From the IMG/VR virus record IMGVR_UViG_3300037067_002514, positions 1 to 64,000 of that record: a stretch of 64,000 nucleotides of DNA; one strand, 5' to 3'. A program made the translations under genes and the position numbers. Positions 1 through 64,000 of the stretch are shown here, one piece after another (the stretch's first letter is position 1; every line of letters begins with the position of its first letter). Source of the DNA: a virus. Lineage: Duplodnaviria > Caudoviricetes. The notes beneath the pieces are model-generated. The model was not told the origin of the DNA, searched no databases, and saw only the letters and a program-made list of their open reading frames with translations.

Positions 1-951
1 TATATCCTTTGAATGCACCCCTATAGGATTATATTCTTCTAGTCCAGTAACAAATACCTCTCTTATACCTGCACTACATATTTTTATAGCACATTCTTTA
101 CACGGCATAGGGCAATCACAATATAGCACTGAATTAAGTGTACTATTTCCTTTTCTAGCAGCATAGCATATAGCTGATACTTCAGCATGTAAAGCTGTAC
201 ATAGATGAATACCCTCCCCTGATTTAAAACCTTTAACTCTCCTAGGGCACTTACCCTCAATTAGATGATCTTTATAGCTAATTATACTGTCATTCCAACC
301 TATACCAATTAGCTTTGGTTTATCTTTTATATACTTTATGAGTACTGCCCCTATGTTCCTACTATTACACATTGATTTTGTGCTATAATACTTAGCTAAT
401 TTCATAAATAGCAAGTCTAGCTCTTTTCTACCCATGCTAGTATTAAGGAACTTACCATGAATAAATTGATGACAGGAATAACACAGAACCTGTAGATTAC
501 TCTTAGTATTACATTTTCTATCCCCGTTAATGTGGTGTGTTAGTAACCCTTCCTTTTTACCACAAATGGAACAACAACATTTATGTACTAGTTTATTACA
601 GTATGTTTGGCTAATTCCCCCTTTCCAATTATGATTTCCTGCACCATGCAGGTTATCCCTACATACATTCTTAAACCTACTTGCCCTTAACTTTTGGGCT
701 TTTTCAATACCATACATCTCATCATATGTCTTGCCTTTAAACCTACCCTTATTAGGGGAACCATTATTTTTTACAAATAATCTAGTTTGTTCACCAGAAG
801 TTCTTAAAGTAACTCCTAGTTTTACCAGCAACCTACCTATAGTTGTTGAACTACAATTATAATCTTTAGATATACTTATAAGTGATTCTTTATCAATGGT
901 ATATCTGCTTAATATTATTGGGAAGTCCTCTCCATTTACTGATTTTTTCAT
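1..951 (-). CDS. HNH endonuclease fused in frame to dCMP deaminase (3' end runs off the window; absent from the ORF track)
   Basis: Manual translation from ATG 951 (SD AGGAGAGG) has no stop down to base 1. The N-part has NHNWKGG and the HNH motif CSICG..HHINGDRKCNTKSNLQVLCYSCHQFIH. The C-part has the deaminase motifs LHAE and PMPCKECA. Confidence 0.9.
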   Translation of the reverse strand, partial: MKKSVNGEDFPIILSRYTIDKESLISISKDYNCSSTTIGRLLVKLGVTLRTSGEQTRLFVKNNGSPNKGRFKGKTYDEMYGIEKAQKLRASRFKNVCRDNLHGAGNHNWKGGISQTYCNKLVHKCCCSICGKKEGLLTHHINGDRKCNTKSNLQVLCYSCHQFIHGKFLNTSMGRKELDLLFMKLAKYYSTKSMCNSRNIGAVLIKYIKDKPKLIGIGWNDSIISYKDHLIEGKCPRRVKGFKSGEGIHLCTALHAEVSAICYAARKGNSTLNSVLYCDCPMPCKECAIKICSAGIREVFVTGLEEYNPIGVHSKDI

Positions 952-986
952 TCCTCTCCTTTTAATAAACCTTCAACTAAAGTATA

Positions 987-2981
987 TTATTTTACCTTCT
1001 TATAGTCATCTGGGTCAAAGAGTCCTAACTGCTGTCTGTATTCATTATCTGTTTGGTCTAAATTTTCATGGTACCATGAATCCCTTATCTTTACATCTAC
1101 TAGAACAGGTACTTTCTTAATAAATCTTTCACCCACTGAAACCATAGTCTTCTTAAGTAGTATAGCAGTCTGTACTGCTGTTTCTTCTGGTGCTTCAATT
1201 ACTAATTCATCATGGACTAGGTTTACAACTTTAAAGCCTAATTCTTTACAACGCTTATCCATTTCTACTAGGGATAGTTTTAGCATTTCTGCATCTGTAG
1301 AGATAATAGGATGGTTTGCACCTATCCTTTTTAAGTGGGCTACAGCAGAGTTATATTCCCATTCTTCTATAAATTGTTCTCTCTTTACCTCTTGAAACCA
1401 CCTTATACCATTCATTTTATTGGTAGCATATCCCCTTCCAAATGATTTCTCACCCTCTTCTTCCATATACCTGATAAGTACATTAAATGTTTCTCTATAC
1501 TTTTCAAAATGTTTCTTTGCTTCCTCAAGAGAGCACCCTATATTATCAGATAGTGTTCTAGCACCTGCACCATAAATTATTCCGAAGTTTAAAATTTTTG
1601 CAATATTTCTTAATTCTTTAGTAACTCTATCTAGTGGAACCCCAAACATGATTGAGGCAGTAGCTTTATGCAAATCAGCCTTTACATCCTTGAATATATC
1701 CATCATAGCAGGGTCACCACTATAATCACAAACAATTCTAAGATGTAACTGAGAAAAATCCCCAATCACAATCTTACTACCTTTAGGTGCAACAAAAGAT
1801 GATCTTAATAACCTACCCTCTTCACCTTTCTTTTGTATCTGTTCACAATTTGGATTGCTTGCTGAGTATCTGTAAGAATCAGTTCCTGCTTGATTAAAGT
1901 TACCATGTATTCTACCATCTGACTTAATCTTTTCTAGTAAGGATTCCCCAAAGAACTTATCTGTTTGTGTATACTTCTTATAATTAGCATAGCTTTTCAA
2001 AGCTGATAATTTAATAGGATCATTTTTATACTCTACTAGGGCAAACTTTATATTGTCACCATCAGTTATCCCTGCTCTGGATTTTTTAGAACAGGCTTCA
2101 AGATCAACACCTATCTTTTTAAAAGATTCTGTTACTTGTTGCCAACTATTTAAATTTAAAACTGGGGGTGGTTTTGGTTCAGCATTATTCTTGTATGGGG
2201 TACCATCTTTCTTCAACCTTATTGGTTTTGGTGGTGGTGGTTCAGGGTCTGGAAGAATAGACCTTAATTCATTATTATACTTAAATATCTTCTTCTTTAG
2301 CTCAACTAGAACAGTCTTCCACTTCTCCTTATCAAGATATAAGCCATTCAACTCTATCCTAGCAGTAGGTAAGGCAACATTAAATTCAAGATCAACCACC
2401 TTACCTAGATTATACTGGGTGATTTTCATCTTTTGCTTATATACTATTTTAGGAAGTACTAATACATCTTCTGCCGCATACTTTATCTGCTCAGGGGTAA
2501 ATGGTGTATCATCTGGCATTCCAATGAATGTTTTAGTTACTTCCTTATTGAGGGAATAATTACAGTATTTATGAGCTAATGTTTCTAAGTCTTTACCGTC
2601 TTTCCTTAGACCATTAATAATACAATATTCTGCAAGAAGGGTATCAAATATATTATGTATCTCAATATTGAATAGTTTTAGGAATACCCTAATTTCCATA
2701 TTACTATTCTGATCATACTTAGTTATGCTACCATCCTCTAGTATTTCCCTGAAAGGGGTAACATCTACCTTCCTACAATCTATTACGTAAGCTTTACCAC
2801 CAGTTTCTATTTGGAATAAGAGTAACTTAAAACTAGGGTCAAATACATCAAGACCAGTAGTTTCAACGTCTATACTACATAATCCATTCTGTTTTACCCC
2901 AGAAATAATTTGAGGAAGGGAAGAACCTTCCTCAATAAACTCATATTCCCCTAGAACAGTCCTAAGTAACTCCAAACTCAA
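987..2981 (-). CDS. polA: Family A DNA polymerase (3'-5' exonuclease + polymerase, no 5' nuclease)
   Basis: ExoI SIDVETTG, ExoIII YAAED, HGNFNQAGTDSYRYSASNPN, motif A DFSQLHLR, motif B RNIAKILNFGIIYG, motif C VHDEL. Confidence 0.95.
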   Translation of the reverse strand: MSLELLRTVLGEYEFIEEGSSLPQIISGVKQNGLCSIDVETTGLDVFDPSFKLLLFQIETGGKAYVIDCRKVDVTPFREILEDGSITKYDQNSNMEIRVFLKLFNIEIHNIFDTLLAEYCIINGLRKDGKDLETLAHKYCNYSLNKEVTKTFIGMPDDTPFTPEQIKYAAEDVLVLPKIVYKQKMKITQYNLGKVVDLEFNVALPTARIELNGLYLDKEKWKTVLVELKKKIFKYNNELRSILPDPEPPPPKPIRLKKDGTPYKNNAEPKPPPVLNLNSWQQVTESFKKIGVDLEACSKKSRAGITDGDNIKFALVEYKNDPIKLSALKSYANYKKYTQTDKFFGESLLEKIKSDGRIHGNFNQAGTDSYRYSASNPNCEQIQKKGEEGRLLRSSFVAPKGSKIVIGDFSQLHLRIVCDYSGDPAMMDIFKDVKADLHKATASIMFGVPLDRVTKELRNIAKILNFGIIYGAGARTLSDNIGCSLEEAKKHFEKYRETFNVLIRYMEEEGEKSFGRGYATNKMNGIRWFQEVKREQFIEEWEYNSAVAHLKRIGANHPIISTDAEMLKLSLVEMDKRCKELGFKVVNLVHDELVIEAPEETAVQTAILLKKTMVSVGERFIKKVPVLVDVKIRDSWYHENLDQTDNEYRQQLGLFDPDDYKKVK

Positions 2982-2996
2982 TACCCCTTACTTGTA

Positions 2997-3464
2997 CTAT
3001 GTTACAATTGTACCACTATTTATGGTTATTGTCAATGGCTCAAGGTTTTCCTTGAGAATGTTCCTATACCTATCCTGTACTTTTCTAGCATCTTCTACAG
3101 TATAAACCATATCATCTAATTCTTTGGGTAACTCACCATTCTCTATTCTTCTCTTTGTTTCCATAAAGCAACACATGTTCCATATCACAGCAGCCTCATG
3201 GTCTTCATCATCTAATCCCTCTATTACAGCCCACAAGTGTCTTTGACAGCTATTAATATATTCACTAAGAGGTTGACCTAGCACCCAATTAAATTTTCCA
3301 TATTTTTCTGCCCCATTCTCAAAATGCTTTGCAAGTCTTCTTAGGGGATATGGTGGAATTAGTACTGGTAATCCTTTACCAGTAGACCTGTCCCTTCTAG
3401 AACCAGTATCAAACTCTCTTCTACTACCTGAATCCTTTACGCTATTAAATTCCTTTCCCATCAT
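2997..3464 (-). CDS. DUF5664-type dATP/dGTP diphosphohydrolase domain protein
   Basis: RRD...GKG..LIP...LAKHFENGAEKYGKFNW..G...Y...RHL....D.EDHEAAVIWN pattern typical of this phage family. Confidence 0.8.
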   Translation of the reverse strand: MMGKEFNSVKDSGSRREFDTGSRRDRSTGKGLPVLIPPYPLRRLAKHFENGAEKYGKFNWVLGQPLSEYINSCQRHLWAVIEGLDDEDHEAAVIWNMCCFMETKRRIENGELPKELDDMVYTVEDARKVQDRYRNILKENLEPLTITINSGTIVT

Positions 3465-3786
3465 TAACTCCTTCTACTAGATTAGGCATCAATACTGTTG
3501 TTAATTCCAATATTGGGTGAGTCCCTTTCTTTATCATAATGTATATTTCCTGTACACCCCTTACCAATTCATCTAGATAGAATATCCTAGTATTAGTAAA
3601 CTCACCTGAACCTATAATATTAAATAATCCAGTGATATTTATAAAGGATATACTCCCCTCTTTTTCAAAATCTATAAGGCATACAGAATGGTCTTGATTA
3701 ATAATGATATCTAATGTTTCATATGGTACTTCCTCACCATCTTTTGTCACAACAACATTATTACTCTTTCCTTCTATTTTGTACAC
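3445..3786 (-). CDS. Hypothetical protein
   Basis: 113-aa ORF, GTG start with GGAGG SD, overlaps both neighbours; no motif recognised. Confidence 0.7.
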   Translation of the reverse strand: MYKIEGKSNNVVVTKDGEEVPYETLDIIINQDHSVCLIDFEKEGSISFINITGLFNIIGSGEFTNTRIFYLDELVRGVQEIYIMIKKGTHPILELTTVLMPNLVEGVNDGKGI

Positions 3787-5786
3787 TTTAAATCCTCCCT
3801 ATTATACACTGGTGTATCAAATATGTATTCTCTACAAAGGTTAAAATCAGATACCCCCTTATTCTGTACAACGGTAATATACCCATTATTTTGAGGTTTA
3901 GCATATGTCTTATCTACCGCATATGAAGGTATCTTACAAACACAACCCCCTTCCATAATTTTAGCTTTAAATCCTCTGTAGGTACTTCCTAGCATGTGGG
4001 TATTTCCTACTATAGCAACCTTCCCATTTCTTCTAGTAACTATTGTTCCGTTATCTACATTAACACACCAAACCATACCACTATAAGGAACAGTTCTCTT
4101 TGACCCCCTATGAGAATCTATGTACACATCCTTGATACTACACCAAGATACACAGTAATTATCTTTGCTACTTATTTGTGATTTACCCCTATTTGACACT
4201 GTAGCTCTAATATTATGTTTTATGCACAACTCTTGTAGGTGATCAGCAATAGACTTACTACTAGTAAAATATTGCCCTCCTTTACCATTATAATGACCAT
4301 CCCCAAACATCATACCTTCAAGGAGTAATTTAAACTGCCTGTCGGATATACTCATCAGTTCTTTAGGGATATCTTTAACACCCTTCATTATACTGTGAAA
4401 CTCTTTAATTCCAGATGCTTTTATGTAGTACACATTCTCATCATCCCTAGATTCATACCCTGCTACTTCTCTACCTTTCATTTTCTTAGTATACAAAGTA
4501 TACTCTAGTTTAAGAGAAGTTAATAAATCCTCTATATACTTACAATTATTCTTACTTTGGTATATTCTTATTCCACTACTATCACCGTTGGTAAATCCCC
4601 CCTCAGCAATGAATAATCCAATAAACCTTATAAAATTATCTGAGTATGGAACATCTTTTCCTTCAAAATCACCAGCTATACTAATAGTTCCACTAGTAAA
4701 TTTTGATGCAGTTGTCTCTAAATATTTCCCATCTTTTCTAGAGTATATCATCCTATGTTCTGGTGTCACTAATATATCTAATCTAGACCTATTGGTTCCC
4801 CCAAACTGTATCATTTCTGTATAATCACTATACTTGAATATTTTATTTACTTTATTATACTCTAGCTTATCTTTATTAGTGTTTAGAGTGAGAACTCTAG
4901 ATTCATCAGATATATCCTTATACCCTTTCCATCCTTCTTCTGTAAGTACCTCTGTATCTTCTGACAAACAATGACTTTGAACACATAATCTAAAATCCTG
5001 TAGGTTAAGTGATTCCTTCCACTCGTTAAGAAAGTTATATACACCTACACCTGCTTTTAGGTCTACTGCTGAAAACTTCTCTGCATGTACGAATACAGCA
5101 TCATTAATCTGTACATAAGGTTGTTCTACTACAATTACATTCTTGAAGGGTTTAGATAATACTTTAAGGATATTATTTTCTACTAGGAAGAGTAAAGATG
5201 GGTTAGTATTCTTATAAAATTCCCTTCCTACCCTAGCTTCATGATTACCTAGCATAACAATGGTGCATGGAAATGTTTCACTTAGGTATTCCAAGTATCT
5301 TACTGTATTATCTATTTCTACTTCTAGTGGAATACTCATTTCTTTGTTAAATCTAGACACAGAATAACAATCCATTAGTTCAGTAGTAACTACCATATCA
5401 GCATTAAGGTTTCTATTTATAGCTTCTTGAATTTGAGAGTCTACCTGAAAAGGTATATGTAAATCACCTATATAGAGTATTCTCAGCTTTTCTTTTTTAT
5501 CCCCTAGGAATACCCCATTATCTAGGGTAAATGTTTTAGGTATTACTACACTTTCATCTTCGTATATATCCCTATACTTATTATAATAGGGCATAGGGTC
5601 TGTTACTGGTTTATCCTCATATGATCTAATGTCTAAGTCTCTTATTTTGTTATGTACTGCATCCCTTGTTACATTAATTCCCCACTCTAAAGTAAGGGCA
5701 TCAGCTATTTCTCTTTCTGAAAATCCCTCTTCATGTGACACTAATTCTACAAGCCTTCTTTTTCTAAATGTATTCCACTCTATCAA
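3774..5786 (-). CDS. Calcineurin-like metallophosphoesterase with N-terminal HTH-like segment, intein-containing
   Basis: Motifs GDLHIP, ELMDCY, GNHE, HAE and QSH|THMLG (split by the intein). The likely start is TTG 5786 after SD AGGAG; the ORF track start is 5828. Confidence 0.85.
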   Translation of the reverse strand: MIEWNTFRKRRLVELVSHEEGFSEREIADALTLEWGINVTRDAVHNKIRDLDIRSYEDKPVTDPMPYYNKYRDIYEDESVVIPKTFTLDNGVFLGDKKEKLRILYIGDLHIPFQVDSQIQEAINRNLNADMVVTTELMDCYSVSRFNKEMSIPLEVEIDNTVRYLEYLSETFPCTIVMLGNHEARVGREFYKNTNPSLLFLVENNILKVLSKPFKNVIVVEQPYVQINDAVFVHAEKFSAVDLKAGVGVYNFLNEWKESLNLQDFRLCVQSHCLSEDTEVLTEEGWKGYKDISDESRVLTLNTNKDKLEYNKVNKIFKYSDYTEMIQFGGTNRSRLDILVTPEHRMIYSRKDGKYLETTASKFTSGTISIAGDFEGKDVPYSDNFIRFIGLFIAEGGFTNGDSSGIRIYQSKNNCKYIEDLLTSLKLEYTLYTKKMKGREVAGYESRDDENVYYIKASGIKEFHSIMKGVKDIPKELMSISDRQFKLLLEGMMFGDGHYNGKGGQYFTSSKSIADHLQELCIKHNIRATVSNRGKSQISSKDNYCVSWCSIKDVYIDSHRGSKRTVPYSGMVWCVNVDNGTIVTRRNGKVAIVGNTHMLGSTYRGFKAKIMEGGCVCKIPSYAVDKTYAKPQNNGYITVVQNKGVSDFNLCREYIFDTPVYNREDLKCTK
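4002..4970 (-). mobile_element. Intein 1 (323 aa) with LAGLIDADG endonuclease, in the phosphoesterase
   Basis: Begins CLSEDTEVLT, block B VTPEHRM, endonuclease blocks GLFIAEG and GMMFGDG, ends RRNGKVAIVGN, +1 residue Thr. Confidence 0.92.
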
Positions 5787-5787
5787 T

Positions 5788-5946
5788 TTATCTCCTTTCA
5801 TTTGCTGGACAGACTTTCCAAACTTCATAATTTTGTTCCATACACATTTTATTTAGTTGTTGGGTACACTTATGATCTGCTCTAAAACAATTTAAAGCTT
5901 CCCTTTTATCCGTGTTAGGTTCTTCTTGTTCAGTTACTCTCAGCAT
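5788..5946 (-). CDS. Small Cys/His-containing hypothetical protein (52 aa; not in the ORF track)
   Basis: MLRVTEQEEPNTDKREALNCFRADHKCTQQLNKMCMEQNYEVWKVCPANERR; SD AGGAG; fills the gap between two genes. Confidence 0.5.
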   Translation of the reverse strand: MLRVTEQEEPNTDKREALNCFRADHKCTQQLNKMCMEQNYEVWKVCPANERR

Positions 5947-6334
5947 ACTCTCCTAAATCAACACATGGTTTATACTTTACTATACCAGTGTCTTTTAACT
6001 CTTTCATCATCTTATTAACAATATGATCGTTAGTAGTATGTATAATACATAAGTTATACTTTATTTGACTATCTTTTATAAACTTAGCCACATCATATCC
6101 TGTACCATCACTATTAGATATAAACCTGCTACCATCTAGATCATGGTCTAACATTATTATATTCCATACCTCTTCTTTCTTTAATTCCTCTATTGCTCTC
6201 TCAGCAGTAGATACTATGACTATCTTATCACAATACGGAAAAGATAAGCTTACCATTATTTTAATTAAGTATGTATACCTAGCAGGATTATCATCTAGAA
6301 TAAGGGAACACCTAGCTTTATACTTTACTTCCAT
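5930..6334 (-). CDS. Cyclic-phosphate-processing receiver-like domain protein
   Basis: IMLDHDLDG...GTGYDVAKFI...IIHTTN matches the DHDL/TGYD/HS(T)xN pattern of these stand-alone receiver-fold proteins. Confidence 0.7.
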   Translation of the reverse strand: MEVKYKARCSLILDDNPARYTYLIKIMVSLSFPYCDKIVIVSTAERAIEELKKEEVWNIIMLDHDLDGSRFISNSDGTGYDVAKFIKDSQIKYNLCIIHTTNDHIVNKMMKELKDTGIVKYKPCVDLGEYAESN

Positions 6335-6936
6335 TATAAATCACCAAACAGAAGACCCAACTTACTTTTAAACTCAAAAAGAAGGGGTTTCATAAGAGCT
6401 ATCATTTGAGGGTGAGCACCTTTGGCTGTCCTTAACTTGAGAATATGTCTCCATTCTCTTATATTAGCAGTAACTATAATCTCAGTTTTAAGGTCATTGG
6501 GAAGAACTCCTCTTGCTTCTTGAGGGGTAGCACCTAATTCCAATAGTCTATTATATGTTTTTTCACATTCCACTATTGCATTATACCATAAGGAATACTC
6601 CTCTGTCAAAGGGACAAATAAAGGTTGTATTACTACCATACCTTTGTTCTTATAGTTTACATACCTAGTGCTTTCTTGGGTAAAGCTACAAAGTCTGTGT
6701 CTTACAATTTCATGGGAAATAGCTCTATTCGTAATGAATCTTACTGAGATATTAAAGTGTTCTAGTACACTATGATGACCATTACTTATTATTTTATTAA
6801 TGAACTCAGTATATGAGTCTTTTGTAATCCTACCTTCTGATTTATAGGATACTCTTCCACACCCTTCAATAAGCTTACAAATATCCCCCTCATTTATTGG
6901 GGTTAATATTTCATAACTTTGATTTACTATTTGCAC
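6334..6936 (-). CDS. thyX: FAD-dependent thymidylate synthase ThyX
   Basis: GHHSVLEH, SHEIVRHRLCSFTQESTRY (RHRx7S motif), ARGVLP, NIREW..ILKLR, AHPQM. Confidence 0.96.
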   Translation of the reverse strand: MQIVNQSYEILTPINEGDICKLIEGCGRVSYKSEGRITKDSYTEFINKIISNGHHSVLEHFNISVRFITNRAISHEIVRHRLCSFTQESTRYVNYKNKGMVVIQPLFVPLTEEYSLWYNAIVECEKTYNRLLELGATPQEARGVLPNDLKTEIIVTANIREWRHILKLRTAKGAHPQMIALMKPLLFEFKSKLGLLFGDL

Positions 6937-8392
6937 GTTTTAACTCCTTTAATTCCTTTTTAGTTTCCTCTAATTCCTTATAGATATCTGTAGCACTCTT
7001 TAGTACTTTTTCCATTACATCATGTGGGATTATAATAAAGTTACTTAAACCATCCTTACTAGATGTATATTTAATCTTCATAGACCAGAAAGGAAGAAAA
7101 TTAAATTGTTTAGCTTGTTTAAAGTGTTTGTCAAAAATCTCCCTTCTTATTAGTATAGACTTTGTATCCTTTAAGGGTTTATCTAGCTTTTTACCACACT
7201 CATGACACATTTTTCCATCACCACCCCCCTTGTAACCATGCTTTGCCTCACCAACCATTTTTTTATCCATCCACGGAAAATCCCATATGCAGTCACCACA
7301 TAAGTTACTTATTCCTAGACTAGTCCCTAAAGCCCCACTATTTCCTGTCCAATGTACTTTACCATTCCTTAAACATAATATGATATGATTATCAATATTA
7401 ACACACCATATTCTACCAGTATACCTCACTTTAATTGGTTTATTCCTATACCCTATAGCATATGCTTCTTTTTTACACCTTTGAGATATATAATAAATAC
7501 CACTTTTTCTTCTAGTTATGGATAAATTATACCCTTGTTTAAAACAAATATCAAAATAATCATAAGCTAGTCTCTCAGATTTGGTATAATACCTGCTTTC
7601 TTTTTTTCCACCATCACCTAAGTACATAGAATCTGATAATAATTTAAGGGTATTAGAATTCAGGTCTTTTAAATTTTTAGGAATATATTTATTTACAGCC
7701 CCACAATTTTTAGAATCCATAAAGTAATGATTTAATTGAAAATCATTTATCATTATTCCACTTTTTGTCTTATATACTTTAAAACCACAATTAAAAGCGT
7801 TAGTGTAGTATATATCTTTTACTAAAGGGTCTATCTTAGCTATTTGTACTTTATCCCTACCTGAAAGGCTCCCATCAGCTAAGTAATTACCCAAAAATTT
7901 TACCCAATAATCCATATTTATCTTCCTACTAGGATACTCTTTAACCTTAATACCCTGCCTAATTACCCTTGGAATCTCAAAATACTCAGTACTTAAACCC
8001 TCCCAACCATTAATTGATTGTTTAATATAAAAATTATCAAGACTCTTTTCTTTATACAACTTATTAGCTTCAATAAATTCAAATTTATGCTTATTTTTAC
8101 TCACATAAAGTAAATGATTATCGTTTACCAATGAAGTAAAATACTTATTCTTAAACTCTATTAATTCACCATCAAAAGGATACTGGTATATATCATTTAT
8201 TCCCTGATAAATTAAACATCCATTAATATCCAAGGTAGCTACTTTGTCTTTATAAGATAATTCATCAATACCTTTAAACCCATCATTAGTAAGTATTTTA
8301 GTATCTTCACTAATACACATAGGAACCCTTTTTCCGTATTCACCAGCTAATGCAGCAGTATCACGCTCAAATGGAGAACCTAGGTTAGCCAT
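6911..8392 (-). CDS. Hjc-like (PD-(D/E)XK) Holliday junction resolvase, intein-containing
   Basis: Spliced product G.PFER...RVPM|SGA...GD...GEAK matches archaeal-type Hjc motifs. ATG 8392 directly follows the dnaB stop. Confidence 0.75.
   Translation of the reverse strand: MANLGSPFERDTAALAGEYGKRVPMCISEDTKILTNDGFKGIDELSYKDKVATLDINGCLIYQGINDIYQYPFDGELIEFKNKYFTSLVNDNHLLYVSKNKHKFEFIEANKLYKEKSLDNFYIKQSINGWEGLSTEYFEIPRVIRQGIKVKEYPSRKINMDYWVKFLGNYLADGSLSGRDKVQIAKIDPLVKDIYYTNAFNCGFKVYKTKSGIMINDFQLNHYFMDSKNCGAVNKYIPKNLKDLNSNTLKLLSDSMYLGDGGKKESRYYTKSERLAYDYFDICFKQGYNLSITRRKSGIYYISQRCKKEAYAIGYRNKPIKVRYTGRIWCVNIDNHIILCLRNGKVHWTGNSGALGTSLGISNLCGDCIWDFPWMDKKMVGEAKHGYKGGGDGKMCHECGKKLDKPLKDTKSILIRREIFDKHFKQAKQFNFLPFWSMKIKYTSSKDGLSNFIIIPHDVMEKVLKSATDIYKELEETKKELKELKRANSKSKL
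7340..8317 (-). mobile_element. Intein 2 (326 aa) with LAGLIDADG endonuclease, in the resolvase
   Basis: Begins CISEDTKILT, GNYLADG and SMYLGDG blocks, ends LRNGKVHWTGN, +1 Ser. Confidence 0.92.
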
Positions 8393-8393
8393 A

Positions 8394-11300
8394 TTAAATA
8401 TCTTGGTCATTATCCTCTGTATCCTCATAATCTCCTTCATGGACTTCTGTCTCAGTAAATTTAAGGGTTAGATCATTAAACTCTAATTCAACTTTATCAG
8501 TAGTACTACCTTGTCTATTCTTAGCAATTATATAATAACCTTTATTCTTCTCTCTTACCTGAGTAATAGAGTTCCTACTTACTAGTATAACACTATCTGC
8601 AAAATTCTCCAAATCCCCACTATTATGTAAGAAGATATTATTTCCAATAAAGTTATGATGTTTTTCCATAGATAGGTCATAAACTAGCTCTTCACCAACA
8701 GGTTCTATAGAAACAATCTCTTCCCATAAAATATCACTATTAGCAAATATCTCTAAGATAGCGTCCTGAACTTTATTATTAACTGATCTTACAATGTCCC
8801 TTGAGACCTTACCTGTATTACCTATAGTGTTAGGGGATAAACTCTGCAAATACTCTGTTACCTCTTCTGGTAAATCTAATAAACTATCATATTTTTTATC
8901 TTCTGATATAGGTGCTAGCATAGAAGTACCTACTATATCACCTACTTTTAAGTATTCTAGTCTATTCCATTTTTCAGGTGTTAAAAATGGGTGATTATTA
9001 GTAACTGTAACTTCTTTTCCTGTTCTAGTAGTAACTTTAAATACTTTTCTCATTCCAGTACACCATACTTTATTCACAGTTAGAGGTACTACCCTCTGTA
9101 TCTGATTAGATGCTAATATCCTATCACCCTCTTTTATTGAATCTATCCTAGCAATAGAACCATCTTCTTTAATTACTTGAGTACTTCCTACAACACACTC
9201 CTTTAACATATTAATAGTTATATCCTCTTTTGAATCTAACTTTCTTCTAAGTTGACTTACTAGGATAGTAGCTATATTATTATCTTTTCCGAAAGCATAA
9301 AAGTCACCAGACATGTCTGTCATGGCTTTTTTAGGTTCACCATAATACTTAAGTTTTTGTAAATAATCAACTACTACTACATCAACTGGATGGTTAAACA
9401 TGTGCTTTCTTATACTGTTTATAATGTAAGAAGATGTCTGTACCCCTCTGTCTTCTACATATAAGTTATTACCATACTTACCTATGATATCCTTTATAAA
9501 CTTAGATGCCCTTGCTAATTCAGATGAGCCTATTGAACCTGCCTTCCAATCATCAATAGGTATATCACAACAAGAGCATATCATACGATCTACATACTCA
9601 TCCTTGTCAAGTTCAGGGGTAAATACCAGAATACTATGACCATGCTTTAATAGATTAGAAGTTATCCCCTGCGTAATGATACTATTATGTGTTATTAAGC
9701 CATTAGCTACATAATCATGAATAGTATCTACGGTTAAATCACAATACTCCCCACCTTTTACCTTCTCAATACTTACTATTCTATCTGCTACTTTTTCTAT
9801 ACCGTTGTATCTTTTTAGTCTTTTTAAATTCCTTTTACGTACTAAAGAGAAACCGATTGTATCGTGGAATAGATTATAGTACGCCCCATTTATCCATACC
9901 AAGTAGTATTTTACACCATTTATAGTCTTGGTATGTCTTTTAGAAAGAATACCAAAGTTAAGAAGTAATAGTTGTACTTCTTTTGATAATACCTCACTAG
10001 CTGTGGAGTATTCTACTAGGTTAGAAGAGTTATACCCGTCAGTATCAAAAATACCCCTAAGAAACTCTATTTGTGTTTCTCTATCGGATTCAAGGATAAC
10101 CTTGGGGACAGTCTTGGAGTTTGATCTTACACCTTCTGTAGGTATACCATAGGCATTAAGTAAGAACTCCCTAAAAGACCTTGAACAGATTGTTATAGTA
10201 ACACAGCCATTATCAGTTACTGTGTTCTCACTATAGCAAGGAAGGGGTGATTTAAAAGCATCAAGTAATTGCTTATCCCCTTTAGTAAAACTAACCCTAT
10301 CCCTTATAGATAACCCACCGTCACCAATAAGAAGACCTAACCAGTATGCATTTAGTATTCTTTTATTTCCAAAGGTATTATGTGAATCAGCGAAAAAAAC
10401 TTCATCCCCTATATTTAATTCCCTAGCTGGTTTCCAAGTACTGTGTTTTCTTACCCCATTTATTTTATGGATAATGCTATTAACCCCTACAGAAATAGAT
10501 TCCTCTTTTTCCCTAATACAATGAAGAGCCTTCTTTGCCATGCTATAAGAACACCCAAACTTTTCTGTTATACCCCTTATTGTACTTAGGGAATACTTAG
10601 TATTAGACCCAGTTAAAAACTTATGGTCTGGGGATGCTATTATTTCAAATCCGTATTCAGTGGTAATATGATACCCCTCATCAACCATAGTTCTATGTAT
10701 AGCAGAAACGATGTGAGTGTTACCTGAAGAAGTTTGAACATGATCCCCCACAAGTATACTAGATATCTTCTTTAAACCTCTACTGGTATATATTAGGGTA
10801 TCTGGATGGAGGCACTTGCCATGACTTGTTCCAGCACCAATAATACAGGTTCTTTTCTTAGCTATAGCCTTATATTTATCCATATAATAGAAACCTGTTT
10901 GTAGACCTAGGTAATCTTCTGGATTAGTCTTCCTATTCTCAAACCTTTTATAGGCATCAGTTAAGAGGGTATCTATACTAACTAGACCATGCTTATCCAG
11001 AGAGGAATCCATTACTACACTCTGTAATTCAGTAGCCATTTTAGCAATAGACTCTTCATCAAATTTATCTAAGCTCTTGAATCTATCCCCAATAACCTGA
11101 ACCCTACTTAGTCTATATTGTTCAAATACAAGTTTAGTGTATGCCTCTGCATACTTTAAATCAGTACCTTGGGGGGTGTTTAATACTCTAGTTAATTCCT
11201 CTGCCCCACCAATGTAATCCAGTACAGAGATATTGGTGTCCTTCTTATAGCTATCCTTAATCTTTGTTTTTTCACAAGCATTGGCAATCAAGTCAAGAGA

Positions 11301-11507
11301 AGCTATACCAGACTCTATCCTAACAGATAATATAACGGAGAATAATAGTTGATTCTTCTTTTTTGTAAAGTGTTCAGGACATAACCCACTCTGTGCAATG
11401 TAAGCAGCAGAAGAGTCTTCTTGCATAAATATACCTAGTAAAGCCTCTTCAACAGAATCATAAGACTCTGGTAGCTTTATAGCATCTACTTCGTTAACGT
11501 TTTCCAT
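8394..11507 (-). CDS. dnaB: DnaB-like replicative helicase with two inteins (about 468 aa spliced)
   Basis: GLQTGF..D, Walker A GAGTSHGK|S, VVVVDYLQ, LVSQLRR, LKE|SGDLENFAD, IIAKNRQG. Confidence 0.95.
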   Translation of the reverse strand: MENVNEVDAIKLPESYDSVEEALLGIFMQEDSSAAYIAQSGLCPEHFTKKKNQLLFSVILSVRIESGIASLDLIANACEKTKIKDSYKKDTNISVLDYIGGAEELTRVLNTPQGTDLKYAEAYTKLVFEQYRLSRVQVIGDRFKSLDKFDEESIAKMATELQSVVMDSSLDKHGLVSIDTLLTDAYKRFENRKTNPEDYLGLQTGFYYMDKYKAIAKKRTCIIGAGTSHGKCLHPDTLIYTSRGLKKISSILVGDHVQTSSGNTHIVSAIHRTMVDEGYHITTEYGFEIIASPDHKFLTGSNTKYSLSTIRGITEKFGCSYSMAKKALHCIREKEESISVGVNSIIHKINGVRKHSTWKPARELNIGDEVFFADSHNTFGNKRILNAYWLGLLIGDGGLSIRDRVSFTKGDKQLLDAFKSPLPCYSENTVTDNGCVTITICSRSFREFLLNAYGIPTEGVRSNSKTVPKVILESDRETQIEFLRGIFDTDGYNSSNLVEYSTASEVLSKEVQLLLLNFGILSKRHTKTINGVKYYLVWINGAYYNLFHDTIGFSLVRKRNLKRLKRYNGIEKVADRIVSIEKVKGGEYCDLTVDTIHDYVANGLITHNSIITQGITSNLLKHGHSILVFTPELDKDEYVDRMICSCCDIPIDDWKAGSIGSSELARASKFIKDIIGKYGNNLYVEDRGVQTSSYIINSIRKHMFNHPVDVVVVDYLQKLKYYGEPKKAMTDMSGDFYAFGKDNNIATILVSQLRRKLDSKEDITINMLKECVVGSTQVIKEDGSIARIDSIKEGDRILASNQIQRVVPLTVNKVWCTGMRKVFKVTTRTGKEVTVTNNHPFLTPEKWNRLEYLKVGDIVGTSMLAPISEDKKYDSLLDLPEEVTEYLQSLSPNTIGNTGKVSRDIVRSVNNKVQDAILEIFANSDILWEEIVSIEPVGEELVYDLSMEKHHNFIGNNIFLHNSGDLENFADSVILVSRNSITQVREKNKGYYIIAKNRQGSTTDKVELEFNDLTLKFTETEVHEGDYEDTEDNDQDI
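8622..9197 (-). mobile_element. Intein 4, mini-intein (192 aa, no intact endonuclease) at the DnaB LKE|SG site
   Basis: KE|CVVGSTQV...VTNNHPFL...VYDLSMEKHHNFIGNNIFLHN|SG; same site as the well-known cyanobacterial DnaB intein (LRE|SG). Confidence 0.93.
9684..10814 (-). mobile_element. Intein 3 (377 aa) with LAGLIDADG endonuclease, in the DnaB P-loop
   Basis: GK|CLHPDT...ANGLITHN|S; blocks GLLIGDG and RGIFDTDG. Confidence 0.95.
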
Positions 11508-12483
11508 AATCCTTCCTTTGTGCAGAGTATAAATAATCCTCTATGGTTATAGCACCTTTGATAGCCCATTTCAAGGCATCAATACCACCATCTAGTATAA
11601 GAGAATCTATATCAATTTTATCTTTCCCCCTATAAAAAGGTAATAAAGCTATCCTTATATCTGGTAATTTATCCTTCAAGTACATAACTTGATTATATGC
11701 TGGTGTAAACCTAAAGGGTACTCTCTCCCTATCTGGAATAAGCACTACTCTCTTATCCCTTAACTGCTTAGTCCATGAATCATCCCAAATACTAATTCCA
11801 GGTGTAGCCACTATAGGAATACCATACTGACTAGCTAGTATAGCTTTAAATTCACCCTCAGTAACAACAACTGTATCACTATAATCTATTATATCATGGT
11901 TAAACATAAAAAGCGAGCCTCTAGCTTTCCTGCTTCCCCTTAAACTCATATACTTAGGTGTATCGTCCTTGTAGTATATGCCCTCTGATACCCTTCCCCT
12001 AATATCTGTAACCATTTTATTATAGATATATGGAATAGTAATTCTATTACATAGACAGGGATAATTACCCTTTATTATACCAGAACTCTCAGCTATGTCA
12101 CTAGAGTATTCTTCAAAATAATCTGTAGGACAAAATCCCAGTTTAAACCTTTGTATGGTTTCCTCAGTCAATCCCCTCTTTTTAAGGTATTCTATTGCTA
12201 GGTGTACACTATCATTATACTTACTAGATACAGAAGTGTATAGTTCTCTTACTTTATCTACATCTAATTCTGGTTCTTTCTTTACCTCTAATTCTATAGA
12301 ACACTCTACCAGTAACTTCCCGTTTTCCCCACACCTAAAACAGTTCCAACATCCTTTTACTACATTAAATCCAGCGTCTTCTGCATTACATATGGGACAC
12401 TTTCCCTGTACTTCACCATTCCCACGATCTCTTATTCTTAAGTTTTCAAATAATTCCTTACTTATGTTGAACATTTCTTGCAC
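11494..12483 (-). CDS. dnaG: DNA primase (Zn finger + TOPRIM)
   Basis: CPIC...CFRCG, YLKKRG, FKLGF, RITIPY, GR, PKY, VVVTEGEFKA, LIPD. Confidence 0.85.
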   Translation of the reverse strand: MQEMFNISKELFENLRIRDRGNGEVQGKCPICNAEDAGFNVVKGCWNCFRCGENGKLLVECSIELEVKKEPELDVDKVRELYTSVSSKYNDSVHLAIEYLKKRGLTEETIQRFKLGFCPTDYFEEYSSDIAESSGIIKGNYPCLCNRITIPYIYNKMVTDIRGRVSEGIYYKDDTPKYMSLRGSRKARGSLFMFNHDIIDYSDTVVVTEGEFKAILASQYGIPIVATPGISIWDDSWTKQLRDKRVVLIPDRERVPFRFTPAYNQVMYLKDKLPDIRIALLPFYRGKDKIDIDSLILDGGIDALKWAIKGAITIEDYLYSAQRKDYGKR

Positions 12484-12941
12484 TTTACTTCATTTGGTTT
12501 AAGAATCTTTCCGCATTCACAAAAGCGTAGGTTAAAGTTAAAGGGATTATACTTCTTTACTTCATCTGTAGAGCATACTTTTACTTTATGTTTTCTTTTA
12601 GGTTCCCTATAGAATACTGGTTTATCCTCCCTACCATTTCTCCAAGTATTATAAACTACCTTCCTTAAGTAACCTCTAATAGCATAGGGGTCTTGAATTT
12701 CCTTTTGAGGTATAGACCATAATACTAGGATAGCATCAAAAACTGTAGCTATATCTGTCTTAGTTATGAGATCACATATCTCTGATTCACTCATTGATAT
12801 ATTGGCAAACTCTATCATGCACTGCTTTATTTGGTTAACTACTTGCATCCTATCTGGTATAGATAGGGCATCCCAATTCTTATCAGCACCTACTAAATTC
12901 CACCAATAATCAAACCCATGAGACTTATCATCTAAAGACAT
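12462..12941 (-). CDS. Hypothetical replication-module protein with C-terminal Zn ribbon
   Basis: CECG...CKKC at the C-terminus; lies between the SSB-like gene and primase. Confidence 0.7.
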   Translation of the reverse strand: MSLDDKSHGFDYWWNLVGADKNWDALSIPDRMQVVNQIKQCMIEFANISMSESEICDLITKTDIATVFDAILVLWSIPQKEIQDPYAIRGYLRKVVYNTWRNGREDKPVFYREPKRKHKVKVCSTDEVKKYNPFNFNLRFCECGKILKPNEVKCKKCST

Positions 12942-12949
12942 ATAACCAC

Positions 12950-13651
12950 CTATTTAGCTACATTATAATAATCTTCCCCATCAAGTATCTTATTAACCAT
13001 ATAACTAGGTAGTGGTTTAGTAACCTCACTTAGGGGAAGTATCTTACTACTCCAGTCTACACCTAAAATAGAGGATATGTCAAGCTTTTCTTCTGGTCTG
13101 GGGATAAGCATATAATTTATATTATCCTTACTTCCCCCTAGTGGTAGTGTTGCTGTTACTTTTATATCATAATTAGTTACACTACCCAATTTCATAACAT
13201 CCTCAAATCTAATAAGCTGTCCTAGGATTGACCTTGCATCCTCAGAGGCTGCTTTTTGTAGTATTTTTACTTCATTTAAAGGCTCTGGTACCTTAGTAGA
13301 TAAATCAGCACCACACTCACACTTATCTGGATACCATTTATTAACCTCAAAGTAATACTTACCACATTCACACTTCCTTACTAGAGTCCTATCTAATACC
13401 CTAGCATAGAACAGCTTATGGTTCTCTGATTTATTATTGGGGTCTACTTCATTTTTATTATGCTCACAAATAGTACAACCCCATCCAGAACAAATAAAGG
13501 ACATCCCTTTTCCCGCATTAACCTTGGGGAATTTAGGGTGTCCTGATCTAATCCAATGTGACCATACAATTACTGGGGTATCATCTAATACTCTTATAGT
13601 GGAAGGGTGTTTTGTTGTCAAACTAAGAAAATCTTTACTATATAAAATCAA
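12950..13651 (-). CDS. Putative single-stranded DNA-binding protein (gp32-like, Zn-binding)
   Basis: TTG start with AGGAGAGG SD; H..C....C.IC, RVLDRT, YDIKV pattern and replication context. The function is inferred. Confidence 0.5.
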   Translation of the reverse strand: MILYSKDFLSLTTKHPSTIRVLDDTPVIVWSHWIRSGHPKFPKVNAGKGMSFICSGWGCTICEHNKNEVDPNNKSENHKLFYARVLDRTLVRKCECGKYYFEVNKWYPDKCECGADLSTKVPEPLNEVKILQKAASEDARSILGQLIRFEDVMKLGSVTNYDIKVTATLPLGGSKDNINYMLIPRPEEKLDISSILGVDWSSKILPLSEVTKPLPSYMVNKILDGEDYYNVAK

Positions 13652-13679
13652 CTTCCTCTCCTTTAATATACTCTACCTA

Positions 13680-13709
13680 ATTATACCATAAAATCTAGTC
13701 TTTTGTCAA
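13680..13709 (-). promoter_or_regulatory. Consensus sigma70/sigmaA promoter with extended -10
   Basis: TTGACA (13709-13704), 18 nt, TATAAT (13685-13680) preceded by TGG; upstream of the SSB-like gene. Confidence 0.8.
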
Positions 13710-13889
13710 TAGACTATCTTCTTTTTCAATCTCTTTAAGCTCTTTTAGAGCACCCTCTAGTCTATATGCTTGAATCATGACATTATCTTTTTCTCTCTCT
13801 AGTTGTTGTATGGTACTATTTATCTGGTTTACTTTACTAACTAGATTCTCTAAGTCTACTTTAACTCTACTTATCCTGTCTTTTATCAT
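13695..13889 (-). CDS. Small coiled-coil protein (about 64 aa)
   Basis: Start reassigned to ATG 13889 (SD GGAGAGG); heptad-like sequence. Confidence 0.7.
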   Translation of the reverse strand: MIKDRISRVKVDLENLVSKVNQINSTIQQLEREKDNVMIQAYRLEGALKELKEIEKEDSLLTKD

Positions 13890-13898
13890 CACCTCTCC

Positions 13899-13926
13899 AT
13901 TATACATTAATATAATACTTTGTCAA
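13899..13926 (-). promoter_or_regulatory. Consensus sigma70/sigmaA promoter at the start of the replication module
   Basis: TTGACA (13926-13921), 16 nt, TATAAT (13904-13899), directly after the stop of the last virion gene. Confidence 0.75.
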
Positions 13927-14979
13927 CTATTGGAAGTCACCACCATCTACTGAATCCCCATCTATCCCATGACCAGCACCTATTCTGTATTTATAACCAT
14001 TAGAGGACATTATCATTAGACAAGTTTCATCAAAACTATTACTTACCCAGATTTTACCCCACTGAGATACATCCTTAGTGTAAGCTAGGGTGTAATACTT
14101 TAAGTAAGATGTCCCCTTTATATAAGTTAACTCCCCTGCACCCTCATAATAATCCTCCTCAGAAACATAGTAAGAGCCAGCGTGATACGGATTTCCAAAT
14201 CTATCCCCATATTTAGTTCTTCTAATATCCCCATACTCGTCACAGTAGAATATTAAACCATCCATACCCTCCTCTAACCATATCATACCAGGTTCTATAA
14301 TTCTACCTTCATAAGGACTAAACGTTTCCCCATCATGCCCCACTATAATCTTTCTTCTTTGGGGGCATATAAAACAAATATGTTCACCCTCTACCCATAT
14401 TTTTCCTACATCCTGCGTTGTATACACTTTACCTATATCAGGAAAGTTAGATATTACAACCAAGATATCTGATTCATGTAAAAGTTCACCATAATATTCA
14501 AACTCGTCACCACTAGCCACATAAAATTTAATATTAATATTATAAAGACCGTTACTGTATATCTCTTTAATCCCAAAGGCATCCTTAATACCTATACCAT
14601 ACCAAAAATAATTATCTGGTTCACTTAACGGGAAAAGATACCAATTGTCCATAAATACTATTGAGCCAGGGAGTGTGATGGTAAGGTTCATGTATATATT
14701 ATCAGACTTTGAGTCTATTCCAGCATAAACCATAAACACCTCTTGACCATATTTATACCCTGTAAGGTCTATATTGTACACATAAGTCCCGTTTACTTCC
14801 TCATAAGGAAACACCCTATAGGCACTAGTATCATATTTATGAGAGGTTAAAAACGCATCCCAAGTATGAGAACCATCTAAGGTATTTCCAGTAGGATTAA
14901 AAGAATGTTTACCCCAAAGGTAGTATCCAGCAGAACTACTTTCTACCCCTTCAGATATATAAGTATTAAAATAGGACAT
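13927..14979 (-). CDS. Hypothetical virion/tail-associated protein
   Basis: 350 aa, Tyr/Gly-rich, last gene of the tail cluster; no family recognised. Confidence 0.6.
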   Translation of the reverse strand: MSYFNTYISEGVESSSAGYYLWGKHSFNPTGNTLDGSHTWDAFLTSHKYDTSAYRVFPYEEVNGTYVYNIDLTGYKYGQEVFMVYAGIDSKSDNIYMNLTITLPGSIVFMDNWYLFPLSEPDNYFWYGIGIKDAFGIKEIYSNGLYNINIKFYVASGDEFEYYGELLHESDILVVISNFPDIGKVYTTQDVGKIWVEGEHICFICPQRRKIIVGHDGETFSPYEGRIIEPGMIWLEEGMDGLIFYCDEYGDIRRTKYGDRFGNPYHAGSYYVSEEDYYEGAGELTYIKGTSYLKYYTLAYTKDVSQWGKIWVSNSFDETCLMIMSSNGYKYRIGAGHGIDGDSVDGGDFQ

Positions 14980-14992
14980 AATCCCCCTCCCC

Positions 14993-16552
14993 TTATATCA
15001 TATTCATTCCAACAGGTAACTTAAAAGAGTTTTGTGCAATAACTTTACCAACTAACCTTACCTCAGTATTATTTGAGACAGTTCCTATATATATTTTACT
15101 TTTATTGTTAAAATTAGGGTAAGACTGTATAAACATAACCCTAGATCCATCTAATTGTTCAGAAGCATACATGGTTCCCATTTTATCCCCATCAGAGGTA
15201 CAAAAGAATATCCCACCATTTTTATTAATAGTTATTTCACTATCAGATAAAACAATAGAATTACTGTTAGACCTCAACGAGCCATTAGCATCTACAGAAA
15301 AAGTTATGTTACTATCTGAATCCTGTATTACAAACTTATTACCAGTACCACCAGTTATTATTATACCATCAGTTGCACTTAGTTCAACCCCTTCAGTTAC
15401 TCTTAATACCCCGTTTAAAGTAGTACTAGATGATAGATTAATATTTCCTGCTGCAATATCTGTTTCAAGGTCAATTAATGCCCCATCTTTAGCAGATACC
15501 CAATTAATACCATCAAAGATATACGTGTAATTATTTGATAAATCTATCCAGTAATCCCCCTCAATATGACTTAATGGTTGTGAATAAGACCTAGTAATTT
15601 TATTCTTTGAATTCCATAAATCCTTTTCCTCCTGAGTTAAAGGTTCTGTACCTAATATTTGGTACATAGCAGATACATTTAATCCATCAGCAGTAAGATA
15701 TGAATTAGCAAATATTTTAAGGTATTGACCCTCTGTACCTAGAGAATCTAAATCAGTACTAGAACAAGCTGTCCATGTAATTGGTGAAATAGAAGTACAC
15801 CTATAGAGTATATTTTCTATAAACCCATTTTCTGTTTTAGTGCATAACCATAAATCATCTACTTCTGGGTCTATTGGTGGTTCATCTGACTTAGTAATCG
15901 CATAATCTGAAATATTAAAACTAAGTTTATCTGCTGTTATTTCCCCTGCTTTTATATGACGAGCCTCTATAGAATCAGACATTATATGCTCTGCTAGGAT
16001 AGAATTAGCACTTATTGATACTGCATTTAGTATGGGTATTCTAGCCCCATAATGTATTATAAGGGCTTTACCGCTGGTATTTATTACCCACTCATTATTA
16101 GCTACACTATATGTACAGGAAGGTCTAGCCATGAATATTAATATCTTTGAACCACCTACAGCCTCTGAATAATTCAAAGTATGTTGTAGTGTAGTATTCC
16201 CCCAATCTACATAAAAATAATGGTCTACCAATTCAGTGATATCATATCCACTATTACATATAATTTCTTGAGTTCTTCCATCTGCTATTTGTATTGTAGC
16301 ATTTGCTATCCCTTCTATATCTGTTAAAGCCCCTTTACCCCATGCTATAGTATCTTCATCAATGGGATACGCTTCTAAATCTGTAGTATATGTTTCATAC
16401 CCACAATCTAATGGACTAAGTGAACCGCCTATTATCTTTCCTGTAGATGTTTTACTCAGATCAAGTTTCTTTTCTGTAGAAAAGGAATATATACTATCCT
16501 TTATCTCTTTTCTTATAAAATCAATTAGCTGTTTGTATTCGTAGTTTTCCAT
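14993..16552 (-). CDS. Putative tail fibre/central-spike-like protein
   Basis: ISANSILAEHI..DSIEARHIKAGEITADKL repeat and PEVDDLW / IEGDYWID motifs common in phage tail proteins. Confidence 0.6.
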   Translation of the reverse strand: MENYEYKQLIDFIRKEIKDSIYSFSTEKKLDLSKTSTGKIIGGSLSPLDCGYETYTTDLEAYPIDEDTIAWGKGALTDIEGIANATIQIADGRTQEIICNSGYDITELVDHYFYVDWGNTTLQHTLNYSEAVGGSKILIFMARPSCTYSVANNEWVINTSGKALIIHYGARIPILNAVSISANSILAEHIMSDSIEARHIKAGEITADKLSFNISDYAITKSDEPPIDPEVDDLWLCTKTENGFIENILYRCTSISPITWTACSSTDLDSLGTEGQYLKIFANSYLTADGLNVSAMYQILGTEPLTQEEKDLWNSKNKITRSYSQPLSHIEGDYWIDLSNNYTYIFDGINWVSAKDGALIDLETDIAAGNINLSSSTTLNGVLRVTEGVELSATDGIIITGGTGNKFVIQDSDSNITFSVDANGSLRSNSNSIVLSDSEITINKNGGIFFCTSDGDKMGTMYASEQLDGSRVMFIQSYPNFNNKSKIYIGTVSNNTEVRLVGKVIAQNSFKLPVGMNMI

Positions 16553-18069
16553 TATGCTTTCTTTCCTATTGCTAAGTCTTTTATTGAAATACCACTTTTA
16601 ATTTGATGTGCAGACCTACCCCAATCACTAGTATAGTATATTCCATCTGCTGTTCCTATATAGCATAGCTGTGAGTATTGATCAGGTTCTAGAACATATA
16701 TAGAACTTGATAAATCAATTCCCTCTCTATACATAAATTTCTCACCTGAATCCCTTAAATTATAATATAAAGAACTTCCATTTCCTATTATGGATTCCTT
16801 AACATTGTTAACACCAAAGGCAATACCCTTTGAGTCTGCTGGTACCCCTAGGCACTCTAACCAAACTACCCCAAAATCTACACTTCTATAGACTTTAGTA
16901 GTAGTTACTACCTGTATAATATCCTTCCATACCCATGCACCTGTTATTGAACCATCAATTGCTTTATAACTAAAGTGTATACCATCTGTAGTAAAGTATA
17001 TCCTGCTACTAGTAGTTATAATTACCTTATTAGAATTTACATCACTTCCCCTTATAAATGTTATATAAGCATCTAAGGATAAAACTGGTGACATTGCAGG
17101 TAATCTACTTATTGTACCCCTATATACATCACCATTAGATAAGCCTATCCAAGTTAAAGCTGTAGAAGGGTAGTCTAATAAGTTCTTTACCCTATCCATG
17201 TAAATAGCTGAAACTTGACCATCAAACGTAGCTACTAATTCCTTTACCAAAACACCAGCAGTTGTATAGTAAATTCTCCACACATTACCAGATTCAGTAC
17301 CAGCTAAGAATACGTCTGATTTACTATCAGAGTCTACACATAGAACATTAGATGCAGTTGTTGGGGTACCTGTTGAGTACTCTATTCTAATTATAGGTCT
17401 ATAGTATATAGTAGATTCCGTATAATCTTCTGGTACTTCATCGCCTTTAACCAGACTTCCAGCACCATATATTAGAACTGAACTTTTCTCTTCATAATCT
17501 GTTAATACTACTCTTGAAAACGAATACTCTGGTGGTTGTGTAATACTAGGGGCTATCTTTATTGGAAACATAGTTAAACCAAAATCAATAGAGTCTTTAA
17601 ATTCACTAGTTATATCTAATCCTAACCACACACCATTAGCATATAATGAACTAAGATATTCTATTTCCCCTAGATCATCTATCTTAAACCATGATGGTGT
17701 GGTTCTATCATCTTCATCAAGAGTAACAGTAGGAAAGGTAGTTACCGTCTCATCAGGTTTAGTAAATATATCTATAGTATTATCACTTGAACCTTCAGAA
17801 TTAAATCCCTTAATCCTAAAATATACCTTTACACTAGTAATATTACTACTCAGGATACTAGGTATATTAAAGTAAATAAATGAGGTAAAGTAAGAACGAT
17901 AATACCTAAAGCTACCAGTATAAACTACTGAATTCATGCATTCATACCCACACTTAAGTATATCTTGCTCTGGGATAACTTCTGTTACATCATTACCCTC
18001 ACTATCTTTATATATGTATATTGTTCCACCTTTTGAATCATAAACTGGATAAATCCACTCAACTGCCAT
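16552..18069 (-). CDS. Putative tail-tip protein with C-terminal beta-propeller-like repeats
   Basis: Repeats such as LAGTESGNVW, WIGLSNGDVY, YFTTDG, YRSVDFG and YYTSDWG (BNR/Asp-box-like). Confidence 0.6.
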   Translation of the reverse strand: MAVEWIYPVYDSKGGTIYIYKDSEGNDVTEVIPEQDILKCGYECMNSVVYTGSFRYYRSYFTSFIYFNIPSILSSNITSVKVYFRIKGFNSEGSSDNTIDIFTKPDETVTTFPTVTLDEDDRTTPSWFKIDDLGEIEYLSSLYANGVWLGLDITSEFKDSIDFGLTMFPIKIAPSITQPPEYSFSRVVLTDYEEKSSVLIYGAGSLVKGDEVPEDYTESTIYYRPIIRIEYSTGTPTTASNVLCVDSDSKSDVFLAGTESGNVWRIYYTTAGVLVKELVATFDGQVSAIYMDRVKNLLDYPSTALTWIGLSNGDVYRGTISRLPAMSPVLSLDAYITFIRGSDVNSNKVIITTSSRIYFTTDGIHFSYKAIDGSITGAWVWKDIIQVVTTTKVYRSVDFGVVWLECLGVPADSKGIAFGVNNVKESIIGNGSSLYYNLRDSGEKFMYREGIDLSSSIYVLEPDQYSQLCYIGTADGIYYTSDWGRSAHQIKSGISIKDLAIGKKA

Positions 18070-18078
18070 TATACTCTC

Positions 18079-21000
18079 CTAATATAGTGTTACACTATCC
18101 CAAGTTATACCACCATTCCTAGTAGCATGAATTTCTGTATCTGATGCAGCTACTATTGTTCTAGTAGTTACAACATCATTACTATAACTAACTGTTCTAC
18201 TTACTGAGTTACTTAAGTTAACTGGAAGACCATTATCTGTTACTGTTAATGTAATTACTACTTCACCAATTATCTCTTCAAAGGTAACTACTTTACCAGT
18301 TTGTGCCTCTTTTCCAGTGCAAGTCCATTCATAAGTTAAAGAATCCCCGTTATAATCCCTTGACTTGGTAGCATCACACTCTATGTTAACTAGGTCTGAA
18401 TCACCATTACAACTTACTACTTTATACTCAAACTCAGCTACAGGGGAAACATTGTTAATAGACTCCGAACCATCCCCAATACCACCAACTAATTCAAGAT
18501 TCATGTAATATCCACTTTCATCCATATTAGAAGATATACTATTAACAAAGTAGTTTATACCTGGTGCAGAAGTTGAATATTCGTCTATTACCTTAACAGT
18601 ATCCCCTATCTGTAAGTTAGGTATACCCTCTATTTTAGCCCTAGCTGTATATCTTATTCTATTAAGATCAGTCAATATGTCATTAGCTGTTTGTGCTAGT
18701 ATATCTGCATCATCTATATAACTAGTAGTTATCTCCATCTTTCTATATGTTGGTGGGGAAGGTATATAAGGACTAACCCCTACTGCTGTAGCACTAAGGT
18801 TTCCTAATCCTGAAACAGTTATATAGTTTCTAATAGATTCATCATCTCTTTCGGTTTCTAGTTCATAAATATTACCTATCCTATTCACTGTAAAAGAATA
18901 CTCTGAAGGTGTCTCTAATTGAGTTTGTAATATACATTGTGGATTATCACTAGCAATAGGTCTTATCTTCCTCATCCTTATCATACCTGTTATATCAGAA
19001 TAAAGATGATATCCACCTACATCACATAGACTCTGTATGGCTTCCATTGCATTCATGTACTTGAACACAGTAGCATAATTACTATTTATACCACCAATAG
19101 TTATACCAGTTGTTTCACTTTGTATATTAATGTATTCTTCTGGTATACCAGAATCAGTTAAGAAATCACTTATTATACTCTCCATCTGTCTATCTGCTAC
19201 TGATTGACCACCACTTCCTACATCTGGCATAAAATCTTTTGAGTACACCTTAGCGTCTTTTGCTGTATAATACTTATTTTGTGCTAACTTTAGTATATCC
19301 CTACAGCCAATAGTTAGAGAGTGTGTTGAAGCATCTTTAGTAACAGTATCAATAAATCCTATAAATGTAGTCTCTATAAAAGACCTATTTATATACCCTT
19401 GTCTTACTTTAATCCTATCCATAGGTTGGAATTCAACACCACTAATAGGATTAACTGCTAGAGTACATGTTGATACTGATTGATTCCAACTATATTCTAT
19501 TGAGCAACTAATAACATTTAACTCGTACTCAGTACCAGTTGATATAACACCTGGGGTATCAGACTTAGTTATAGTAGCGTAAGTTATAGGATACCTTATA
19601 TTATCAACTATAGGGTATTCTTCTGTCTCAATTTCTACAGTATCACTATATATTAAGAAATTTTCATTATAAGCTACTAACCTTACATTATAAGTCTGCT
19701 CATCTAGTAAATCAGATATAGTAGCTAGGTTTATACTATTACCATATAAACCAGATAGCATAACTACATCATAATACTGTGTGTCATCAAAGTCAAGAGG
19801 GAACTCATAAGGGAATTCTGATAAATCACCAGATATTATTGGAATACCACTTATGGCATATAGTATACCAACATTCCAATCTGAGGAAGAAGCCCCAGTA
19901 ATAGTTGCTATAGCATCAATAGAACTGTAGAAACTTGAAGTACCAGATATACTAAGGTCTACTATACCATCGTCTGCTTTATGACTTATTATACCAGTAC
20001 CTATCTTGTATATTGTATGCTGATTACTATATAATGGTGAAAGTGATACAATAGACCCGTATTCTCTTTTTATTATAGAGCCAGCACCAGCATAGGTTAA
20101 TACTAGGTAAGGTTTACTTGCTGATGAAACAGAATAAAACCATGTATCATCCCTAGTATCACTTCTTCCATCAAAATCATCAATATAAAACACCATTGAA
20201 TTACCACTAACCCATCCATTTTGTAGTATTTCATTTACTACACTAGCAATATCTGGGGTATAGACAGTTGTATCATATTCTACATCCCAATCAACCTGAG
20301 CAGTAGTAATCTTTGAATCATCAGTACCACCTAGTATAGTACCCCTTCTCTCTATAAAATCACTTAATGAATAGAATCCTGCTGGATTTTCTTCTTTAGC
20401 ACCAGTAATCCTTGCTTTTGTACCTGCTGAATAATGCCCCTCTTTAAGTACTATAGTAGCTGATACTATAGTTGCCCCCTCTGGTACATAAACACTATTA
20501 AACCTTATACCAAATCCTGTTTTATGCAAAGCTGGGGGTGAAACACTACCCACGTACACATATGAGGCAGGACTAAGACTTATCCACCCAGAGGCATAAT
20601 CATTATACCCAACAAGGAAGTTATCTGAGGATGAATCAGGATAAAATATACTGGAATCACTATCATATCTGTAACCAGATGGGGTATGTCCCATTATCTT
20701 ACTATCAGATTTATGGGTTAATTGTGTACGTATACTAGAGGCAATATGACTCTGTATACTAGAATAATCCCTTCTTATTAATGTTCCACTTAAGGATGTT
20801 CCTGCAAAGCTATCTAGTATTGACGAGTAATCTCTATGATACTCCGATAATTCCTCAGTATAACCCTCTATTACATATAGCATATCTTTATAGTAATCTG
20901 TAAATGGCTTATTGTCATACACCCTAACTAGCTTACCAAAATCAGAACCACCTACATCATACCCCATTTTTATATAACTGGATTCAAGATAATCACTAGG

Positions 21001-22329
21001 ATACATTACTGCTAGATAAGAAGTACCAGATGTTAGGCATACAGTACCACTTATGGGTACTGTTATAAATGTTGGATATACCTCTTCAATATAATGTACT
21101 TCTAGACTAAGTTTAGATACTTGTACATCATACAATTCCCCACTAATAGTATTCCAACCTTCTTCTGGTCTTCCAAAATCGTGACCTGTGAACATAATTA
21201 AACCTAACTTCAAATCATTAACTTCATCCCAAGTCCATGAACTACTAGTATAGGGATTTACTGCAAAGTCATAATAATATTCCTTCCACTGATCTGTAGT
21301 AGGTTCTAAAACTGTATATTCATATGCTTGTCCCTCTAAGAATACACCTATATCTGTGTATAAACTTATACCTTTACTATTCTTTGCTACAACTGCTACC
21401 CTTAGATAAGCAATATCATTACTTTGTGATGTACCAGATATAGTAAAGGCAGTATCAAAATATTCTGGATACTCAGCCCCACTTGTTGTAAGATATGTTT
21501 CTACCCCACTAGTTACACATTCTATATAACTTGTACCACTAGGATAGACATTAGGTGGATTAATATAATACCCACTAGCATTACCTGAAGGTATGTATAA
21601 ACTTACATCCTCTGAATAATTTAGTGAGATACTACTACATGGAATATAACCACTATATAACACAGAGCCTATTACACCACTATTATATCCCAATATCTCT
21701 GCACATAAATTACCTGATGGGGTACCTATCTGGTATCCAGCTAAAGATAAACTAGTAGGGTAGTAATCATCATTTGCATAGAATAATTGACCATATTTTT
21801 CATTACTTCTGTATAGTGTTACATATCCAGATACACTAGGTATATATGCCCCTATATCATCATAACTTATAGGGGATGCCCCGTATACCTTAAATAGTAG
21901 ATCAGCAGTAATTGGAATATAGTCTTCTGAAATTACATTTTCTGTTTCACTAGCCACACCACCATCATAGTCAGGATACCAATCATCCTTTTCCCATTGT
22001 ATACTATTACTTACATCCCCAGAAGCTGCTATAATGCCCACGCAGTATGTTCCAGCTTCCAGAGTTGTAGGGCTAAAGTCAAACGTTACCCAATTAGGGT
22101 AAAAAGCATCAATAGTATCATATTCAAACTCTTCTGATACCTCATTATTTAATAGCACTGGACTTTGGTATGGCACACCATTCTCATCTGCCCTTATTAT
22201 AAAGAATAGTAATGTACCTGGACTTCCTGTTCTCTTTAGTTTTAGTTTTACTGAACTAATACTACATTGTGAAGATAAAGTAAATCCTTGGGCAGAAGAT
22301 ACTATTCCGTATATATCGTTATATGTCAT
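18079..22329 (-). CDS. Large tail-tip protein: N-terminal beta-sandwich domains + baseplate-hub/Tal-like region + PKD-like domain
   Basis: The C-half has a hub-like pattern (FIGFIDTV..D...L.CRD; IRNYITVSG; GIPNLQIGDTVKVID; YFVNSIS). PVAEF...DATKSRD...LTYEW...ITLTVTD is PKD-like. Confidence 0.7.
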   Translation of the reverse strand: MTYNDIYGIVSSAQGFTLSSQCSISSVKLKLKRTGSPGTLLFFIIRADENGVPYQSPVLLNNEVSEEFEYDTIDAFYPNWVTFDFSPTTLEAGTYCVGIIAASGDVSNSIQWEKDDWYPDYDGGVASETENVISEDYIPITADLLFKVYGASPISYDDIGAYIPSVSGYVTLYRSNEKYGQLFYANDDYYPTSLSLAGYQIGTPSGNLCAEILGYNSGVIGSVLYSGYIPCSSISLNYSEDVSLYIPSGNASGYYINPPNVYPSGTSYIECVTSGVETYLTTSGAEYPEYFDTAFTISGTSQSNDIAYLRVAVVAKNSKGISLYTDIGVFLEGQAYEYTVLEPTTDQWKEYYYDFAVNPYTSSSWTWDEVNDLKLGLIMFTGHDFGRPEEGWNTISGELYDVQVSKLSLEVHYIEEVYPTFITVPISGTVCLTSGTSYLAVMYPSDYLESSYIKMGYDVGGSDFGKLVRVYDNKPFTDYYKDMLYVIEGYTEELSEYHRDYSSILDSFAGTSLSGTLIRRDYSSIQSHIASSIRTQLTHKSDSKIMGHTPSGYRYDSDSSIFYPDSSSDNFLVGYNDYASGWISLSPASYVYVGSVSPPALHKTGFGIRFNSVYVPEGATIVSATIVLKEGHYSAGTKARITGAKEENPAGFYSLSDFIERRGTILGGTDDSKITTAQVDWDVEYDTTVYTPDIASVVNEILQNGWVSGNSMVFYIDDFDGRSDTRDDTWFYSVSSASKPYLVLTYAGAGSIIKREYGSIVSLSPLYSNQHTIYKIGTGIISHKADDGIVDLSISGTSSFYSSIDAIATITGASSSDWNVGILYAISGIPIISGDLSEFPYEFPLDFDDTQYYDVVMLSGLYGNSINLATISDLLDEQTYNVRLVAYNENFLIYSDTVEIETEEYPIVDNIRYPITYATITKSDTPGVISTGTEYELNVISCSIEYSWNQSVSTCTLAVNPISGVEFQPMDRIKVRQGYINRSFIETTFIGFIDTVTKDASTHSLTIGCRDILKLAQNKYYTAKDAKVYSKDFMPDVGSGGQSVADRQMESIISDFLTDSGIPEEYINIQSETTGITIGGINSNYATVFKYMNAMEAIQSLCDVGGYHLYSDITGMIRMRKIRPIASDNPQCILQTQLETPSEYSFTVNRIGNIYELETERDDESIRNYITVSGLGNLSATAVGVSPYIPSPPTYRKMEITTSYIDDADILAQTANDILTDLNRIRYTARAKIEGIPNLQIGDTVKVIDEYSTSAPGINYFVNSISSNMDESGYYMNLELVGGIGDGSESINNVSPVAEFEYKVVSCNGDSDLVNIECDATKSRDYNGDSLTYEWTCTGKEAQTGKVVTFEEIIGEVVITLTVTDNGLPVNLSNSVSRTVSYSNDVVTTRTIVAASDTEIHATRNGGITWDSVTLY

Positions 22330-25300
22330 AATGGGTTTAATTCTCCATCTGGTCTATCAAAATATTCTTGTAAAACTACTGCTGAGGTACCAACATAACT
22401 TTGTATGTGTAATCTTGAATCCTTTCTGAGTGAATTAGCTACATGTTCTAGTATAGCTATAGCATCCTCTATGTACTCAGTAGCCCCAGCATCATTAAAT
22501 AGATGACTCTCAAATGGAACACTATACATAGGATTGCTGAATGCTCTGATCAAAGCCTCACTTCTAACATAATATGGTGCATTTCCTAGTATAGAAGAGT
22601 AAGCTCTAATAACACTACCAGCCCTAGTATACGTAGATGTGTTTCCCATTACAGCTATTGCATCAGCATATAGTAAATTTATACCACCTTGCATAGCTAT
22701 GTTACCACAAGCTACTAATGCAGACCTATAGGCATTATACAACCTAGTAAACAGTGCCTTATGAGACAATATAGTAGAATATCCCCTTGTACCAGAGTAA
22801 TCCCTTAAACCAGTAGGTTTATGAGCTAGAATGCTGGGGTAGTTTCTAACACCAAAATAATCCCTAGTATTCAACGCTACATATCCCATTAGTGCGGAAT
22901 ATTCCTTAGTATATTGGGTACCACCCTCAGCTTCACCCATAAATAGGGGGAAAGTTAGGGGGAATAAAAGTTCCTCTAATGCTTCAAATTGATCTGCTGT
23001 TATACTGGGTAATAAACTAAAATATGCAGAATAATTTCTTATAATATCAGTATACCTTACCCCTATACTTGTAAGACCCAATGATGCAGAATACTCTTTT
23101 GTGTACTGAGTACCAATAGATGTACCTAACGCCTCAAACAAGAAATCACCGCTACTTGTGGTAAATCCCATAGCATCACCATAGCTAGATACACCACCTG
23201 GGTAAGTTGAACTACTAGAATCCATAGCCCATTCTAATTTATTAGAAGAATTACCAGATAGAACAATTAAAACTGCACAATACTTACCAAGACTTAAATC
23301 TAATGGGGTATCTAATGTTACCTGTACCCATCTAAAATCCTCATCAGAAACAGAATTCCCACTAAAGGTCTGTATTCTATCATAATCTATTGGGGGACTA
23401 CCATCAGGTAAACCATCCTCATCAGCACCCATAATAACAAGTGCTGCATCCCCAGGACTACCAGTTCTTTTAAGTTTTAACATTACTGATTCAAGAGAAT
23501 GAGATGTTAATGGTGTAAAACTTTGACTTGCCATAGTGAAACTATCATAGCAATCATAGTCTGTATCCTCACCAATAAGATAGTACTCAAAACTATCAGT
23601 TGATGGTTGTACTGCTAAACCGTATTCTTCAAACATAAAGTCACAGTTAGCATCAGTATAGTAAGTACTACTAGCATTAGCAAATGAAGATGATTTTAGT
23701 CCAATACCATTAGAATACCCAGTAGTACCAGAAGCACAAGCCCAATCTATTTTATTACTAGAGTTCATACCAGCAGTAAGTAATACTATACCATAGTATG
23801 TATCAGCTAGTATTAAGTATGGCTCATCAAATTGTATATTTACCCACTCAAATGCAGAGTCTGATATACCAGAAGTAGCTATACTATCTGATATTAATTT
23901 ATCTGATAATAAATTAGAGAAAACTGGATTTCCACCTTCATCTGAATTTACTAGGTATGCAATTAAAGTATTGGGATTTCCAGTTCTTTTTACCTTTACA
24001 TTTATATTATCTATGTAATGAGGAAGTTCATTTTTAAATGTTTGGCAACAACCATATTGTGTCATGTATATAGGATATGATAAATCATCACCTGTAGTAT
24101 GGCTTTCATATAGCTTTATATATGACTCTGTACTTTCCCAGCTTCCCCATGTAGGTTCAACGGCCAGCCAGTCACGCAATATAATGTCATCAAACCAGCA
24201 ACTTGACGTACCTCCTGAGTTGTATAACGCCGTCAGCCCATTCCATGCCGCACTATCCTGCATCTCCACATCAGTTAGTATCTCAGCACCATCAAGGGAT
24301 ACGCAATATGTTCCTGCTGTAAAATCTATATCGTAGATATCAAATAAATGCCATGTATCAACCGACACTGTATAGCCTGAGTCAACAGGAGTACCCGCTG
24401 CATTGTAGTAATATATCCTCTCGTCGGCTCCAATTAACAGATATATTACGTGCGCTGGATTACCCCAAATGAAACGACCCTGAGATGTGGCGTCCTTACG
24501 GAATCGGAAACGAATTGAATAACCAGAATAATCCGTATTGCCAAAATAGCACAGGGAGTTATTCGTACCATCCCTGTACAGCTCCAGCGAGCGTGCACCG
24601 CCCCACTTTTGGCCTGAATCTATTTTAGCTGTGGAAGACCCAGCAACGACTTTAGTCCATGTTACCGACCCGCCATTGGTGTCAATATTGTCCCCGTCCG
24701 CACCCCATTCAAAGTCTTCAAACTTTTTAAACGTGTTTGTACCGTTGGAATAGGCGGCAGCTGAGGCGTTCCCGTAGTACATATAAAAATAGGTATCAGT
24801 TGTACCAATGGAATCAAACTTAACCCAGACAGTTGCGAGTTGGTTAGGCGTTGCCCCGCTGATTTCCTCAATCCAATAAGGTAACGTAGTTTCCCCATCA
24901 GAATTAGTAAACCTTATATCATTAAAGGACGAAAGACATAACCCTTCACAACCTACTGCACCTTCTTCTACATCGCCCCATGTACCAAAGGCGGGTTCCA
25001 CTGCCAACCAATCACGGACGATAACATCATCATACCAGCAGGAAGATGAACCAATGGCATTCATAAGTAAAATTCTACCGTTAACTGAAGCGCTTACGAA
25101 CATCTCAACATCAGTTAAAATTTCAACCCCATCCAGCGAAAGGGAGTAAGTACCCGCCGTAAAATCAATATTATAAACTTCAAACAAATGCCACGTATTG
25201 ACTGATACCGACTGACCTGAACTTATAAGATCACCTGAAGCATCTAGGTAATATACTCCTTCGTTAGCAGCAATAATTACGTATACAATTTGAGTTCCGT

Positions 25301-26015
25301 TACCCCATAAGATATAACCTTGTGAAGTACCATCCTTACGAAATCTTAATCTTACGGCATTATCTGTGTAATCGGTATTATCAAAATAGGCTTGAGGACT
25401 ATTAGTCCCATCCATGTATAACTCTAGTGACCTAGACCCGCCCCATTTTTGACCAGTATCTATCTTAGCAGTGGACGAGCCAGCAACATTTTTCGACCAA
25501 TCAATAGACCCACCATCAGTATCAATGTCGTCCCCGTCAACTCCCCACTCGAAGTCCTCTCCATAGGCGAATGTATCGGAGATGTTGGAGTAAGCGGCAG
25601 CAGAGGCGTTACCGTAATACATAAAGAAAGTAGTATCACTTGTACCAATACTATCAAATTCAACCCATATTGTAGCTAGTTGATTTGGAGTTGCTCCTGT
25701 GATAGACTCTATCCAATAATCTAATACAGTTCCAGTAGCGTTAGTAAACCTGAGATCGTCAAAGGATGACAGGCACAATCCGCCGCAATCAACATCTTCA
25801 CCCGTAGCACCAGAACTTTCACCAACTAAGATTTTCATCTGATAATTGGTTACAGCACCAGAAGCCCTAGAAAGTGTTATTAATTTACGATAAGACCATC
25901 CAGGTAACCAAGAGTTCTCCGCTACTCCAACCTTCATTTGATAGTTAGTAACAGCACCAGAACTTCTAGATAATGCTACTCTTCTTCTATATGTATAATC
26001 TGATAACCAAGCCAT
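22326..26015 (-). CDS. Virion protein with two DUF2341-like/LamG units and repeated beta-sandwich domains
   Basis: DLRFT...L.YWIE...ATIWV...MYYGN appears twice (DUF2341 pattern), followed by lectin-like segments ending WYDD/WFDD. Confidence 0.75.
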   Translation of the reverse strand: MAWLSDYTYRRRVALSRSSGAVTNYQMKVGVAENSWLPGWSYRKLITLSRASGAVTNYQMKILVGESSGATGEDVDCGGLCLSSFDDLRFTNATGTVLDYWIESITGATPNQLATIWVEFDSIGTSDTTFFMYYGNASAAAYSNISDTFAYGEDFEWGVDGDDIDTDGGSIDWSKNVAGSSTAKIDTGQKWGGSRSLELYMDGTNSPQAYFDNTDYTDNAVRLRFRKDGTSQGYILWGNGTQIVYVIIAANEGVYYLDASGDLISSGQSVSVNTWHLFEVYNIDFTAGTYSLSLDGVEILTDVEMFVSASVNGRILLMNAIGSSSCWYDDVIVRDWLAVEPAFGTWGDVEEGAVGCEGLCLSSFNDIRFTNSDGETTLPYWIEEISGATPNQLATVWVKFDSIGTTDTYFYMYYGNASAAAYSNGTNTFKKFEDFEWGADGDNIDTNGGSVTWTKVVAGSSTAKIDSGQKWGGARSLELYRDGTNNSLCYFGNTDYSGYSIRFRFRKDATSQGRFIWGNPAHVIYLLIGADERIYYYNAAGTPVDSGYTVSVDTWHLFDIYDIDFTAGTYCVSLDGAEILTDVEMQDSAAWNGLTALYNSGGTSSCWFDDIILRDWLAVEPTWGSWESTESYIKLYESHTTGDDLSYPIYMTQYGCCQTFKNELPHYIDNINVKVKRTGNPNTLIAYLVNSDEGGNPVFSNLLSDKLISDSIATSGISDSAFEWVNIQFDEPYLILADTYYGIVLLTAGMNSSNKIDWACASGTTGYSNGIGLKSSSFANASSTYYTDANCDFMFEEYGLAVQPSTDSFEYYLIGEDTDYDCYDSFTMASQSFTPLTSHSLESVMLKLKRTGSPGDAALVIMGADEDGLPDGSPPIDYDRIQTFSGNSVSDEDFRWVQVTLDTPLDLSLGKYCAVLIVLSGNSSNKLEWAMDSSSSTYPGGVSSYGDAMGFTTSSGDFLFEALGTSIGTQYTKEYSASLGLTSIGVRYTDIIRNYSAYFSLLPSITADQFEALEELLFPLTFPLFMGEAEGGTQYTKEYSALMGYVALNTRDYFGVRNYPSILAHKPTGLRDYSGTRGYSTILSHKALFTRLYNAYRSALVACGNIAMQGGINLLYADAIAVMGNTSTYTRAGSVIRAYSSILGNAPYYVRSEALIRAFSNPMYSVPFESHLFNDAGATEYIEDAIAILEHVANSLRKDSRLHIQSYVGTSAVVLQEYFDRPDGELNPL
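24124..25910 (-). repeat. Intragenic duplication of a roughly 280-aa DUF2341-lectin unit
   Basis: Shared blocks include LCLSSF.D.RFTN, GATPNQLAT, MYYGNASAAAYSN, AGSSTAKID.GQKWGG.RSLELY and RDWLAVEP. Confidence 0.9.
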
Positions 26016-26157
26016 ATATTGACCTCTATTTACTAGGGATGATTTCTTTAGCCCAACTACATCTTTCTGAAGGTGGACAGGATAAGTCTTTTATTAGTCT
26101 ACATAACCCCTCTGATGTTTTATATTTGCACCAAAGGGGTGAATTGCATACTATCAC

Positions 26158-28119
26158 TTATATACCCATAACTGTTATTGTATAAGTAGCTACCATTCCT
26201 GTTGCAGCGGCATCCTTAATACTCATATTTAAGTATCTATTTCCACTCCCGCTTGCCCATAATTGGGGAACTGTCTGCGCTCCAGGTGTTGTAACCGTTG
26301 ATTTATAGTATCCTGCTGTTTCACCTGGAAGATCGTCAAATAATGTAGTATAATCTGTAGTTGCACTAGAACCTATACCACAATCAATGTTTGGTTCTGT
26401 TGATGTAGCTTTTGTATTTACATTAATTTGTAGATCAAGGACTTTTACTGACTGCCCAAAAGGATTATCTATTGAATTAAAAGCATTTTGTGTGAGAGTT
26501 GATATAGTACCACTAAATGTACCTATTTCACCTGGCCCAAACCAACGAACATTATTATAGTAATTTCCCCTATAGGAAAATTTAGTTCCAGACCCTTCAT
26601 ATGTCATAACTGATGACAAATCAGATGTGTGATTGTTTTCTACCACAAAACCATCAGGTGACCCAGCATTTACACGGAATAATCTGTTACCATACTGCAC
26701 TGTATTATTAAGGATACGAGTATTATGGACACGATAGTATACATATAGAAATGCATTATTTGCAGGCCTTCCTATGTAGGAGTTACCTTCAATAGTAACA
26801 TCATAAATATCCCCTAAAGTTTCTGCTGTAGCTATATATATTTGATTACCATTATATGCTGAATTAATTGTGTTATTGGTAAAATATATACCCCTAACAG
26901 TACCACCATCCCTAGTCATAGTAATATATAACGGATAGTACCCATCTCCCAATAGCTTAACAATATTGTTACAAAAATGTATATCCTTAGCAGTTGGAGC
27001 AGTCCATCCACCATCTTCATAACCTATCGTTTCCTCTATATTCCCATCAACATGAATATTATTGACAGTGCCAGCGACTGTTATCTGCTTACCTGAATTT
27101 CCAGATGCGAAACAAGAGGATAGACCAAGCGTTGCTCCATCAAAGCAAATGTCATCATCTGGATGCTCGTTTTTGTTGAAATAGATGTGATCACCTATCT
27201 CCCCTTCAACACCCGATTCTCTAGGTGCCCATCTAGCAGCTTGCATGGCATGTGTACCATTGTTATCTGAATAGTTATGCTCTACATATATATATGAGTT
27301 TGCACCTCTTATACCGATTCCTTCATAGCCACAATAAGTGGTTTTATTATATTCCACTTTTATATGAGTACAGTTTGAAATCAGGATACCCTGTGCTCTA
27401 TAGGTAGGATTGTCAAGTAATGAGTACACAACATCAGTCACATAGCTTTTTTGCACAGACGATTCTGTGCAATTATCCAACCATATTCCAGCCCAATTTT
27501 GAGTAAGACTTTTTGGGAGAGTATCATCCTGGAAGTCGATGTTTACACCTTTGATTGTAATATTTGTGTTTCCTCCAGAATGATCTGAATTCGTTATCAA
27601 AGCTGAACAGTAATATCCAGAAATAGTGTACTGAGCCAGATGACTACCATCGTCTGACACATAAACAATATTCCCAGGTTCAAATTCCAACGTTACATTT
27701 GATGGAACTAGTATACTTTCAATACAATAATATGTCCCCTTGGCAGCCCATACTAAACCACCACCACCTGAGGACACTACTGTCAATGCTTGATTAATCG
27801 TTGTACTATCTATTGGATTACCAGAAATTCCTGAACAAACAAAATCAGCCTGTTCTTTTTTAGGGGAATTAGATGCAGCAATTACACAAACAGCAGTCCT
27901 ACCTGTAGCAATACCACTGATTGTAGTAGACCATACTGGGATACCCCCTACAGAAGATAGTATTCCAGACCCTATAGGAAGTCTTACTAGAGTAGATGCA
28001 TCTTTAGCATATATCATATCCCCTATTGCTTGACTATCTAATGCATGTCCAGTAACTGATTCATATTCATCTTTAGTTAATACTGTTCCAACACTTATAT
28101 GTTTTAATTCATTACTCAT
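26158..28119 (-). CDS. Tailspike-like protein with a pectate-lyase-like parallel beta-helix
   Basis: ADFVC.G...DSTTINQAL....GGG.V...GTY, then repeated N/D-rich beta-helix rungs (GIWL, GILI, GIGI, YFTNNTI, IEGNSY). Confidence 0.75.
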   Translation of the reverse strand: MSNELKHISVGTVLTKDEYESVTGHALDSQAIGDMIYAKDASTLVRLPIGSGILSSVGGIPVWSTTISGIATGRTAVCVIAASNSPKKEQADFVCSGISGNPIDSTTINQALTVVSSGGGGLVWAAKGTYYCIESILVPSNVTLEFEPGNIVYVSDDGSHLAQYTISGYYCSALITNSDHSGGNTNITIKGVNIDFQDDTLPKSLTQNWAGIWLDNCTESSVQKSYVTDVVYSLLDNPTYRAQGILISNCTHIKVEYNKTTYCGYEGIGIRGANSYIYVEHNYSDNNGTHAMQAARWAPRESGVEGEIGDHIYFNKNEHPDDDICFDGATLGLSSCFASGNSGKQITVAGTVNNIHVDGNIEETIGYEDGGWTAPTAKDIHFCNNIVKLLGDGYYPLYITMTRDGGTVRGIYFTNNTINSAYNGNQIYIATAETLGDIYDVTIEGNSYIGRPANNAFLYVYYRVHNTRILNNTVQYGNRLFRVNAGSPDGFVVENNHTSDLSSVMTYEGSGTKFSYRGNYYNNVRWFGPGEIGTFSGTISTLTQNAFNSIDNPFGQSVKVLDLQINVNTKATSTEPNIDCGIGSSATTDYTTLFDDLPGETAGYYKSTVTTPGAQTVPQLWASGSGNRYLNMSIKDAAATGMVATYTITVMGI

Positions 28120-28140
28120 TTATCCCCCTAATACCCCAAT

Positions 28141-29967
28141 TTATACTATCCAACCAGATGGAATACTTGTAGACCATACAGGAAATCCACTTATTGAGAT
28201 TAATACACCACTACCTATTGGTAACCTTGCCAATGTAGTAGAATCTAAGGCATATATAATATCCCCTGCTTGTTGACCATTTAAGTGAACTGAATGATGA
28301 TCACTATTTAGATATTGCTCTTCTGTAGTTCCCTCACCTGTTAAGTGTGATATTAATAAACCAGAACTTACTGATACTCCTGAAACAGTATTAAATGTAA
28401 CTACATCACCATATCCTGTTCCTGTACCAGTTCTAACAAATGCACGTATAGAATAGGAAGCACCAGATACTAATGATGCTATTGATAAACTATAATTACC
28501 AGACTCAACCTCATAATCATGTACTACTATATCAGAAATAGTTGGTGTACCTACACCAGATACATAACAGAAACCCTTATCTAGTATTCTATTACCCCCA
28601 TTACTGGATATAACACCAATACCTGATACTGTTGTAGCATTTACTGTAGTAGGGGTAGAAGTTGATACACTAGGGTTTGTTGGGGTAGTCCAATATGGGT
28701 CTTCCATCTTCAGTATAAACTTAGGTTTATAACCCCCACCACTATAAGTAACACCAGCATAAAAGAAGTCTTCATCCTTTACATTTAATTGATATATACC
28801 AGCAAGTGAGGATACTGGTGATACTACACCATAGGTATCCAAAGTATCTGGATTAAGAACGTATATTTTACCTACAGATGCTGTTTGTCCTAAACCAACT
28901 AGTAGGTGTTGTCCATTGTACCTTAACGCATTAATAATGGTTGACGTTTCCCCAGATGGGGGATACCAAGATTCAATTAAACCTAAATCATGGTCTAGTT
29001 TTTGAAGGGTACTATCAGTAGCACACCCTACAAAAAAGTATTTTCCATCATAGTCTATTACATCATTACCACCTGGTGAATTATTGACACCAATAATTGA
29101 CATATCTGATGTTTTTACCTTATAAGTACCACCATCATCCATTGTTGTATAAAGATGACCTTCGTGAAGAAGCATATCCTGAACCATTGATAGTATAGGT
29201 AGTTCAACAGAAGATACTGTTGTTAGGTTTGACTTTAATATCTTGTATATATATCCCGAAGCAACCCCACCAACATTTATACCAGATACACCACCATCAC
29301 CATCATATATTCCAGCATATACATAGGTGTCATCCATTTCAAAGCCATAGCATAATTTATTAAGTGCTATAGGACAATCCCATGATGATGCAACTACTAG
29401 GGTATCAGTACTAACCTTATAAACCCTTGGACTACTGGATGATCTAGTACCAACGTATATATACGTTGGGTCATAATCATCTATCTTTGCTGTTGACATA
29501 GAATTTAAAGCAGTATCAATTATTTCAATGTAACCAGATACCTTCATATCTGACTGACCTACTTTATAAACCCTATAGATATTTGAAGTATTACTGTAAG
29601 TCCCAAAATATACAAAATCTCTATCTGCATCACCATAATAAGAAACATATCCATTAGTATCGTCAACACTAAGTATAATACCACTAGTTAAAGGATAACA
29701 AATATTGTTAGTGTATCCACTTGGTTCCACAACACCACTATAAGCCCAAGCTCTATAAAACCATGCATCCCCATTAGTCAATCCAGAGTGGGTTACACTA
29801 TTACCTGTACCACTATATACTATAGTATCTGTATTATAGGAAGCTGGATATTGATTTAACTTAGCATTAACAATGGTACCTTGGGCACCACTTCCAGTTT
29901 TCCATTCAAGGTACACTTGTGTATTACTTCCTGTAGAAAAGAAGTTAGTAGGGGATAAAATAGCCAT
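28141..29967 (-). CDS. Virion fibre-associated protein (FnIII-like + beta-propeller-like + FnIII-like)
   Basis: VYLEW...WFYRAWAY and YSIRAFV...GYGDVVTF are FnIII-like; the central YIYVG/YVYAG/YFFVG repeats are propeller-like. Confidence 0.6.
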   Translation of the reverse strand: MAILSPTNFFSTGSNTQVYLEWKTGSGAQGTIVNAKLNQYPASYNTDTIVYSGTGNSVTHSGLTNGDAWFYRAWAYSGVVEPSGYTNNICYPLTSGIILSVDDTNGYVSYYGDADRDFVYFGTYSNTSNIYRVYKVGQSDMKVSGYIEIIDTALNSMSTAKIDDYDPTYIYVGTRSSSSPRVYKVSTDTLVVASSWDCPIALNKLCYGFEMDDTYVYAGIYDGDGGVSGINVGGVASGYIYKILKSNLTTVSSVELPILSMVQDMLLHEGHLYTTMDDGGTYKVKTSDMSIIGVNNSPGGNDVIDYDGKYFFVGCATDSTLQKLDHDLGLIESWYPPSGETSTIINALRYNGQHLLVGLGQTASVGKIYVLNPDTLDTYGVVSPVSSLAGIYQLNVKDEDFFYAGVTYSGGGYKPKFILKMEDPYWTTPTNPSVSTSTPTTVNATTVSGIGVISSNGGNRILDKGFCYVSGVGTPTISDIVVHDYEVESGNYSLSIASLVSGASYSIRAFVRTGTGTGYGDVVTFNTVSGVSVSSGLLISHLTGEGTTEEQYLNSDHHSVHLNGQQAGDIIYALDSTTLARLPIGSGVLISISGFPVWSTSIPSGWIV

Positions 29968-29976
29968 TAGAACCTC

Positions 29977-30378
29977 CTATGAACCTAGCTTATGCTGTAT
30001 AGAGAAAGTAGCTACTAGGCTATCACCTTGAGTACCATCTAGTGGAATACCTGCTGTATATGAGCATAATCCAAAAAGTACATCACCGTCTGTATTAACA
30101 CCACCATGTCCTGATACTGTAACTGATACACCACTAGCAGGGGTAAATGTTACTGATACCTTACTAGTGTCACCTGAAACTGTAGTAGTTACTATACTAC
30201 AAGCACCAGAAGCTACTGCTAAACCAGTTTCTGTACACTTAGTTACACCAGCATATGTACTAGTTTCTGCTACGGTATTTGATTTTAATAGGACTATCTT
30301 AGTCATAGGTGTTGCTGCTATACCAGCTAATAGTTTAGCCATTTCTACATATCCTTCATTAGTTGTTGATACTGCCAT
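29977..30378 (-). CDS. Small virion protein (tail-fibre/collar-like)
   Basis: Start moved to ATG 30378 (SD GGAGGT); Thr/Ser/Gly-rich beta protein ending GDSLVATFSI. Confidence 0.6.
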   Translation of the reverse strand: MAVSTTNEGYVEMAKLLAGIAATPMTKIVLLKSNTVAETSTYAGVTKCTETGLAVASGACSIVTTTVSGDTSKVSVTFTPASGVSVTVSGHGGVNTDGDVLFGLCSYTAGIPLDGTQGDSLVATFSIQHKLGS

Positions 30379-30610
30379 GTAAATACCTCCAAAATCCTTT
30401 TTCAAAGGAAAACTTTAAAACTTCTCTATTTATTAAACCCTCTCTGAAACCACTAGGTGTAGTAGCATTAGGGTGAATAGTACACCACCTTATTCTCCAT
30501 TGATTATACCTAGATTTCATTAAAGAAAGAGTTGTACTTTCTACATAAACTACCTTCCCTCTCCTGTATTTTACTACTTCATATATTGGTATGTCACCAC
30601 TAGGTATCAT
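30359..30610 (-). CDS. Hypothetical protein (83 aa)
   Basis: Probable start ATG 30610, overlapping the upstream stop as TAATG. Confidence 0.55.
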   Translation of the reverse strand: MIPSGDIPIYEVVKYRRGKVVYVESTTLSLMKSRYNQWRIRWCTIHPNATTPSGFREGLINREVLKFSFEKGFWRYLHGSINN

Positions 30611-31041
30611 TATGAAACCCTCATCATTGTCATTTCTATATCCCAAGTATCTTCCCCAGTATATGGAAAAGAGTTTGCATTTACAGGATGTGGTGAGGCA
30701 GAGAAATCAGTTATAAATACAGAGAACATATCAGTAACCCTAGTTTCAGTCTCATCAAATGTACCATGTAGATGGTCTCTACAACCATTTATAACTGCCC
30801 TTCTCCTATAGAAAGCCTCTAATTTTCTTTTCATTATACCAGATACAGCAGTAAACCTTAATGTCCTTATAGCCCCATTGAAACCATCTGAGTGTATGTT
30901 GGGAAAGCTACCACCTATAGGATTAAATTGGGAATATCTTAATATATACTTCCATCCAGTATCACCACCATGCCTATCTGGATTTCTCTCAAATATATAA
31001 ACGTACTCACCACCTTTATCAAACATCCATCTATATATCAT
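30610..31041 (-). CDS. Putative distal-tail/baseplate protein
   Basis: Directly follows the tape measure via TAATG coupling; size and position fit a Dit-like protein (inference). Confidence 0.5.
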   Translation of the reverse strand: MIYRWMFDKGGEYVYIFERNPDRHGGDTGWKYILRYSQFNPIGGSFPNIHSDGFNGAIRTLRFTAVSGIMKRKLEAFYRRRAVINGCRDHLHGTFDETETRVTDMFSVFITDFSASPHPVNANSFPYTGEDTWDIEMTMMRVS

Positions 31042-34000
31042 TATCTTCCACCATTCCTTTCACCATAACCATATGTACCAGATTGTGCCTTTATTACTGT
31101 CTGTAGAGAAGACCTTTGTTTATCAGTAACATTTGTACTAAGAATAGAATTTAGTAGATTAAGTATATTATCTGATAACTTAATTAAGTTTGTGTTTACT
31201 GTTCCTAGTGAATCAGCAGCTTGCTTACTATAAATATCACTAGAGGTATATGTACCTTCCCTAGGAAATGGGTGTACTGTTGGTATAGATTGATACCAAG
31301 AAGGTTTATTATACTCAGCATATATTTCATTTGAAGCAGTATTTTCTTCTAGTGCTCTTGTAGACATTTCTACAGCTTTAGTATTAAGCCTTTGTTCATA
31401 CATTAAACCAGTAGTTACATCATAGAACTGGTATAACTGGGTATCTTTATACCCTAATCTTTCTGCCTCTTTGGTATACTTATCTATGTTCTCTTTTATA
31501 AAAGGAACTACTTTATTATACTCACTTGTTCCCATTATATCTAGGTTTTTCCTATCATCCTGCATATCCCTTAAACCAATCTCAAGAGCTTTACTAGGCA
31601 TATTTAAGGTAGTAGTCTCCCCTGTTTTATAGTTAAATAGTGTTTGTAAGGATGGGTCAGTTTCACCTATTAACCCTGCCTTTTTTATAAAATCATCTTT
31701 ATTCTTTTGTAAGTGATCAACTATATTCCTATACTCATCATCACCATACATTGATATATCACCAAAGGTCTTATAGGTTGATGCCCTCTTTGTTGCTGCA
31801 TCAGCAGCCTTAGATAAAGACTCAACTTCGTTAGCCTTATTTAATATAGTAGACAGTATTTCCAAAAGGTCATTTACAGCGTCTATTGCACCCTTTTTAG
31901 TTAAATTTCCTGCTTCTTTTGTTATTTTTTCCATAGCACCATTCATTTGTTCTATGTAATTCTCATTACCTGCATATTCTGGTATGTCAACTACAATATT
32001 TTGTTCCCTTAAACCCTTCTCTACTTCCTTTGCCCTATCTTTATCAAACTGATTTAACTCCCTTGTTTTTCCAACTATATCACTAGTTAATGCTACAATC
32101 GTAGATATCATACCTGAATTATACTTAGTTAGGTATAACCATTGTTCTATTTCTATCTCTGAGAAAGCATCAAGCATACCTTTTGTGTTCTCTTTAACCT
32201 CTTTAGCTGATACCTTATAGGTAGGATAGCTTTTTGATATACCCTCATAAGATGATTTAGCTGACTCATATGCAGAATCACTCATACTAAATTGGGTTTC
32301 ATTTAACCTATCTAAATTAGCTCTTTCCCACTCTACTAGGTTTAAACTCTTACCTTCAAAATCAACAAGTGTACTCTCAGCTAATTGTTTAACTTCCTTT
32401 TGAAAAGTAAACTGTTTAGTTTGTTCCTTTGCTAAATCTTGCCTTCTCTTTAAAGCATCTGATTCCAGTTTCATGGCATTAGCTAGAGAGGTGGAAGCCT
32501 GTTCTTCAGATAACATTCCCCTCGCCCTTAGGTCTAGTATAGGGAGAAGGGCATTTATACCCTCTGTTAACTCCCCAAAGGCAACACCATTATTCCCTGC
32601 TAGTTTAATAAAATCCTCAATTTCTAAGGTTCCATCTAATAAGGCATCTGCATACTCACTCATACCCCTTCCTAATGCTTTAGCGAATACCTCATCAGTT
32701 ATTAACCCCTGTTTATTAGCATACTTTAATGCAGTAAGAGCACCATATCCCTCTTCCCAATCCTTCTTACTAACCCCCCTATAGTTTTCAAGATTAGTAT
32801 TAGCACTCTTAAGAACTTCTTCCCCGCTTTTAGAAAATGCCCCTGCCCCCATTCCACCAAAGGTAATATATGACCCACTTCTACTAACAATATTCTCTAT
32901 ATTGCTCCACTGTTTAGAATAAACATCAGCAGGAGTTTCTTCAGGTGCAGACTTAATCATTCTCTTTCTATATTCTGCATCTGTTTCATCTTCCATAGGT
33001 GCTGTCTTCTTACCCGTTACTATCTCTTTTAAATCAAGAGAGAAAGCATCAGCTACACCAGAGAACATTTTCTTTATTCTATCCTCTTTTGAAATAAATG
33101 CGTCTGCTGCTAAATCACCAATCAACTTACCAGCTACACCACCTATTGCCATTCCTATAATACCACCAGCACTACCAGCCATAGTACCCATAGCAGACAT
33201 TATAGAACCAGCCATACTAGAACCCATAGCCTGATTAGCAGCAAAGGATACCATTCCACCCATCATAGAAGTACCACTATACATAGCCTTTAATCTACTA
33301 TCTGAACCAACAGGATTGGTCATAAAAGTACCAAACTTTCTAGACCTATCAGCTACGTATGCTCTAAAACCTTTACCATAGGTCGTATCTACACCCTGTC
33401 TTCCAGATAAAGGTGAATCTGCTGATTGAGGATTACTCCACTCTTCTATAGGTGACATAGCTAAAGGCATATTAGTTTTCATACTAAACGGAATACTGCC
33501 TACAGTTTTAACATTTCTCCAAGGGTCATACTTTATTGTTTCTTTGTAGGACTTCTGTATCTCTCTAATACGATCATCACCAATCTTTATAACCTCATCT
33601 ACTGACTTTGGTATAGTAGTAGTGGCTATCCTAATACTATTTGAGTATGTTCTTGATGATTCCCCCCAAGCTTTTGATACCTCATTTTGATACTTTTTTA
33701 TATCATTTTCACCAATTCTACCAAGTTCCTCAAATTGAGCAATTGCACTAGGCTTGAATCCTACTTTAATTTTACTAATCTTATTTAAGTATGCCTGTCC
33801 CTCTTTAGTTTGCATACCTATATCTGCAAGATTCTTAGCACTTCTCTGAGTAGGGTCAACATATGGTGAACCAACAAAGGATATACCACCTTTAGAACCC
33901 TGTATTATATTAGGAAGATACTGTACTTTTTGATTTAATCCTATAGATTGAGTACCCATGCCATATGCTAATGGACTAGCTTGAGCTTTTTCTAATTCAC

Positions 34001-35720
34001 TAGCAGATAAGCCAGCTACATTCAACAGTGGTACATAAGGATTTCTAGCAAAGGTTATACCTCTTTTGCTTGATGGGAGGGTCTTTTCAGTAAAACCTTT
34101 ATATAAAGCACCCCTCTTAGATTCTTCTTCTAGTACATCTGTACCAGCTTTAGTTGCATAACTCTTCCACTGTCCACCATTACCTGTTTCAAATACAACT
34201 AAACCTTGATCTGGTTTTACTAATGATTTAGCATAGTTAGGGCTTACTGCTGCCCTTAATGCACTAACCTCATTTCTTATACCCGATGTTATACCACCTA
34301 GCATACCTTTTTCACCAGTAATACCCAACCACATAGGTACCTTAGAGGCAAGCTTTAAGGCACCTAAAGAAGCTACAATTACCATTATTGTTTTAGCTAA
34401 TCTAAATAAACTAGTATCAGCATTTGATACCCAGTCAAATATCTTTGCTAGATTTTTTAAGGCATTACTTAAATCATTGATTATACCTGTTTCAGAACCT
34501 AAAGCCATAGAAAGTTTATCCTGTGATGCAGTAAACTTATCCCAGCTATTAGCTAGTGTATCAACAATCTTTTCATTAGCAGTAATAGCATCATTTTGTG
34601 CTTCTTGACTAATCGTAGCTGTTCTCACTGCTGTAGGAATGTTACCCAATAAAGCAAGGAACTTAGCATAATTTCTTTGACCAGCACCAGCAGCTTTAGC
34701 TATTTCCAACCATTGGGCATCATTTAGGACATTCAACTCCTTTAATGCTGATAAATCAAGCATAACATCCCAGAAACCTCTTAAGTCACCTGTTGATGTT
34801 TTTGCAGCTACACCATATTTTTCAAGAAGTTTAATAGAACCCTCATTATATAAGGTAGACATTAAACCTCTTATTGTATTACCTAGTTCAGTAGGTGACT
34901 GTGTAACTGTTTCAGATAAGGCAGCTACTATACCATTCATTTGATCAATAGTCATACCAGCAGCTTTTCCAGCTTCTGCCATAATAGCAAAGGTTTGTGA
35001 TAGATCATTAACATTAACAGCAGCATTCTTTGATACAGCAGTCCATTTATTTAGTAGAGTTAAACCACTATCTAAATCTAATCCAGTTTGTCTCAAAGAA
35101 CCTACTAGGATGTCAATAGATTGGCTATACTGCATTCCAGTTAGGTTAGCAAGTATAGATGCATCTTTAAGTAATCTTACAGATACAGCAGCCCTTTCTG
35201 CACTTTCACCATACTTTGCCGTAGCTCTTAGTGCTAAATCCATTCCATTTAATGTTTGGTTAATCGGCATACCAAATTCAATAGCTACTGCTGCAACATC
35301 CTTAAAGTATTTATAAAGAGAATCACCTACAGCAGAAGTTGTAATACTGATACGAGATAAAGTAGTCTCTAATTCCTTCCATGTTACTATTGTTTCAGAA
35401 ACTTTATGCATTACACCATATACAGCAGCTATAGCTATCTGCCATACAGCAACCTTTTTAGCAGCCTCACCAGCTATCCTACCAAAGTTATCCATAGTAA
35501 TAGTACCCTTTGATACAGCGTCACTAGAAAAGGATACATCCATAGAATTACCCATAGCATCTATGTTTTTAGTAGCATTCTGTATATTTTGGCGAAAATC
35601 ATACATTAAGGAATTATACTTCTGTATATCCCTCATGTTGTTAGGATTTAAACCCATATTAGCCATTGTAGGGTAAAATCCTGTTTCCATTATCTGCTTA
35701 GATACTTTATCTAAAGGCAT
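31041..35720 (-). CDS. Tail tape measure protein
   Basis: 1559 aa, helical and Ala-rich; TMP core (AIEFG...AKYG...ILANLTG...AMAEAGKAAG...GNTIRGL); Gly-rich hydrophobic middle; follows the chaperone gene. Confidence 0.92.
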   Translation of the reverse strand: MPLDKVSKQIMETGFYPTMANMGLNPNNMRDIQKYNSLMYDFRQNIQNATKNIDAMGNSMDVSFSSDAVSKGTITMDNFGRIAGEAAKKVAVWQIAIAAVYGVMHKVSETIVTWKELETTLSRISITTSAVGDSLYKYFKDVAAVAIEFGMPINQTLNGMDLALRATAKYGESAERAAVSVRLLKDASILANLTGMQYSQSIDILVGSLRQTGLDLDSGLTLLNKWTAVSKNAAVNVNDLSQTFAIMAEAGKAAGMTIDQMNGIVAALSETVTQSPTELGNTIRGLMSTLYNEGSIKLLEKYGVAAKTSTGDLRGFWDVMLDLSALKELNVLNDAQWLEIAKAAGAGQRNYAKFLALLGNIPTAVRTATISQEAQNDAITANEKIVDTLANSWDKFTASQDKLSMALGSETGIINDLSNALKNLAKIFDWVSNADTSLFRLAKTIMVIVASLGALKLASKVPMWLGITGEKGMLGGITSGIRNEVSALRAAVSPNYAKSLVKPDQGLVVFETGNGGQWKSYATKAGTDVLEEESKRGALYKGFTEKTLPSSKRGITFARNPYVPLLNVAGLSASELEKAQASPLAYGMGTQSIGLNQKVQYLPNIIQGSKGGISFVGSPYVDPTQRSAKNLADIGMQTKEGQAYLNKISKIKVGFKPSAIAQFEELGRIGENDIKKYQNEVSKAWGESSRTYSNSIRIATTTIPKSVDEVIKIGDDRIREIQKSYKETIKYDPWRNVKTVGSIPFSMKTNMPLAMSPIEEWSNPQSADSPLSGRQGVDTTYGKGFRAYVADRSRKFGTFMTNPVGSDSRLKAMYSGTSMMGGMVSFAANQAMGSSMAGSIMSAMGTMAGSAGGIIGMAIGGVAGKLIGDLAADAFISKEDRIKKMFSGVADAFSLDLKEIVTGKKTAPMEDETDAEYRKRMIKSAPEETPADVYSKQWSNIENIVSRSGSYITFGGMGAGAFSKSGEEVLKSANTNLENYRGVSKKDWEEGYGALTALKYANKQGLITDEVFAKALGRGMSEYADALLDGTLEIEDFIKLAGNNGVAFGELTEGINALLPILDLRARGMLSEEQASTSLANAMKLESDALKRRQDLAKEQTKQFTFQKEVKQLAESTLVDFEGKSLNLVEWERANLDRLNETQFSMSDSAYESAKSSYEGISKSYPTYKVSAKEVKENTKGMLDAFSEIEIEQWLYLTKYNSGMISTIVALTSDIVGKTRELNQFDKDRAKEVEKGLREQNIVVDIPEYAGNENYIEQMNGAMEKITKEAGNLTKKGAIDAVNDLLEILSTILNKANEVESLSKAADAATKRASTYKTFGDISMYGDDEYRNIVDHLQKNKDDFIKKAGLIGETDPSLQTLFNYKTGETTTLNMPSKALEIGLRDMQDDRKNLDIMGTSEYNKVVPFIKENIDKYTKEAERLGYKDTQLYQFYDVTTGLMYEQRLNTKAVEMSTRALEENTASNEIYAEYNKPSWYQSIPTVHPFPREGTYTSSDIYSKQAADSLGTVNTNLIKLSDNILNLLNSILSTNVTDKQRSSLQTVIKAQSGTYGYGERNGGR

Positions 35721-35727
35721 TGTTCTC

Positions 35728-36030
35728 CTAAGTGTCCTCTATCTCTGAATCTTCTAATGGAAGATTGAATTCAGTTTGCTTTTCACCATTAGAGTATATC
35801 CTATCAAACCAGTCCTCAAGTTCTTCATTCTTGAACCACAATTCCTTCGGAGGTTGTTTATCTTTAGGTAACTCCATAAAGGAGTCTATTTGTGTTCTCT
35901 TTCTTACTAGGAAGGATATTGTATACGGATAATCTGATGATGCTATACCTATTAAACTACTATGTAGTGGTATGTTATTTATTCTAGCAATGCGCCATAC
36001 CCCTAAAAAAGCATTGCTATCTATCAGTTT
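35728..36030 (-). CDS. -1 frameshift extension of the tail chaperone (GT form, +100 aa; not in the ORF track)
   Basis: Open -1 frame KLIDSNAFLGVWRIAR...PPKELWFKNEELEDWFDRIY...SEIEDT-TAG, ending 8 nt before the TMP ATG. Confidence 0.85.
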   Translation of the reverse strand, partial: KLIDSNAFLGVWRIARINNIPLHSSLIGIASSDYPYTISFLVRKRTQIDSFMELPKDKQPPKELWFKNEELEDWFDRIYSNGEKQTEFNLPLEDSEIEDT

Positions 36031-36033
36031 TTT
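35985..36033 (-). promoter_or_regulatory. Programmed -1 frameshift signal
   Basis: A AAA AAC (36033-36027), 7-nt spacer, then a perfect 9-bp stem TAGCAATGC/GCATTGCTA. Confidence 0.85.
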
Positions 36034-36713
36034 AGTTCTTCCCCGTTTATCTCAAGGTTATTGTAAGCAGATATTATCTGATTTAATAAGAGGGTACTGC
36101 TGCTCTCAAACTCCTCAAATGAACTAAAGGCTAGTGTTGAATACTTACTATCTAAATATGTTCCCTTATACACACAGTAGTTCCTAAATGTCTTTTGAAA
36201 TACTTCTGAGCATTTCATATTTACAACAGAAGATATATACTGTTCCTTTAATTTTCCTATATCTTCTACCTTACCTAGTTCTACTTTCCTTTCCTCACTT
36301 CTTTTTGTCATAAAGTTAGATATTTCTTCTACTCTATTCTTTGATGCCTCTTCAACCTTACTTTCATAGTCCTCTTGTTGTTCAAGGGTAGGATTTTCAG
36401 GTAGTTCTGGTACTTCTTTAAAAGAAAGTTTTGAAATCGCTTCATCCCTATAATCAACTAGCTCTGATGATACTATGGACTCTATGAGTTCATCCTTAGT
36501 AAGATTATCTACATCCATAAAGTTTATATTATACTCATCACTCTCTTTATTCCTCAACTTTAACCTTAACTGCTTACTTCTCTTCAAAGAGAAATTCCTT
36601 GCATCCGAGTAATCAATATCACCAACTAGTTTAAGATATAGTTTAGCTAAAACCTTATCCCCATCCTTAATTTCAACACTTCTCTTCCACCTAAAAATAT
36701 CCTTTATTAACAT
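36024..36713 (-). CDS. Tail assembly chaperone (G form, 229 aa)
   Basis: Lies between the tail tube and TMP; start ATG 36713 with GGAG SD; ends EELKN-stop on a slippery heptamer. Confidence 0.8.
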   Translation of the reverse strand: MLIKDIFRWKRSVEIKDGDKVLAKLYLKLVGDIDYSDARNFSLKRSKQLRLKLRNKESDEYNINFMDVDNLTKDELIESIVSSELVDYRDEAISKLSFKEVPELPENPTLEQQEDYESKVEEASKNRVEEISNFMTKRSEERKVELGKVEDIGKLKEQYISSVVNMKCSEVFQKTFRNYCVYKGTYLDSKYSTLAFSSFEEFESSSTLLLNQIISAYNNLEINGEELKN

Positions 36714-36736
36714 AACTCCACTCCTTATAAATATTA

Positions 36737-36770
36737 AGGGGGTAGTGTACCATAAAGGCAACTACCCCCT
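36737..36770 (-). terminator. Stem-loop, probable terminator downstream of the endonuclease gene
   Basis: Perfect 10-bp inverted repeat AGGGGGTAGT/ACTACCCCCT followed by an AT-rich tract. Confidence 0.5.
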
Positions 36771-36825
36771 ATTGATACAATGTACCAACCTTCTGTATTA
36801 AGTTTTATACTAATTACTGGGTAAC

Positions 36826-37449
36826 TTATGCATGTGACCCAGAATACCTTATATAATCACATAATGGTTTTAAATCTAAAATATATCCAAGATCAATACT
36901 CTTTAATCTAATTAGATTAAATCCACTTTCTTTTATAGTTGAATCAATCCTACTATCCCTATCAGCAACCTCTGGTTTTTCATGATAATACCTACCATCA
37001 GCATAAATAACCAGATTAAGGCTGGGGATAAAGGCATCTGGAATTGTATAACTAAACTGTTTCTGCTTTATGTATTCAAAACCATGTAACTCAAGAAATT
37101 GATATAATTGTCTTTCTAAACAAGTATATTTACCACTATTAAAATGTTTAGCCATTGATTCTATTCTTTTTTCTTTTTCTCCTATAGACTGTATTCTACC
37201 AATATTATGATTAGTCCCGCCTTTATTAACATGCCCTGGAATAAAGTTCCTATATCTATAATGTGTATCTGGGTTCATTATAAACCCACCACAACCACAT
37301 TTACAAGGTGTTTGTACAGAATAGAATGGTTCTCTAATCTTTACGTGGGTATGATAGCATTTACTAGAACAGTATTTTTCAGCTCTTCTTGGTTTATTAT
37401 ATGTTGAATAGAATTCTTTACCACAATGAATACACACTCTTTTATTCAT
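36826..37449 (-). CDS. Free-standing Vsr/DUF559-like endonuclease with Zn-finger DNA-binding modules (putative homing endonuclease)
   Basis: CxxC..YCSSKC and CKCGCG..FIPGH modules; ERQLYQFL, PDAFIP, ADGRYYH, RDSRID..GFNLIRL. Start moved to ATG 37449 (SD GAGGA). Confidence 0.8.
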   Translation of the reverse strand: MNKRVCIHCGKEFYSTYNKPRRAEKYCSSKCYHTHVKIREPFYSVQTPCKCGCGGFIMNPDTHYRYRNFIPGHVNKGGTNHNIGRIQSIGEKEKRIESMAKHFNSGKYTCLERQLYQFLELHGFEYIKQKQFSYTIPDAFIPSLNLVIYADGRYYHEKPEVADRDSRIDSTIKESGFNLIRLKSIDLGYILDLKPLCDYIRYSGSHA

Positions 37450-37482
37450 ATCTATCCTCAGTAATAGATTCTCAGATATAGT

Positions 37483-37540
37483 TAAAGATGGGGAATGAGT
37501 CTGAGTTCTCACTTTCGGTAGCTAACCTACCCCATCTTTA
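37483..37540 (-). other. Structured leader element (candidate three-way-junction RNA) upstream of the endonuclease
   Basis: 11-bp perfect outer stem TAAAGATGGGG/CCCCATCTTTA enclosing two 5-bp hairpins joined by GAAA. Confidence 0.55.
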
Positions 37541-37554
37541 TACTTATTTAAACC

Positions 37555-38730
37555 CTATGAATGATTTCCTGAATACACTACCATCGTACCTTTATCACTT
37601 GAGAAGTTAAAGGTGTAAGTAGCAGCATTACCTACAGATGAAGAGTAACCATCTGATGTTATTCTCATGTAAGGTATTTGAACCTGTTTCTTCACTGTAG
37701 TATTGTCAGCAGGGTCTTTTAACTTTATATCAAGCTGTAATGTATTTTCTGAGAACTCATCAACCCCAAACTCTTTCTCAGTACCACCAGTAGTTGTACC
37801 CTGAGCTAATAGTGCTATAATTTCATTATCAACATCTAATACTGATATATCACCAGTAATGTTAGGATTCTCAGTAATATAACCAACTACATTTACATTA
37901 CCCATTTCCTTTACAACTGTATTAGGGAATGTACCTCTTATATTAACTGACTGTACCCTGTATAGGTTATTAGCAGATATGGTAACTGGAATATTCTTAC
38001 CCCTTATAGCAGCAGGAACAGTAGAATCTGATATATTAGTCCATGTTAGAGGATGTGCTGTATTAGTATGGTAAACAGCTATAGCTGTTGTAGAAGTAGC
38101 ACCACCACTATAAGTAACAACACCAGAGGCAGTACAGCTATAATCTGTACCCTCAGTCTTCCATACACCATCTACTATAAAGCTTAGTAGTTTATTGCCA
38201 TTTTTTAGTGTTAGAGGTACTTGTGACAAAGTGAAAGCAGATGCAGCAATAGCACCACTATCAACTACTACATCATTAGCAAGATACCTTTTCTCAGAAC
38301 CAGCACAAGTGTACTCTTCTGTAGATTCCCCATTTACTGAATATGAGAATGAGAAATCAGTAACCCTCATGTACCTAGCATGTATACATTTTAAATGTTG
38401 TGTTGTACCAGCATCTTTTATGTATGCTACTAGGTCACAATAACCCAGTAGGGAAACATCTACACCAGATGCTGGGTATGTTGTTGGTGAGTAACCAGCT
38501 AATACACCCCAGATAGACGGTGACACATCAAAAGCTTGGAATGTAGCTGATATTTCAGGAACATCAGTAACATTACCTACGTTATTAGGATTACCAAGTT
38601 CATTTATGGCTGTTACAGGAATGTTAGCTGATAAATCTAATCTCTGTATTCTATATGCCCAAAATGTAGCCTTTGCCCCAACAACCCTTAATTTAACCTC
38701 TTTATATGGGATTGCAACTTTCCTAGTCAT
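37555..38730 (-). CDS. Major tail (tube) protein
   Basis: 391 aa, T/S/G-rich beta protein with ELGN and EMGN repeats and a final YTFNF; lies between the terminator and chaperone genes. Confidence 0.8.
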   Translation of the reverse strand: MTRKVAIPYKEVKLRVVGAKATFWAYRIQRLDLSANIPVTAINELGNPNNVGNVTDVPEISATFQAFDVSPSIWGVLAGYSPTTYPASGVDVSLLGYCDLVAYIKDAGTTQHLKCIHARYMRVTDFSFSYSVNGESTEEYTCAGSEKRYLANDVVVDSGAIAASAFTLSQVPLTLKNGNKLLSFIVDGVWKTEGTDYSCTASGVVTYSGGATSTTAIAVYHTNTAHPLTWTNISDSTVPAAIRGKNIPVTISANNLYRVQSVNIRGTFPNTVVKEMGNVNVVGYITENPNITGDISVLDVDNEIIALLAQGTTTGGTEKEFGVDEFSENTLQLDIKLKDPADNTTVKKQVQIPYMRITSDGYSSSVGNAATYTFNFSSDKGTMVVYSGNHS

Positions 38731-38840
38731 TATTTCTCCACTTCCCTAGAATAATCCTGTTCATCCTATAATAACTGTTTCCTTACCCTTTATTGAACCC
38801 GATGTATATAACTCCCCTAGGGATTATTTTTATTCCCTTT

Positions 38841-39326
38841 CTAAACCGCACCTGTAGAGTATGTAATAAATGATATACTTGATCTCCAGTACTTCTTCTT
38901 CTGATATGTATTAAAATTATAAGCTTGTTTCATTATCCTATCCTGTGGAGATACATACTCTATTATTCTTAGATCAGCCCCTAAAGGGCTTTTACCCGTA
39001 TCCTTATTATACCCATTAGAGTAATCCCTGATGGGTATTGCTAAATCTAAACCATTATACACTAATTCAGATATATCATCCCTTTGTGTATCAGTTAATC
39101 CGAAAACATCTATAGACCAATTCTTTTTAAACCAACTAGCACCTAATTCACCACTACCATCTGATACATAGTTTAATTCTATAGATACACAAGGTATTAT
39201 CAACGATTCATTCTCTATATCATTATAAGGATAACTATCCAATATTCTTGATACTTTTCCATTCAGTATACCCTTTATATAAAAGTAAATAGATAAATCC
39301 TCATTCCTAAACTTTCCACTTGTCAT
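38841..39326 (-). CDS. Tail terminator/completion protein
   Basis: PCVSI...ELG...WSIDVF..TDTQRDDISELV pattern; sits just upstream of the tube gene. Confidence 0.7.
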   Translation of the reverse strand: MTSGKFRNEDLSIYFYIKGILNGKVSRILDSYPYNDIENESLIIPCVSIELNYVSDGSGELGASWFKKNWSIDVFGLTDTQRDDISELVYNGLDLAIPIRDYSNGYNKDTGKSPLGADLRIIEYVSPQDRIMKQAYNFNTYQKKKYWRSSISFITYSTGAV

Positions 39327-39327
39327 A

Positions 39328-39660
39328 TTACCTCATTAGTGCTATAGCCACTATGGTAGCTACTAGGCTTGATACACATATGCCTGTTACTGCCCAGAAT
39401 ATACTCCATACGAAGTCTTTGATTTTCTTTAATTTTTCATTCTGTTCACATACAAGGCTCTTTAATTCTTCTTTAATTAAATCCCCAGACTTTAATATCT
39501 CTGTTTTTACCTCAGACCTGAACCCATTATAAAACTTAGCTAATATCTTATCAACTGTACTTTCTATTCTATCTAATTCTTCCTTTTCTATATCTTGGTT
39601 TCCTGCAATTATTATTAGCATTTCTGCTAATTTGTAGTATGGATTTTCTCTGTCAGTCAT
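39328..39660 (-). CDS. Small membrane protein with one C-terminal TM helix (holin-like?)
   Basis: Coiled-coil followed by FVWSIFWAVTGICVSSLVATIVAIALM. Confidence 0.55.
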   Translation of the reverse strand: MTDRENPYYKLAEMLIIIAGNQDIEKEELDRIESTVDKILAKFYNGFRSEVKTEILKSGDLIKEELKSLVCEQNEKLKKIKDFVWSIFWAVTGICVSSLVATIVAIALMR

Positions 39661-39668
39661 AACTTATC

Positions 39669-40025
39669 CTAGATCAGTATTGATAGAAATTTTGCGTCTT
39701 TTTTAACTGGATTTATACTTCTCTTAATTCCTCCCCTTATCCTCATATTATCCCCAGCAACAAGCTTATTTTCTGTACCATCAGTACATACTATCAATTC
39801 ACCAGATAATACAGTTAAATACTCTTCTTTATCCCTTATATATTCACCACTACTCTCTAGTGTTGATTTAGCTTCACAATAGGTTATTACCCAGGATGGG
39901 TCACTTGATACTAGCTTTTGGCAATCCCAACCGCCTACTTTATATATCCCATAAGGCACTCTGTCTGTTCCCCTAGATATATACTTATCTAGTCTATCCA
40001 TAATATCAACGCTTTGCTGAACCAT
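39669..40025 (-). CDS. Cupin-fold protein
   Basis: EYLTVLSGELIV...LVAGDNMRIRGG.KRS cupin pattern; start ATG 40025 with GAGGT SD. Confidence 0.65.
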   Translation of the reverse strand: MVQQSVDIMDRLDKYISRGTDRVPYGIYKVGGWDCQKLVSSDPSWVITYCEAKSTLESSGEYIRDKEEYLTVLSGELIVCTDGTENKLVAGDNMRIRGGIKRSINPVKKDAKFLSILI

Positions 40026-40032
40026 AATACCT

Positions 40033-40899
40033 CTAAAACCTAGGAATTCTACCAAAAAACTTTCTTACTACACTTCCTTGTGATGTAACAAACCCATAAC
40101 CCTGTAAACCTATTTTAGTGTTAACTGTATTTATAATAAATACTTCTTTTCCAGATTTAGATATAAAGGTATGTCCACGATATTTAGTTTTATTATACTC
40201 TATTGTAGTAAAGTTATCCCTTAATATAGTACTTCCAGCATTAATCTTTGCTACCATTTGACTTATACTAGTAAAACATTTATTATAAGCACTATGCATT
40301 TCTCTAGTATAGTTATCCTTAAAGTTATTTAATATCTTAAATCCGTGATTTTCAGGATAAGCCCCCATTCCTATATTTCCATTTTCTATTATAACCCAAA
40401 ATGGGGCTATACCCATTAATTCCATCATATCTAGACGACTATTAACAGTATCAGCATATTTTGTGCTTTCACCTAGGTACCATGAGTTATATAATTTCTT
40501 CCAACCATCTAAGGTACCCCTAAGAGGATAGGCCTCATACTGTATTTCTTGTAACTCTTTCCATCCACCAAGTATATCTGTGTTAATAAACATTGCTTGT
40601 ACTACCCCAGAATGATTATAATAAACACCAACATGGTGAGGTCTAGACAGTGCGTCTACTAGGACTGATTTGTACCTTGGAAAGTTCTTAAACTCCCTTA
40701 TAGAGTCCATAGCACTAATAAATTCATCCTGTATTTGCTTATTAAGCTCTTTAGCTGTATTTAATACAACAGAATCTACAATAGCTTTAGAATCTAAATA
40801 CAATGTTGGATACATTAAGTTGTTAAATTCCGTTACCCCAAGGGAAAGAAGTATACCTTGTGGGCTAAAATTACCAATATCATGGAAGAACTCTTCCAT
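40033..40899 (-). CDS. Putative neck/tail-joining protein
   Basis: 288 aa, between head-closure-like and terminator genes; assigned by position only. Confidence 0.45.
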   Translation of the reverse strand: MEEFFHDIGNFSPQGILLSLGVTEFNNLMYPTLYLDSKAIVDSVVLNTAKELNKQIQDEFISAMDSIREFKNFPRYKSVLVDALSRPHHVGVYYNHSGVVQAMFINTDILGGWKELQEIQYEAYPLRGTLDGWKKLYNSWYLGESTKYADTVNSRLDMMELMGIAPFWVIIENGNIGMGAYPENHGFKILNNFKDNYTREMHSAYNKCFTSISQMVAKINAGSTILRDNFTTIEYNKTKYRGHTFISKSGKEVFIINTVNTKIGLQGYGFVTSQGSVVRKFFGRIPRF

Positions 40900-41117
40900 T
40901 AGGTACTAGCACCCTCTATTTCAATACCAGCTAAAACTAGCATAGCTCTAGCAAAATTATTGTAGTTGTCTAAAATAACCTTTCTAACCCTTATGTATGA
41001 TTCCTTATCTTTAACTATCTCCTCTAGTTCATTAAGAGTTATAGCGCAATACCTTGCTTTCTTCTTATCTACTAACTTTACTATCTCTAGAGGTGAAAGT
41101 GCCTCAAACTTATCCAT
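40899..41117 (-). CDS. Hypothetical protein (72 aa)
   Basis: Translationally coupled to its neighbours; no motif recognised. Confidence 0.65.
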   Translation of the reverse strand: MDKFEALSPLEIVKLVDKKKARYCAITLNELEEIVKDKESYIRVRKVILDNYNNFARAMLVLAGIEIEGAST

Positions 41118-41118
41118 A

Positions 41119-42684
41119 CTACTCCTTACTACCCTCTTTAGCTACTATTCTTAACCTATCAACATTAGGTATGCCCTTTTTGGTTATTCTTTGAGGGTAT
41201 AGTATTCTATCATCTACGTGTATTTCTTTTATTATATCTAGTTGTTCCTCTGTCAAGTCATCGTTTGATATTGTTATTATACAGTCACCAGCTAATGTGC
41301 TTCCAGCAATTCCATGTTCTAAAATATCACCAGATAACCATCTTACATGAGATTTTATAGTTACTGTAGAATTACTAGAAGGAAGGTAATAAAGACCACT
41401 ACAGTTATTAACTCCAAACAAATTTGCAGTATATGTATGACTTCCTTCTACCTCAATGTTATATACCTTTAATGTCCTACTTGTACTACTAACTGCCTTA
41501 ACAACCATCATATAGTATCCATTGTATATACCAGAACCCCGTGAATATGTACTGTTAATCCTATACCCTACATGGTAAGACTTTAAATGATGTATACCCT
41601 TAGCATCTGTTCTGCTCTCACTAGAAAATATATATGGTTTATAACCACATCTTACTAATAGATCAAAAAGTTGGTATGATAATATTTTTGATACTGTAGT
41701 AAATGTATATTCATTTCCATCTTTATGACCATCACCATCTACTAGAGCCTTTACTAGAACATCATTAAAGTCAGTATTAATAAATTCTTTAGGTATAATC
41801 TTATTTTCTGCTAAATTCCCACATTTTTTTAATAATAGGCATAATTTACTTGAGTGTACCTCTAAACATATACTGTTCTCTGTTCTACTAGTTAGTCTTG
41901 AATTTGCGTTAAATAACTCTTTACATATCTTAGATATTCTATCTGCTACATCCTTTTCATCCTTGTTTAAAGCAAACTGTACTGTTCTTGGATATTCATC
42001 ATTACTAACACAACCCTCAGCAATAAACCACCCAATAAGATAAACTAAATCTTCTGTTATGGCATAAGAATATTCTTTTTCGTGGTATTTATATGGGTTA
42101 CTAAAGCATATTTCACTATATTTTTTTACATCACATATAGGGTATAACAGGGTATCTCCAACTTCTATGTCTATTGCTGCTTTATCAACTATTTTAAACC
42201 TACCATCTTTAGGTTGTCTTGAGTAATAACACCCCCTTCTTGGGGTACAGGTTGGTAAACACTGTATATTTCTGCAACTATGGGGGTATTTATACTTCTC
42301 TAGGACTTTAAAAGTATGATTACCCGTACACTCTACACCCTCTATATTTTTGTAGGTCTCTATAGATACCATAATACCAGTATAATCTCTACTAAATGTA
42401 TTAATAACTTTATACTTATTACCAGAACTAGAGTAAACAGTGTCACCAAGGATTATATCTTGTATATTTTTAAACCCTTCAGTAGTATTTACTAGTGTAT
42501 CTTCCTTGAAACAGACTTCGCAGAAACTATCTAGACTTGTTTGATTAACTTCATCAAATAAACCACCAGAAGAGCATACTGGACATACATTACCAGAACC
42601 TACTAGGATAAAGTCTACATTTCTTCCTATAGCCTCTCTTATCTCTTCCTTTATAGTTTTTGTTTCTGGAAATGTTATTGACAT
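41119..42684 (-). CDS. Putative head-closure/stopper-type neck protein with CxxC...CxxC motif, intein-containing (151 aa spliced)
   Basis: Extein IREAIGRNVDFI...CPVC...FCEV|CSGLYY...HVRW...GDCIITI...IHVDDR. The position downstream of the adaptor fits a stopper protein. Confidence 0.6.
   Translation of the reverse strand: MSITFPETKTIKEEIREAIGRNVDFILVGSGNVCPVCSSGGLFDEVNQTSLDSFCEVCFKEDTLVNTTEGFKNIQDIILGDTVYSSSGNKYKVINTFSRDYTGIMVSIETYKNIEGVECTGNHTFKVLEKYKYPHSCRNIQCLPTCTPRRGCYYSRQPKDGRFKIVDKAAIDIEVGDTLLYPICDVKKYSEICFSNPYKYHEKEYSYAITEDLVYLIGWFIAEGCVSNDEYPRTVQFALNKDEKDVADRISKICKELFNANSRLTSRTENSICLEVHSSKLCLLLKKCGNLAENKIIPKEFINTDFNDVLVKALVDGDGHKDGNEYTFTTVSKILSYQLFDLLVRCGYKPYIFSSESRTDAKGIHHLKSYHVGYRINSTYSRGSGIYNGYYMMVVKAVSSTSRTLKVYNIEVEGSHTYTANLFGVNNCSGLYYLPSSNSTVTIKSHVRWLSGDILEHGIAGSTLAGDCIITISNDDLTEEQLDIIKEIHVDDRILYPQRITKKGIPNVDRLRIVAKEGSKE
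41404..42513 (-). mobile_element. Intein 5 (370 aa) with LAGLIDADG endonuclease, in the putative neck protein
   Basis: CFKEDTLVNT...CTGNHTF...GWFIAEG...ALVDGDG...VYNIEVEGSHTYTANLFGVNN, +1 Cys. Confidence 0.92.
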
Positions 42685-45014
42685 ACCTTCTTACTCACCC
42701 TGTTAGAATTTACCTCTTCTAGAATAATCTTATCAAATTTACCAGCCAGGTACTTCCAACTAAATCTTTCTTGCTGTACTAGATCATATGCCTTTTTACC
42801 ATATTCCTTTACCTTTTCTCTATTGACATACAAGTCATCTAGTATTCTAGCCATATCCTCTGTATCCACTACAGCACCTTCAGTATTAATCCCACCAGTT
42901 AGAACTTCCCAATCCTTTATCTTAATCAGAGGGGCAGTTCCTGTCCATATTTCCTTTAATGCACTATTATCTGCTACCACTTGTGTAATTCCACAAGCTG
43001 CACTTTCACACGGTGAAAGACCCCATCCCTCTCCAGCAGAAGCCATCACATTTACATCAGCTATGTTATATATCTTGCATAACCCATCTAAAGGTAAGCC
43101 TTTATCTGGTCTTATTATGTTCTGATCAGTATACGTTACTCTATCTTGTATACCCCATCTTTTAGCTAGATCAACAAGATTCCACCCTAAATCATTTAGA
43201 CAGTTGTGAACACATAGGAACTCTGTGTTATATGTATGAGTTGGGTCTGTCTCAAGATTATATACTATTCCAGTATATTTTTCTACACTAGTACTAATAA
43301 CAGGAACATAGAAGTAGTTATCATCACTCCAGATACGAGAAAAACTCTTTGACTTAAACCCTATATTTTCCTCTAGTATAAAGGACATTTCTCTCTTCTG
43401 TAACCCACCAGCATAAAGGGTGTACCCGTAAAATCCATCTGTGTCAGGACAAGTTTTTCTTAAGGATGCTACTATTCCTAATCTTAAAAGAACATACTTT
43501 AATTGGTAAATAAGGTTAATTGATACTGAATAATAACCAAAGCTCAAACCAGTAAAACACCCATCACCATCATATAATCCCTTAACAAAAGACCTTAATA
43601 ATGAAGTATCACTATAAAGTATAAAATCTGGTATAAATTTATTATGTGCCCCTGCCCCAAAAGTTGTTCTAAACCACTCAGAGATACTCTTTGAACAAAA
43701 AACTAAATTACCACCATTTTTACTAGTACTATACCATTTTCCTTTCTTACTAAAGTACTTATTCATAGCATAGTCAATAAAAGATATTAAATCCCTTTCC
43801 TTTATATTGAGGCTAAAAGAAATATTATTCCCACTGGAACTACCCTCTGCAACATACAACCCGAATAACCTTGATAAATCAGCGTTAAGTGAGAGACTAT
43901 TAAATTTTATGTCAGTAGATATGGGTTCTACCTTTGGCTTAGGTATTGCTACAAAGTCTGTGTCTGATAGATCAGAAGCATTTATAAACTCTGTTTTATA
44001 CCTCTCATAAAACCTTTTACCACAATTTGTAGTAATAATCCCAGATTTAAGAGTTTTAAACCTTGCCTTACAAGCTTTGGAACAAATAGTCTTTTTACCA
44101 TTATAGCATTTCTTACCTTTTACACCTAATACTGGATGTTCTGGGGTAACTAAAATATCTTCTGAACCTTGACATTTTAGCCTTATTACGTCACCTGTGT
44201 ACGGTCTACTAATAGTATCAATAACATTACTAGCATTACCACTGGAGTCTAAAACTTTATCCCCTATAATAACATCCTGTATGCTCTTGGGAATCCCATT
44301 AGATGTTACCACTTTAGTACCTGGAATAAAACAAGTATGTAGGTATACCTGTATATTGTTCCTATCAGCACTGGGCTTACTATTCAACCATGTAGCACAA
44401 CCTTTTAAAAACAAGTCAAGTCTCTTTCTAGGCTGGTTCCTGTTTAAGTTCATCACTACAAATGCTTCACTAGGTATGCCATTTATAAATTTCCTAGCAT
44501 CTAGCATAGGATAAAAAGAATCAGTATCAACCCCATGACCTATAATATCAACCTTATCTACCTCTTGAGTGGCTAGTATTCCATCCCTAGCATAAGTAGT
44601 ATAAGTAACCATTCTAGTACCAGAATCGTTTATTATCTTAACCCATTGTGGTGCTACTGGAAGAGCGTCAACTGGTGAGTAAGAGATCACTCTATTTCCC
44701 TCTGGAATTTGCTTTACTATTTCAGATACAATCCATAGATCATTATTTATAACTATAATATCAGGTTTCTCTTTTGATATGACTTCAGCTACACGGTCTA
44801 TACCAAATACATTACCCCTTGCTTTAGCTGGGTATATTCTGAATATACCTTCATAACAATGAGGGTCTCCTATTTGTTGATTAACACCTAGTACTGATAT
44901 ATCATATCTACCTAAAGAATATAAATTCTCTAGTATAGCTTGAGAAACTCTTCCGAACCCTGTACTAGCTGCTGGACTATCACCACACCATAATAACTTA
45001 ATCTTACCTTCCAT
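42675..45014 (-). CDS. GT-B (GT4-like) glycosyltransferase, intein-containing (402 aa spliced)
   Basis: TGFGRVS, IGHGVDTDSF, NRNQPRKRLD, YNIADVNV..SAGEGWGLSPCESAACG. Confidence 0.9.
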   Translation of the reverse strand: MEGKIKLLWCGDSPAASTGFGRVSQAILENLYSLGRYDISVLGVNQQIGDPHCYEGIFRIYPAKARGNVFGIDRVAEVISKEKPDIIVINNDLWIVSEIVKQIPEGNRVISYSPVDALPVAPQWVKIINDSGTRMVTYTTYARDGILATQEVDKVDIIGHGVDTDSFYPMLDARKFINGIPSEAFVVMNLNRNQPRKRLDLFLKGCATWLNSKPSADRNNIQVYLHTCFIPGTKVVTSNGIPKSIQDVIIGDKVLDSSGNASNVIDTISRPYTGDVIRLKCQGSEDILVTPEHPVLGVKGKKCYNGKKTICSKACKARFKTLKSGIITTNCGKRFYERYKTEFINASDLSDTDFVAIPKPKVEPISTDIKFNSLSLNADLSRLFGLYVAEGSSSGNNISFSLNIKERDLISFIDYAMNKYFSKKGKWYSTSKNGGNLVFCSKSISEWFRTTFGAGAHNKFIPDFILYSDTSLLRSFVKGLYDGDGCFTGLSFGYYSVSINLIYQLKYVLLRLGIVASLRKTCPDTDGFYGYTLYAGGLQKREMSFILEENIGFKSKSFSRIWSDDNYFYVPVISTSVEKYTGIVYNLETDPTHTYNTEFLCVHNCLNDLGWNLVDLAKRWGIQDRVTYTDQNIIRPDKGLPLDGLCKIYNIADVNVMASAGEGWGLSPCESAACGITQVVADNSALKEIWTGTAPLIKIKDWEVLTGGINTEGAVVDTEDMARILDDLYVNREKVKEYGKKAYDLVQQERFSWKYLAGKFDKIILEEVNSNRVSKKVCQ
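43203..44333 (-). mobile_element. Intein 6 (377 aa) with LAGLIDADG endonuclease, in the glycosyltransferase
   Basis: LHT|CFIPGTKV...VTPEHPV...GLYVAEG...GLYDGDG...VYNLET..THTY...VHN|C. Confidence 0.95.
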
Positions 45015-45023
45015 TCCTCTCCT

Positions 45024-45704
45024 TTACCAGACTTTAATCTTGTTTTTGACAATTCTAGGTATAGTAAATACCTCGTCAGCACTATTAACAACTATTATGG
45101 CATACCCTATAGTTCCATGAAAGTCCATTGGTACAGTTGAAAAGCAACTCTTAAACTTACTAGGGTTACTATAGTTATATTGATATCTTAGTGGGGTATG
45201 TAAATGACCAGAATAAAATGCCCTTACTTTATCAGTAAGAAACTCATTAGCAACACCAGATGGGAATACCTCAAATGGGTGATGGGAAAATACTATATGA
45301 TAGTCCTGACCAGATAAGCTTTTCATAAGCCAATCATACTGTTCTGTATCATTTTTTAAAGAACTATACCACCCTTCTGCGTGTCTATGACCTATATATG
45401 ATGTATCAAGAAAATCAAGGGTATAACCATTAATACTTAAATTTTTAAACCTTGAACCAAAGTCATCAACACTATATTTACCAAAATCACCAGGCATAAC
45501 AATAACCCTGTGATTTATTTTACTAATTGATTCCTTTGCAATGTTAAATGATTCTTCTGAATCATCATGGGTAATGTCACCAGTTATAACAACTACATCA
45601 ACCTTTTCATGATTAATATTGTCTATCATTGGTTCCAGTATATTCTCAAAAGGTCTAATATGTAAATCTGATAACTGTAGTGCTACAAGTTTTAATTTAT
45701 CCAT
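45024..45704 (-). CDS. Calcineurin-like metallophosphoesterase (Icc/CpdA-like)
   Basis: SDLH, TGDITHD, SHHP and GHLH motifs; the usual GNHD motif reads GDFG. Confidence 0.8.
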   Translation of the reverse strand: MDKLKLVALQLSDLHIRPFENILEPMIDNINHEKVDVVVITGDITHDDSEESFNIAKESISKINHRVIVMPGDFGKYSVDDFGSRFKNLSINGYTLDFLDTSYIGHRHAEGWYSSLKNDTEQYDWLMKSLSGQDYHIVFSHHPFEVFPSGVANEFLTDKVRAFYSGHLHTPLRYQYNYSNPSKFKSCFSTVPMDFHGTIGYAIIVVNSADEVFTIPRIVKNKIKVW

Positions 45705-45722
45705 TCCTCTCCTATTTATATA

Positions 45723-46202
45723 CTACCTATCAAAGTCCTGAACCCAACCATAGTTTCTATGTACCTTAGCTTGGGCTAATTTTATCGGAAGCATCCTATT
45801 TAGTTCATTAATATCCTCAGTAAGACTAGATGATAACTGCTTAGACCCCTCTATATTAGAGTAGCTAACTTCATCATCCTTCCAAGATGCAGTACTACTA
45901 GATTGAGTATTCTTCTTACCTGACTTTAATATAATTGATGCCATTAATACTATGGCTCTTTTATCCTTACTTTGTATAACTGGTGGTGTACTAAACTCAA
46001 ACGTACAATTAGGATTTCTGGTAACTACACCATCTGCTGAAATGTAATACCTGTTACTCCACCTAGTCATTAAGGCTTCAACAGAATCCATAAGAAGACT
46101 ATGTAATACCTCATCAGAGTATGTCTTTGTGCTAGTATTATCACCTATATGATTTCTTAATGGAAGTATAAGAGTTTCTAAATTTGATACAGTATATGCC
46201 AC
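45723..46202 (-). CDS. Head-tail adaptor-like protein
   Basis: LRNHIGD....YSDE.L pattern and helical acidic character typical of adaptors; follows the capsid genes. Confidence 0.65.
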   Translation of the reverse strand: MAYTVSNLETLILPLRNHIGDNTSTKTYSDEVLHSLLMDSVEALMTRWSNRYYISADGVVTRNPNCTFEFSTPPVIQSKDKRAIVLMASIILKSGKKNTQSSSTASWKDDEVSYSNIEGSKQLSSSLTEDINELNRMLPIKLAQAKVHRNYGWVQDFDR

Positions 46203-46220
46203 TATTACCCCCTTATACTA

Positions 46221-46249
46221 ATTATACCACATGATACGCTATATGTCAA
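46221..46249 (-). promoter_or_regulatory. Consensus sigma70/sigmaA promoter with extended -10, inside the virion gene block
   Basis: TTGACA (46249-46244), 17 nt, TATAAT (46226-46221) preceded by TGG; upstream of the adaptor gene. Confidence 0.8.
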
Positions 46250-46253
46250 TAGA

Positions 46254-46517
46254 TTACATTGAATTACTAACGTTTATTACCTGCCTATCTATATGCATAC
46301 CATCATCAACATTAAATTTAATCTCTACTAGATATGTACCAGATTCTGATGGGGTAAACATTTCATCATTTAATCCAGAGCATGTTGTAAACTCACCACT
46401 AGCAACTACTGTGGTATCAAGACAGTTAAATATATTATATATACCAGATGTAATGGTATATTCACCATCTAAGGTAGTTTCTGTATAAAATGGTTTTGAC
46501 TCACCAACATACCACAT
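46254..46517 (-). CDS. Small Ig-like virion protein
   Basis: 87 aa beta protein with FTP..SGTYLVEIKF.V pattern. Confidence 0.55.
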   Translation of the reverse strand: MWYVGESKPFYTETTLDGEYTITSGIYNIFNCLDTTVVASGEFTTCSGLNDEMFTPSESGTYLVEIKFNVDDGMHIDRQVINVSNSM

Positions 46518-46532
46518 AAATCCCCTAAATAA

Positions 46533-46569
46533 AAATATAGAACAGGTACTTACTATCTGTTCTATATTT
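46533..46569 (-). terminator. Probable intrinsic terminator
   Basis: Perfect 13-bp inverted repeat AAATATAGAACAG/CTGTTCTATATTT followed by TTATTT on the minus strand. Confidence 0.6.
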
Positions 46570-46586
46570 AATACTGCATTAATCTC

Positions 46587-47021
46587 CTACTTATCTAGTT
46601 CTTTTAATCTTTCCTCTATTATCCCTATAGTCTTAACTGGTTTATTTCCAGCCTTAGCAAAGGTAAGGATTCTTTTAATAGGGACTATTGAAGTGAAATC
46701 CTTTAGCTTAGTTTTTAATTTAAGGGGTGACATCTTTAAAATATCAAGTAGATCACCATCAGATATAGAGTTTGTAGTGTCTACATTTATTGAGTAATCA
46801 GATATTGCTATAAGATACCCGTTCTCTACAGTTTTACTATTATACTTTAAAAAGAACTTCTCCGCCTCCTTATTAGGTATTTCTATCATGGTAGAATCTG
46901 CACCACTATTAGGGTCACCATATAAAAGAAACTCTTCCTTCTCGTTGCGGGAATTTAATAGTACCCCTCCAACTTTTCCCTTTATTGCTTTTTTAAAAAA
47001 CTTTGGATATACTCCTTCCAT
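46587..47021 (-). CDS. Hypothetical protein downstream of the major capsid gene
   Basis: 144 aa, good SD; no motif recognised. Confidence 0.7.
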   Translation of the reverse strand: MEGVYPKFFKKAIKGKVGGVLLNSRNEKEEFLLYGDPNSGADSTMIEIPNKEAEKFFLKYNSKTVENGYLIAISDYSINVDTTNSISDGDLLDILKMSPLKLKTKLKDFTSIVPIKRILTFAKAGNKPVKTIGIIEERLKELDK

Positions 47022-47090
47022 TTAAACTCCTTTATTTTTATTTAAAGTCGTAATTTTGAACCTCTCTCCCTTACGACTATTATCCAAATA

Positions 47091-47111
47091 AGGGGGGTAT
47101 AATACCCCCCT
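47091..47111 (-). terminator. Probable terminator after the major capsid gene
   Basis: AGGGGGGTAT-T-ATACCCCCCT hairpin 5 nt after the stop, followed by TATTT. Confidence 0.65.
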
Positions 47112-47116
47112 AAAAA

Positions 47117-48043
47117 CTAGGTATGATCTAATCTAATTATTACAGCATTTTCTAGGGCATCCAGTATCATACCATGCTGTACATATGTCCTTATGTACCA
47201 GGTAGGAGGTGCTGTAGACATTTCAGTCCACTGATCTTCTTTAGGCTCACCGTAGGTAATAAACTCACCAAGTTTGTCACCAACTACAACTACTAGATCA
47301 TCCCTGATCAGTTCATTCCTATCGTAAGGATTATCGTAGATTTGAGGTAAAGCCATAAAGGTAGTACCGTAGTAAGTACCTACCCAACCAGTTCTTTGAA
47401 TCTCTTCTAGAACTGAGTTTACTGCTACCATAGGTGCTGTAGATTCAGTAGAACCAACTGCTTGTCTATATCCAGCGAACTTAGTTACAGGTGCTAGGGC
47501 AGTCCTTCTTCCTACTACTGCTTTAACACCACCAGCTTCGTCATTGATCTTATCAATAGCTGATTCTAGTACTGTTCTAGTAATAGGGGCAGTCATGTAA
47601 TAGAAGTTAGTGTCATCATCAATAGAGGCTAAGGTGTATAAGGCTGTCATAATTCTTGTCTGGAAGAAATCATTCAGTTTTGCTTTCATTTCAGCCCTGA
47701 TTGATTCAACTGAACCAATTTCACCTGATTCAATTTCCCACAGATTATGGGATACCTGTACGTAATGCTGATCTATGTTGTAATTTACAACATCTTTTAA
47801 GGTTATCTGACTAGACAAAGTTGTCTGACCTGGCACAAACTGTCTTACTTCAATACCCCTTCTAACCTTTTTAACTATAGCATCACCAGGTTTTAATGCC
47901 CTAGTATTAAGGAACATACCAGCAATATCCAATGTTATATGCTTTGGGTCTACATAGCTTACTATTAATTCAGCTAAGGCTTTCTTATCTGTTTTTGCAA
48001 CAGAAGACATAGCTACTTTAAGCTCTTCTCTAGAAATTGTCAT
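47117..48043 (-). CDS. Major capsid protein (HK97-fold likely)
   Basis: 308 aa from ATG 48043 (SD GGAG); follows protease, scaffold and decoration genes and precedes a terminator and the adaptor. Assigned mainly by synteny. Confidence 0.75.
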   Translation of the reverse strand: MTISREELKVAMSSVAKTDKKALAELIVSYVDPKHITLDIAGMFLNTRALKPGDAIVKKVRRGIEVRQFVPGQTTLSSQITLKDVVNYNIDQHYVQVSHNLWEIESGEIGSVESIRAEMKAKLNDFFQTRIMTALYTLASIDDDTNFYYMTAPITRTVLESAIDKINDEAGGVKAVVGRRTALAPVTKFAGYRQAVGSTESTAPMVAVNSVLEEIQRTGWVGTYYGTTFMALPQIYDNPYDRNELIRDDLVVVVGDKLGEFITYGEPKEDQWTEMSTAPPTWYIRTYVQHGMILDALENAVIIRLDHT

Positions 48044-48132
48044 TGTAATCTCCTGCTTGCCTATAATGATATAAAACCACATGCAAGCGTTTAATTTATA
48101 TTTGGGCAGGAATGGTTACCTGCCCATATCTT

Positions 48133-48693
48133 TTAGTTCTCTATTTTTATAGTTAGTTTCTGGTTAGTTGAATCATACTCTAATACCTTGGCTACTTTAC
48201 CAGCAGCACTATACTTCTGCCATAGACCAGTACCTGAAGCTACTGATATCTTATCACCAACTACAAATGAATTAGCTGTGTAGCATCCAGACTCAACAGT
48301 ATAAATACCCTCGTCATAAGCCAACATAAGGGCACCACTAAGGATTGTTTGAGCTTCTTGGAATCTAGGGTGAGTAAGTCTCATTGTAAGACTGGAAATA
48401 GGTGAATCACTGTCACCAGCTACCCAACCCCTTAAAGTATAAGGCTGTGATGTAGTATTACTTGATTCATCCTGAGTAGGTAGTGTTTCATAAATAGGTG
48501 TTTTCTCGTTATACACCCTAAAGTTTGCAATATACCTTGCTTCTGGGTCTTCATCAGAAGTAGGATATTTAGCACCGATTACAACATCTGGGCTTGACTT
48601 TCCAGTTGCAGCACAAAGAACAACAGCCCTACCAGCAACTATGTCCTGTTGGGCTACGCAAGGAATCGCTGTACCCATTAATTTGATTTCCAT
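48133..48693 (-). CDS. Putative capsid decoration/cement protein
   Basis: 186 aa; A..DI.AGRAVV and GDKISV..GTG patterns; immediately upstream of the MCP. Confidence 0.6.
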   Translation of the reverse strand: MEIKLMGTAIPCVAQQDIVAGRAVVLCAATGKSSPDVVIGAKYPTSDEDPEARYIANFRVYNEKTPIYETLPTQDESSNTTSQPYTLRGWVAGDSDSPISSLTMRLTHPRFQEAQTILSGALMLAYDEGIYTVESGCYTANSFVVGDKISVASGTGLWQKYSAAGKVAKVLEYDSTNQKLTIKIEN

Positions 48694-48717
48694 CTATTTC
48701 ACCTCATTAGCGTTTAT

Positions 48718-49329
48718 TTACTTTAATTCTGATAATCCTTTCTTAAGGATTTCTATGGCCTGAATGTTCTCTGTGTTATACATTGGAGGAACCTTGTCTT
48801 CTTTTTCTGAACTAGAAACTTTGCTACTTTTCTTTAAAGAAGACATCTGAGATACTGTGAATTCAAAAACTTCCTCGGACATAGCTAACCATTTGTCTGT
48901 ATCTTTTTCAATACTGAAATCTAGCCCAGCTTCTGTAACCTTAGCCTGTCTTGTACTAATTAACTTAGCTGTAGCCTGTGTCTTTTCAGTTTCTGCTTTA
49001 AAAACTCTTAAAGTTTCAACTTCTGCTAATACCTCGGTTAAACTATTACTAGACTTTTCTAGTTCACTTTTTGATTCTTCCAGAGATTTAGTAAGAGTTT
49101 CAATCTGTGTACTCTTACCTGCTAGTTCTGTTGATAACTCTTCTATCTTCTTTTCTGATATAGAAAGCTTATCAGAGGTTTCCTTTAACAGTTTTTCTAA
49201 CTCTGTTACTTTATCTGTAAGTTCCATTTTCACCTCTTTATTTTCACTTATACTTAATATACCAACCTCTAGTACTTTTTTTATTTCTCTAAGTTGCTCT
49301 GTTGGTATTGTTGATAAATCTATTAGCAT
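48718..49329 (-). CDS. Putative scaffolding protein
   Basis: Long Glu/Lys coiled coil between the protease and decoration genes. Confidence 0.65.
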   Translation of the reverse strand: MLIDLSTIPTEQLREIKKVLEVGILSISENKEVKMELTDKVTELEKLLKETSDKLSISEKKIEELSTELAGKSTQIETLTKSLEESKSELEKSSNSLTEVLAEVETLRVFKAETEKTQATAKLISTRQAKVTEAGLDFSIEKDTDKWLAMSEEVFEFTVSQMSSLKKSSKVSSSEKEDKVPPMYNTENIQAIEILKKGLSELK

Positions 49330-49886
49330 TATAATCCTCTATTCTTTAACTCATTGTTTATCTGGTCTAGTAAATCCTTTGAACTTATTGAAAGTAGATT
49401 TGTTCTTCCTTCATACGCTGGATTTGACACAGCAGTTATAGCTTTTGTTACTACTCCAGTAAGCCAACTAACCCCATCTTCTAGTACTGAATCCTTGTAC
49501 CTTAATTCCCAAGAAAAATTTATATCTTTACCTGCTGAACTCTCATGCTTAAGAAATTCAACTAATTCTGGAAACTCATCATTGTATAAGGCACCATGAG
49601 CTATGATTTTGTCATTATCTTCCTTTCCTTCTATAATTATACCTACTGGTAATGAATTTGCATGTCCATAAATCATACCGTTAAAGTTAGCCTTTATAGG
49701 CATATAACTCATAGACTTTATTATATTAGGAAACTCAGATTTCTTTATACCTTGCTTGTTAGCATTTGGTTTATCGTCAGTAAATACTAATTCTATAGGG
49801 GTTAAAAGAGGATTTGAATACTCTGCAAGGCATATACTACTATCTATTTTAGCTTTTATATTTAGGGTTAAGTTTGACACAAGCAT
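49329..49886 (-). CDS. Putative prohead maturation protease
   Basis: GHA..LPVG (His), FSWE (Ser) and AV.NPAY pattern of HK97-type proteases. Confidence 0.65.
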   Translation of the reverse strand: MLVSNLTLNIKAKIDSSICLAEYSNPLLTPIELVFTDDKPNANKQGIKKSEFPNIIKSMSYMPIKANFNGMIYGHANSLPVGIIIEGKEDNDKIIAHGALYNDEFPELVEFLKHESSAGKDINFSWELRYKDSVLEDGVSWLTGVVTKAITAVSNPAYEGRTNLLSISSKDLLDQINNELKNRGL

Positions 49887-49931
49887 ACCTCACTAATAGT
49901 ACTCTATTATATATAAGCATATATTAGTTAA

Positions 49932-51023
49932 TTACTCACATATAGTTAATAAAACCTTATTAGTTACTGTACCCCATAAAAACTTTTCATTTTGTGAGTT
50001 CTTCTTTACTAGAGTAGATTTATGTAGTCTATATTCCCTGTCTCTATATAACTTTTCTAGTTTATTAACCATATCCTCTAATACTATCCTATCCCCAAAG
50101 TACTTAGAATTAGGTATACACTCTTTAGTTGATTTAATATAATCTACTGAATCCCCCCAAATATCTTTTAGATTCCCACAGTCAGTACAAAGGATGGGAA
50201 CACCACTTACAGAACTCTCTAAAAGAGGAAGTGCAAAGCCCTCACCCATAGTTGTACTACAATGTACATCAAAAGCGTTGTACATAACATTAAGGGTATA
50301 AAAATCTACATCCTCATGATTTATAAGAAGCTTATCACTTATATTATAATACTCTGCTAAATAGTTTAGGTCATAGCACGATTCATTGCCAGCAGTATGT
50401 ATTATTCCTAGTACATCATTTTTACCCATACTGAACTTTGAGAATGCTTCTATAAATAAATCAAATCTCTTTCTATAGGTGTTAGTACCAGTTATTCCAA
50501 CAACAAATGAACCAGATAGATTCATTTTATCCTTAGCATTTATATCCTTTTTAAACACCTCTGTATCTACCCCATGATACACTGGGGTAACCTTTCCACT
50601 ATATAGTTTACCTATCTCATTAGTTGAATAGTTTGTATAGGATAATATTGACTTTATACCTATAGTATTGAGTCTAGAAACGTCTTTATTAATTGGGGTA
50701 AAGTTAACTGGAAAGAAAGGTATAATATTTCCCCTATACTCAGTATGATCAAGATATTTTAGTATAATTCTGTCATCATTAAAAACAATTAAACAATCTG
50801 GTTCTTCTTCATCTATAACAGCCTGTAGACCACTAAAAGAGTACAGATCACCACCATTTTTAGCTGGATAAATGTAATAAGGGTATGGGTTCCTTTTCAT
50901 ACCATCATACCCTATACCATAAACCACTACTATATTATCCTTTGAAAGAATATTACATATATTATGAGTAACTATAGAAAATCCACTCAAAATACATGCA
51001 TCACCAACAAATAGTATTTTCAA
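49932..51023 (-). CDS. GT-B (GT4-like) glycosyltransferase, paralog of 42675..45014
   Basis: SGFSIVT, VYHGVDTEVF, TNTYRKRFD, YNAFDV..STTMGEGFALPLLESSVSG. Confidence 0.88.
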   Translation of the reverse strand: MKILFVGDACILSGFSIVTHNICNILSKDNIVVVYGIGYDGMKRNPYPYYIYPAKNGGDLYSFSGLQAVIDEEEPDCLIVFNDDRIILKYLDHTEYRGNIIPFFPVNFTPINKDVSRLNTIGIKSILSYTNYSTNEIGKLYSGKVTPVYHGVDTEVFKKDINAKDKMNLSGSFVVGITGTNTYRKRFDLFIEAFSKFSMGKNDVLGIIHTAGNESCYDLNYLAEYYNISDKLLINHEDVDFYTLNVMYNAFDVHCSTTMGEGFALPLLESSVSGVPILCTDCGNLKDIWGDSVDYIKSTKECIPNSKYFGDRIVLEDMVNKLEKLYRDREYRLHKSTLVKKNSQNEKFLWGTVTNKVLLTICE

Positions 51024-51032
51024 AATACCCCC

Positions 51033-51515
51033 TTACACTATAATTGACCCATAGGCTTGTCTATTATCCTTTTTTGCTTCAGATAAGGAAGCTACTGGGA
51101 TATACTCTATTTTCCTCTCTACTATAACTGGATTACTAAACAAGATTTCACCACTGTCTGATATAGTATAATCTAGCTTGCATAGAAAACTTGTATTGTT
51201 AAGATACACTTCTGCTACAATGTACGTATCAAATGTGTCCATAATCCATACCCTCTGTGTTGGTACTGGTTGATTATCAAGGTTGTCAGGAAAAAGTCTA
51301 TTTAACGCTTTCTGTATTTTATTTTCTGTTTCTCTTAGACTTTCTTCACTAAACTCTGTAACCCCAGCACTAGATTCCTTCTTACTCTTTTCATACTGAA
51401 CCTTACAAATAGCAATAGCACTACTCTTATTCTTACCAGTTTTCATTACAGAATCTACACAACTCTCCATGAATTTTATTGTGTTCTCGTTCTCATTTTT
51501 TATACCATATGGCAT
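51033..51515 (-). CDS. Hypothetical head-morphogenesis-associated protein
   Basis: FMESC...SAIAIC N-terminus and a D.F..YIV...LDYTI..GEI.FS.P..VERK..Y C-terminus, seen near phage proteases (recollection, not a search). Confidence 0.55.
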   Translation of the reverse strand: MPYGIKNENENTIKFMESCVDSVMKTGKNKSSAIAICKVQYEKSKKESSAGVTEFSEESLRETENKIQKALNRLFPDNLDNQPVPTQRVWIMDTFDTYIVAEVYLNNTSFLCKLDYTISDSGEILFSNPVIVERKIEYIPVASLSEAKKDNRQAYGSIIV

Positions 51516-51525
51516 TTTAAACCCC

Positions 51526-51996
51526 CTATAGTTTATTACCTAATAATTTTGCAATAACATGACACACTTTAAGGTGCATATCCTCTGCGTATTCATACAT
51601 TCCAACTTTAGTAGGAGTTAGCATAGACACATCACACATATCCATTAACTTACCCCCATCAAATCCAACTATGGATATTGTGTATCCTATAGAACTAGCA
51701 TAATTTACTGCATTGATAAGATTGGTAGAATTTCCACTAGCTGATATAACAATTAGTACATCACCCTCTTCAAATAGTACTTTCAGTTGATCTGAGAAGA
51801 TATAATCATATCCACGATCATTCCCTATCCTAGTTATATTTGATGTACTATCACAGAGGGATATTGCCTTATACCCCCTGCTCATTAAATCATTAGCTAG
51901 GTGGGAAGCCGTTGAAGCACTACCACCATTACCTGCTATATATATGAACCTATCCTTTTTTAATAGCTTAACAGCATCATATACAGTTCCTAGCAA
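51526..51996 (-). CDS. gmhA: Phosphoheptose isomerase-like SIS protein
   Basis: GNGGSASTASH, GND.GYD.IFS.QL, GDVLIVISASGNS.N, GFDGG, ED.H. Confidence 0.88.
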   Translation of the reverse strand: MLGTVYDAVKLLKKDRFIYIAGNGGSASTASHLANDLMSRGYKAISLCDSTSNITRIGNDRGYDYIFSDQLKVLFEEGDVLIVISASGNSTNLINAVNYASSIGYTISIVGFDGGKLMDMCDVSMLTPTKVGMYEYAEDMHLKVCHVIAKLLGNKL

Positions 51997-52952
51997 CTAA
52001 ATACCTCCTTTATTCTTGGGATATTTCTGTATATATTTCCCTCATAGTACAAGATTATCCCTTTATAGTACGCATCTGCTATACTTCTTATACCATCCTC
52101 AACAGTATACCTACACTCAAACCCCAATACTTTTTTTATCTTATCAGCATTAACATGATAAGACCTTAAATCATCTGATTCAACCTTGTTAATAATTATG
52201 TCATTTCCAATAACACCTCTTACTAGTTGTGCTAACTCATCTATAGTATAGTTACTATAAAGGACATTAAAAGCCTCTGAATCAACTAAGTTCCTAGGTG
52301 CTGTAAGCATCATCTTATATACCCTAACCATATCAAGCACATTAAGAGTAGGTCTCATCTGTGAACCCCCAAATACAGTCATTTTACCCGTTGTTAGGGC
52401 ACTTATAGTAAGAGCATTAACAGCTAAATCTAACCTTAACCTTGGGGAATAACCACATAAAGTTGATGGTCTAACAAATACATATTCTGTATTATTTAAT
52501 TCTGCCCTAATATACTCTTCATTCATTATTTTATGAAGACCATAAGTATCTACTGGGTCAGCTTTCTCTTCCTCTGTTACACTAACGGTTAATGGTTTAA
52601 TTCCATATTGACTTGTTGAACTTGCCACTATTAATCTCTTAATACTGTTTATATTACAAGCTTTAACAATATTGTAAGTAGATGAATAATCTATTGACTT
52701 AGCTAAGTCAATATCTATATCACCTGGGGCACCAGTAGAAGCAAGATGTATAATAGCATCGCAACCTTCACTGTACTTAACAACTTTATCAGTATCCCTA
52801 ATATCACCAATTATTTGGGTTAACCTATGATTATAAGGAAGTATATGCCTATATATGTACATGTCATATGTAATTACATCATGCTCTTTAAGTAGCTCAG
52901 GTACTAGTATACTCCCAACATACCCTGCTCCCCCAGTAACAAATACCCTCAT
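51990..52952 (-). CDS. NAD-dependent epimerase/dehydratase (extended SDR)
   Basis: TGGAGYVG, HLA, SSTSQYG, YGLHK (YxxxK), RLDLAVN, RP.LNV.D. Confidence 0.9.
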   Translation of the reverse strand: MRVFVTGGAGYVGSILVPELLKEHDVITYDMYIYRHILPYNHRLTQIIGDIRDTDKVVKYSEGCDAIIHLASTGAPGDIDIDLAKSIDYSSTYNIVKACNINSIKRLIVASSTSQYGIKPLTVSVTEEEKADPVDTYGLHKIMNEEYIRAELNNTEYVFVRPSTLCGYSPRLRLDLAVNALTISALTTGKMTVFGGSQMRPTLNVLDMVRVYKMMLTAPRNLVDSEAFNVLYSNYTIDELAQLVRGVIGNDIIINKVESDDLRSYHVNADKIKKVLGFECRYTVEDGIRSIADAYYKGIILYYEGNIYRNIPRIKEVFSC

Positions 52953-53920
52953 TAAATATCACCCACCTTAACTAATACTTTACCACAAAATCCACTTCTA
53001 AATGAATCTATTGCCTTATTTATACTATTAAACTCAAATAATTTAAGCTTAATTTTAGATACATCTATTATTCTAAATAAGTTATAAATATCATAGTCAG
53101 ACTGTATACCACCACCCCAAGAACCTATTATTCTCTTACCTTTTATAAAATCAAATGGTTTAACATTAAAAGAATCCGATGGTGGTGGATTACCTACTAG
53201 GATGAGAGTACCATTATCTACTAATGAGTTAAATGCTTGCTCTATTGACTTTACACTCCCTGTAGTATCTATAGCACAGTCTACTTTATCATATATATCT
53301 GTACTATCTGCCCCCAAGGTAATACCATATTTTTCCCTATCTTTATTAGTATCAGTAACATAAGTTTTAAATCCCCGATACTTTGCACCTAGGACACAGG
53401 CAGAGCCTATATTTCCCACACCATGTATCCTTATTGTTAAACCTGACGCATAGTTAAATACTGTTCCAGCACCTGTTGGTATCATACACCCAAATAGGGG
53501 TAGACTATAAAGCATTTTTTTTGGCATCTTACTTTTACCAAAGAACTTAACTAGTCTATTCTCTGGAACTATAGTATACTCTTGAAAGGTAGTTACTGCA
53601 CCTGCATTATATCCCTTATATACTGGTGCATCGGCATTTAATCCATCTACCTTAATCCAAGTAATTACAACTAAATCATTATCTTTTACCTTTGATACAT
53701 CCTCCCCTACCCCAATAACCTCACCAACTGCCTCATGACCAAGTAGGTGAGGTATATACTCTGAAAATTTATTACCAGATATCTCGTTTATTTGAGAACC
53801 ACAAATACCTGTACATAGTACTTTTACGAGTACTTGACCTCTTTTCAATTCTGGAAGTTCAATAGAAACTATCTCTAATGGCTTATTTATCTCTGTTAAT
53901 ACGGCAGCTTTAGTGTACAT
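52952..53920 (-). CDS. Zn-binding alcohol dehydrogenase (MDR)
   Basis: GQVLVKV..TGICGSQ, LLGHEAVG, GCMIPTGAG, GVGNIG. Confidence 0.9.
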   Translation of the reverse strand: MYTKAAVLTEINKPLEIVSIELPELKRGQVLVKVLCTGICGSQINEISGNKFSEYIPHLLGHEAVGEVIGVGEDVSKVKDNDLVVITWIKVDGLNADAPVYKGYNAGAVTTFQEYTIVPENRLVKFFGKSKMPKKMLYSLPLFGCMIPTGAGTVFNYASGLTIRIHGVGNIGSACVLGAKYRGFKTYVTDTNKDREKYGITLGADSTDIYDKVDCAIDTTGSVKSIEQAFNSLVDNGTLILVGNPPPSDSFNVKPFDFIKGKRIIGSWGGGIQSDYDIYNLFRIIDVSKIKLKLFEFNSINKAIDSFRSGFCGKVLVKVGDI

Positions 53921-53926
53921 TATATT

Positions 53927-54571
53927 TTAGGGAATAAACCAATAAAAATCCCCTGTATAACCCTCCTCTTTAAATAATTGTTTCCACTCTTCTACACTAT
54001 GAATAGTTTCAGCAGTTATGTTCCACTCTAGCATCCTTTTCTTCTCTTCTTCATTACTGTATGCATCTACAGTAATAAATGTCTTTTTTCCTATCCTCTG
54101 TATTTCCCTTACTGCCCTCCTGCATTCATCTTCTTTTAAGTTATGAATAGTGTTAATACATATTACTAGGTCAAATGATTTATCCGAATATGGTATATTA
54201 TTAACATTTGCCTGTATTGCAACTATTCCCTCTGGACAACAATTAACTGCATACTCTGAAATATCCATACCATATAGTTTAAGGTTATTATTATGCTGTT
54301 TAAAATCATATAGCATATAACCTTTAGCCATACCACAATCAAGTATTTTATCCCCATCACCTAGATTATAGTATTCTATAAATCTTTTAGTAACAGGAAT
54401 CCATCTTCCATCATAAATATATCCTCCATAGCAAATACGAGGTACTTTCATGTCAAAGTATCTCCAATCATATAGTCTTGCTATAGCTCTCTGTTCCTCA
54501 CTCTTCTCTTGTGCCCTAGTACTCGTATCCCTCTTTATCTTAGGATAATCTACTAGTAAATCTACTTCCAT
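53927..54571 (-). CDS. Class I SAM-dependent methyltransferase
   Basis: ILDCGMAKG, GMDISEYA, PYSDKSFDLVICINTIHNL. Confidence 0.9.
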   Translation of the reverse strand: MEVDLLVDYPKIKRDTSTRAQEKSEEQRAIARLYDWRYFDMKVPRICYGGYIYDGRWIPVTKRFIEYYNLGDGDKILDCGMAKGYMLYDFKQHNNNLKLYGMDISEYAVNCCPEGIVAIQANVNNIPYSDKSFDLVICINTIHNLKEDECRRAVREIQRIGKKTFITVDAYSNEEEKKRMLEWNITAETIHSVEEWKQLFKEEGYTGDFYWFIP

Positions 54572-54572
54572 T

Positions 54573-55382
54573 CTAACCTTCCTTTTTCATTTTATAACAA
54601 TACTCTGCTGTAGGAAATACACCACTTCTTACCTCACTAGCATATTCCATAAAAGCCTTCTTTATTTGTTCAGATATGTTTACATATCTCTTTGCAAACT
54701 TAGGTTTGAATCCTTCAAAGGTACCTAATAGATCACTAGATAGTAATAATTGACCATCAACATATTGACCAGCACCAATACCATATACTGGAATACTTAA
54801 TCTTTCTGTTATTATCTTTCCAGTTTCTGCTGGAACCCCCTCTACTAATAATATTGAAGCCCCTGCCCTCTCTACTGCCTTAGCATCATCAACAAGAATC
54901 TCTGCTGACTCTTGAGTATTCCCTTGTACTTTAAATCCACCCATCTGGGATGAACTTTGAGGTGTAAGACCAATATGACCTATAACTACCATACCAGAAT
55001 CCACTATACCCTCTATTTGAGGTGCTACTCTTTTACCCCCTTCTAGTTTAATAGCATCAACCCCCAATCTATAGAATTTACCAGCATTCTCTATTGCTGA
55101 TTCTACAGATTTTTGATATGACATAAAAGGCATATCCCCTACTACAAAGGTGTTAGGGGCAGCCCTTCTTACTGCTTCTGTATGATACAACATTTGTTCC
55201 ATAGTTACAGGCATTGTACTTGGGTACCCATATATTATCATACCTACTGAATCACCTACTAGAATCATATCTAATCCTGCTTGTTCTGCTAGGCTGGCTG
55301 TAGAATAATCATAAGCTACTACCCATGTAACCTTTTCCTTAACTTCCTTCATTTTTACTAGGTCTAGTATACTTTTCTTCAT
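54573..55382 (-). CDS. panB: Ketopantoate hydroxymethyltransferase (PanB family)
   Basis: AYD, ILVGDS.GM, GDMPF, KLEGG, GHIGLTPQ, GGFKVQG, GIGAG, DGQ. Confidence 0.95.
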   Translation of the reverse strand: MKKSILDLVKMKEVKEKVTWVVAYDYSTASLAEQAGLDMILVGDSVGMIIYGYPSTMPVTMEQMLYHTEAVRRAAPNTFVVGDMPFMSYQKSVESAIENAGKFYRLGVDAIKLEGGKRVAPQIEGIVDSGMVVIGHIGLTPQSSSQMGGFKVQGNTQESAEILVDDAKAVERAGASILLVEGVPAETGKIITERLSIPVYGIGAGQYVDGQLLLSSDLLGTFEGFKPKFAKRYVNISEQIKKAFMEYASEVRSGVFPTAEYCYKMKKEG

Positions 55383-57395
55383 TTATAGCCCCCCTTTATT
55401 AAATACTTCCCAATTTTCAATTAACCACTTATCAGTCTCTAGTATTCCCTCTTCTAGGCTAACTGTAGAATTCCAACCTAATTCACTATTGGCTAAACTA
55501 GAATCCATATTGTAGTCTAAGTCCTTACCTCTTCTATCTGGTGAATTAGTTACTAAATTATTAAAATTATATCCAGTTAAGTAACAAGTAAATTCAACTA
55601 ATTCCTTTACACTAAGGTATTCAGAACCAGAGAAGTGATATACTTTGTCATGCTTACCAGTATTAACCAAGTCTATAATTCCTTTTGCCACATCTTTACG
55701 ATGAACAAAAGATCTCCTAGTTTCACCATTACCATCTAATCTAAGTATACCACAATTATGTATTGTTGTCAAAGTTTTTGGGACTATTCTGAATAGTTGT
55801 TGGCATGAACCATATATATTAGCAAATCTGGATAGGACATAGGGGAATCTATATTGTTTGTACATAACTTCTAAGTACATATCAAATGCTGCTTTAGAGT
55901 TGTGACTAATAATATCTTGTTCTATAATATAATTATGATTATCCGCAACTTCTATGTCAATTACATCACCACAATAATTACTTAATAAAGGTTTATCTAT
56001 TGGTTGCCAAACTATATTACCTTCATTTGTTCTTTGAGATTTAATGATAGGACATGGTTTATTATAAAGCTTCAAACTTGGTATAGTATCAAAAAATAAT
56101 CCTACAGATTTAGAGTCTGTTATTATTACCTTATCACCATTTATATATGAATAAATACCCAAACGAGATAGTAAATACTTTATCTGTCTAATTAATACAG
56201 GAGAATGAGACCCAAATTCTAGTTTATTATTACAATAGCAACCATCTGCATCAAAATATCCCCCTAAAAATTCCTTAATATTATCTATAGAATTATTAAT
56301 AATTTCTTGTGGTAGTACTTTATTAACCGCTTTCTTATCTAATCCTAGACTCTGTATTTGTCTAACTAAAGAAATATCCCCTTTGTAAGCATACCAACAA
56401 TTTTTACTTTTGTGTTTTAATAAATACCCACCACCTATTAAATTTATATAATATTCAACAAAATCTTTTTTTTCGTCTGCTAATGTTATGGTTTGTTGTC
56501 TAGTAGTAGTTATGTTTTTACTTCCCTTTTTAATATAACCATCACCTACAAAATAACCTAAAAATCTGTTAAAACTAGCATTGAAATAATTAGTAATATC
56601 TCCATAATTTTCTCTGGTTGTAGCTACCCAATCTCCCTTCTGCAACTCCTTAGCAGTAACCCAAGTGGTGTTCAATGCCCCAATATCTTGGCGATAATCT
56701 AATTTATTGTTGTATCTTTTAGGTCTTTTGACTAAAAATTTATGGTTGGGGGTACACCTTATTTTTCTATTTCTTATGTTGACTTCTAATAATTCTTTAC
56801 AATTATACTTAAAAACATTGGTTACATTTTTTGATTCTACCTTATTAGTAAGAGTATTTATACTTTGAACTAAGTCTCCAATAACAATATCTTTTATTGC
56901 TTTTTCTGTTCCATTTGACAGTAAAACTAAAGTATCTGGATGTAGACATGCAGCATAAGGAGTAGTAGGGTTATATATTTTTGACTCTTTGAACAGTTTA
57001 GGTTTGTTTCCATAAACTTCTGGAGTTGATGAGTGAATAAACTTCTGTAAATAAGTTTGAGTATTGAGATATTGTACTATTCTAACTAATGCTGAACAAT
57101 TAACATCAAAGTAATCACTAGGATAATCCCAACTATCATCAACTATACCTAATGCTATAAAGTTTAGAACAATAGTGGGTCTTATTCTATCTATAAGGTC
57201 TTTAATAGCCTCAAAATCTTCCACTATGTCATAGTGGTACTCTTTGAAGTTATCTAACTTAGGGTTAGCACTATAGGGTTTAAACATATTATGATTTACT
57301 GTTCTCCCTATACCTACAACTTGATATCCTTCGGTTAAAAGGGCATCAACAGCTATACCACCCATATAAGAGCTACTACCTAATACTAATATCAT
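55383..57395 (-). CDS. NDP-sugar 4,6-dehydratase-like extended SDR, intein-containing (320 aa spliced)
   Basis: STPEVYG, TPYAA|SK (YxxxK), RFANIYG, RIVPK, DGNG...RSFVH..D, DRRGKD..Y. Confidence 0.88.
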   Translation of the reverse strand: MILVLGSSSYMGGIAVDALLTEGYQVVGIGRTVNHNMFKPYSANPKLDNFKEYHYDIVEDFEAIKDLIDRIRPTIVLNFIALGIVDDSWDYPSDYFDVNCSALVRIVQYLNTQTYLQKFIHSSTPEVYGNKPKLFKESKIYNPTTPYAACLHPDTLVLLSNGTEKAIKDIVIGDLVQSINTLTNKVESKNVTNVFKYNCKELLEVNIRNRKIRCTPNHKFLVKRPKRYNNKLDYRQDIGALNTTWVTAKELQKGDWVATTRENYGDITNYFNASFNRFLGYFVGDGYIKKGSKNITTTRQQTITLADEKKDFVEYYINLIGGGYLLKHKSKNCWYAYKGDISLVRQIQSLGLDKKAVNKVLPQEIINNSIDNIKEFLGGYFDADGCYCNNKLEFGSHSPVLIRQIKYLLSRLGIYSYINGDKVIITDSKSVGLFFDTIPSLKLYNKPCPIIKSQRTNEGNIVWQPIDKPLLSNYCGDVIDIEVADNHNYIIEQDIISHNSKAAFDMYLEVMYKQYRFPYVLSRFANIYGSCQQLFRIVPKTLTTIHNCGILRLDGNGETRRSFVHRKDVAKGIIDLVNTGKHDKVYHFSGSEYLSVKELVEFTCYLTGYNFNNLVTNSPDRRGKDLDYNMDSSLANSELGWNSTVSLEEGILETDKWLIENWEVFNKGGL
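55899..56948 (-). mobile_element. Intein 7 (350 aa) with LAGLIDADG endonuclease, inside the YxxxK motif
   Basis: CLHPDTLV...CTPNHKF...GYFVGDG...GYFDADG...DIEV..NHNY...SHN, +1 Ser. Confidence 0.95.
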
Positions 57396-57396
57396 T

Positions 57397-58776
57397 TTAC
57401 CTCTTTAGTAGTGTCTTAGAGTATTCTAATAAATCCTTCTTAGACACACTCCTCTTATTTCCAGAATAGGATACCTTTATAGCACCAGCTACACAACCTA
57501 TAAAACCTACAAGTTCAATGGGGGCATCTACACACATTAATGGGGACGTTATAGAAAAGAAAGCATCTCCAGCACCAACTGTATCAATAACATTACTAGT
57601 CAAAGATGGAATAGTATTATTATAAGCTATACATCCCCTTTCTCCAGTAGTTATTATTGAAGTTTTTGGTAACTCATTTTGTATAATAATTGATAAGTTA
57701 TCATCTCTCTCATACTTCTCATGCACTGCTAATCTTAATTCATCCTCATCTATACAAATGTATATATTATCTTTCCTATCCCAATATTTTCTAATAGTAT
57801 TATGCCCCATATTACCAGCATTTCTTTGTGTTGCTACTGCTAAATATTTAGCCTTATTCTTTATTAAGTCCCTAACATTCCTAGTTAATAATCCATGTCC
57901 AAAATCTGCTACTATTACTAGGTCATAGTCTCTAATGCACTTATCTAATGAGTTATGTATAAAAGGCTGGTGTTCACTATATTCATAGGTCTCAAATAAT
58001 TTTTGATTACCTTCAATATACCTCTTTTTTGTAATAGTACTGGAATCTACTATATTAACGGTATTAACAAAGGAAGATAGGTGATTTCGTATTGCCCATG
58101 AACCCCCTAGATATTCCTCTTTGTTACCCAATTCAAAGGCAACTATTGGTGATTTACCCGACTTACCTATTGAATGCCCATATTGGTATATATCTAAAAT
58201 ACTTTCACTAACTACTAGTACTTTTAATTCCTCTATTCTCTTTATCCAATCATAAATATCAATATAAGAATATGGAAACTTATTTAAGTACTCTACTGTG
58301 TTTTCAGGAAGGCTCATACTATTTATAATCTTAGAAGAACTAAATACTTCACCACCAGTAAATACTATTTTACCCCCAACTGAATGTATTGCCTCTTCTT
58401 CCTTTGTTATTGCATCATTATCTAGACCTTTATACTCTATACCCTTAACGTATATGTTTGGTTTAACTAATCTTATTGTTTCAACAGCAGTCTCATATTC
58501 ATTTACAGCTACATAATCAACTATAGATAGATTTGATAGTAATCTTGCTCTTATACTATCTGTAAACATAGGTCTATTAAAGCCTTTATTAACAAACTTA
58601 TCCTGAGTAACAGTTACTACTAGAATATCCCCTTTTGATTTTGCCTCCTCAAAGTGTTTTAAATGCCCCATATGTAGTATATCAAATACACCATGACATA
58701 ATACTACAGTCATTCCTTTACTCTTTAATTCTTCTACTTTATCAGAGAGTTCACTTAAACTCAATACCTCACTCAT
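57397..58776 (-). CDS. Bifunctional nucleotidyltransferase / PfkB-type sugar kinase (HldE-like, reversed domain order)
   Basis: N-terminal HGVFDILHMGH and YVKG.EY; C-terminal DTVGAGDAFF, DFGHG and GKSGKSP. Confidence 0.9.
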   Translation of the reverse strand: MSEVLSLSELSDKVEELKSKGMTVVLCHGVFDILHMGHLKHFEEAKSKGDILVVTVTQDKFVNKGFNRPMFTDSIRARLLSNLSIVDYVAVNEYETAVETIRLVKPNIYVKGIEYKGLDNDAITKEEEAIHSVGGKIVFTGGEVFSSSKIINSMSLPENTVEYLNKFPYSYIDIYDWIKRIEELKVLVVSESILDIYQYGHSIGKSGKSPIVAFELGNKEEYLGGSWAIRNHLSSFVNTVNIVDSSTITKKRYIEGNQKLFETYEYSEHQPFIHNSLDKCIRDYDLVIVADFGHGLLTRNVRDLIKNKAKYLAVATQRNAGNMGHNTIRKYWDRKDNIYICIDEDELRLAVHEKYERDDNLSIIIQNELPKTSIITTGERGCIAYNNTIPSLTSNVIDTVGAGDAFFSITSPLMCVDAPIELVGFIGCVAGAIKVSYSGNKRSVSKKDLLEYSKTLLKR

Positions 58777-60431
58777 GCTAGTTTTTCTCCAAACTTTACT
58801 ACTTGTGATATCCTATGGGTATCTGGTATTATAACATTACAAAATACTGGGTCATTTCCCTTTAATACTCTTTTAATGGTATCTTTTATATCCTTATTGA
58901 GTATAACTTCTTCTGTTCTTATCCCATAAGCCTTAGATACCTCAGTAAAATTAGGAAAACCAATATCATTATAAGCTGAGGCTGTATACCTAGAACCTAA
59001 CCAATCATCTTGAGTCTGTTTCATCATTGAGTACCCATTATTATTAATATTAAATACCTTAATAGGAATATTTAGTAACCTTATTGTGGATAGCTCTTGA
59101 ATGTTCATTTGTAAAGCACCATCCCCCATTGTAGCTATAATCTTTTTCCCACTAGCGTAATGTGCCCCTATAGCTGCTGGTAAACACCAACCCATTGATG
59201 TATTATTAAAATCTGAGTAAATCCTTTGCTTTTTAAACATGAATGATTGCATTAACCATACTAAAGAACTTCCAGTATCACCAAGTATTAAATCATCATC
59301 ATTAACAAACTTAGATAGGTTATAGAAGAATATACTAGGGTCAATGGTGTATGTATAACCATATATATTAGCATAAGCTTGTTTCCAAGAATTAATAGTA
59401 CAATGCCACTCTAGTATATTATTTAGTTTAAACTTATATGCATTTAGCCCAATAGTAAATAATTTCAAATCACAGGATATACCTATAGTTGGATTACTTT
59501 TATCAGCCTCACATGAGTCTATATCCACTATAATCTTTTTAGCCTTTGGTGCAAAATCAGAAGGTCTACTCCCTATCATATGACTATCTAGCCTACTACC
59601 TAGCACAAGTAATAAATCAGCATTTTGTACTGTAAGATTTCCTACTTTTGAGCCATGTTGCCCAAAATATCCAGCATTTAAAGGATGATTGTAAGGTAGT
59701 AATCCTGTAGCCCCCCAAGTCTGTAATACAGGTATTTGTAGTTTATCTACTAAGGTAAGTACCTCTTTCTCTGCTTTAGATAAAAATACCCCACTACCTA
59801 GAATTAAAGCTGGTCTCTTAGCCCTAGTTAACTCATAAATAACATTGTTAATATTGGGGATAGAAAGATCAAGGTATACTTCTGGTACATAGCACTCTAA
59901 TTTTGAAACATCTACATCCATTCTTTGTATATCATCTGGTATATCCACTAGTACAGAACCTTTTCTTCCTTCTTGTGCAATATATACTGCTTTTTGAAGT
60001 TCATATTTGATCTTATAAGGGTCTATAACAGTAACTGCATACTTAGTTACTGGTTTAAAAATACTAACAACATCAGTCTCTTGAAAACCAAGTTGTCTAA
60101 CTCCACTAGTACCCTTCATCCTTGAAGTAGTAACTTGCCCAGTTATTGCTAGTAAGGGAATAGAGTCATAATATGCCCCTGCTACCCCAGTTAGCAAGTT
60201 AGTAGCACCTGCCCCACTTGTAGCTATACATACCCCTATATTACCAGATACTCTAGAATAACCATCGGCAGCCATAGCAGAAGCCTGTTCATGATTATTA
60301 CAAACATAACTTAATTTTTTACTCTTTGATATAGAGTCTACTAGGTGTAATACTGCCCCACCATTAACTAGGAACACTTTAGTTACTCCTAAGTTCTCTA
60401 TAAATTTAACAACAAAGTCAGATACTTTCAT
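58773..60431 (-). CDS. ThDP-dependent enzyme (acetolactate-synthase-like fold), copy 1
   Basis: HEQASAMAADGY.R, TSGAGATN, GQV, FQETD, GDGALQMNIQEL...NNNGY. Confidence 0.92.
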   Translation of the reverse strand: MKVSDFVVKFIENLGVTKVFLVNGGAVLHLVDSISKSKKLSYVCNNHEQASAMAADGYSRVSGNIGVCIATSGAGATNLLTGVAGAYYDSIPLLAITGQVTTSRMKGTSGVRQLGFQETDVVSIFKPVTKYAVTVIDPYKIKYELQKAVYIAQEGRKGSVLVDIPDDIQRMDVDVSKLECYVPEVYLDLSIPNINNVIYELTRAKRPALILGSGVFLSKAEKEVLTLVDKLQIPVLQTWGATGLLPYNHPLNAGYFGQHGSKVGNLTVQNADLLLVLGSRLDSHMIGSRPSDFAPKAKKIIVDIDSCEADKSNPTIGISCDLKLFTIGLNAYKFKLNNILEWHCTINSWKQAYANIYGYTYTIDPSIFFYNLSKFVNDDDLILGDTGSSLVWLMQSFMFKKQRIYSDFNNTSMGWCLPAAIGAHYASGKKIIATMGDGALQMNIQELSTIRLLNIPIKVFNINNNGYSMMKQTQDDWLGSRYTASAYNDIGFPNFTEVSKAYGIRTEEVILNKDIKDTIKRVLKGNDPVFCNVIIPDTHRISQVVKFGEKLA

Positions 60432-61295
60432 TTACCAACCTTTCCTTTTATTAGGGTATGATCTACACCTACATTTACAAGTATTACACTCTTGGGTATT
60501 TAATAAGGATAAACCCTCATCTATCAGGTAATCTATACTATTGAAATCATTGTTATTTATACAGTCTATAACCTTTACATAATTACTCTTTAGAATGTAC
60601 CCCCACCATACAGTTATAAAATGTTCAACGTTATACCCCATTAGCTTAAAAAACTGGTCATAATCCTCTCTTAAATACCTTGAAAAGTGATCTCCCCCTA
60701 ATAAAGGTGTATCAGTATTACATTTATGTGATATAGGGCGAACATTAGCCCACACACTCCACATGTGATTTAGCATAGTTTCATATGACATTAGAAGTTC
60801 TAGATTGTAGTATGTATCACCCCCATACTTTTCTACTGTATCCTTATAAGCCTTATATAAAAATGAATTACAGGGGGATAGTCTTGAAAAGTACCCACTA
60901 TTGTAAATATCCATTCCAAAACCAAATTTCTGAGCACTATTATTTGTGATTATGTTTCCCCAAGGTATTGATATACCCCAAATCCTAGACTTATCTACAC
61001 TATCCCAAGATTTAACAAGGTAATCATACCACTCTCTGTAGAATACAACATCACTATGAGCATAAGCTATTATGTCATACTCTCTAGTAAATGCTTTAAA
61101 CCCCTTATATATCAGGGTATCAGTAGGACTAATATTGTCAATCTTTACAAAGTTTATCCTATCACTGATGTTGCACTCTTTATTGTGGGATACTACATAA
61201 ATATCTTGATCATAACTACTATCTAGAAGTGTCCTGATACACTCTTTATATGTTTCAGTAGGTGCAACTACAGGTATTATTAAAGCAGTATTCAT
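60432..61295 (-). CDS. GT-A-like glycosyltransferase
   Basis: LIIPV N-terminus and YDIIAYAHSDVVF (DxD-like) region; divergent. Confidence 0.55.
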   Translation of the reverse strand: MNTALIIPVVAPTETYKECIRTLLDSSYDQDIYVVSHNKECNISDRINFVKIDNISPTDTLIYKGFKAFTREYDIIAYAHSDVVFYREWYDYLVKSWDSVDKSRIWGISIPWGNIITNNSAQKFGFGMDIYNSGYFSRLSPCNSFLYKAYKDTVEKYGGDTYYNLELLMSYETMLNHMWSVWANVRPISHKCNTDTPLLGGDHFSRYLREDYDQFFKLMGYNVEHFITVWWGYILKSNYVKVIDCINNNDFNSIDYLIDEGLSLLNTQECNTCKCRCRSYPNKRKGW

Positions 61296-61972
61296 TATTT
61301 AACACCTACCCCAACTGCAAATAGATAGTGAGCCATATTTGAATAACCAGTATGGACAACTTCATCATTCATTGAAAACATAAGTACATTCTCATAGAAT
61401 CTACTCATCAGATTCTTAAGTGATTTATAATCCTTTAGGTTTATATGCTGAACCTCACTTACTTTAGAGGCATACATACTAGCTGACAAGTTAGGTGTAC
61501 CCATTACATATATACCATTATACTTCAAACTATTTGCTATATTATACATAAATTTATCTTCTTTAGACTTATCAAGATGTTCAATAACGTCTATAGAATA
61601 AGCACCATCAAACTTTGTGTAACCAGTATCAACGTATAAAGATGAGGTACTCATATCATGTACTTTGAACTCAATATTACCTATTGCTTTAAGCCTTTCT
61701 TTATTACTCTCTATTAGCCTTCTTTCAGGGTCTATTGCAAGTATATACTTAGCTTCTTTAGCTACTATAGGTACCCCAAAACCATCCCCTGCACCTACTT
61801 CTAGGATATCCCTCTTTCCTTCCAACATCCTAGATACAAACTTATATCTAGATAGTACAAAGCACATATGCTTAGGGTCATTTAACAGGCTATAGGAAGT
61901 CCATGAGCCTAGTTTTATCCCCTCTACAAATTGATCTTTGGTACCCTCTTTATATGCTTCTTCCTGATTCAT
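61295..61972 (-). CDS. Class I SAM-dependent methyltransferase
   Basis: ILEVGAGDGFG, AIDP, SIDVIEHL, GTPN. Confidence 0.9.
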   Translation of the reverse strand: MNQEEAYKEGTKDQFVEGIKLGSWTSYSLLNDPKHMCFVLSRYKFVSRMLEGKRDILEVGAGDGFGVPIVAKEAKYILAIDPERRLIESNKERLKAIGNIEFKVHDMSTSSLYVDTGYTKFDGAYSIDVIEHLDKSKEDKFMYNIANSLKYNGIYVMGTPNLSASMYASKVSEVQHINLKDYKSLKNLMSRFYENVLMFSMNDEVVHTGYSNMAHYLFAVGVGVK

Positions 61973-63714
61973 TATTCTCCTACCATAAGTCTTTTTAACT
62001 CTTCCCTGTCAAGATATGGACACATATCCTCTAAAGGTCTATGAGAAAAGGTACCATTACCATTATCTATGAAACCCATTGATGGTGTAACCTTTTGTTC
62101 TGGTGATACCATTATCTCACAAATACAAGGGTTATTATCTGACATCATTTCTCTTATAGCGTCTATTGACTCAGCATCATTATTAACTCGTATTACTCTA
62201 ATTCCATACGCTTTACCAACTTTTCTATAGTCTGGAAGAGATAACCTCCCTTCAACAGAAGAACCTATATATCTCTTATCTAAGAAAGATTCTTGGGTAT
62301 GCCTTATAGCTAAATAACCTTCATTATTAAACACCACTATTTTAATAGGTAAACAATGCTCTACTATAGTTTGTAATTCTTGTATGTTGAATTGAAAACT
62401 ACCATCACCAACCATGCAGACTATTCTATACCCATTTGAAGCAAAGCAAGCCCCTATACTTTCAGGTAATCCAGTACCCATTGGTGCTTGGGAAGCTGAA
62501 ACAATAAGTCTACTACCTTGTCTTAGGTTAATAGCTTGATTAGATATGTACAAGGCAGTACCACCACCATCAACAGCATATGAAGATTTATACTTTGATA
62601 ACTCTTCTATAAAATTGTAAGGATTAACCCAAGTATAATCAATAGTGTTACTACTTACCTTATTATATCCTTTATAGGTATTACATTGGGAACGCCAAAC
62701 TGAATTATCCTTACTAGGTAGAGATATACAATTAAGAAAATAGTTAGCATCACTAAGAACTTTAAGATCAACCTTTAGATAGTTGTAGTTTAATTCCACT
62801 TGATCAATATCAACTACTACTTTTTTAGCTTTAGGTGCAAATCCCTCTATATTTGTAGATGTTATATTAACCCCTAGATGAGAGCCTATTGATATTAATA
62901 AGTCACAATTCTGTATAGCTAAATTAGCTCCCCTGTTACCAGCTATACCAATTAATCCGATATTTAGGGGATGATAATCATATACTAAATCATGAGAATT
63001 CCAAGAGTACACAAAGGGTATCTTATTATCCTCTATAAAATTCCTAAAACTATCGGCAGCACCAGAAAGTCTTATTCCAGCACCAGCTAGAATTAAAGGT
63101 CTCTTTGCTTCACTATATAACTTGCTTAAAGCATCTGACGGAATGGTATACATTTTTAAAGATGGCTTAACATATTGTTCTAGTGAATCTACATTTATAT
63201 CCATCATTTGAAAGTCTAATGGGATATCTACCCAAACAGGACTTTTCCTACCATTAGTAGCTAGATAAAGTGCTTTGTCTAGGTAATACTTTATCTTTTT
63301 AGGATTATCAACTGTCACTGCATACTTAGTAATTTTACTTACTAGGGAAGTGATATCAAATTCCTGACTACCTAGTTGTCTAATGCCCTTACCTTGGGAA
63401 GTGAAGGAATATCTGGATTGTCCAGATATTACTAGAAGTGGAATTGAATCAGTCCATGCGGATAATACCCCTGTTAGTGCATTTGTACCACCTGGGCCAG
63501 TTGTGACAATACAAACCCCAATATTGTTATTTATCCTTGCATATCCACCAGCAGCTAAAGATGCGGCTTGTTCATGGTGCATAAATACTGGCTTTATATC
63601 AACCTTACTAATTGAATCAAATATATGTACTGCACCACCACCAGTAACACCAAATACAGTGTTAACTTTACATTCTTCTTTTATATACTTAGCAACAAAA
63701 TCAGTTAGTTTCAT
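61972..63714 (-). CDS. ThDP-dependent enzyme (acetolactate-synthase-like fold), copy 2
   Basis: HHEQAASLAAGGY.R, TTGPGGTN, SGQ, GDGSFQFNIQEL...NNEGY. Confidence 0.92.
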   Translation of the reverse strand: MKLTDFVAKYIKEECKVNTVFGVTGGGAVHIFDSISKVDIKPVFMHHEQAASLAAGGYARINNNIGVCIVTTGPGGTNALTGVLSAWTDSIPLLVISGQSRYSFTSQGKGIRQLGSQEFDITSLVSKITKYAVTVDNPKKIKYYLDKALYLATNGRKSPVWVDIPLDFQMMDINVDSLEQYVKPSLKMYTIPSDALSKLYSEAKRPLILAGAGIRLSGAADSFRNFIEDNKIPFVYSWNSHDLVYDYHPLNIGLIGIAGNRGANLAIQNCDLLISIGSHLGVNITSTNIEGFAPKAKKVVVDIDQVELNYNYLKVDLKVLSDANYFLNCISLPSKDNSVWRSQCNTYKGYNKVSSNTIDYTWVNPYNFIEELSKYKSSYAVDGGGTALYISNQAINLRQGSRLIVSASQAPMGTGLPESIGACFASNGYRIVCMVGDGSFQFNIQELQTIVEHCLPIKIVVFNNEGYLAIRHTQESFLDKRYIGSSVEGRLSLPDYRKVGKAYGIRVIRVNNDAESIDAIREMMSDNNPCICEIMVSPEQKVTPSMGFIDNGNGTFSHRPLEDMCPYLDREELKRLMVGE

Positions 63715-64000
63715 CCCTCACCTTCCAGTTATTAAAACTTCTCCTTAATTTATACATATCTGGTTCTTCTAGTAGCTTATCCCTAAGTAATCCATATCCC
63801 CAACAGTCATTCACTACAGAAAAATTCCTTCCACCAGATACTGTTTTCCCTTCTTTACAAAGCCAAGTAATACATTTATATATATTATCAAAGCTAGTTC
63901 CAGTACCTTTTTCTAAGAACTTTTGGGTCTCTATATGCTTTTCTGAATTTACTGGTGTATTTTCTAATATAAGGTTATGAGTTTTAGTCTTAGTCCATCC
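63701..64000 (-). CDS. C-terminus of a probable SDR oxidoreductase (5' part outside the window; not in the ORF track)
   Basis: Open frame GWTKTKTH...VSGGRNFSVVNDCWG...DMYKLRR...ETN-stop, overlapping the next ATG; resembles classical SDR C-termini. Confidence 0.55.
   Translation of the reverse strand, partial: GWTKTKTHNLILENTPVNSEKHIETQKFLEKGTGTSFDNIYKCITWLCKEGKTVSGGRNFSVVNDCWGYGLLRDKLLEEPDMYKLRRSFNNWKVRDETN

Follow-up and report, generated by a model that had tools for sequence, protein, structure and literature searches.

The phage contig analysed here carries two paralogous GT4 glycosyltransferases, GT#1 and GT#2, which appear from their sequences to be vertically inherited core genes of its morphogenesis block, and the best reading that we can propose, with a little better than an even chance of being right, is that this pair glycosylates the phage's own virion proteins. 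The window, i.e. the whole stretch of 64,000 nucleotides that was analysed, comes from an uncultivated large phage whose contig is only about 56% complete. It was compared with related genomes, four of which are complete (133-153 kb); counts of genes for DNA modification refer to the five relatives that are at least 90% complete.

Two GT4 glycosyltransferases, one split by an intein

The earlier note had claimed two GT4 genes, and both are indeed intact, lie on the minus strand and match Pfam and PHROG families:

49932..51023, minus strand: GT#1, GT4 (GT-B, predicted retaining type), 363 aa (PF00534, phrog_2170, EX7E, B736L profile match)
42675..45014, minus strand: GT#2, GT4, 779 aa, with exteins at residues 1-227 and 605-779 (402 aa when spliced; PF00534, phrog_2170, B736L profile match)
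43203..44333, minus strand: LAGLIDADG intein, 377 aa, inserted at LHT/C in the C-terminal Rossmann domain of GT#2 (Pfam)

GT#1 matches PF00534 at 6e-10 (39.4 bits, cut-off 26.4) and phrog_2170 at 3e-31. For GT#2 the values are 9e-7 (29.0 bits against the same cut-off, the domain being split by the intein) and 1e-32, and an intein-free orthologue reaches 37.4 bits for PF00534. NCBIfam returned only generic, sub-threshold GT4 matches, and the nearest named families (MshA, BshA and EPS/LPS GT4s) were likewise below cut-off. The paralogy of the two genes was confirmed by BLASTP (29% over 224 aa, E 1e-18, and 25% over 165 aa, E 5e-11), and in a FastTree phylogeny the GT#1 clade, the GT#2 clade and gp14 of phage S-CBS4 form one group with support 97. 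The motifs pointed out earlier (HGVDT, RKRxD and GEGxxL...E) are present in both proteins, the second as RKR(F/L)D and the EX7E element as GEGFALPLLES in GT#1 and GEGWGLSPCES in GT#2, and orthologues conserve them except for HAVDT in three GT#2 orthologues. They are not specific to these paralogues, because they are found throughout GT4, chlorovirus B736L included. Both enzymes are predicted to transfer a sugar from an NDP-sugar with retention.

The best solved-structure match of both families is B736L of chlorovirus NY-2A (3OY2/3OY7), aligned over its full length (E 2.8e-37 for GT#1, with 3oy2, and 2.9e-35 for GT#2), and the next-best structures reach 8e-16 for the GT#1 family and 5e-4 for the GT#2 family. 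These profile alignments cover residues 1-390 of the crystal-structure sequence, consistent with a GT-B architecture of two Rossmann domains. B736L is 81% identical to A546L of PBCV-1 and has in common with the phage enzymes the N-terminal SG(F/Y)G, PDxxxxxND, HxVDT, RKRLD and GEGFGL...E motifs. GT#1 and GT#2 are thus placed, as judged from sequence, in a virus-associated GT4 subfamily that also holds B736L and A546L, although B736L, unlike the phage enzymes, comes from a eukaryotic giant virus and the comparison is one of sequences. Chloroviruses glycosylate their own capsid with their own enzymes (PMC9614988). B736L does not establish a capsid acceptor, however, because its preferred ligand is GDP-mannose and the capsid glycans of NY-2A are without mannose (PMC9614988).

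The intein of GT#2 is absent from the earlier note. It shows LAGLIDADG_3 (3.7e-13), Intein_splicing and Hint domains in Pfam, and its splice residues are present (Cys1, C-terminal His-Asn and Cys+1, reading CFIPG...LCVHN/C). GT#2 proteins of the relatives align across the junction without an insert, and the source metagenome contains a contig with an intein-free allele that lacks exactly 1131 nt and reads VIYLHT/CLQ at the junction.

Gene-order comparison found GT#1 and GT#2 both kept at the same positions in five relatives (L005, L008, L011, L013 and L014), with a copy number of exactly two in all four complete genomes. The divergence of the enzymes tracks that of the major capsid protein (MCP), with Spearman coefficients of 0.69 for GT#1 and 0.80 for GT#2. 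GT#2 (60-64% identity among intein-free orthologues) is conserved to the same degree as the protease and cement proteins, and GT#1 (40-73%) evolves faster than its neighbours. A distant relative, L092, whose MCP is 47% identical, has a single GT, at the GT#2 position only and tightly embedded in the order MCP-184-161-GT-147-77-324-149-394-242-TMP. GT#2 would accordingly be the ancestral, more conserved copy, as predicted from the lone GT that L092 has at that position, and GT#1 appears to be a later, faster-evolving duplicate.

A single-sequence scan of viral contigs found no MCP relatives. Bins of metagenome-assembled genomes (MAGs) that hold such relatives are mutually inconsistent (Brevinema, Atribacter, Pseudoxanthomonas and Ignavibacteriales), which is probably binning noise, and no host was assigned.

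Head module, GT#2 unit and sugar cassette

GT#1 lies directly before protease, scaffold, decoration and MCP genes, as had been claimed, and these roles are supported by Atlas clusters, coiled-coil matches and AF2/Foldseek comparisons:

51033..51515, minus strand: conserved protein, 160 aa, always immediately upstream of GT#1
49329..49886, minus strand: prohead protease-like protein, 185 aa (by features close to Peptidase_S78/S77 clusters of Atlas, 0.94-0.96)
48718..49329, minus strand: coiled-coil scaffold-like protein, 203 aa
48133..48693, minus strand: capsid cement/decoration-like protein, 186 aa, candidate acceptor (Atlas Phage_cement)
47117..48082, minus strand: MCP with HK97 fold, 321 aa, candidate acceptor (AF2 and Foldseek)
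47093..47110, minus strand: terminator-like hairpin directly after the MCP stop codon (consensus scan only)

Orthologues of the 160-aa protein occupy the same position in 11 of 11 related loci (33-41% identity), and it has no Pfam, PHROG or PDB match. His75 and Ser125 of the protease-like protein are invariant in nine orthologues. The scaffold-like protein (213-325 aa in its orthologues) gave only weak coiled-coil family matches and was assigned by its position between the protease and the cement protein and MCP. The cement-like protein falls with the Phage_cement clusters of E217 gp24 and Pam3 gp6 (features 0.96, structure TM 0.54-0.72 in Atlas). The AF2 model of the MCP had a pLDDT of 69.5 when built from a 71-sequence alignment and 34 from an 8-sequence alignment; in a Foldseek comparison with the PDB it gave 362 matches at E<=1e-3, all of them phage capsids or encapsulins (best E 1e-9). 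Profile searches of the PDB with the protease-like, cement-like and MCP families, and with that of a 288-aa protein near GT#2, returned nothing significant.

GT#2 follows the MCP within the following group of genes:

46221..46249, minus strand: perfect extended -10 sigma-70 promoter-like site, TTGACA-17-TGGTATAAT, upstream of the unit of 159-aa protein, phosphoesterase and GT#2 (consensus match)
45723..46202, minus strand: conserved protein, 159 aa, which precedes the GT in L092 too
45024..45704, minus strand: metallophosphoesterase, 226 aa, DxH/GD/GHLH motifs intact (PF00149, 5e-9)
41119..42684, minus strand: intein-split Cys4 protein, 521 aa with an extein of 151 aa, overlapping the end of GT#2 by 10 nt (Pfam intein and LAGLIDADG)
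40033..40899, minus strand: conserved protein of the GT#2 unit, 288 aa, with orthologues in five relatives

The window contains four perfect matches to this promoter pattern, all on the coding strand, where 0.15 are expected, and in L005 a perfect match lies 15 nt upstream of the phosphoesterase gene. The metallophosphoesterase is conserved upstream of GT#2 in five relatives and absent from L092. Among named families it comes closest to the SpdA/CpdA class III phosphodiesterases, with scores below cut-off, and GpdQ (2dxl) matches at 2e-4. Intein-free orthologues of the Cys4 protein (147-155 aa) follow the GT in all relatives, L092 included, and the 288-aa protein has no family or PDB match. 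GT#2 had been described as lying between adaptor and stopper-like genes, which was not borne out: the gene upstream encodes the metallophosphoesterase (PF00149), which is not a head-tail adaptor, and the gene downstream the intein-split Cys4 protein. It looks as if GT#2 heads its own promoter-driven unit together with the phosphoesterase, so that a "self-contained" glycan-coat system, as proposed before, stands only in part. A recurrent pair of phosphoesterase and GT4 was also considered and rejected, the "exonuclease" upstream of tandem GTs in a T4-like clade being unrelated to the phosphoesterase of the window (hhalign probability 0.1). Nearby insertions include HNH and LAGLIDADG elements as well as a cupin gene.

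On the other side of GT#1, the slot next to the portal gene is filled by sugar-pathway genes:

51526..64000, minus strand: nucleotide-sugar cassette, continuing to 65525 beyond the window (Pfam)
64491-65525, just outside the window: GT2 glycosyltransferase (GT-A; PF00535, 2e-11)

The cassette encodes a GmhA-like SIS protein, an epimerase, a Zn-ADH, methyltransferases, PanB, an intein-split dehydratase, an HldE-like enzyme, two ThDP enzymes and an SDR. A GT-A had been said to lie in the sugar cluster; this GT2 was the only GT-A that could be verified, and a 287-aa ORF at 60432-61295 gave neither a family match nor any phmmer hit. Among the relatives at least three unrelated cassettes occupy the slot between portal and 160-aa gene, one of which (type A) includes a TagF-like CDP-glycerol glycerophosphotransferase, a teichoic-acid-type enzyme. 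All four complete relatives keep the GT pair at both positions, and cassette content is completely different from one relative to another. This turnover is consistent with selection on an exposed glycan. Because the tree of GT#1 shows no visible agreement with cassette type, the sugar made by the cassette was not assigned to this enzyme. No flippase, polymerase, polyprenyl-phosphate transferase or multi-pass membrane protein of any kind is encoded in the block, here or in relatives, and the glycosylation machinery of the block is thus predicted to be entirely soluble.

Virion proteins, host molecules or DNA as possible acceptors

Virion glycosylation is the reading that we favour because membrane glycan machinery is missing and because the enzymes for DNA-base precursors are missing from three of the five relatives that are at least 90% complete. 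The core inheritance of the GTs, their homologues in head and neck modules and the matching position of the proven virion-glycosylation cassette of mycobacteriophage Corndog also speak for it; the lack of a Ser/Thr tag on the virion proteins and the homologues outside head modules speak against it.

In about nine of the 14 phage lineages examined, homologues lie inside head/neck modules. Among these, there are the cyanophage S-CBS4 of Synechococcus (portal-hyp-GT4-GT-MTase...protease-MCP), Mae-JY09 of Microcystis (MCP-hyp-GT4...adaptor), phiPsal1 of Pontimonas (MCP-GT4-MTase-GT2-neck) and some further lineages: the L027 group (protease-MCP-MCP-146aa-GT-adaptor), L016 (portal-324aa-GT) and the L079 group (protease-MCP...GT...TMP). 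Outside head modules, they are found in S-EIV1 (after the primase), TJE1, L017 and L019, and in about 40 T4-like contigs, between an exonuclease and a gp55-like sigma factor. The phrog_2170 members S-CBS4 gp14, Mae-JY09 "RfaG", phiPsal1 gp10 and orf14 of the Tetrasphaera phage TJE1 fall into the GT4 subfamily of GT#1 and GT#2, with 24-36% identity, and our literature search found no experimental study of these GT4s. Like the window phage, S-CBS4, Mae-JY09 and phiPsal1 have a GT-A and a methyltransferase alongside a head/neck GT4, but each homologue in the cultured siphophages is a single copy, and sugar-supply cassettes there are small or absent.

Virion O-glycosylation of Corndog and Che8 is attributed to Freeman et al. 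2023 in two later articles (PMC12363180 and PMC12619734), and mycobacteriophage glycans are reported at the C-terminal ends of capsid and tail-tube subunits. In Corndog a methyltransferase and three GTs (MTase-GT-GT-GT, gp35-38) lie between gp32-34 on the portal side and the MCP gp41, i.e. in the portal-to-capsid slot that is also occupied by the cassette and GT#1 of the window phage (portal, cassette, GT#1, protease, scaffold, cement, MCP), and methyltransferase(s) with several GTs are common to Corndog, Che8 and the window phage. The enzymes themselves differ. The Corndog and Che8 GTs are short (206-289 aa), the 391-aa Che8 gp108 being a fusion whose C-terminal half matches the Corndog methyltransferase, and BLASTP of Che8 gp108-110 and Corndog gp36-38 against all proteins of the genome gave a best E of 0.019 and no match to either GT4. 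The mycobacteriophages also have no dedicated nucleotide-sugar pathway as large as the window cassette, and their acceptors carry a Ser/Thr tag that has no counterpart on the virion proteins of the window phage: neither a shared C-terminal Ser/Thr tag nor a Ser/Thr-rich tail was found on the MCP (ending ...IR(L/T)Dxx, last residues variable), the cement protein (...LTIKxx) or a 391-aa tail protein (...GNHS), and head proteins contain no Ser/Thr-rich window.

As to acceptor, donors and the way in which the GTs share the work, we infer the following. In the host cytoplasm, during particle assembly, the two enzymes would attach sugars to virion proteins, with the capsid and cement/decoration proteins as prime acceptors and tail proteins as possible ones. 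GT#2, placed after the capsid gene and, in this clade, behind the phosphoesterase gene and a strong promoter-like site, and GT#1, placed at the 3' end of the hypervariable sugar cassette, would as conserved GT4s lay down one or more conserved inner sugars. The transferases of the cassette (GT2 here, TagF-like or GT2 in relatives) may then add a lineage-specific outer sugar, and the outcome would be a serotype-like glycan coat.

An unlikely rival is that the GTs act on a host molecule, either an envelope precursor at the cytoplasmic face (teichoic acid, LPS core or S-layer glycan) or a host protein. The late operon would in that case provide timing only, for a late change of surface or physiology such as receptor masking, which would keep progeny from being lost on debris, or superinfection exclusion. 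GT4 enzymes mostly use lipid-linked, small-molecule or polysaccharide acceptors, and the sub-threshold resemblance to MshA, BshA and EPS/LPS enzymes, the TagF-like enzyme of the type-A cassettes and the family members outside head modules all fit such a target. However, neither here nor in relatives is any membrane-associated component encoded, be it a flippase, an initiating transferase or a ligase, and the regions that were read gave no lysogeny context. Host-surface "moron" genes are not usually inherited together with capsid genes, at constant positions, across such deep divergence.

Glycosylation of phage DNA bases against restriction, as by the alpha- and beta-GT of T4 or the GTs associated with 5mYOX/ThyS, appears very unlikely. 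These enzymes resemble the window GTs in being phage-encoded, some of them GT-B, and sometimes accompanied by phage sugar-nucleotide genes, and nearness to terminase and portal could mean modification before packaging. Hypermodifying GT-B enzymes are structurally similar to the GT4 enzymes MshA, BshA and PglH and may lie close to the terminase (preprint 10.1101/2023.12.21.572611), HHpred matches T4 a-gt to B736L (PMC6024577), and diverse phage-made sugars are known on DNA (PMC13326640). In our own searches, T4 a-gt and b-gt were absent among the PDB profile matches at E<=1e-3. All known routes need a ThyA homologue, such as a hydroxymethylase or 5hoC synthase, or a C5-methyltransferase with 5mYOX, to provide the hydroxylated or hydroxymethylated bases that phage DNA GTs require, and these precursor enzymes are missing from most complete relatives: a ThyA-like gene (PF00303) occurs in two of the five that are at least 90% complete, yet the other three keep the GT pair, and PF00145 (C5-methyltransferase) occurs in none. 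PF00303 was also not found in the roughly 56% of the window genome at hand. Tet_JBP (PF12851) was likewise found in none of the five, a weak negative because its control was silent. Phage DNA GTs usually cluster with base-modification genes, whereas no such gene lies beside either GT here, the neighbours being sugar-pathway and morphogenesis genes and the phosphoesterase; the acidic pI of the GTs (5.1-6.1) is weak evidence in the same direction.

Finally, that one or both GTs are inactive, or accessory "morons" without a conserved role in a head module that acts as an insertion hot spot, is hardly credible: siphophage late operons do tolerate inserted genes, such as the HNH, LAGLIDADG and cupin insertions nearby, and GT#1 does evolve faster than its neighbours, but the catalytic motifs are invariant across orthologues, GT#2 matches the protease and cement proteins in conservation, position is retained down to 47% MCP identity, and intein homing typically targets conserved genes, with the intein-free allele keeping the exact junction.

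Implications for phage glycosylation

A broader proposal, possible but on balance doubtful, is that glycosylating capsids is the general function of the virus-specific GT4 subfamily that tailed phages have in common with chloroviruses (B736L/A546L), and that the GT4 pair and a swappable cassette build a serotype-like, diversifying coat on the virion, a kind of "phage O-antigen". To our knowledge, only a few mycobacteriophages have been shown to glycosylate their virions with enzymes of their own, which are unrelated small GTs. If the acceptor proved to be DNA or a host molecule, position in a head module would be a poor predictor of function, which is relevant to many similar annotations. If the proposal is true, virion glycosylation would extend far beyond actinobacteriophages to anaerobic environmental phages and exotic branched sugars. 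If B736L-like GT4s do glycosylate capsid proteins, cyanophages, actinophages and large uncultivated phages would share a second enzymatic route, and a widespread one. The orphan chlorovirus proteins B736L/A546L would gain a testable function, and the presence of large, rapidly exchanged rare-sugar pathways inside phage head operons would be explained. For glycoengineering, the system may also be a source of soluble enzymes that glycosylate proteins and of unusual sugar pathways.

Gene neighbourhood of the two glycosyltransferases

The window covers the initial 64 kb of a single viral contig of 90,043 bp, for which CheckV gives a completeness of 56%, and all real genes of the window lie on the minus strand.

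Features of the window: genes in the direction of transcription, followed by promoter-like sites
Minus strand: NrdD (with inteins) and NrdG, at the start of the gene order
Minus strand: 190-aa protein in the small-terminase position after NrdG (its orthologue precedes TerL in relatives)
Minus strand: large terminase, then portal, both intein-bearing
Minus strand: sugar cassette (nucleotide-sugar genes), about 14 kb, between portal and 160-aa gene
Minus strand: after the cassette, 160-aa protein, head-side glycosyltransferase GT#1, and 185-aa, 203-aa coiled-coil, 186-aa and 321-aa (major capsid protein, MCP) proteins
Minus strand: after the MCP, 144-aa, 87-aa, 159-aa and 226-aa proteins, neck-side glycosyltransferase GT#2, and 521-aa, 72-aa and 288-aa proteins
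Minus strand: after the 288-aa gene, cupin, 110-aa, 161-aa and 391-aa proteins, HNH/Vsr-like endonuclease, 245-aa protein and 1559-aa tape measure
6580-6609, 13680-13709, 13899-13926 and 46221-46249, minus strand: perfect TTGACA-N16-18-TATAAT with TG-extended -10, by consensus match

The earlier note had placed one GT4 gene directly ahead of a protease, scaffold, decoration protein and MCP series, and this order holds. The protease-like assignment of the 185-aa protein, which has no Pfam match, comes from its language-model features (0.94-0.96 against Peptidase_S78/S77 prohead-protease clusters) and from two invariant residues, His75 and Ser125, with the spacing seen in HK97-type proteases. 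The 203-aa protein gives coiled-coil-type matches only, which would fit a scaffold, and the 186-aa protein matches Phage_cement clusters (E217 gp24/Pam3 gp6) both by features and by structure. The 321-aa protein has an HK97 capsid fold (AF2 model from 71 sequences, pLDDT 69.5), with 362 PDB matches at E<=1e-3, every one a capsid or encapsulin.

The second GT4 gene had been set between an adaptor and a stopper, and these labels proved wrong: its flanks are a metallophosphoesterase (PF00149, 5e-9) and an intein-split Cys4 protein of 151 aa. The metallophosphoesterase before GT#2, which is not a head-tail adaptor, has intact DxH, GD and GHLH motifs; its nearest matches are class III phosphodiesterases (SpdA, CpdA, GpdQ), all below family cut-offs. 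Among the small proteins of the neck region, none gave an assignment. Apart from these two labels and the intein of GT#2, which was missed, the earlier observation was largely right.

A terminator-like hairpin directly follows the MCP stop codon, and an extended -10 sigma-70 promoter-like site of perfect consensus (46249-46221, minus strand) lies just 5' of the unit of 159-aa, phosphoesterase and GT#2 genes; in the related locus L005 a perfect site is found 15 nt upstream of the phosphoesterase gene. Because four such perfect TG-extended sites were observed in the window, all on the coding strand, where 0.15 were expected, their consensus suggests that the phage may use strong host promoters of sigma-70 type and that its host may be bacterial. 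Near-identical pieces of the phage are present in manure and landfill metagenomes besides the source groundwater sample, which together with NrdD and NrdG points to anaerobic habitats.

Other features of this region are a 128-aa cupin among the neck genes (39669-40055), missing from all relatives, and the adjoining 110-aa protein (39328-39660), which ends in a membrane helix at its C-terminal side and matches holin/XhlA-like proteins weakly; at its place relatives keep a small tail-anchored protein. The 391-aa tail gene is separated from the 245-aa gene by an inserted HNH/Vsr-like endonuclease gene (36826-37512), which is absent there in the distant relative L092.

Family, intein and paralogy of the pair

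Both GT#1 (49932-51023, 363 aa, minus strand) and GT#2 (42675-45014, 779 aa, minus strand) score above the Pfam Glycos_transf_1 cut-off, and their phrog_2170 matches lie at about 1e-31 to 1e-32. GT#2 is split at LHT|C by a LAGLIDADG intein of 377 aa (43203-44333), which begins with CFIPG, ends with LCVHN and is followed by Cys+1; its orthologues in relatives have no intein, and their alignment is continuous through the junction. In a contig of the source groundwater metagenome (run X1) precisely 1131 nt are missing and the junction is VIYLHT|CLQ, making it an intein-free allele with the spliced junction that was predicted, so that both alleles occur together in one groundwater sample (compared at window 43193-44352). 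Inteins are unusually dense on the contig: NrdD and the large terminase have at least two each, and the portal, the sugar dehydratase, GT#2 and the Cys4 protein are also interrupted. Most of the inteins carry LAGLIDADG domains, and most of the inteins are missing from relatives.

The HGVDT, RKRxD and GEGxxL...E (EX7E) motifs on which the earlier note had relied are present in both proteins and conserved among orthologues, with HAVDT in place of HGVDT in three GT#2 orthologues. As general GT4 motifs, found also in chlorovirus B736L, they are evidence of membership in the family and of a preserved active site rather than of paralogy as such. The claimed paralogy is instead supported by a FastTree analysis of 113 family members, in which the GT#1 clade (11 rows), the GT#2 clade (6 rows) and gp14 of Synechococcus phage S-CBS4 form one group with support 97, the branching order inside it not being settled and GT#1 having the longer branch. 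The GT#2 exteins align with GT#1 at 29% identity over 224 aa (E 1e-18) and 25% over 165 aa (E 5e-11).

Conservation among relatives and in other phages

A profile scan of IMG/VR identified 230 viral contigs with a member of this GT4 family, 11 of which belong to the window's own clade (GT#1 39-48% identity). By tblastn synteny, the related loci L005, L008, L011, L013 and L014 share the order of the window: 160-aa, GT#1, protease, scaffold, cement, MCP and 144-aa, followed by 159-aa, phosphoesterase, GT#2, Cys4 protein, 72-aa, 288-aa, 161-aa and 391-aa. The exception is L005, where the 159-aa gene has been relocated from the neck side, along with a stretch of weak similarity to the 87-aa ORF, and stands between GT#1 and the protease gene (L005:11323-12135). 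Each of the four complete genomes, which are 133-153 kb long and in two cases have terminal repeats, carries exactly two GT4 copies, and the fifth contig of this count ends at GT#1. In one complete relative, the record of L006 (G004:C1:1706-18539), GT#2 is about 15.5 kb downstream of GT#1, compared with about 6.6 kb in the others, so that the head genes are separated from the GT#2 unit by about 9 kb of additional DNA.

Pairwise divergence follows that of the MCP, with Spearman coefficients of 0.69 for GT#1 and 0.80 for GT#2. The conservation of GT#2 (60-82% identity) is close to that of the protease and cement proteins, and GT#1 (40-73%) is the faster-evolving of the two. L092, a 44-kb contig binned with a Brevinema MAG and with an MCP 47% identical, carries one GT, tightly embedded at the GT#2 position (MCP-184-161-GT-147-77-324-149-394-242-TMP), and neither phosphoesterase nor GT#1 was found on it; its sugar genes lie between TerS and TerL. 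This single GT indicates that the neck-side position is ancestral and GT#1 a later duplicate.

Among other members, the GT4 gene lies inside the head/neck module in S-CBS4 (portal-hyp-GT4-GT-MTase...protease-MCP), Mae-JY09 (MCP-hyp-GT4...adaptor), phiPsal1 (MCP-GT4-MTase-GT2-neck), the L027/42/53/60 group (protease-MCP-MCP-146aa-GT-adaptor), L016 (portal-324aa-GT), the L079/81 group (protease-MCP...GT...TMP) and probably L044. It lies outside the module or at its boundary in TJE1 (sugar genes and GT upstream of TerS), S-EIV1 (after primase), L017 (near a replication initiator), L019 (DNA polymerase-GT-GT-portal) and about 40 T4-like contigs, whose two tandem GT4s are flanked by an exonuclease and a gp55-like sigma factor, with baseplate genes next in order. 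Head-neck placement is therefore enriched and not universal, being found in about nine of 14 lineages, the window clade and L092 included. In the T4-like clade (L020-L084; e.g. L054:4579-6998) the exonuclease is phrog_69/Cas4-like and the sigma factor of the late gp55 type, with UDP-glucose dehydrogenase and epimerase genes upstream of the GT4s and baseplate wedge genes downstream, an order that resembles 47, a-gt, 55 of T4.

The slot between portal and 160-aa gene holds unrelated gene sets among relatives: type A (TagF-like glycerophosphotransferase, NTP-transferase/GNAT fusion, class III aminotransferase, methyltransferases), type B (DegT aminotransferase, sugar C-methyltransferase, FkbM methyltransferase, SDRs, GT2), type C (HldE-like and other genes) and the window's own 14-kb heptose/ThDP/PanB set. 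In type A (L012:4099-9371, also L005 and L009) the TagF-like enzyme is of CDP-glycerol type and is accompanied by several methyltransferases; this set would make a decoration of the phosphodiester-linked or amino-alcohol type and would not be a sugar pathway.

Candidate acceptors of the sugars

Glycosylation of the phage's own virion proteins, as proposed in the earlier note, is the best available interpretation, and we lean modestly towards it, the acceptor being putative: neither Ser/Thr-rich tails nor a shared C-terminal tag was found in the MCP, the cement protein or the 391-aa tail protein. The cassette of Corndog, proven in virion glycosylation (PMC12363180), occupies the same portal-to-capsid slot as the window cassette with GT#1; no homology of either GT4 to mycobacteriophage virion GTs was found.

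Action on a host envelope molecule, such as a lipid-linked intermediate, is unlikely. No multi-pass membrane protein, flippase, polymerase or initiating transferase is found in the blocks of the window or of relatives, so that the pathway ends on a cytoplasmic acceptor, which could still be a host lipid-linked intermediate. Transfer to phage DNA bases is highly improbable, given that the known systems of DNA glycosylation in phages depend either on a ThyA homologue or on the combination of C5-methyltransferase and 5mYOX (preprint 10.1101/2023.12.21.572611; PMC13326640), whereas among the five relatives at >=90% completeness ThyA-like genes occur in just two, a C5-methyltransferase in none and Tet_JBP is unmatched (in a search whose control was silent), the PDB matches of the GT families include neither a-gt nor b-gt of T4, and both GTs are acidic, which is weak evidence. 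The ThyA-like ORFs of the two relatives (L090, G001:C1:20079-20312; L091, G004:C1:43691-43915) are short, about 222 aa, match the family model at positions 144-224 only, and may encode either thymidylate synthase or an enzyme that hydroxymethylates bases.

For virion glycosylation, a division of labour may be proposed: since the GT#1 tree has no visible correspondence with cassette type (FastTree, relatives' cassettes) and the cassettes carry their own GT2 or TagF-like transferases, the conserved inner sugars would come from the GT4s and the variable outer ones from the cassette transferases. Among solved structures, B736L of chlorovirus NY-2A (3OY2/3OY7) is the best sequence-profile match for both paralogue families; the matches are full-length (E 2.8e-37 and 2.9e-35) and outrank those to any cellular GT4 by a wide margin. 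This GT4 enzyme binds GDP-mannose and shares 81% identity with A546L of PBCV-1 (PMC9614988); NY-2A capsid glycans contain no mannose (PMC9614988), and thus this link, which is specific and interesting, does not settle the acceptor. Particular to this phage are the B736L-type GT4 family, present as a conserved duplicate pair with an ancestral neck-side position, the hypervariable sugar slot and the intein within a glycosyltransferase.

Follow-up and report, generated by a model that had tools for sequence, protein, structure and literature searches.

Why does a large, uncultivated phage carry, among its head genes, a long run of sugar-related genes together with a gene for PanB and two genes which resemble acetolactate synthases? 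The window analyzed here comprises bases 1–64000 of a 90,043-base IMG/VR virus record (IMGVR_UViG_3300037067_002514), a contig with a completeness of only ~56%. Gene families were assigned by Pfam and NCBIfam profile searches, and Atlas structure comparison was used for a GT-A fold protein. A sequence-only reading had described these genes as a contiguous, tightly coupled block directly upstream of the head genes, and every gene it had named was found in place (table 1). The block was indeed found to consist of 13 minus-strand genes spanning 65525 to 51526, in which adjacent genes overlap or are separated by no more than 10 nt; more exactly, it lies inside the head module, with the portal gene on one side and the capsid genes on the other. 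As expected in that reading, the contig continues into portal and terminase-like genes: The classical SDR gene ends past 64000 and is followed by the GT2 gene, the portal gene, a gene for a 1418-aa terminase-like protein with inteins, and then NrdD, NrdG, and dUTPase genes. The flank is thus phage and not host chromosome. No minus-strand terminator was detected between the promoter-like site of the operon and the end of the capsid gene.

Table 1. Features of the sugar operon and its surroundings
Feature	Coordinates	Strand	Evidence or remark
Second GT4 glycosyltransferase, with intein	42675-45014	-	phrog_2170 E 1.3e-32; intein matches
HK97-fold major capsid protein	47117-48082		NF042927 E 5.9e-14; downstream of operon
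GT4 (GT-B) glycosyltransferase, 363 aa	49932-51023	-	Glycos_transf_1 E 6e-10
GmhA-like SIS sugar-phosphate isomerase, 156 aa	51526-51996	-	TIGR00441 E 4.5e-31, 108 bits, below cut-off of 209
Extended SDR epimerase/reductase, 320 aa	51990-52952	-	Pfam Epimerase E 1.4e-34
Zn-dependent medium-chain dehydrogenase (Zn-ADH), 322 aa	52952-53920	-	Pfam ADH_N and ADH_zinc_N
Class I SAM methyltransferase, 214 aa	53927-54571	-	Pfam
PanB (ketopantoate hydroxymethyltransferase), 269 aa	54573-55382	-	TIGR00222 313.7 bits, above cut-off of 207.55
NDP-sugar 4,6-dehydratase-like extended SDR, 320-aa extein, intein-interrupted	55383-57395	-	Both exteins: GDP_Man_Dehyd, Epimerase, dTDP_gluc_dehyt
Class 1 intein with LAGLIDADG endonuclease, 350 aa	55899-56948	-	Intein_splicing E 2.4e-18; LAGLIDADG_3 E 1.3e-14
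Nucleotidyltransferase (N-terminal) and PfkB sugar kinase (C-terminal), bifunctional	57397-58776	-	HldE domains, order reversed
ThDP enzyme 2, predicted second YerE-like carboligase of another clade, 552 aa	58773-60431	-	TIGR00118 393.5 bits, below cut-off of 538
GT-A fold glycosyltransferase, 287 aa	60432-61295	-	Atlas structure TM 0.62-0.72 to GT2 families
Class I SAM methyltransferase, 225 aa	61295-61972	-	Pfam Methyltransf_25/11/12
ThDP enzyme 1, predicted YerE/JanthE-like carboligase, 580 aa	61972-63714	-	Best solved relative 8rph (JanthE)
Classical SDR, 271 aa	63701-64516	-	adh_short; YxxxK motif; window holds 3' part (63701-64000)
GT2 gene	64491-65525	-	First gene of operon, beyond window edge
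Promoter-like site with palindrome	~65530-65620		TTGCAA-16 nt-TGgTATAAT; precedes GT2 gene
Portal gene, intein-bearing	65623-68151		phrog_2739 E 1.8e-9

Our analysis suggests that this operon and the extra glycosyltransferases (GTs) probably build and transfer a carbon-branched, O-methylated, heptose-type sugar in NDP-activated form, the virion being the likely acceptor and PanB supplying the side-chain donor. Both the proposed sugar and this type of phage pathway are so far uncharacterized.

The two ThDP enzymes are central to this reading. ThDP-1 matched JanthE, a solved YerE-like enzyme (8rph; PMC12188165), over its full length including the C-terminal tail (371 bits, E 7.5e-110), whereas the best AHAS reached 208 bits (E 2.9e-60). 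It forms its own clade with 100% support, and its cellular relatives (49–55% identity) sit in glycan clusters, making it a candidate sugar C-branching enzyme. For ThDP-2, the best PDB match was 5ahk (281.5 bits), with plant AHAS about equal (275.6 bits); by sequence score, PpYerE is no nearer than plant AHAS. Its phage relatives (L036, L172–L174; loci and contigs are referred to by L numbers) are 57–59% identical, and an enzyme of the bacterial glycan cluster L038 is 49% identical. In the tree, the two proteins fall into two supported clades, both far from Escherichia coli IlvI. The catalytic Glu (of the HEQ motif in ThDP-1) and the GDG..NN motif are kept in both, and both have lost the Arg of RFDDR and the Trp of QW found in AHAS. 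Although their best NCBIfam names are acetolactate synthase, both score below the AHAS equivalog cut-off. Judged by these sequence features, both "acetolactate synthases" are predicted to be YerE/JanthE-like sugar-branching ThDP enzymes and not AHAS.

PanB is a bona fide PanB by score. It is 70–74% identical to cellular PanBs from non-glycan contexts. The GC3 of its gene is phage-like, and the gene is translationally coupled to either neighbor with a gap of 0–1 nt. Since a ThDP gene was found within the locus in 34 of 40 PanB-bearing IMG/VR loci, mostly adjacent (15–130 bp), we propose that PanB makes a gamma-hydroxy alpha-keto acid donor for the sugar branch. Here, however, two genes intervene between PanB and the nearest ThDP gene, and PanB falls outside both clades of ThDP-adjacent viral PanBs. 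It was detected neither in related phage contigs, which are partial, nor in 80 cellular ThDP-1-like loci. The quaternary beta-carbon of ketopantoate also counts against a donor role, and in the papers cited here, no YerE-like enzyme was reported to have been tried with ketopantoate as donor. PanB could instead belong to pantothenate synthesis, its gene having been inserted at this site without any connection to the sugar pathway.

A wider version of this idea is that PanB and the two acetolactate synthase-like genes are auxiliary metabolic genes boosting host synthesis of branched-chain amino acids (BCAA) and pantothenate/CoA, beside a simpler heptose-modification cluster. The score of PanB, its nearest relatives being cellular genes in non-glycan contexts, and the NCBIfam names of both ThDP proteins agree with such a role, and acetolactate synthase or panB is mentioned together with auxiliary metabolic genes in some virus papers. 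Nevertheless, we regard it as highly improbable. The below-cut-off scores, the lost AHAS residues, and the distance from IlvI all speak against it, and IlvN, IlvC, IlvD, PanC, PanD, and PanE are absent among the scanned genes of the cluster and its flanks. Furthermore, glycan clusters are where the relatives of both ThDP enzymes are encoded, and no IlvC, IlvD, or IlvN was called near those inspected; the PanB and ThDP genes are interleaved and translationally coupled with sugar genes; and the PanB–ThDP neighborhood recurs in viruses. A role limited to BCAA or pantothenate metabolism, which the sequence-only reading had raised against itself, therefore does not fit the location of PanB and the acetolactate synthase-like genes inside a sugar operon lacking IlvC, IlvD, IlvN, and PanC. 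The proposal of the sequence-only reading that the phage itself encodes the route to an activated sugar of an exotic, branched kind gained support from the similarity of ThDP-1 to JanthE, the loss of AHAS hallmarks, the glycan-cluster relatives, and related phages with the cluster beside the portal gene. The route would still need sedoheptulose-7-P, keto acids, methylene-THF, and SAM from the host.

From homology and gene neighborhood, we infer the substrates, order of steps, and acceptor of a branched-sugar pathway. Starting from a ketose phosphate of the host (most likely sedoheptulose-7-P), the GmhA-like isomerase and the reversed HldE-like kinase/nucleotidyltransferase (NTase) would produce an NDP-heptose, and the host would have to provide the phosphatase that the operon lacks. 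The 4,6-dehydratase would then yield an NDP-4-keto-6-deoxy sugar. The two YerE/JanthE-like enzymes might obtain acyl groups from alpha-keto acids by decarboxylation and attach them to keto groups of the sugar, giving tertiary alcohols; one donor could be ketopantoate, made by PanB from host alpha-ketoisovalerate. In erwiniose synthesis, the corresponding role is played by the ErwI/ErwJ aldolase pair. The YerF position is filled here by the classical SDR, a candidate ketoreductase for the side-chain ketone, whereas the epimerase, the Zn-ADH, and the two methyltransferases would tailor the product.

The heptose assignment depends on the GmhA-like and HldE-like proteins. All three of their domains match heptose enzymes better than any other family, and the NTase–PfkB protein contains the HxGH and DTVGAGD motifs, but its rfaE_dom_II (E 5.8e-31) and rfaE_dom_I (E 4.9e-14) matches are, as for GmhA, below cut-off, and no GmhB/HAD-IIIA phosphatase gene was detected across the 90 kb of the contig. 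The starting sugar could therefore be a non-heptose: The SIS and NTase–kinase proteins may activate another ketose phosphate (e.g., octulose or hexulose phosphate) or, with the Zn-ADH, make a CDP-linked alditol as in CDP-ribitol synthesis. We consider this unlikely, although the reversed domain order, a match of the NTase domain to glycerol-3-P cytidylyltransferase (E 4.7e-11), and transketolase or E1 alpha/beta genes in related cellular clusters, which could extend or branch carbon chains, are in its favor. Three observations argue against a non-heptose. Of the 842 representatives of the NTase–kinase family (E ≤ 1e-30), one carries a fused HAD-IIIA phosphatase of the GmhB type; CDP-glucitol is known to be made by enzymes from different families (PF01128 and PF01370; PMC10918830); and the Zn-ADH and methyltransferase accompany the ThDP gene also in L005 and L006, whose inspected stretches have no SIS or NTase–kinase gene.

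Syntenic clusters, which the proposed pathway would lead one to expect, were observed in both glycan loci and viral contigs. The cellular ThDP relatives lie in glycan clusters where the operon's SDR, methyltransferase, and Zn-dehydrogenase genes recur, as do those for the GmhA and reversed HldE-like proteins. L038 contains SIS, two epimerases, Zn-ADH, methyltransferase, SDR, ThDP, NTase–PfkB, and Wzx genes; L005 and L006 contain an SDR gene beside the ThDP gene, methyltransferase, Zn-ADH, Wzm/Wzt, and GT2 genes. The whole core is present in L085, where genes for a BphJ-like acetaldehyde dehydrogenase and a DmpG/BphI-like aldolase immediately precede the ThDP gene, components that correspond to ErwJ/ErwI–ErwE in a published scheme of how sugars with acyl branches are made (PMC9306805). 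Among related phage contigs, no fewer than three have the cluster behind the portal gene, namely L036, L037 (these two with 45–63% identity), and L174. Two related phage fragments (L172 and L173) and a further viral contig bearing core genes (L121) were also found. PanB, ThDP-1, and inteins were not found in the related phage contigs carrying the cluster.

Individual genes follow the same pattern. Homologs of the GmhA-like protein occur in L036 (58%), L038, L058, L085, and L121. The epimerase, which has YxxxK and lacks the dehydratase Glu, is 59% identical to its L036 counterpart and 37–39% to those of L006, L038, and L058, and homologs of the Zn-ADH (35–47%) are likewise present in these cellular and phage clusters. 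Homologs of the 214-aa methyltransferase (45–63%; L005, L006, L036, L038, L040, L058, and L085) mostly adjoin the Zn-ADH gene, those of the 225-aa methyltransferase (48–62%; L036, L039, L085, L173, and L174) adjoin ThDP genes, and those of the classical SDR (38–50%; L036, L038, L039, and L085) adjoin the ThDP gene or lie one gene off. The dehydratase has the T-P-E motif, and its catalytic YxxxK motif is interrupted by the intein (Y-A-A / S-K), so the enzyme would be active only after splicing. The intein has Cys1, a terminal His-Asn, and a +1 Ser, and the intein-free L036 homolog aligns to residues 1–149 and 500–667.

As for the acceptor, the GT2, GT-A, and two GT4 enzymes would transfer the sugar to a cytoplasmic target, most likely virion proteins. 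No membrane segments were predicted in any cluster protein, and no flippase, polymerase, or priming gene was found in the scanned cluster and flanking genes; the virion thus appears to be the likeliest target. The same pathway might instead serve a host envelope glycan (an O-antigen, S-layer, or wall polymer precursor bound to its lipid carrier on the inner side of the membrane), and the phage would then remodel the infected cell surface, e.g., for superinfection exclusion, instead of decorating its own particle. This seems rather unlikely. In its favor, the homologous clusters of cellular origin serve envelope glycans and include Wzx or Wzm/Wzt; GT2 and GT4 enzymes of the peripheral kind, without membrane segments, commonly act on lipid-linked intermediates; and O-antigen modification by phages is well known, Kapi1 being an example. 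On the other hand, genes for a priming transferase, a flippase, a polymerase, or a membrane protein of the acyl/Gtr type are absent from the 90 kb, and the cluster and the two extra GT4 genes are embedded in head and neck genes, the post-portal position being conserved in divergent relatives.

Glycosylation of phage DNA, i.e., base hypermodification against restriction, seems quite improbable. The enzyme types are similar to those of the NDP-arabinose route proposed for RB69/DLP3, with a GmhB-like phosphatase and a bifunctional kinase/nucleotidyltransferase (bioRxiv 10.1101/2025.06.16.659550), every cluster protein is soluble, and genes of nucleotide metabolism are numerous in the phage (NrdD, NrdG, dUTPase, and ThyX). 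However, ThyX is of the ordinary type and no ThyA-type hydroxymethylase homolog was found in the 90 kb, the cluster lies in the head module away from replication genes, and DNA decoration would not normally involve four GTs and a sugar that is both branched and methylated. Given the completeness of the contig, DNA-modification or export genes may lie elsewhere.

The GTs themselves are also partly shared with related phages. The GT-A protein had no Pfam or NCBIfam match; its structural matches include fused GT2–methyltransferase proteins, and a 40% identical homolog is present in L036. The 363-aa GT4, which has no membrane segment, is encoded one gene past the operon core amid head genes and is 45% identical to the GT in the matching place of L036. 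The second GT4 gene lies amid neck genes and is associated with the system without being contiguous; its exteins are ~30% identical to the same L036 GT4.

The genes of this region all lie on the minus strand, and neighbors within the cluster overlap or are separated by no more than 10 nt (see table; the window covers bases 1-64000 of a 90,043-base IMG/VR virus record, whose completeness was estimated by CheckV as 56%, and positions above 64000 are coordinates of that record). Family and structure searches recovered every gene listed by the sequence-only reading at its position between 51526 and 64516.

Genes of the predicted sugar cluster in transcription order
Gene product	Position	Strand	Basis or remark
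GT2 glycosyltransferase	64491-65525	-	first in transcription order
Classical SDR	63701-64516	-	family search
ThDP enzyme 1	61972-63714	-	family search
Methyltransferase	61295-61972	-	family search
287-aa protein, GT-A fold	60432-61295	-	Atlas structure match
ThDP enzyme 2	58773-60431	-	family search
Nucleotidyltransferase + PfkB kinase	57397-58776	-	family search
SDR dehydratase with intein	55383-57395	-	family search
PanB	54573-55382	-	family search
Methyltransferase (214 aa)	53927-54571	-	family search
Zn-dehydrogenase	52952-53920	-	family search
SDR epimerase	51990-52952	-	family search
GmhA-like SIS protein	51526-51996	-	last in transcription order

The same reading had proposed to check that the record continues into portal and terminase genes, and had allowed that the flank beyond 64000 might instead be host chromosome. 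An 842-aa protein upstream of GT2 contains an intein and matches portal proteins in its C-terminal part (phrog_2739, E = 1.8e-9). The next protein, of 1418 aa, contains inteins and weakly matches terminase; it is followed by NrdD, which also bears inteins, and by NrdG, dUTPase, and a ClpP-like protease. Downstream of GmhA, we found in order a 160-aa protein, a GT4 glycosyltransferase (49932-51023), three small proteins, and the HK97-fold capsid protein (47117-48082), past which lies the first minus-strand terminator-like hairpin (47110-47093). Phage genes are thus present on both flanks, and the cluster does not border host chromosome.

A 97-nt gap (65526-65622, just beyond the window) separates the portal stop from the GT2 start. 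It contains a perfect 9-10-bp palindrome (AGGGTAAGT...ACTTACCCT) followed by TTGCAA, 16 nt, TGgTATAAT, a G-rich ribosome-binding site, and a TTG start. These elements look like a promoter belonging to the sugar operon itself, perhaps combined with an operator or with a terminator serving the portal gene. At the other end, the 160-aa protein (51033-51515) was considered as a GmhB candidate and rejected because a HAD motif is lacking. Residues 1-64 match an 87-aa protein that occupies the equivalent position in L036, a related phage contig, and its weak leads in the Atlas structure set (score ≤0.84) point to prohead-protease-like proteins, which suggests that it is probably a head gene rather than a pathway gene.

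Family searches name both ThDP proteins acetolactate synthase-like, and both contain TPP_enzyme_N/M/C domains. Alignment with Escherichia coli IlvI showed that the catalytic Glu (HEQ) and the GDG..NN motif are conserved in both. In acetohydroxyacid synthase (AHAS), the Arg of RFDDR and the Trp of QW are acceptor-binding residues. In place of RFDDR, ThDP-1 has HLGVN and ThDP-2 has RLDSH, and the QW position reads HT or QT, Trp being replaced by Thr in both enzymes. Scores against the AHAS equivalog TIGR00118 were 348 bits for ThDP-1 and 393 bits for ThDP-2, below the cut-off of 538. A quick maximum-likelihood tree, built without YerE and ErwE sequences, placed the two enzymes in separate clades (100 and 99% SH-aLRT), and the E. 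coli IlvI branch in it measured 3.4 changes per site. Moreover, no ACT regulatory small subunit, IlvC, or IlvD was detected in the cluster and the flanking genes scanned. The below-cut-off scores, the lost residues, the tree, and the lack of these partner genes together argue that neither enzyme is an AHAS; both "acetolactate synthases" are candidate sugar-branching enzymes.

The best solved relative of ThDP-1 was JanthE (8rph; 371 bits, E = 7.5e-110), which it matches over the full length, C-terminal tail included; PpYerE scored 248 bits and the best AHAS 208 bits. ThDP-2 is equidistant by score from 5ahk, which we take to be PpYerE (281.5 bits), plant AHAS (275.6 bits), and JanthE (274.1 bits), and is therefore not placed by sequence score alone. 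JanthE, from Janthinobacterium sp. HH01 (PDB 8rph/8rpi/8rpj), is a YerE-like enzyme whose donors are long or branched alpha-keto acids and whose acceptors are ketones (PMC12188165; review PMC12247030). ThDP-1 differs from it in having the canonical GDG motif, where JanthE has CDG. The C-terminal tail, PLEDMxPxLDRKEF, is shared by ThDP-1, JanthE, and bacterial ThDP-2-type enzymes (in L038 and in the second ThDP gene of L039, both cellular loci), and is missing in ThDP-2 and its relative in L036 (L036:4796-6469).

A "unifying scheme" for acyl-branched sugars covers yersiniose (YerE/YerF), erwiniose (ErwI/ErwJ-ErwE-ErwF), caryophyllose (MMAR_2331/2332), and gastriose (MygI/MyGE/MygF) (Steitz et al. 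2022, PMC9306805). These pathways and the phage cluster have in common an ALS-fold ThDP carboligase beside a reductase, an NDP-sugar 4,6-dehydratase, a maker of a gamma-hydroxy alpha-keto acid, methyltransferases, and glycosyltransferases. A dehydratase, a candidate side-chain reductase, and a keto-acid-forming enzyme occur near the ThDP gene both in the phage cluster and in four cellular loci (L005, L006, L038, and L085). The predicted chemistry matches the YerE-like pathways to acyl-branched sugars. What is new is that the carrier is a tailed phage; that entry is heptose-type, through GmhA-like and reversed HldE-like activating genes rather than CDP-3,6-dideoxyhexose genes; that there are two ThDP enzymes from different clades; that PanB, in a putative donor-forming role, stands in place of the class II pyruvate aldolase; and that a Zn-dehydrogenase and two methyltransferases are added. 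The intein gate on the dehydratase and the placement within the head module are also new.

In the published erwiniose scheme, the ErwJ/ErwI pair yields the donor 4-hydroxy-2-oxopentanoate; ErwE couples it to a keto sugar, and ErwF then reduces the resulting side chain (PMC9306805). The PanB product, ketopantoate, is a gamma-hydroxy alpha-keto acid, the class favored by ErwE. It had also been considered that PanB and the ThDP enzymes might serve ordinary branched-chain amino acid or pantothenate metabolism only. The phage PanB scores above the equivalog cut-offs (TIGR00222, 313.7 bits with cut-off 207.55; NF001452, 340.9 bits with cut-off 272) and is 70-74% identical to cellular PanBs labeled Chloroflexi, and the two of these that were inspected lie in non-glycan contexts. 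Since a single-sequence scan of IMG/VR returned no PanB relatives, a PanB profile was used instead and identified 40 PanB-bearing viral loci (L124-L163, including giant-virus bins). An ALS/YerE-like ThDP gene is present in 34 of them, mostly 15-130 bp from panB; four of the six exceptions were included in the PanB tree, and their PanBs group with ordinary cellular PanBs. Given this linkage and the grouping of the exceptions, we lean toward reading PanB as the donor-forming enzyme that replaces the aldolase, and a role in ordinary metabolism only is unlikely.

PanB is missing from the related phage contigs and was found beside ThDP-1-like genes in none of 80 cellular loci. In the PanB tree, the protein of this phage is sister to a cellular "Chloroflexi" group (99% support) and lies outside both ThDP-adjacent viral clades, a position which fits a separate recruitment of PanB in this phage and does not prove it. 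A joint gain of PanB and ThDP-1 was considered and dropped in view of the bacterial locus L039, which has tandem ThDP-1-type and ThDP-2-type genes. We also rejected the possibility that panB is an assembly chimera: its composition is phage-like (GC 37%, GC3 22%; nearest cellular genes, 51% GC), and it abuts both neighboring genes. The label of the closest PanBs (Chloroflexi/Chloroflexota) points weakly to the lineage of the phage's host, although GC content is 34% in the phage and about 48% in those contigs. The neighbors of these cellular PanBs include molybdopterin dehydrogenase, acyl-CoA dehydrogenase, and corrinoid methyltransferase genes.

Regarding the starting sugar, the SIS protein matches GmhA best (TIGR00441, E = 4.5e-31, 108 bits vs. 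a cut-off of 209), and the nucleotidyltransferase and kinase domains of the bifunctional protein match HldE domains II and I best, in reversed order. With its domains reversed and its scores below the equivalog level (full-length model NF008454, 122 bits vs. 521; domain I, 52 vs. 345; domain II, 107 vs. 181.5), the latter protein does not qualify as HldE; its active-site motifs HxGH and DTxGAGD are intact. The reversed-order family has 842 representatives at E ≤ 1e-30. One protein of 699 aa from Patescibacteria (P0424) carries a HAD-IIIA (GmhB-type) phosphatase domain N-terminal to the reversed-order module, which ties the family to the bisphosphate (GmhB-type) route. No match to HAD-IIIA phosphatase (TIGR01662) was obtained in the 90-kb record, which is about 56% complete; this step would then be left to the host.

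The phage cluster shares an SIS isomerase, a PfkB kinase, and a cytidylyltransferase-fold nucleotidyltransferase with the ADP- and GDP-heptose pathways (GmhA, HldE or HddA/HddC, GmhB, HldD), and SDR dehydratase and epimerase steps with GDP-heptose capsule tailoring in Campylobacter jejuni. In contrast to the heptose pathways, its domain order is reversed, all scores fall below equivalog cut-offs, and GmhB is lacking. To our knowledge, no described heptose pathway includes C-branching or PanB. The system would therefore work like a heptose pathway, though perhaps not the canonical one, and another ketose phosphate is a possible starting sugar. A CDP-alditol reading was rejected, as the C. jejuni CDP-glucitol route uses different enzyme families (PMC10918830).

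Syntenic clusters, which the sequence-only reading had proposed to look for, were found both in related viral contigs and in cellular glycan loci with the same partners. Two ENA metagenome contigs (L036 and L037) carry the same cluster at 45-63% identity, in the order terminase-like, portal, GT2, SDR, methyltransferase, ThDP-2, nucleotidyltransferase-kinase, dehydratase, GT-A, methyltransferase, Zn-dehydrogenase, epimerase, GmhA, and GT4; ThDP-1, PanB, and inteins are not found in them. A third phage contig, L174, has portal, two GT2 genes, methyltransferase, nucleotidyltransferase-kinase, SDR, and ThDP-2; L172 and L173 are similar fragments. These relatives show that a group of phages has conserved the placement of the cluster behind the portal gene. 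Other viral contigs contain the core module as well, such as two from IMG/VR (L121 and L122) with epimerase, dehydratase, SDR, ThDP, nucleotidyltransferase-kinase, and GmhA genes at 31-45% identity. A single-sequence scan of IMG/VR with ThDP-2 gave no relatives. Among GenBank phages, neither megablast of the 12.5-kb block nor tblastn of the capsid protein gave a match, and tblastn of ThDP-2 gave only matches of ≤33% identity, mostly to host-like ilvB; thus, no isolated relative is known.

Among cellular loci, L005 and L006 contain ThDP-1 relatives (53-54% identity) with an SDR gene beside them. These clusters also include a methyltransferase that shares 45-48% identity with the 214-aa phage protein, a Zn-dehydrogenase (35-36%), epimerases and dehydratases of the SDR type, GT2 genes, and Wzm/Wzt. 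L038 combines a ThDP-2 relative (49%) with SIS, two epimerases, Zn-dehydrogenase, methyltransferase, SDR, E1 alpha/beta, nucleotidyltransferase-PfkB, and a Wzx flippase. L085 contains nearly the whole core (epimerase, GmhA, nucleotidyltransferase-kinase, E1 alpha/beta, dehydratase, methyltransferase, and Zn-dehydrogenase); its ThDP gene is directly preceded by acetaldehyde dehydrogenase and HMGL/DmpG aldolase genes, a pair of the ErwJ/ErwI type, and followed by methyltransferase, SDR, and GT2. In L039 (Planctomycetales), ThDP-1-type and ThDP-2-type genes stand in tandem with methyltransferases between them, and the double-ThDP layout is therefore not phage-specific. Clusters of this type seem as a rule to provide for two steps that form carbon-carbon bonds. 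In four cellular loci (L085:3255-5271, L058:1767-3823, L038:11773-13837, and L006:1-1677), the YerE-like gene is accompanied by another ThDP system, either E1 alpha/beta or a split transketolase, whereas the phage has a second YerE-like gene.

The 287-aa protein had no family match, and its Atlas model resembles GT2 (GT-A fold) proteins (TM 0.62-0.72). Several of the matched proteins include a fused methyltransferase; in the phage, a methyltransferase gene directly precedes that of the 287-aa protein. The two phage genes overlap by 1 nt and resemble the two halves of fused Bacillota GT2-methyltransferases; in L036 they are not adjacent. GT2, GT-A, and GT4 genes lie between the portal and capsid genes, and a second, intein-bearing GT4 (42675-45014) lies among neck genes. 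No membrane segments were predicted in any cluster protein. Genes for a flippase, polymerase, or priming transferase, which the cellular clusters contain, were not found here. We tentatively favor virion proteins as the sugar acceptor. Host lipid-linked glycans are a less likely acceptor, and DNA is quite improbable: the record, about 56% complete, has no ThyA-type enzyme but an ordinary ThyX.

Comparable virus systems are the virion glycosylation of mycobacteriophages, the glycan pathways of giant viruses, and phage NDP-arabinose synthesis for DNA (RB69/DLP3); they share with this phage virus-encoded glycosyltransferases near structural genes or nucleotide-sugar synthesis. As far as we know, the described mycobacteriophages encode transferases only and take nucleotide sugars from the host. 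With 13 contiguous genes and two additional glycosyltransferases, the present system is of a far larger scale for a tailed phage. Among the papers surveyed on virus glycosylation, we found no virus pathway with ThDP branching enzymes or PanB, and our literature searches gave no paper that ties phages, PanB, or heptoses to YerE-type branching.

A bolder proposal, which we consider rather unlikely as a whole, is that virions of this phage group bear an undescribed monosaccharide, a 6-deoxy-heptose with O-methyl groups and with two carbon branches added by the ThDP enzymes, ketopantoate being the source of one of them. Viral YerE-like pathways would, on this view, have acquired PanB on several occasions, and many viral "pantothenate" and "acetolactate synthase" genes would then be glycan genes. 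More generally, if the cluster works as read above, YerE-type branching, known in bacterial lipopolysaccharides, would extend to phages and to heptose-type precursors; PanB, by providing side chains for sugars, would gain another physiological role; and viral genes now read as amino-acid or vitamin genes would be reassigned to glycan synthesis. A tailed phage would then invest about 15 kb in making its own exotic sugar and attaching it, probably to the particle, where it would bear on phage stability, adsorption, and host recognition. Because they would be ketone-accepting carboligases with bulky donors, the phage ThDP enzymes are also candidate biocatalysts for chiral tertiary alcohols.

The dehydratase extein (residues 1-149 and 500-670) contains the hallmarks of 4,6-dehydratases, including the Rossmann motif, T-P-E (STPEVYG), and YxxxK (PYAASKAA once the intein is removed). 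TIGR01181 matches it at E = 2.8e-37, which is below the cut-off because the intein splits the protein. This 350-aa intein (55899-56948) is inserted inside the catalytic YxxxK (PYAA|SKAA) and is of class 1, with Cys1, a terminal His-Asn, a +1 Ser, and Intein_splicing and LAGLIDADG_3 matches; the homolog in L036 has an empty site at the exact insertion point. Considering its location, the keto-sugar step should require splicing of the dehydratase, which would make the whole pathway dependent on protein splicing. Empty intein sites were seen in both dehydratase and portal of L036/L037. Inteins are unusually frequent in this phage (55899-56948, 42675-45014, and 41119-42684 in the window; 65623-78535 in the record), and the proteins that carry them are not classical intein hosts: they comprise the sugar dehydratase, a GT4 glycosyltransferase, a protein of the neck region, the portal, the terminase-like protein, and NrdD.
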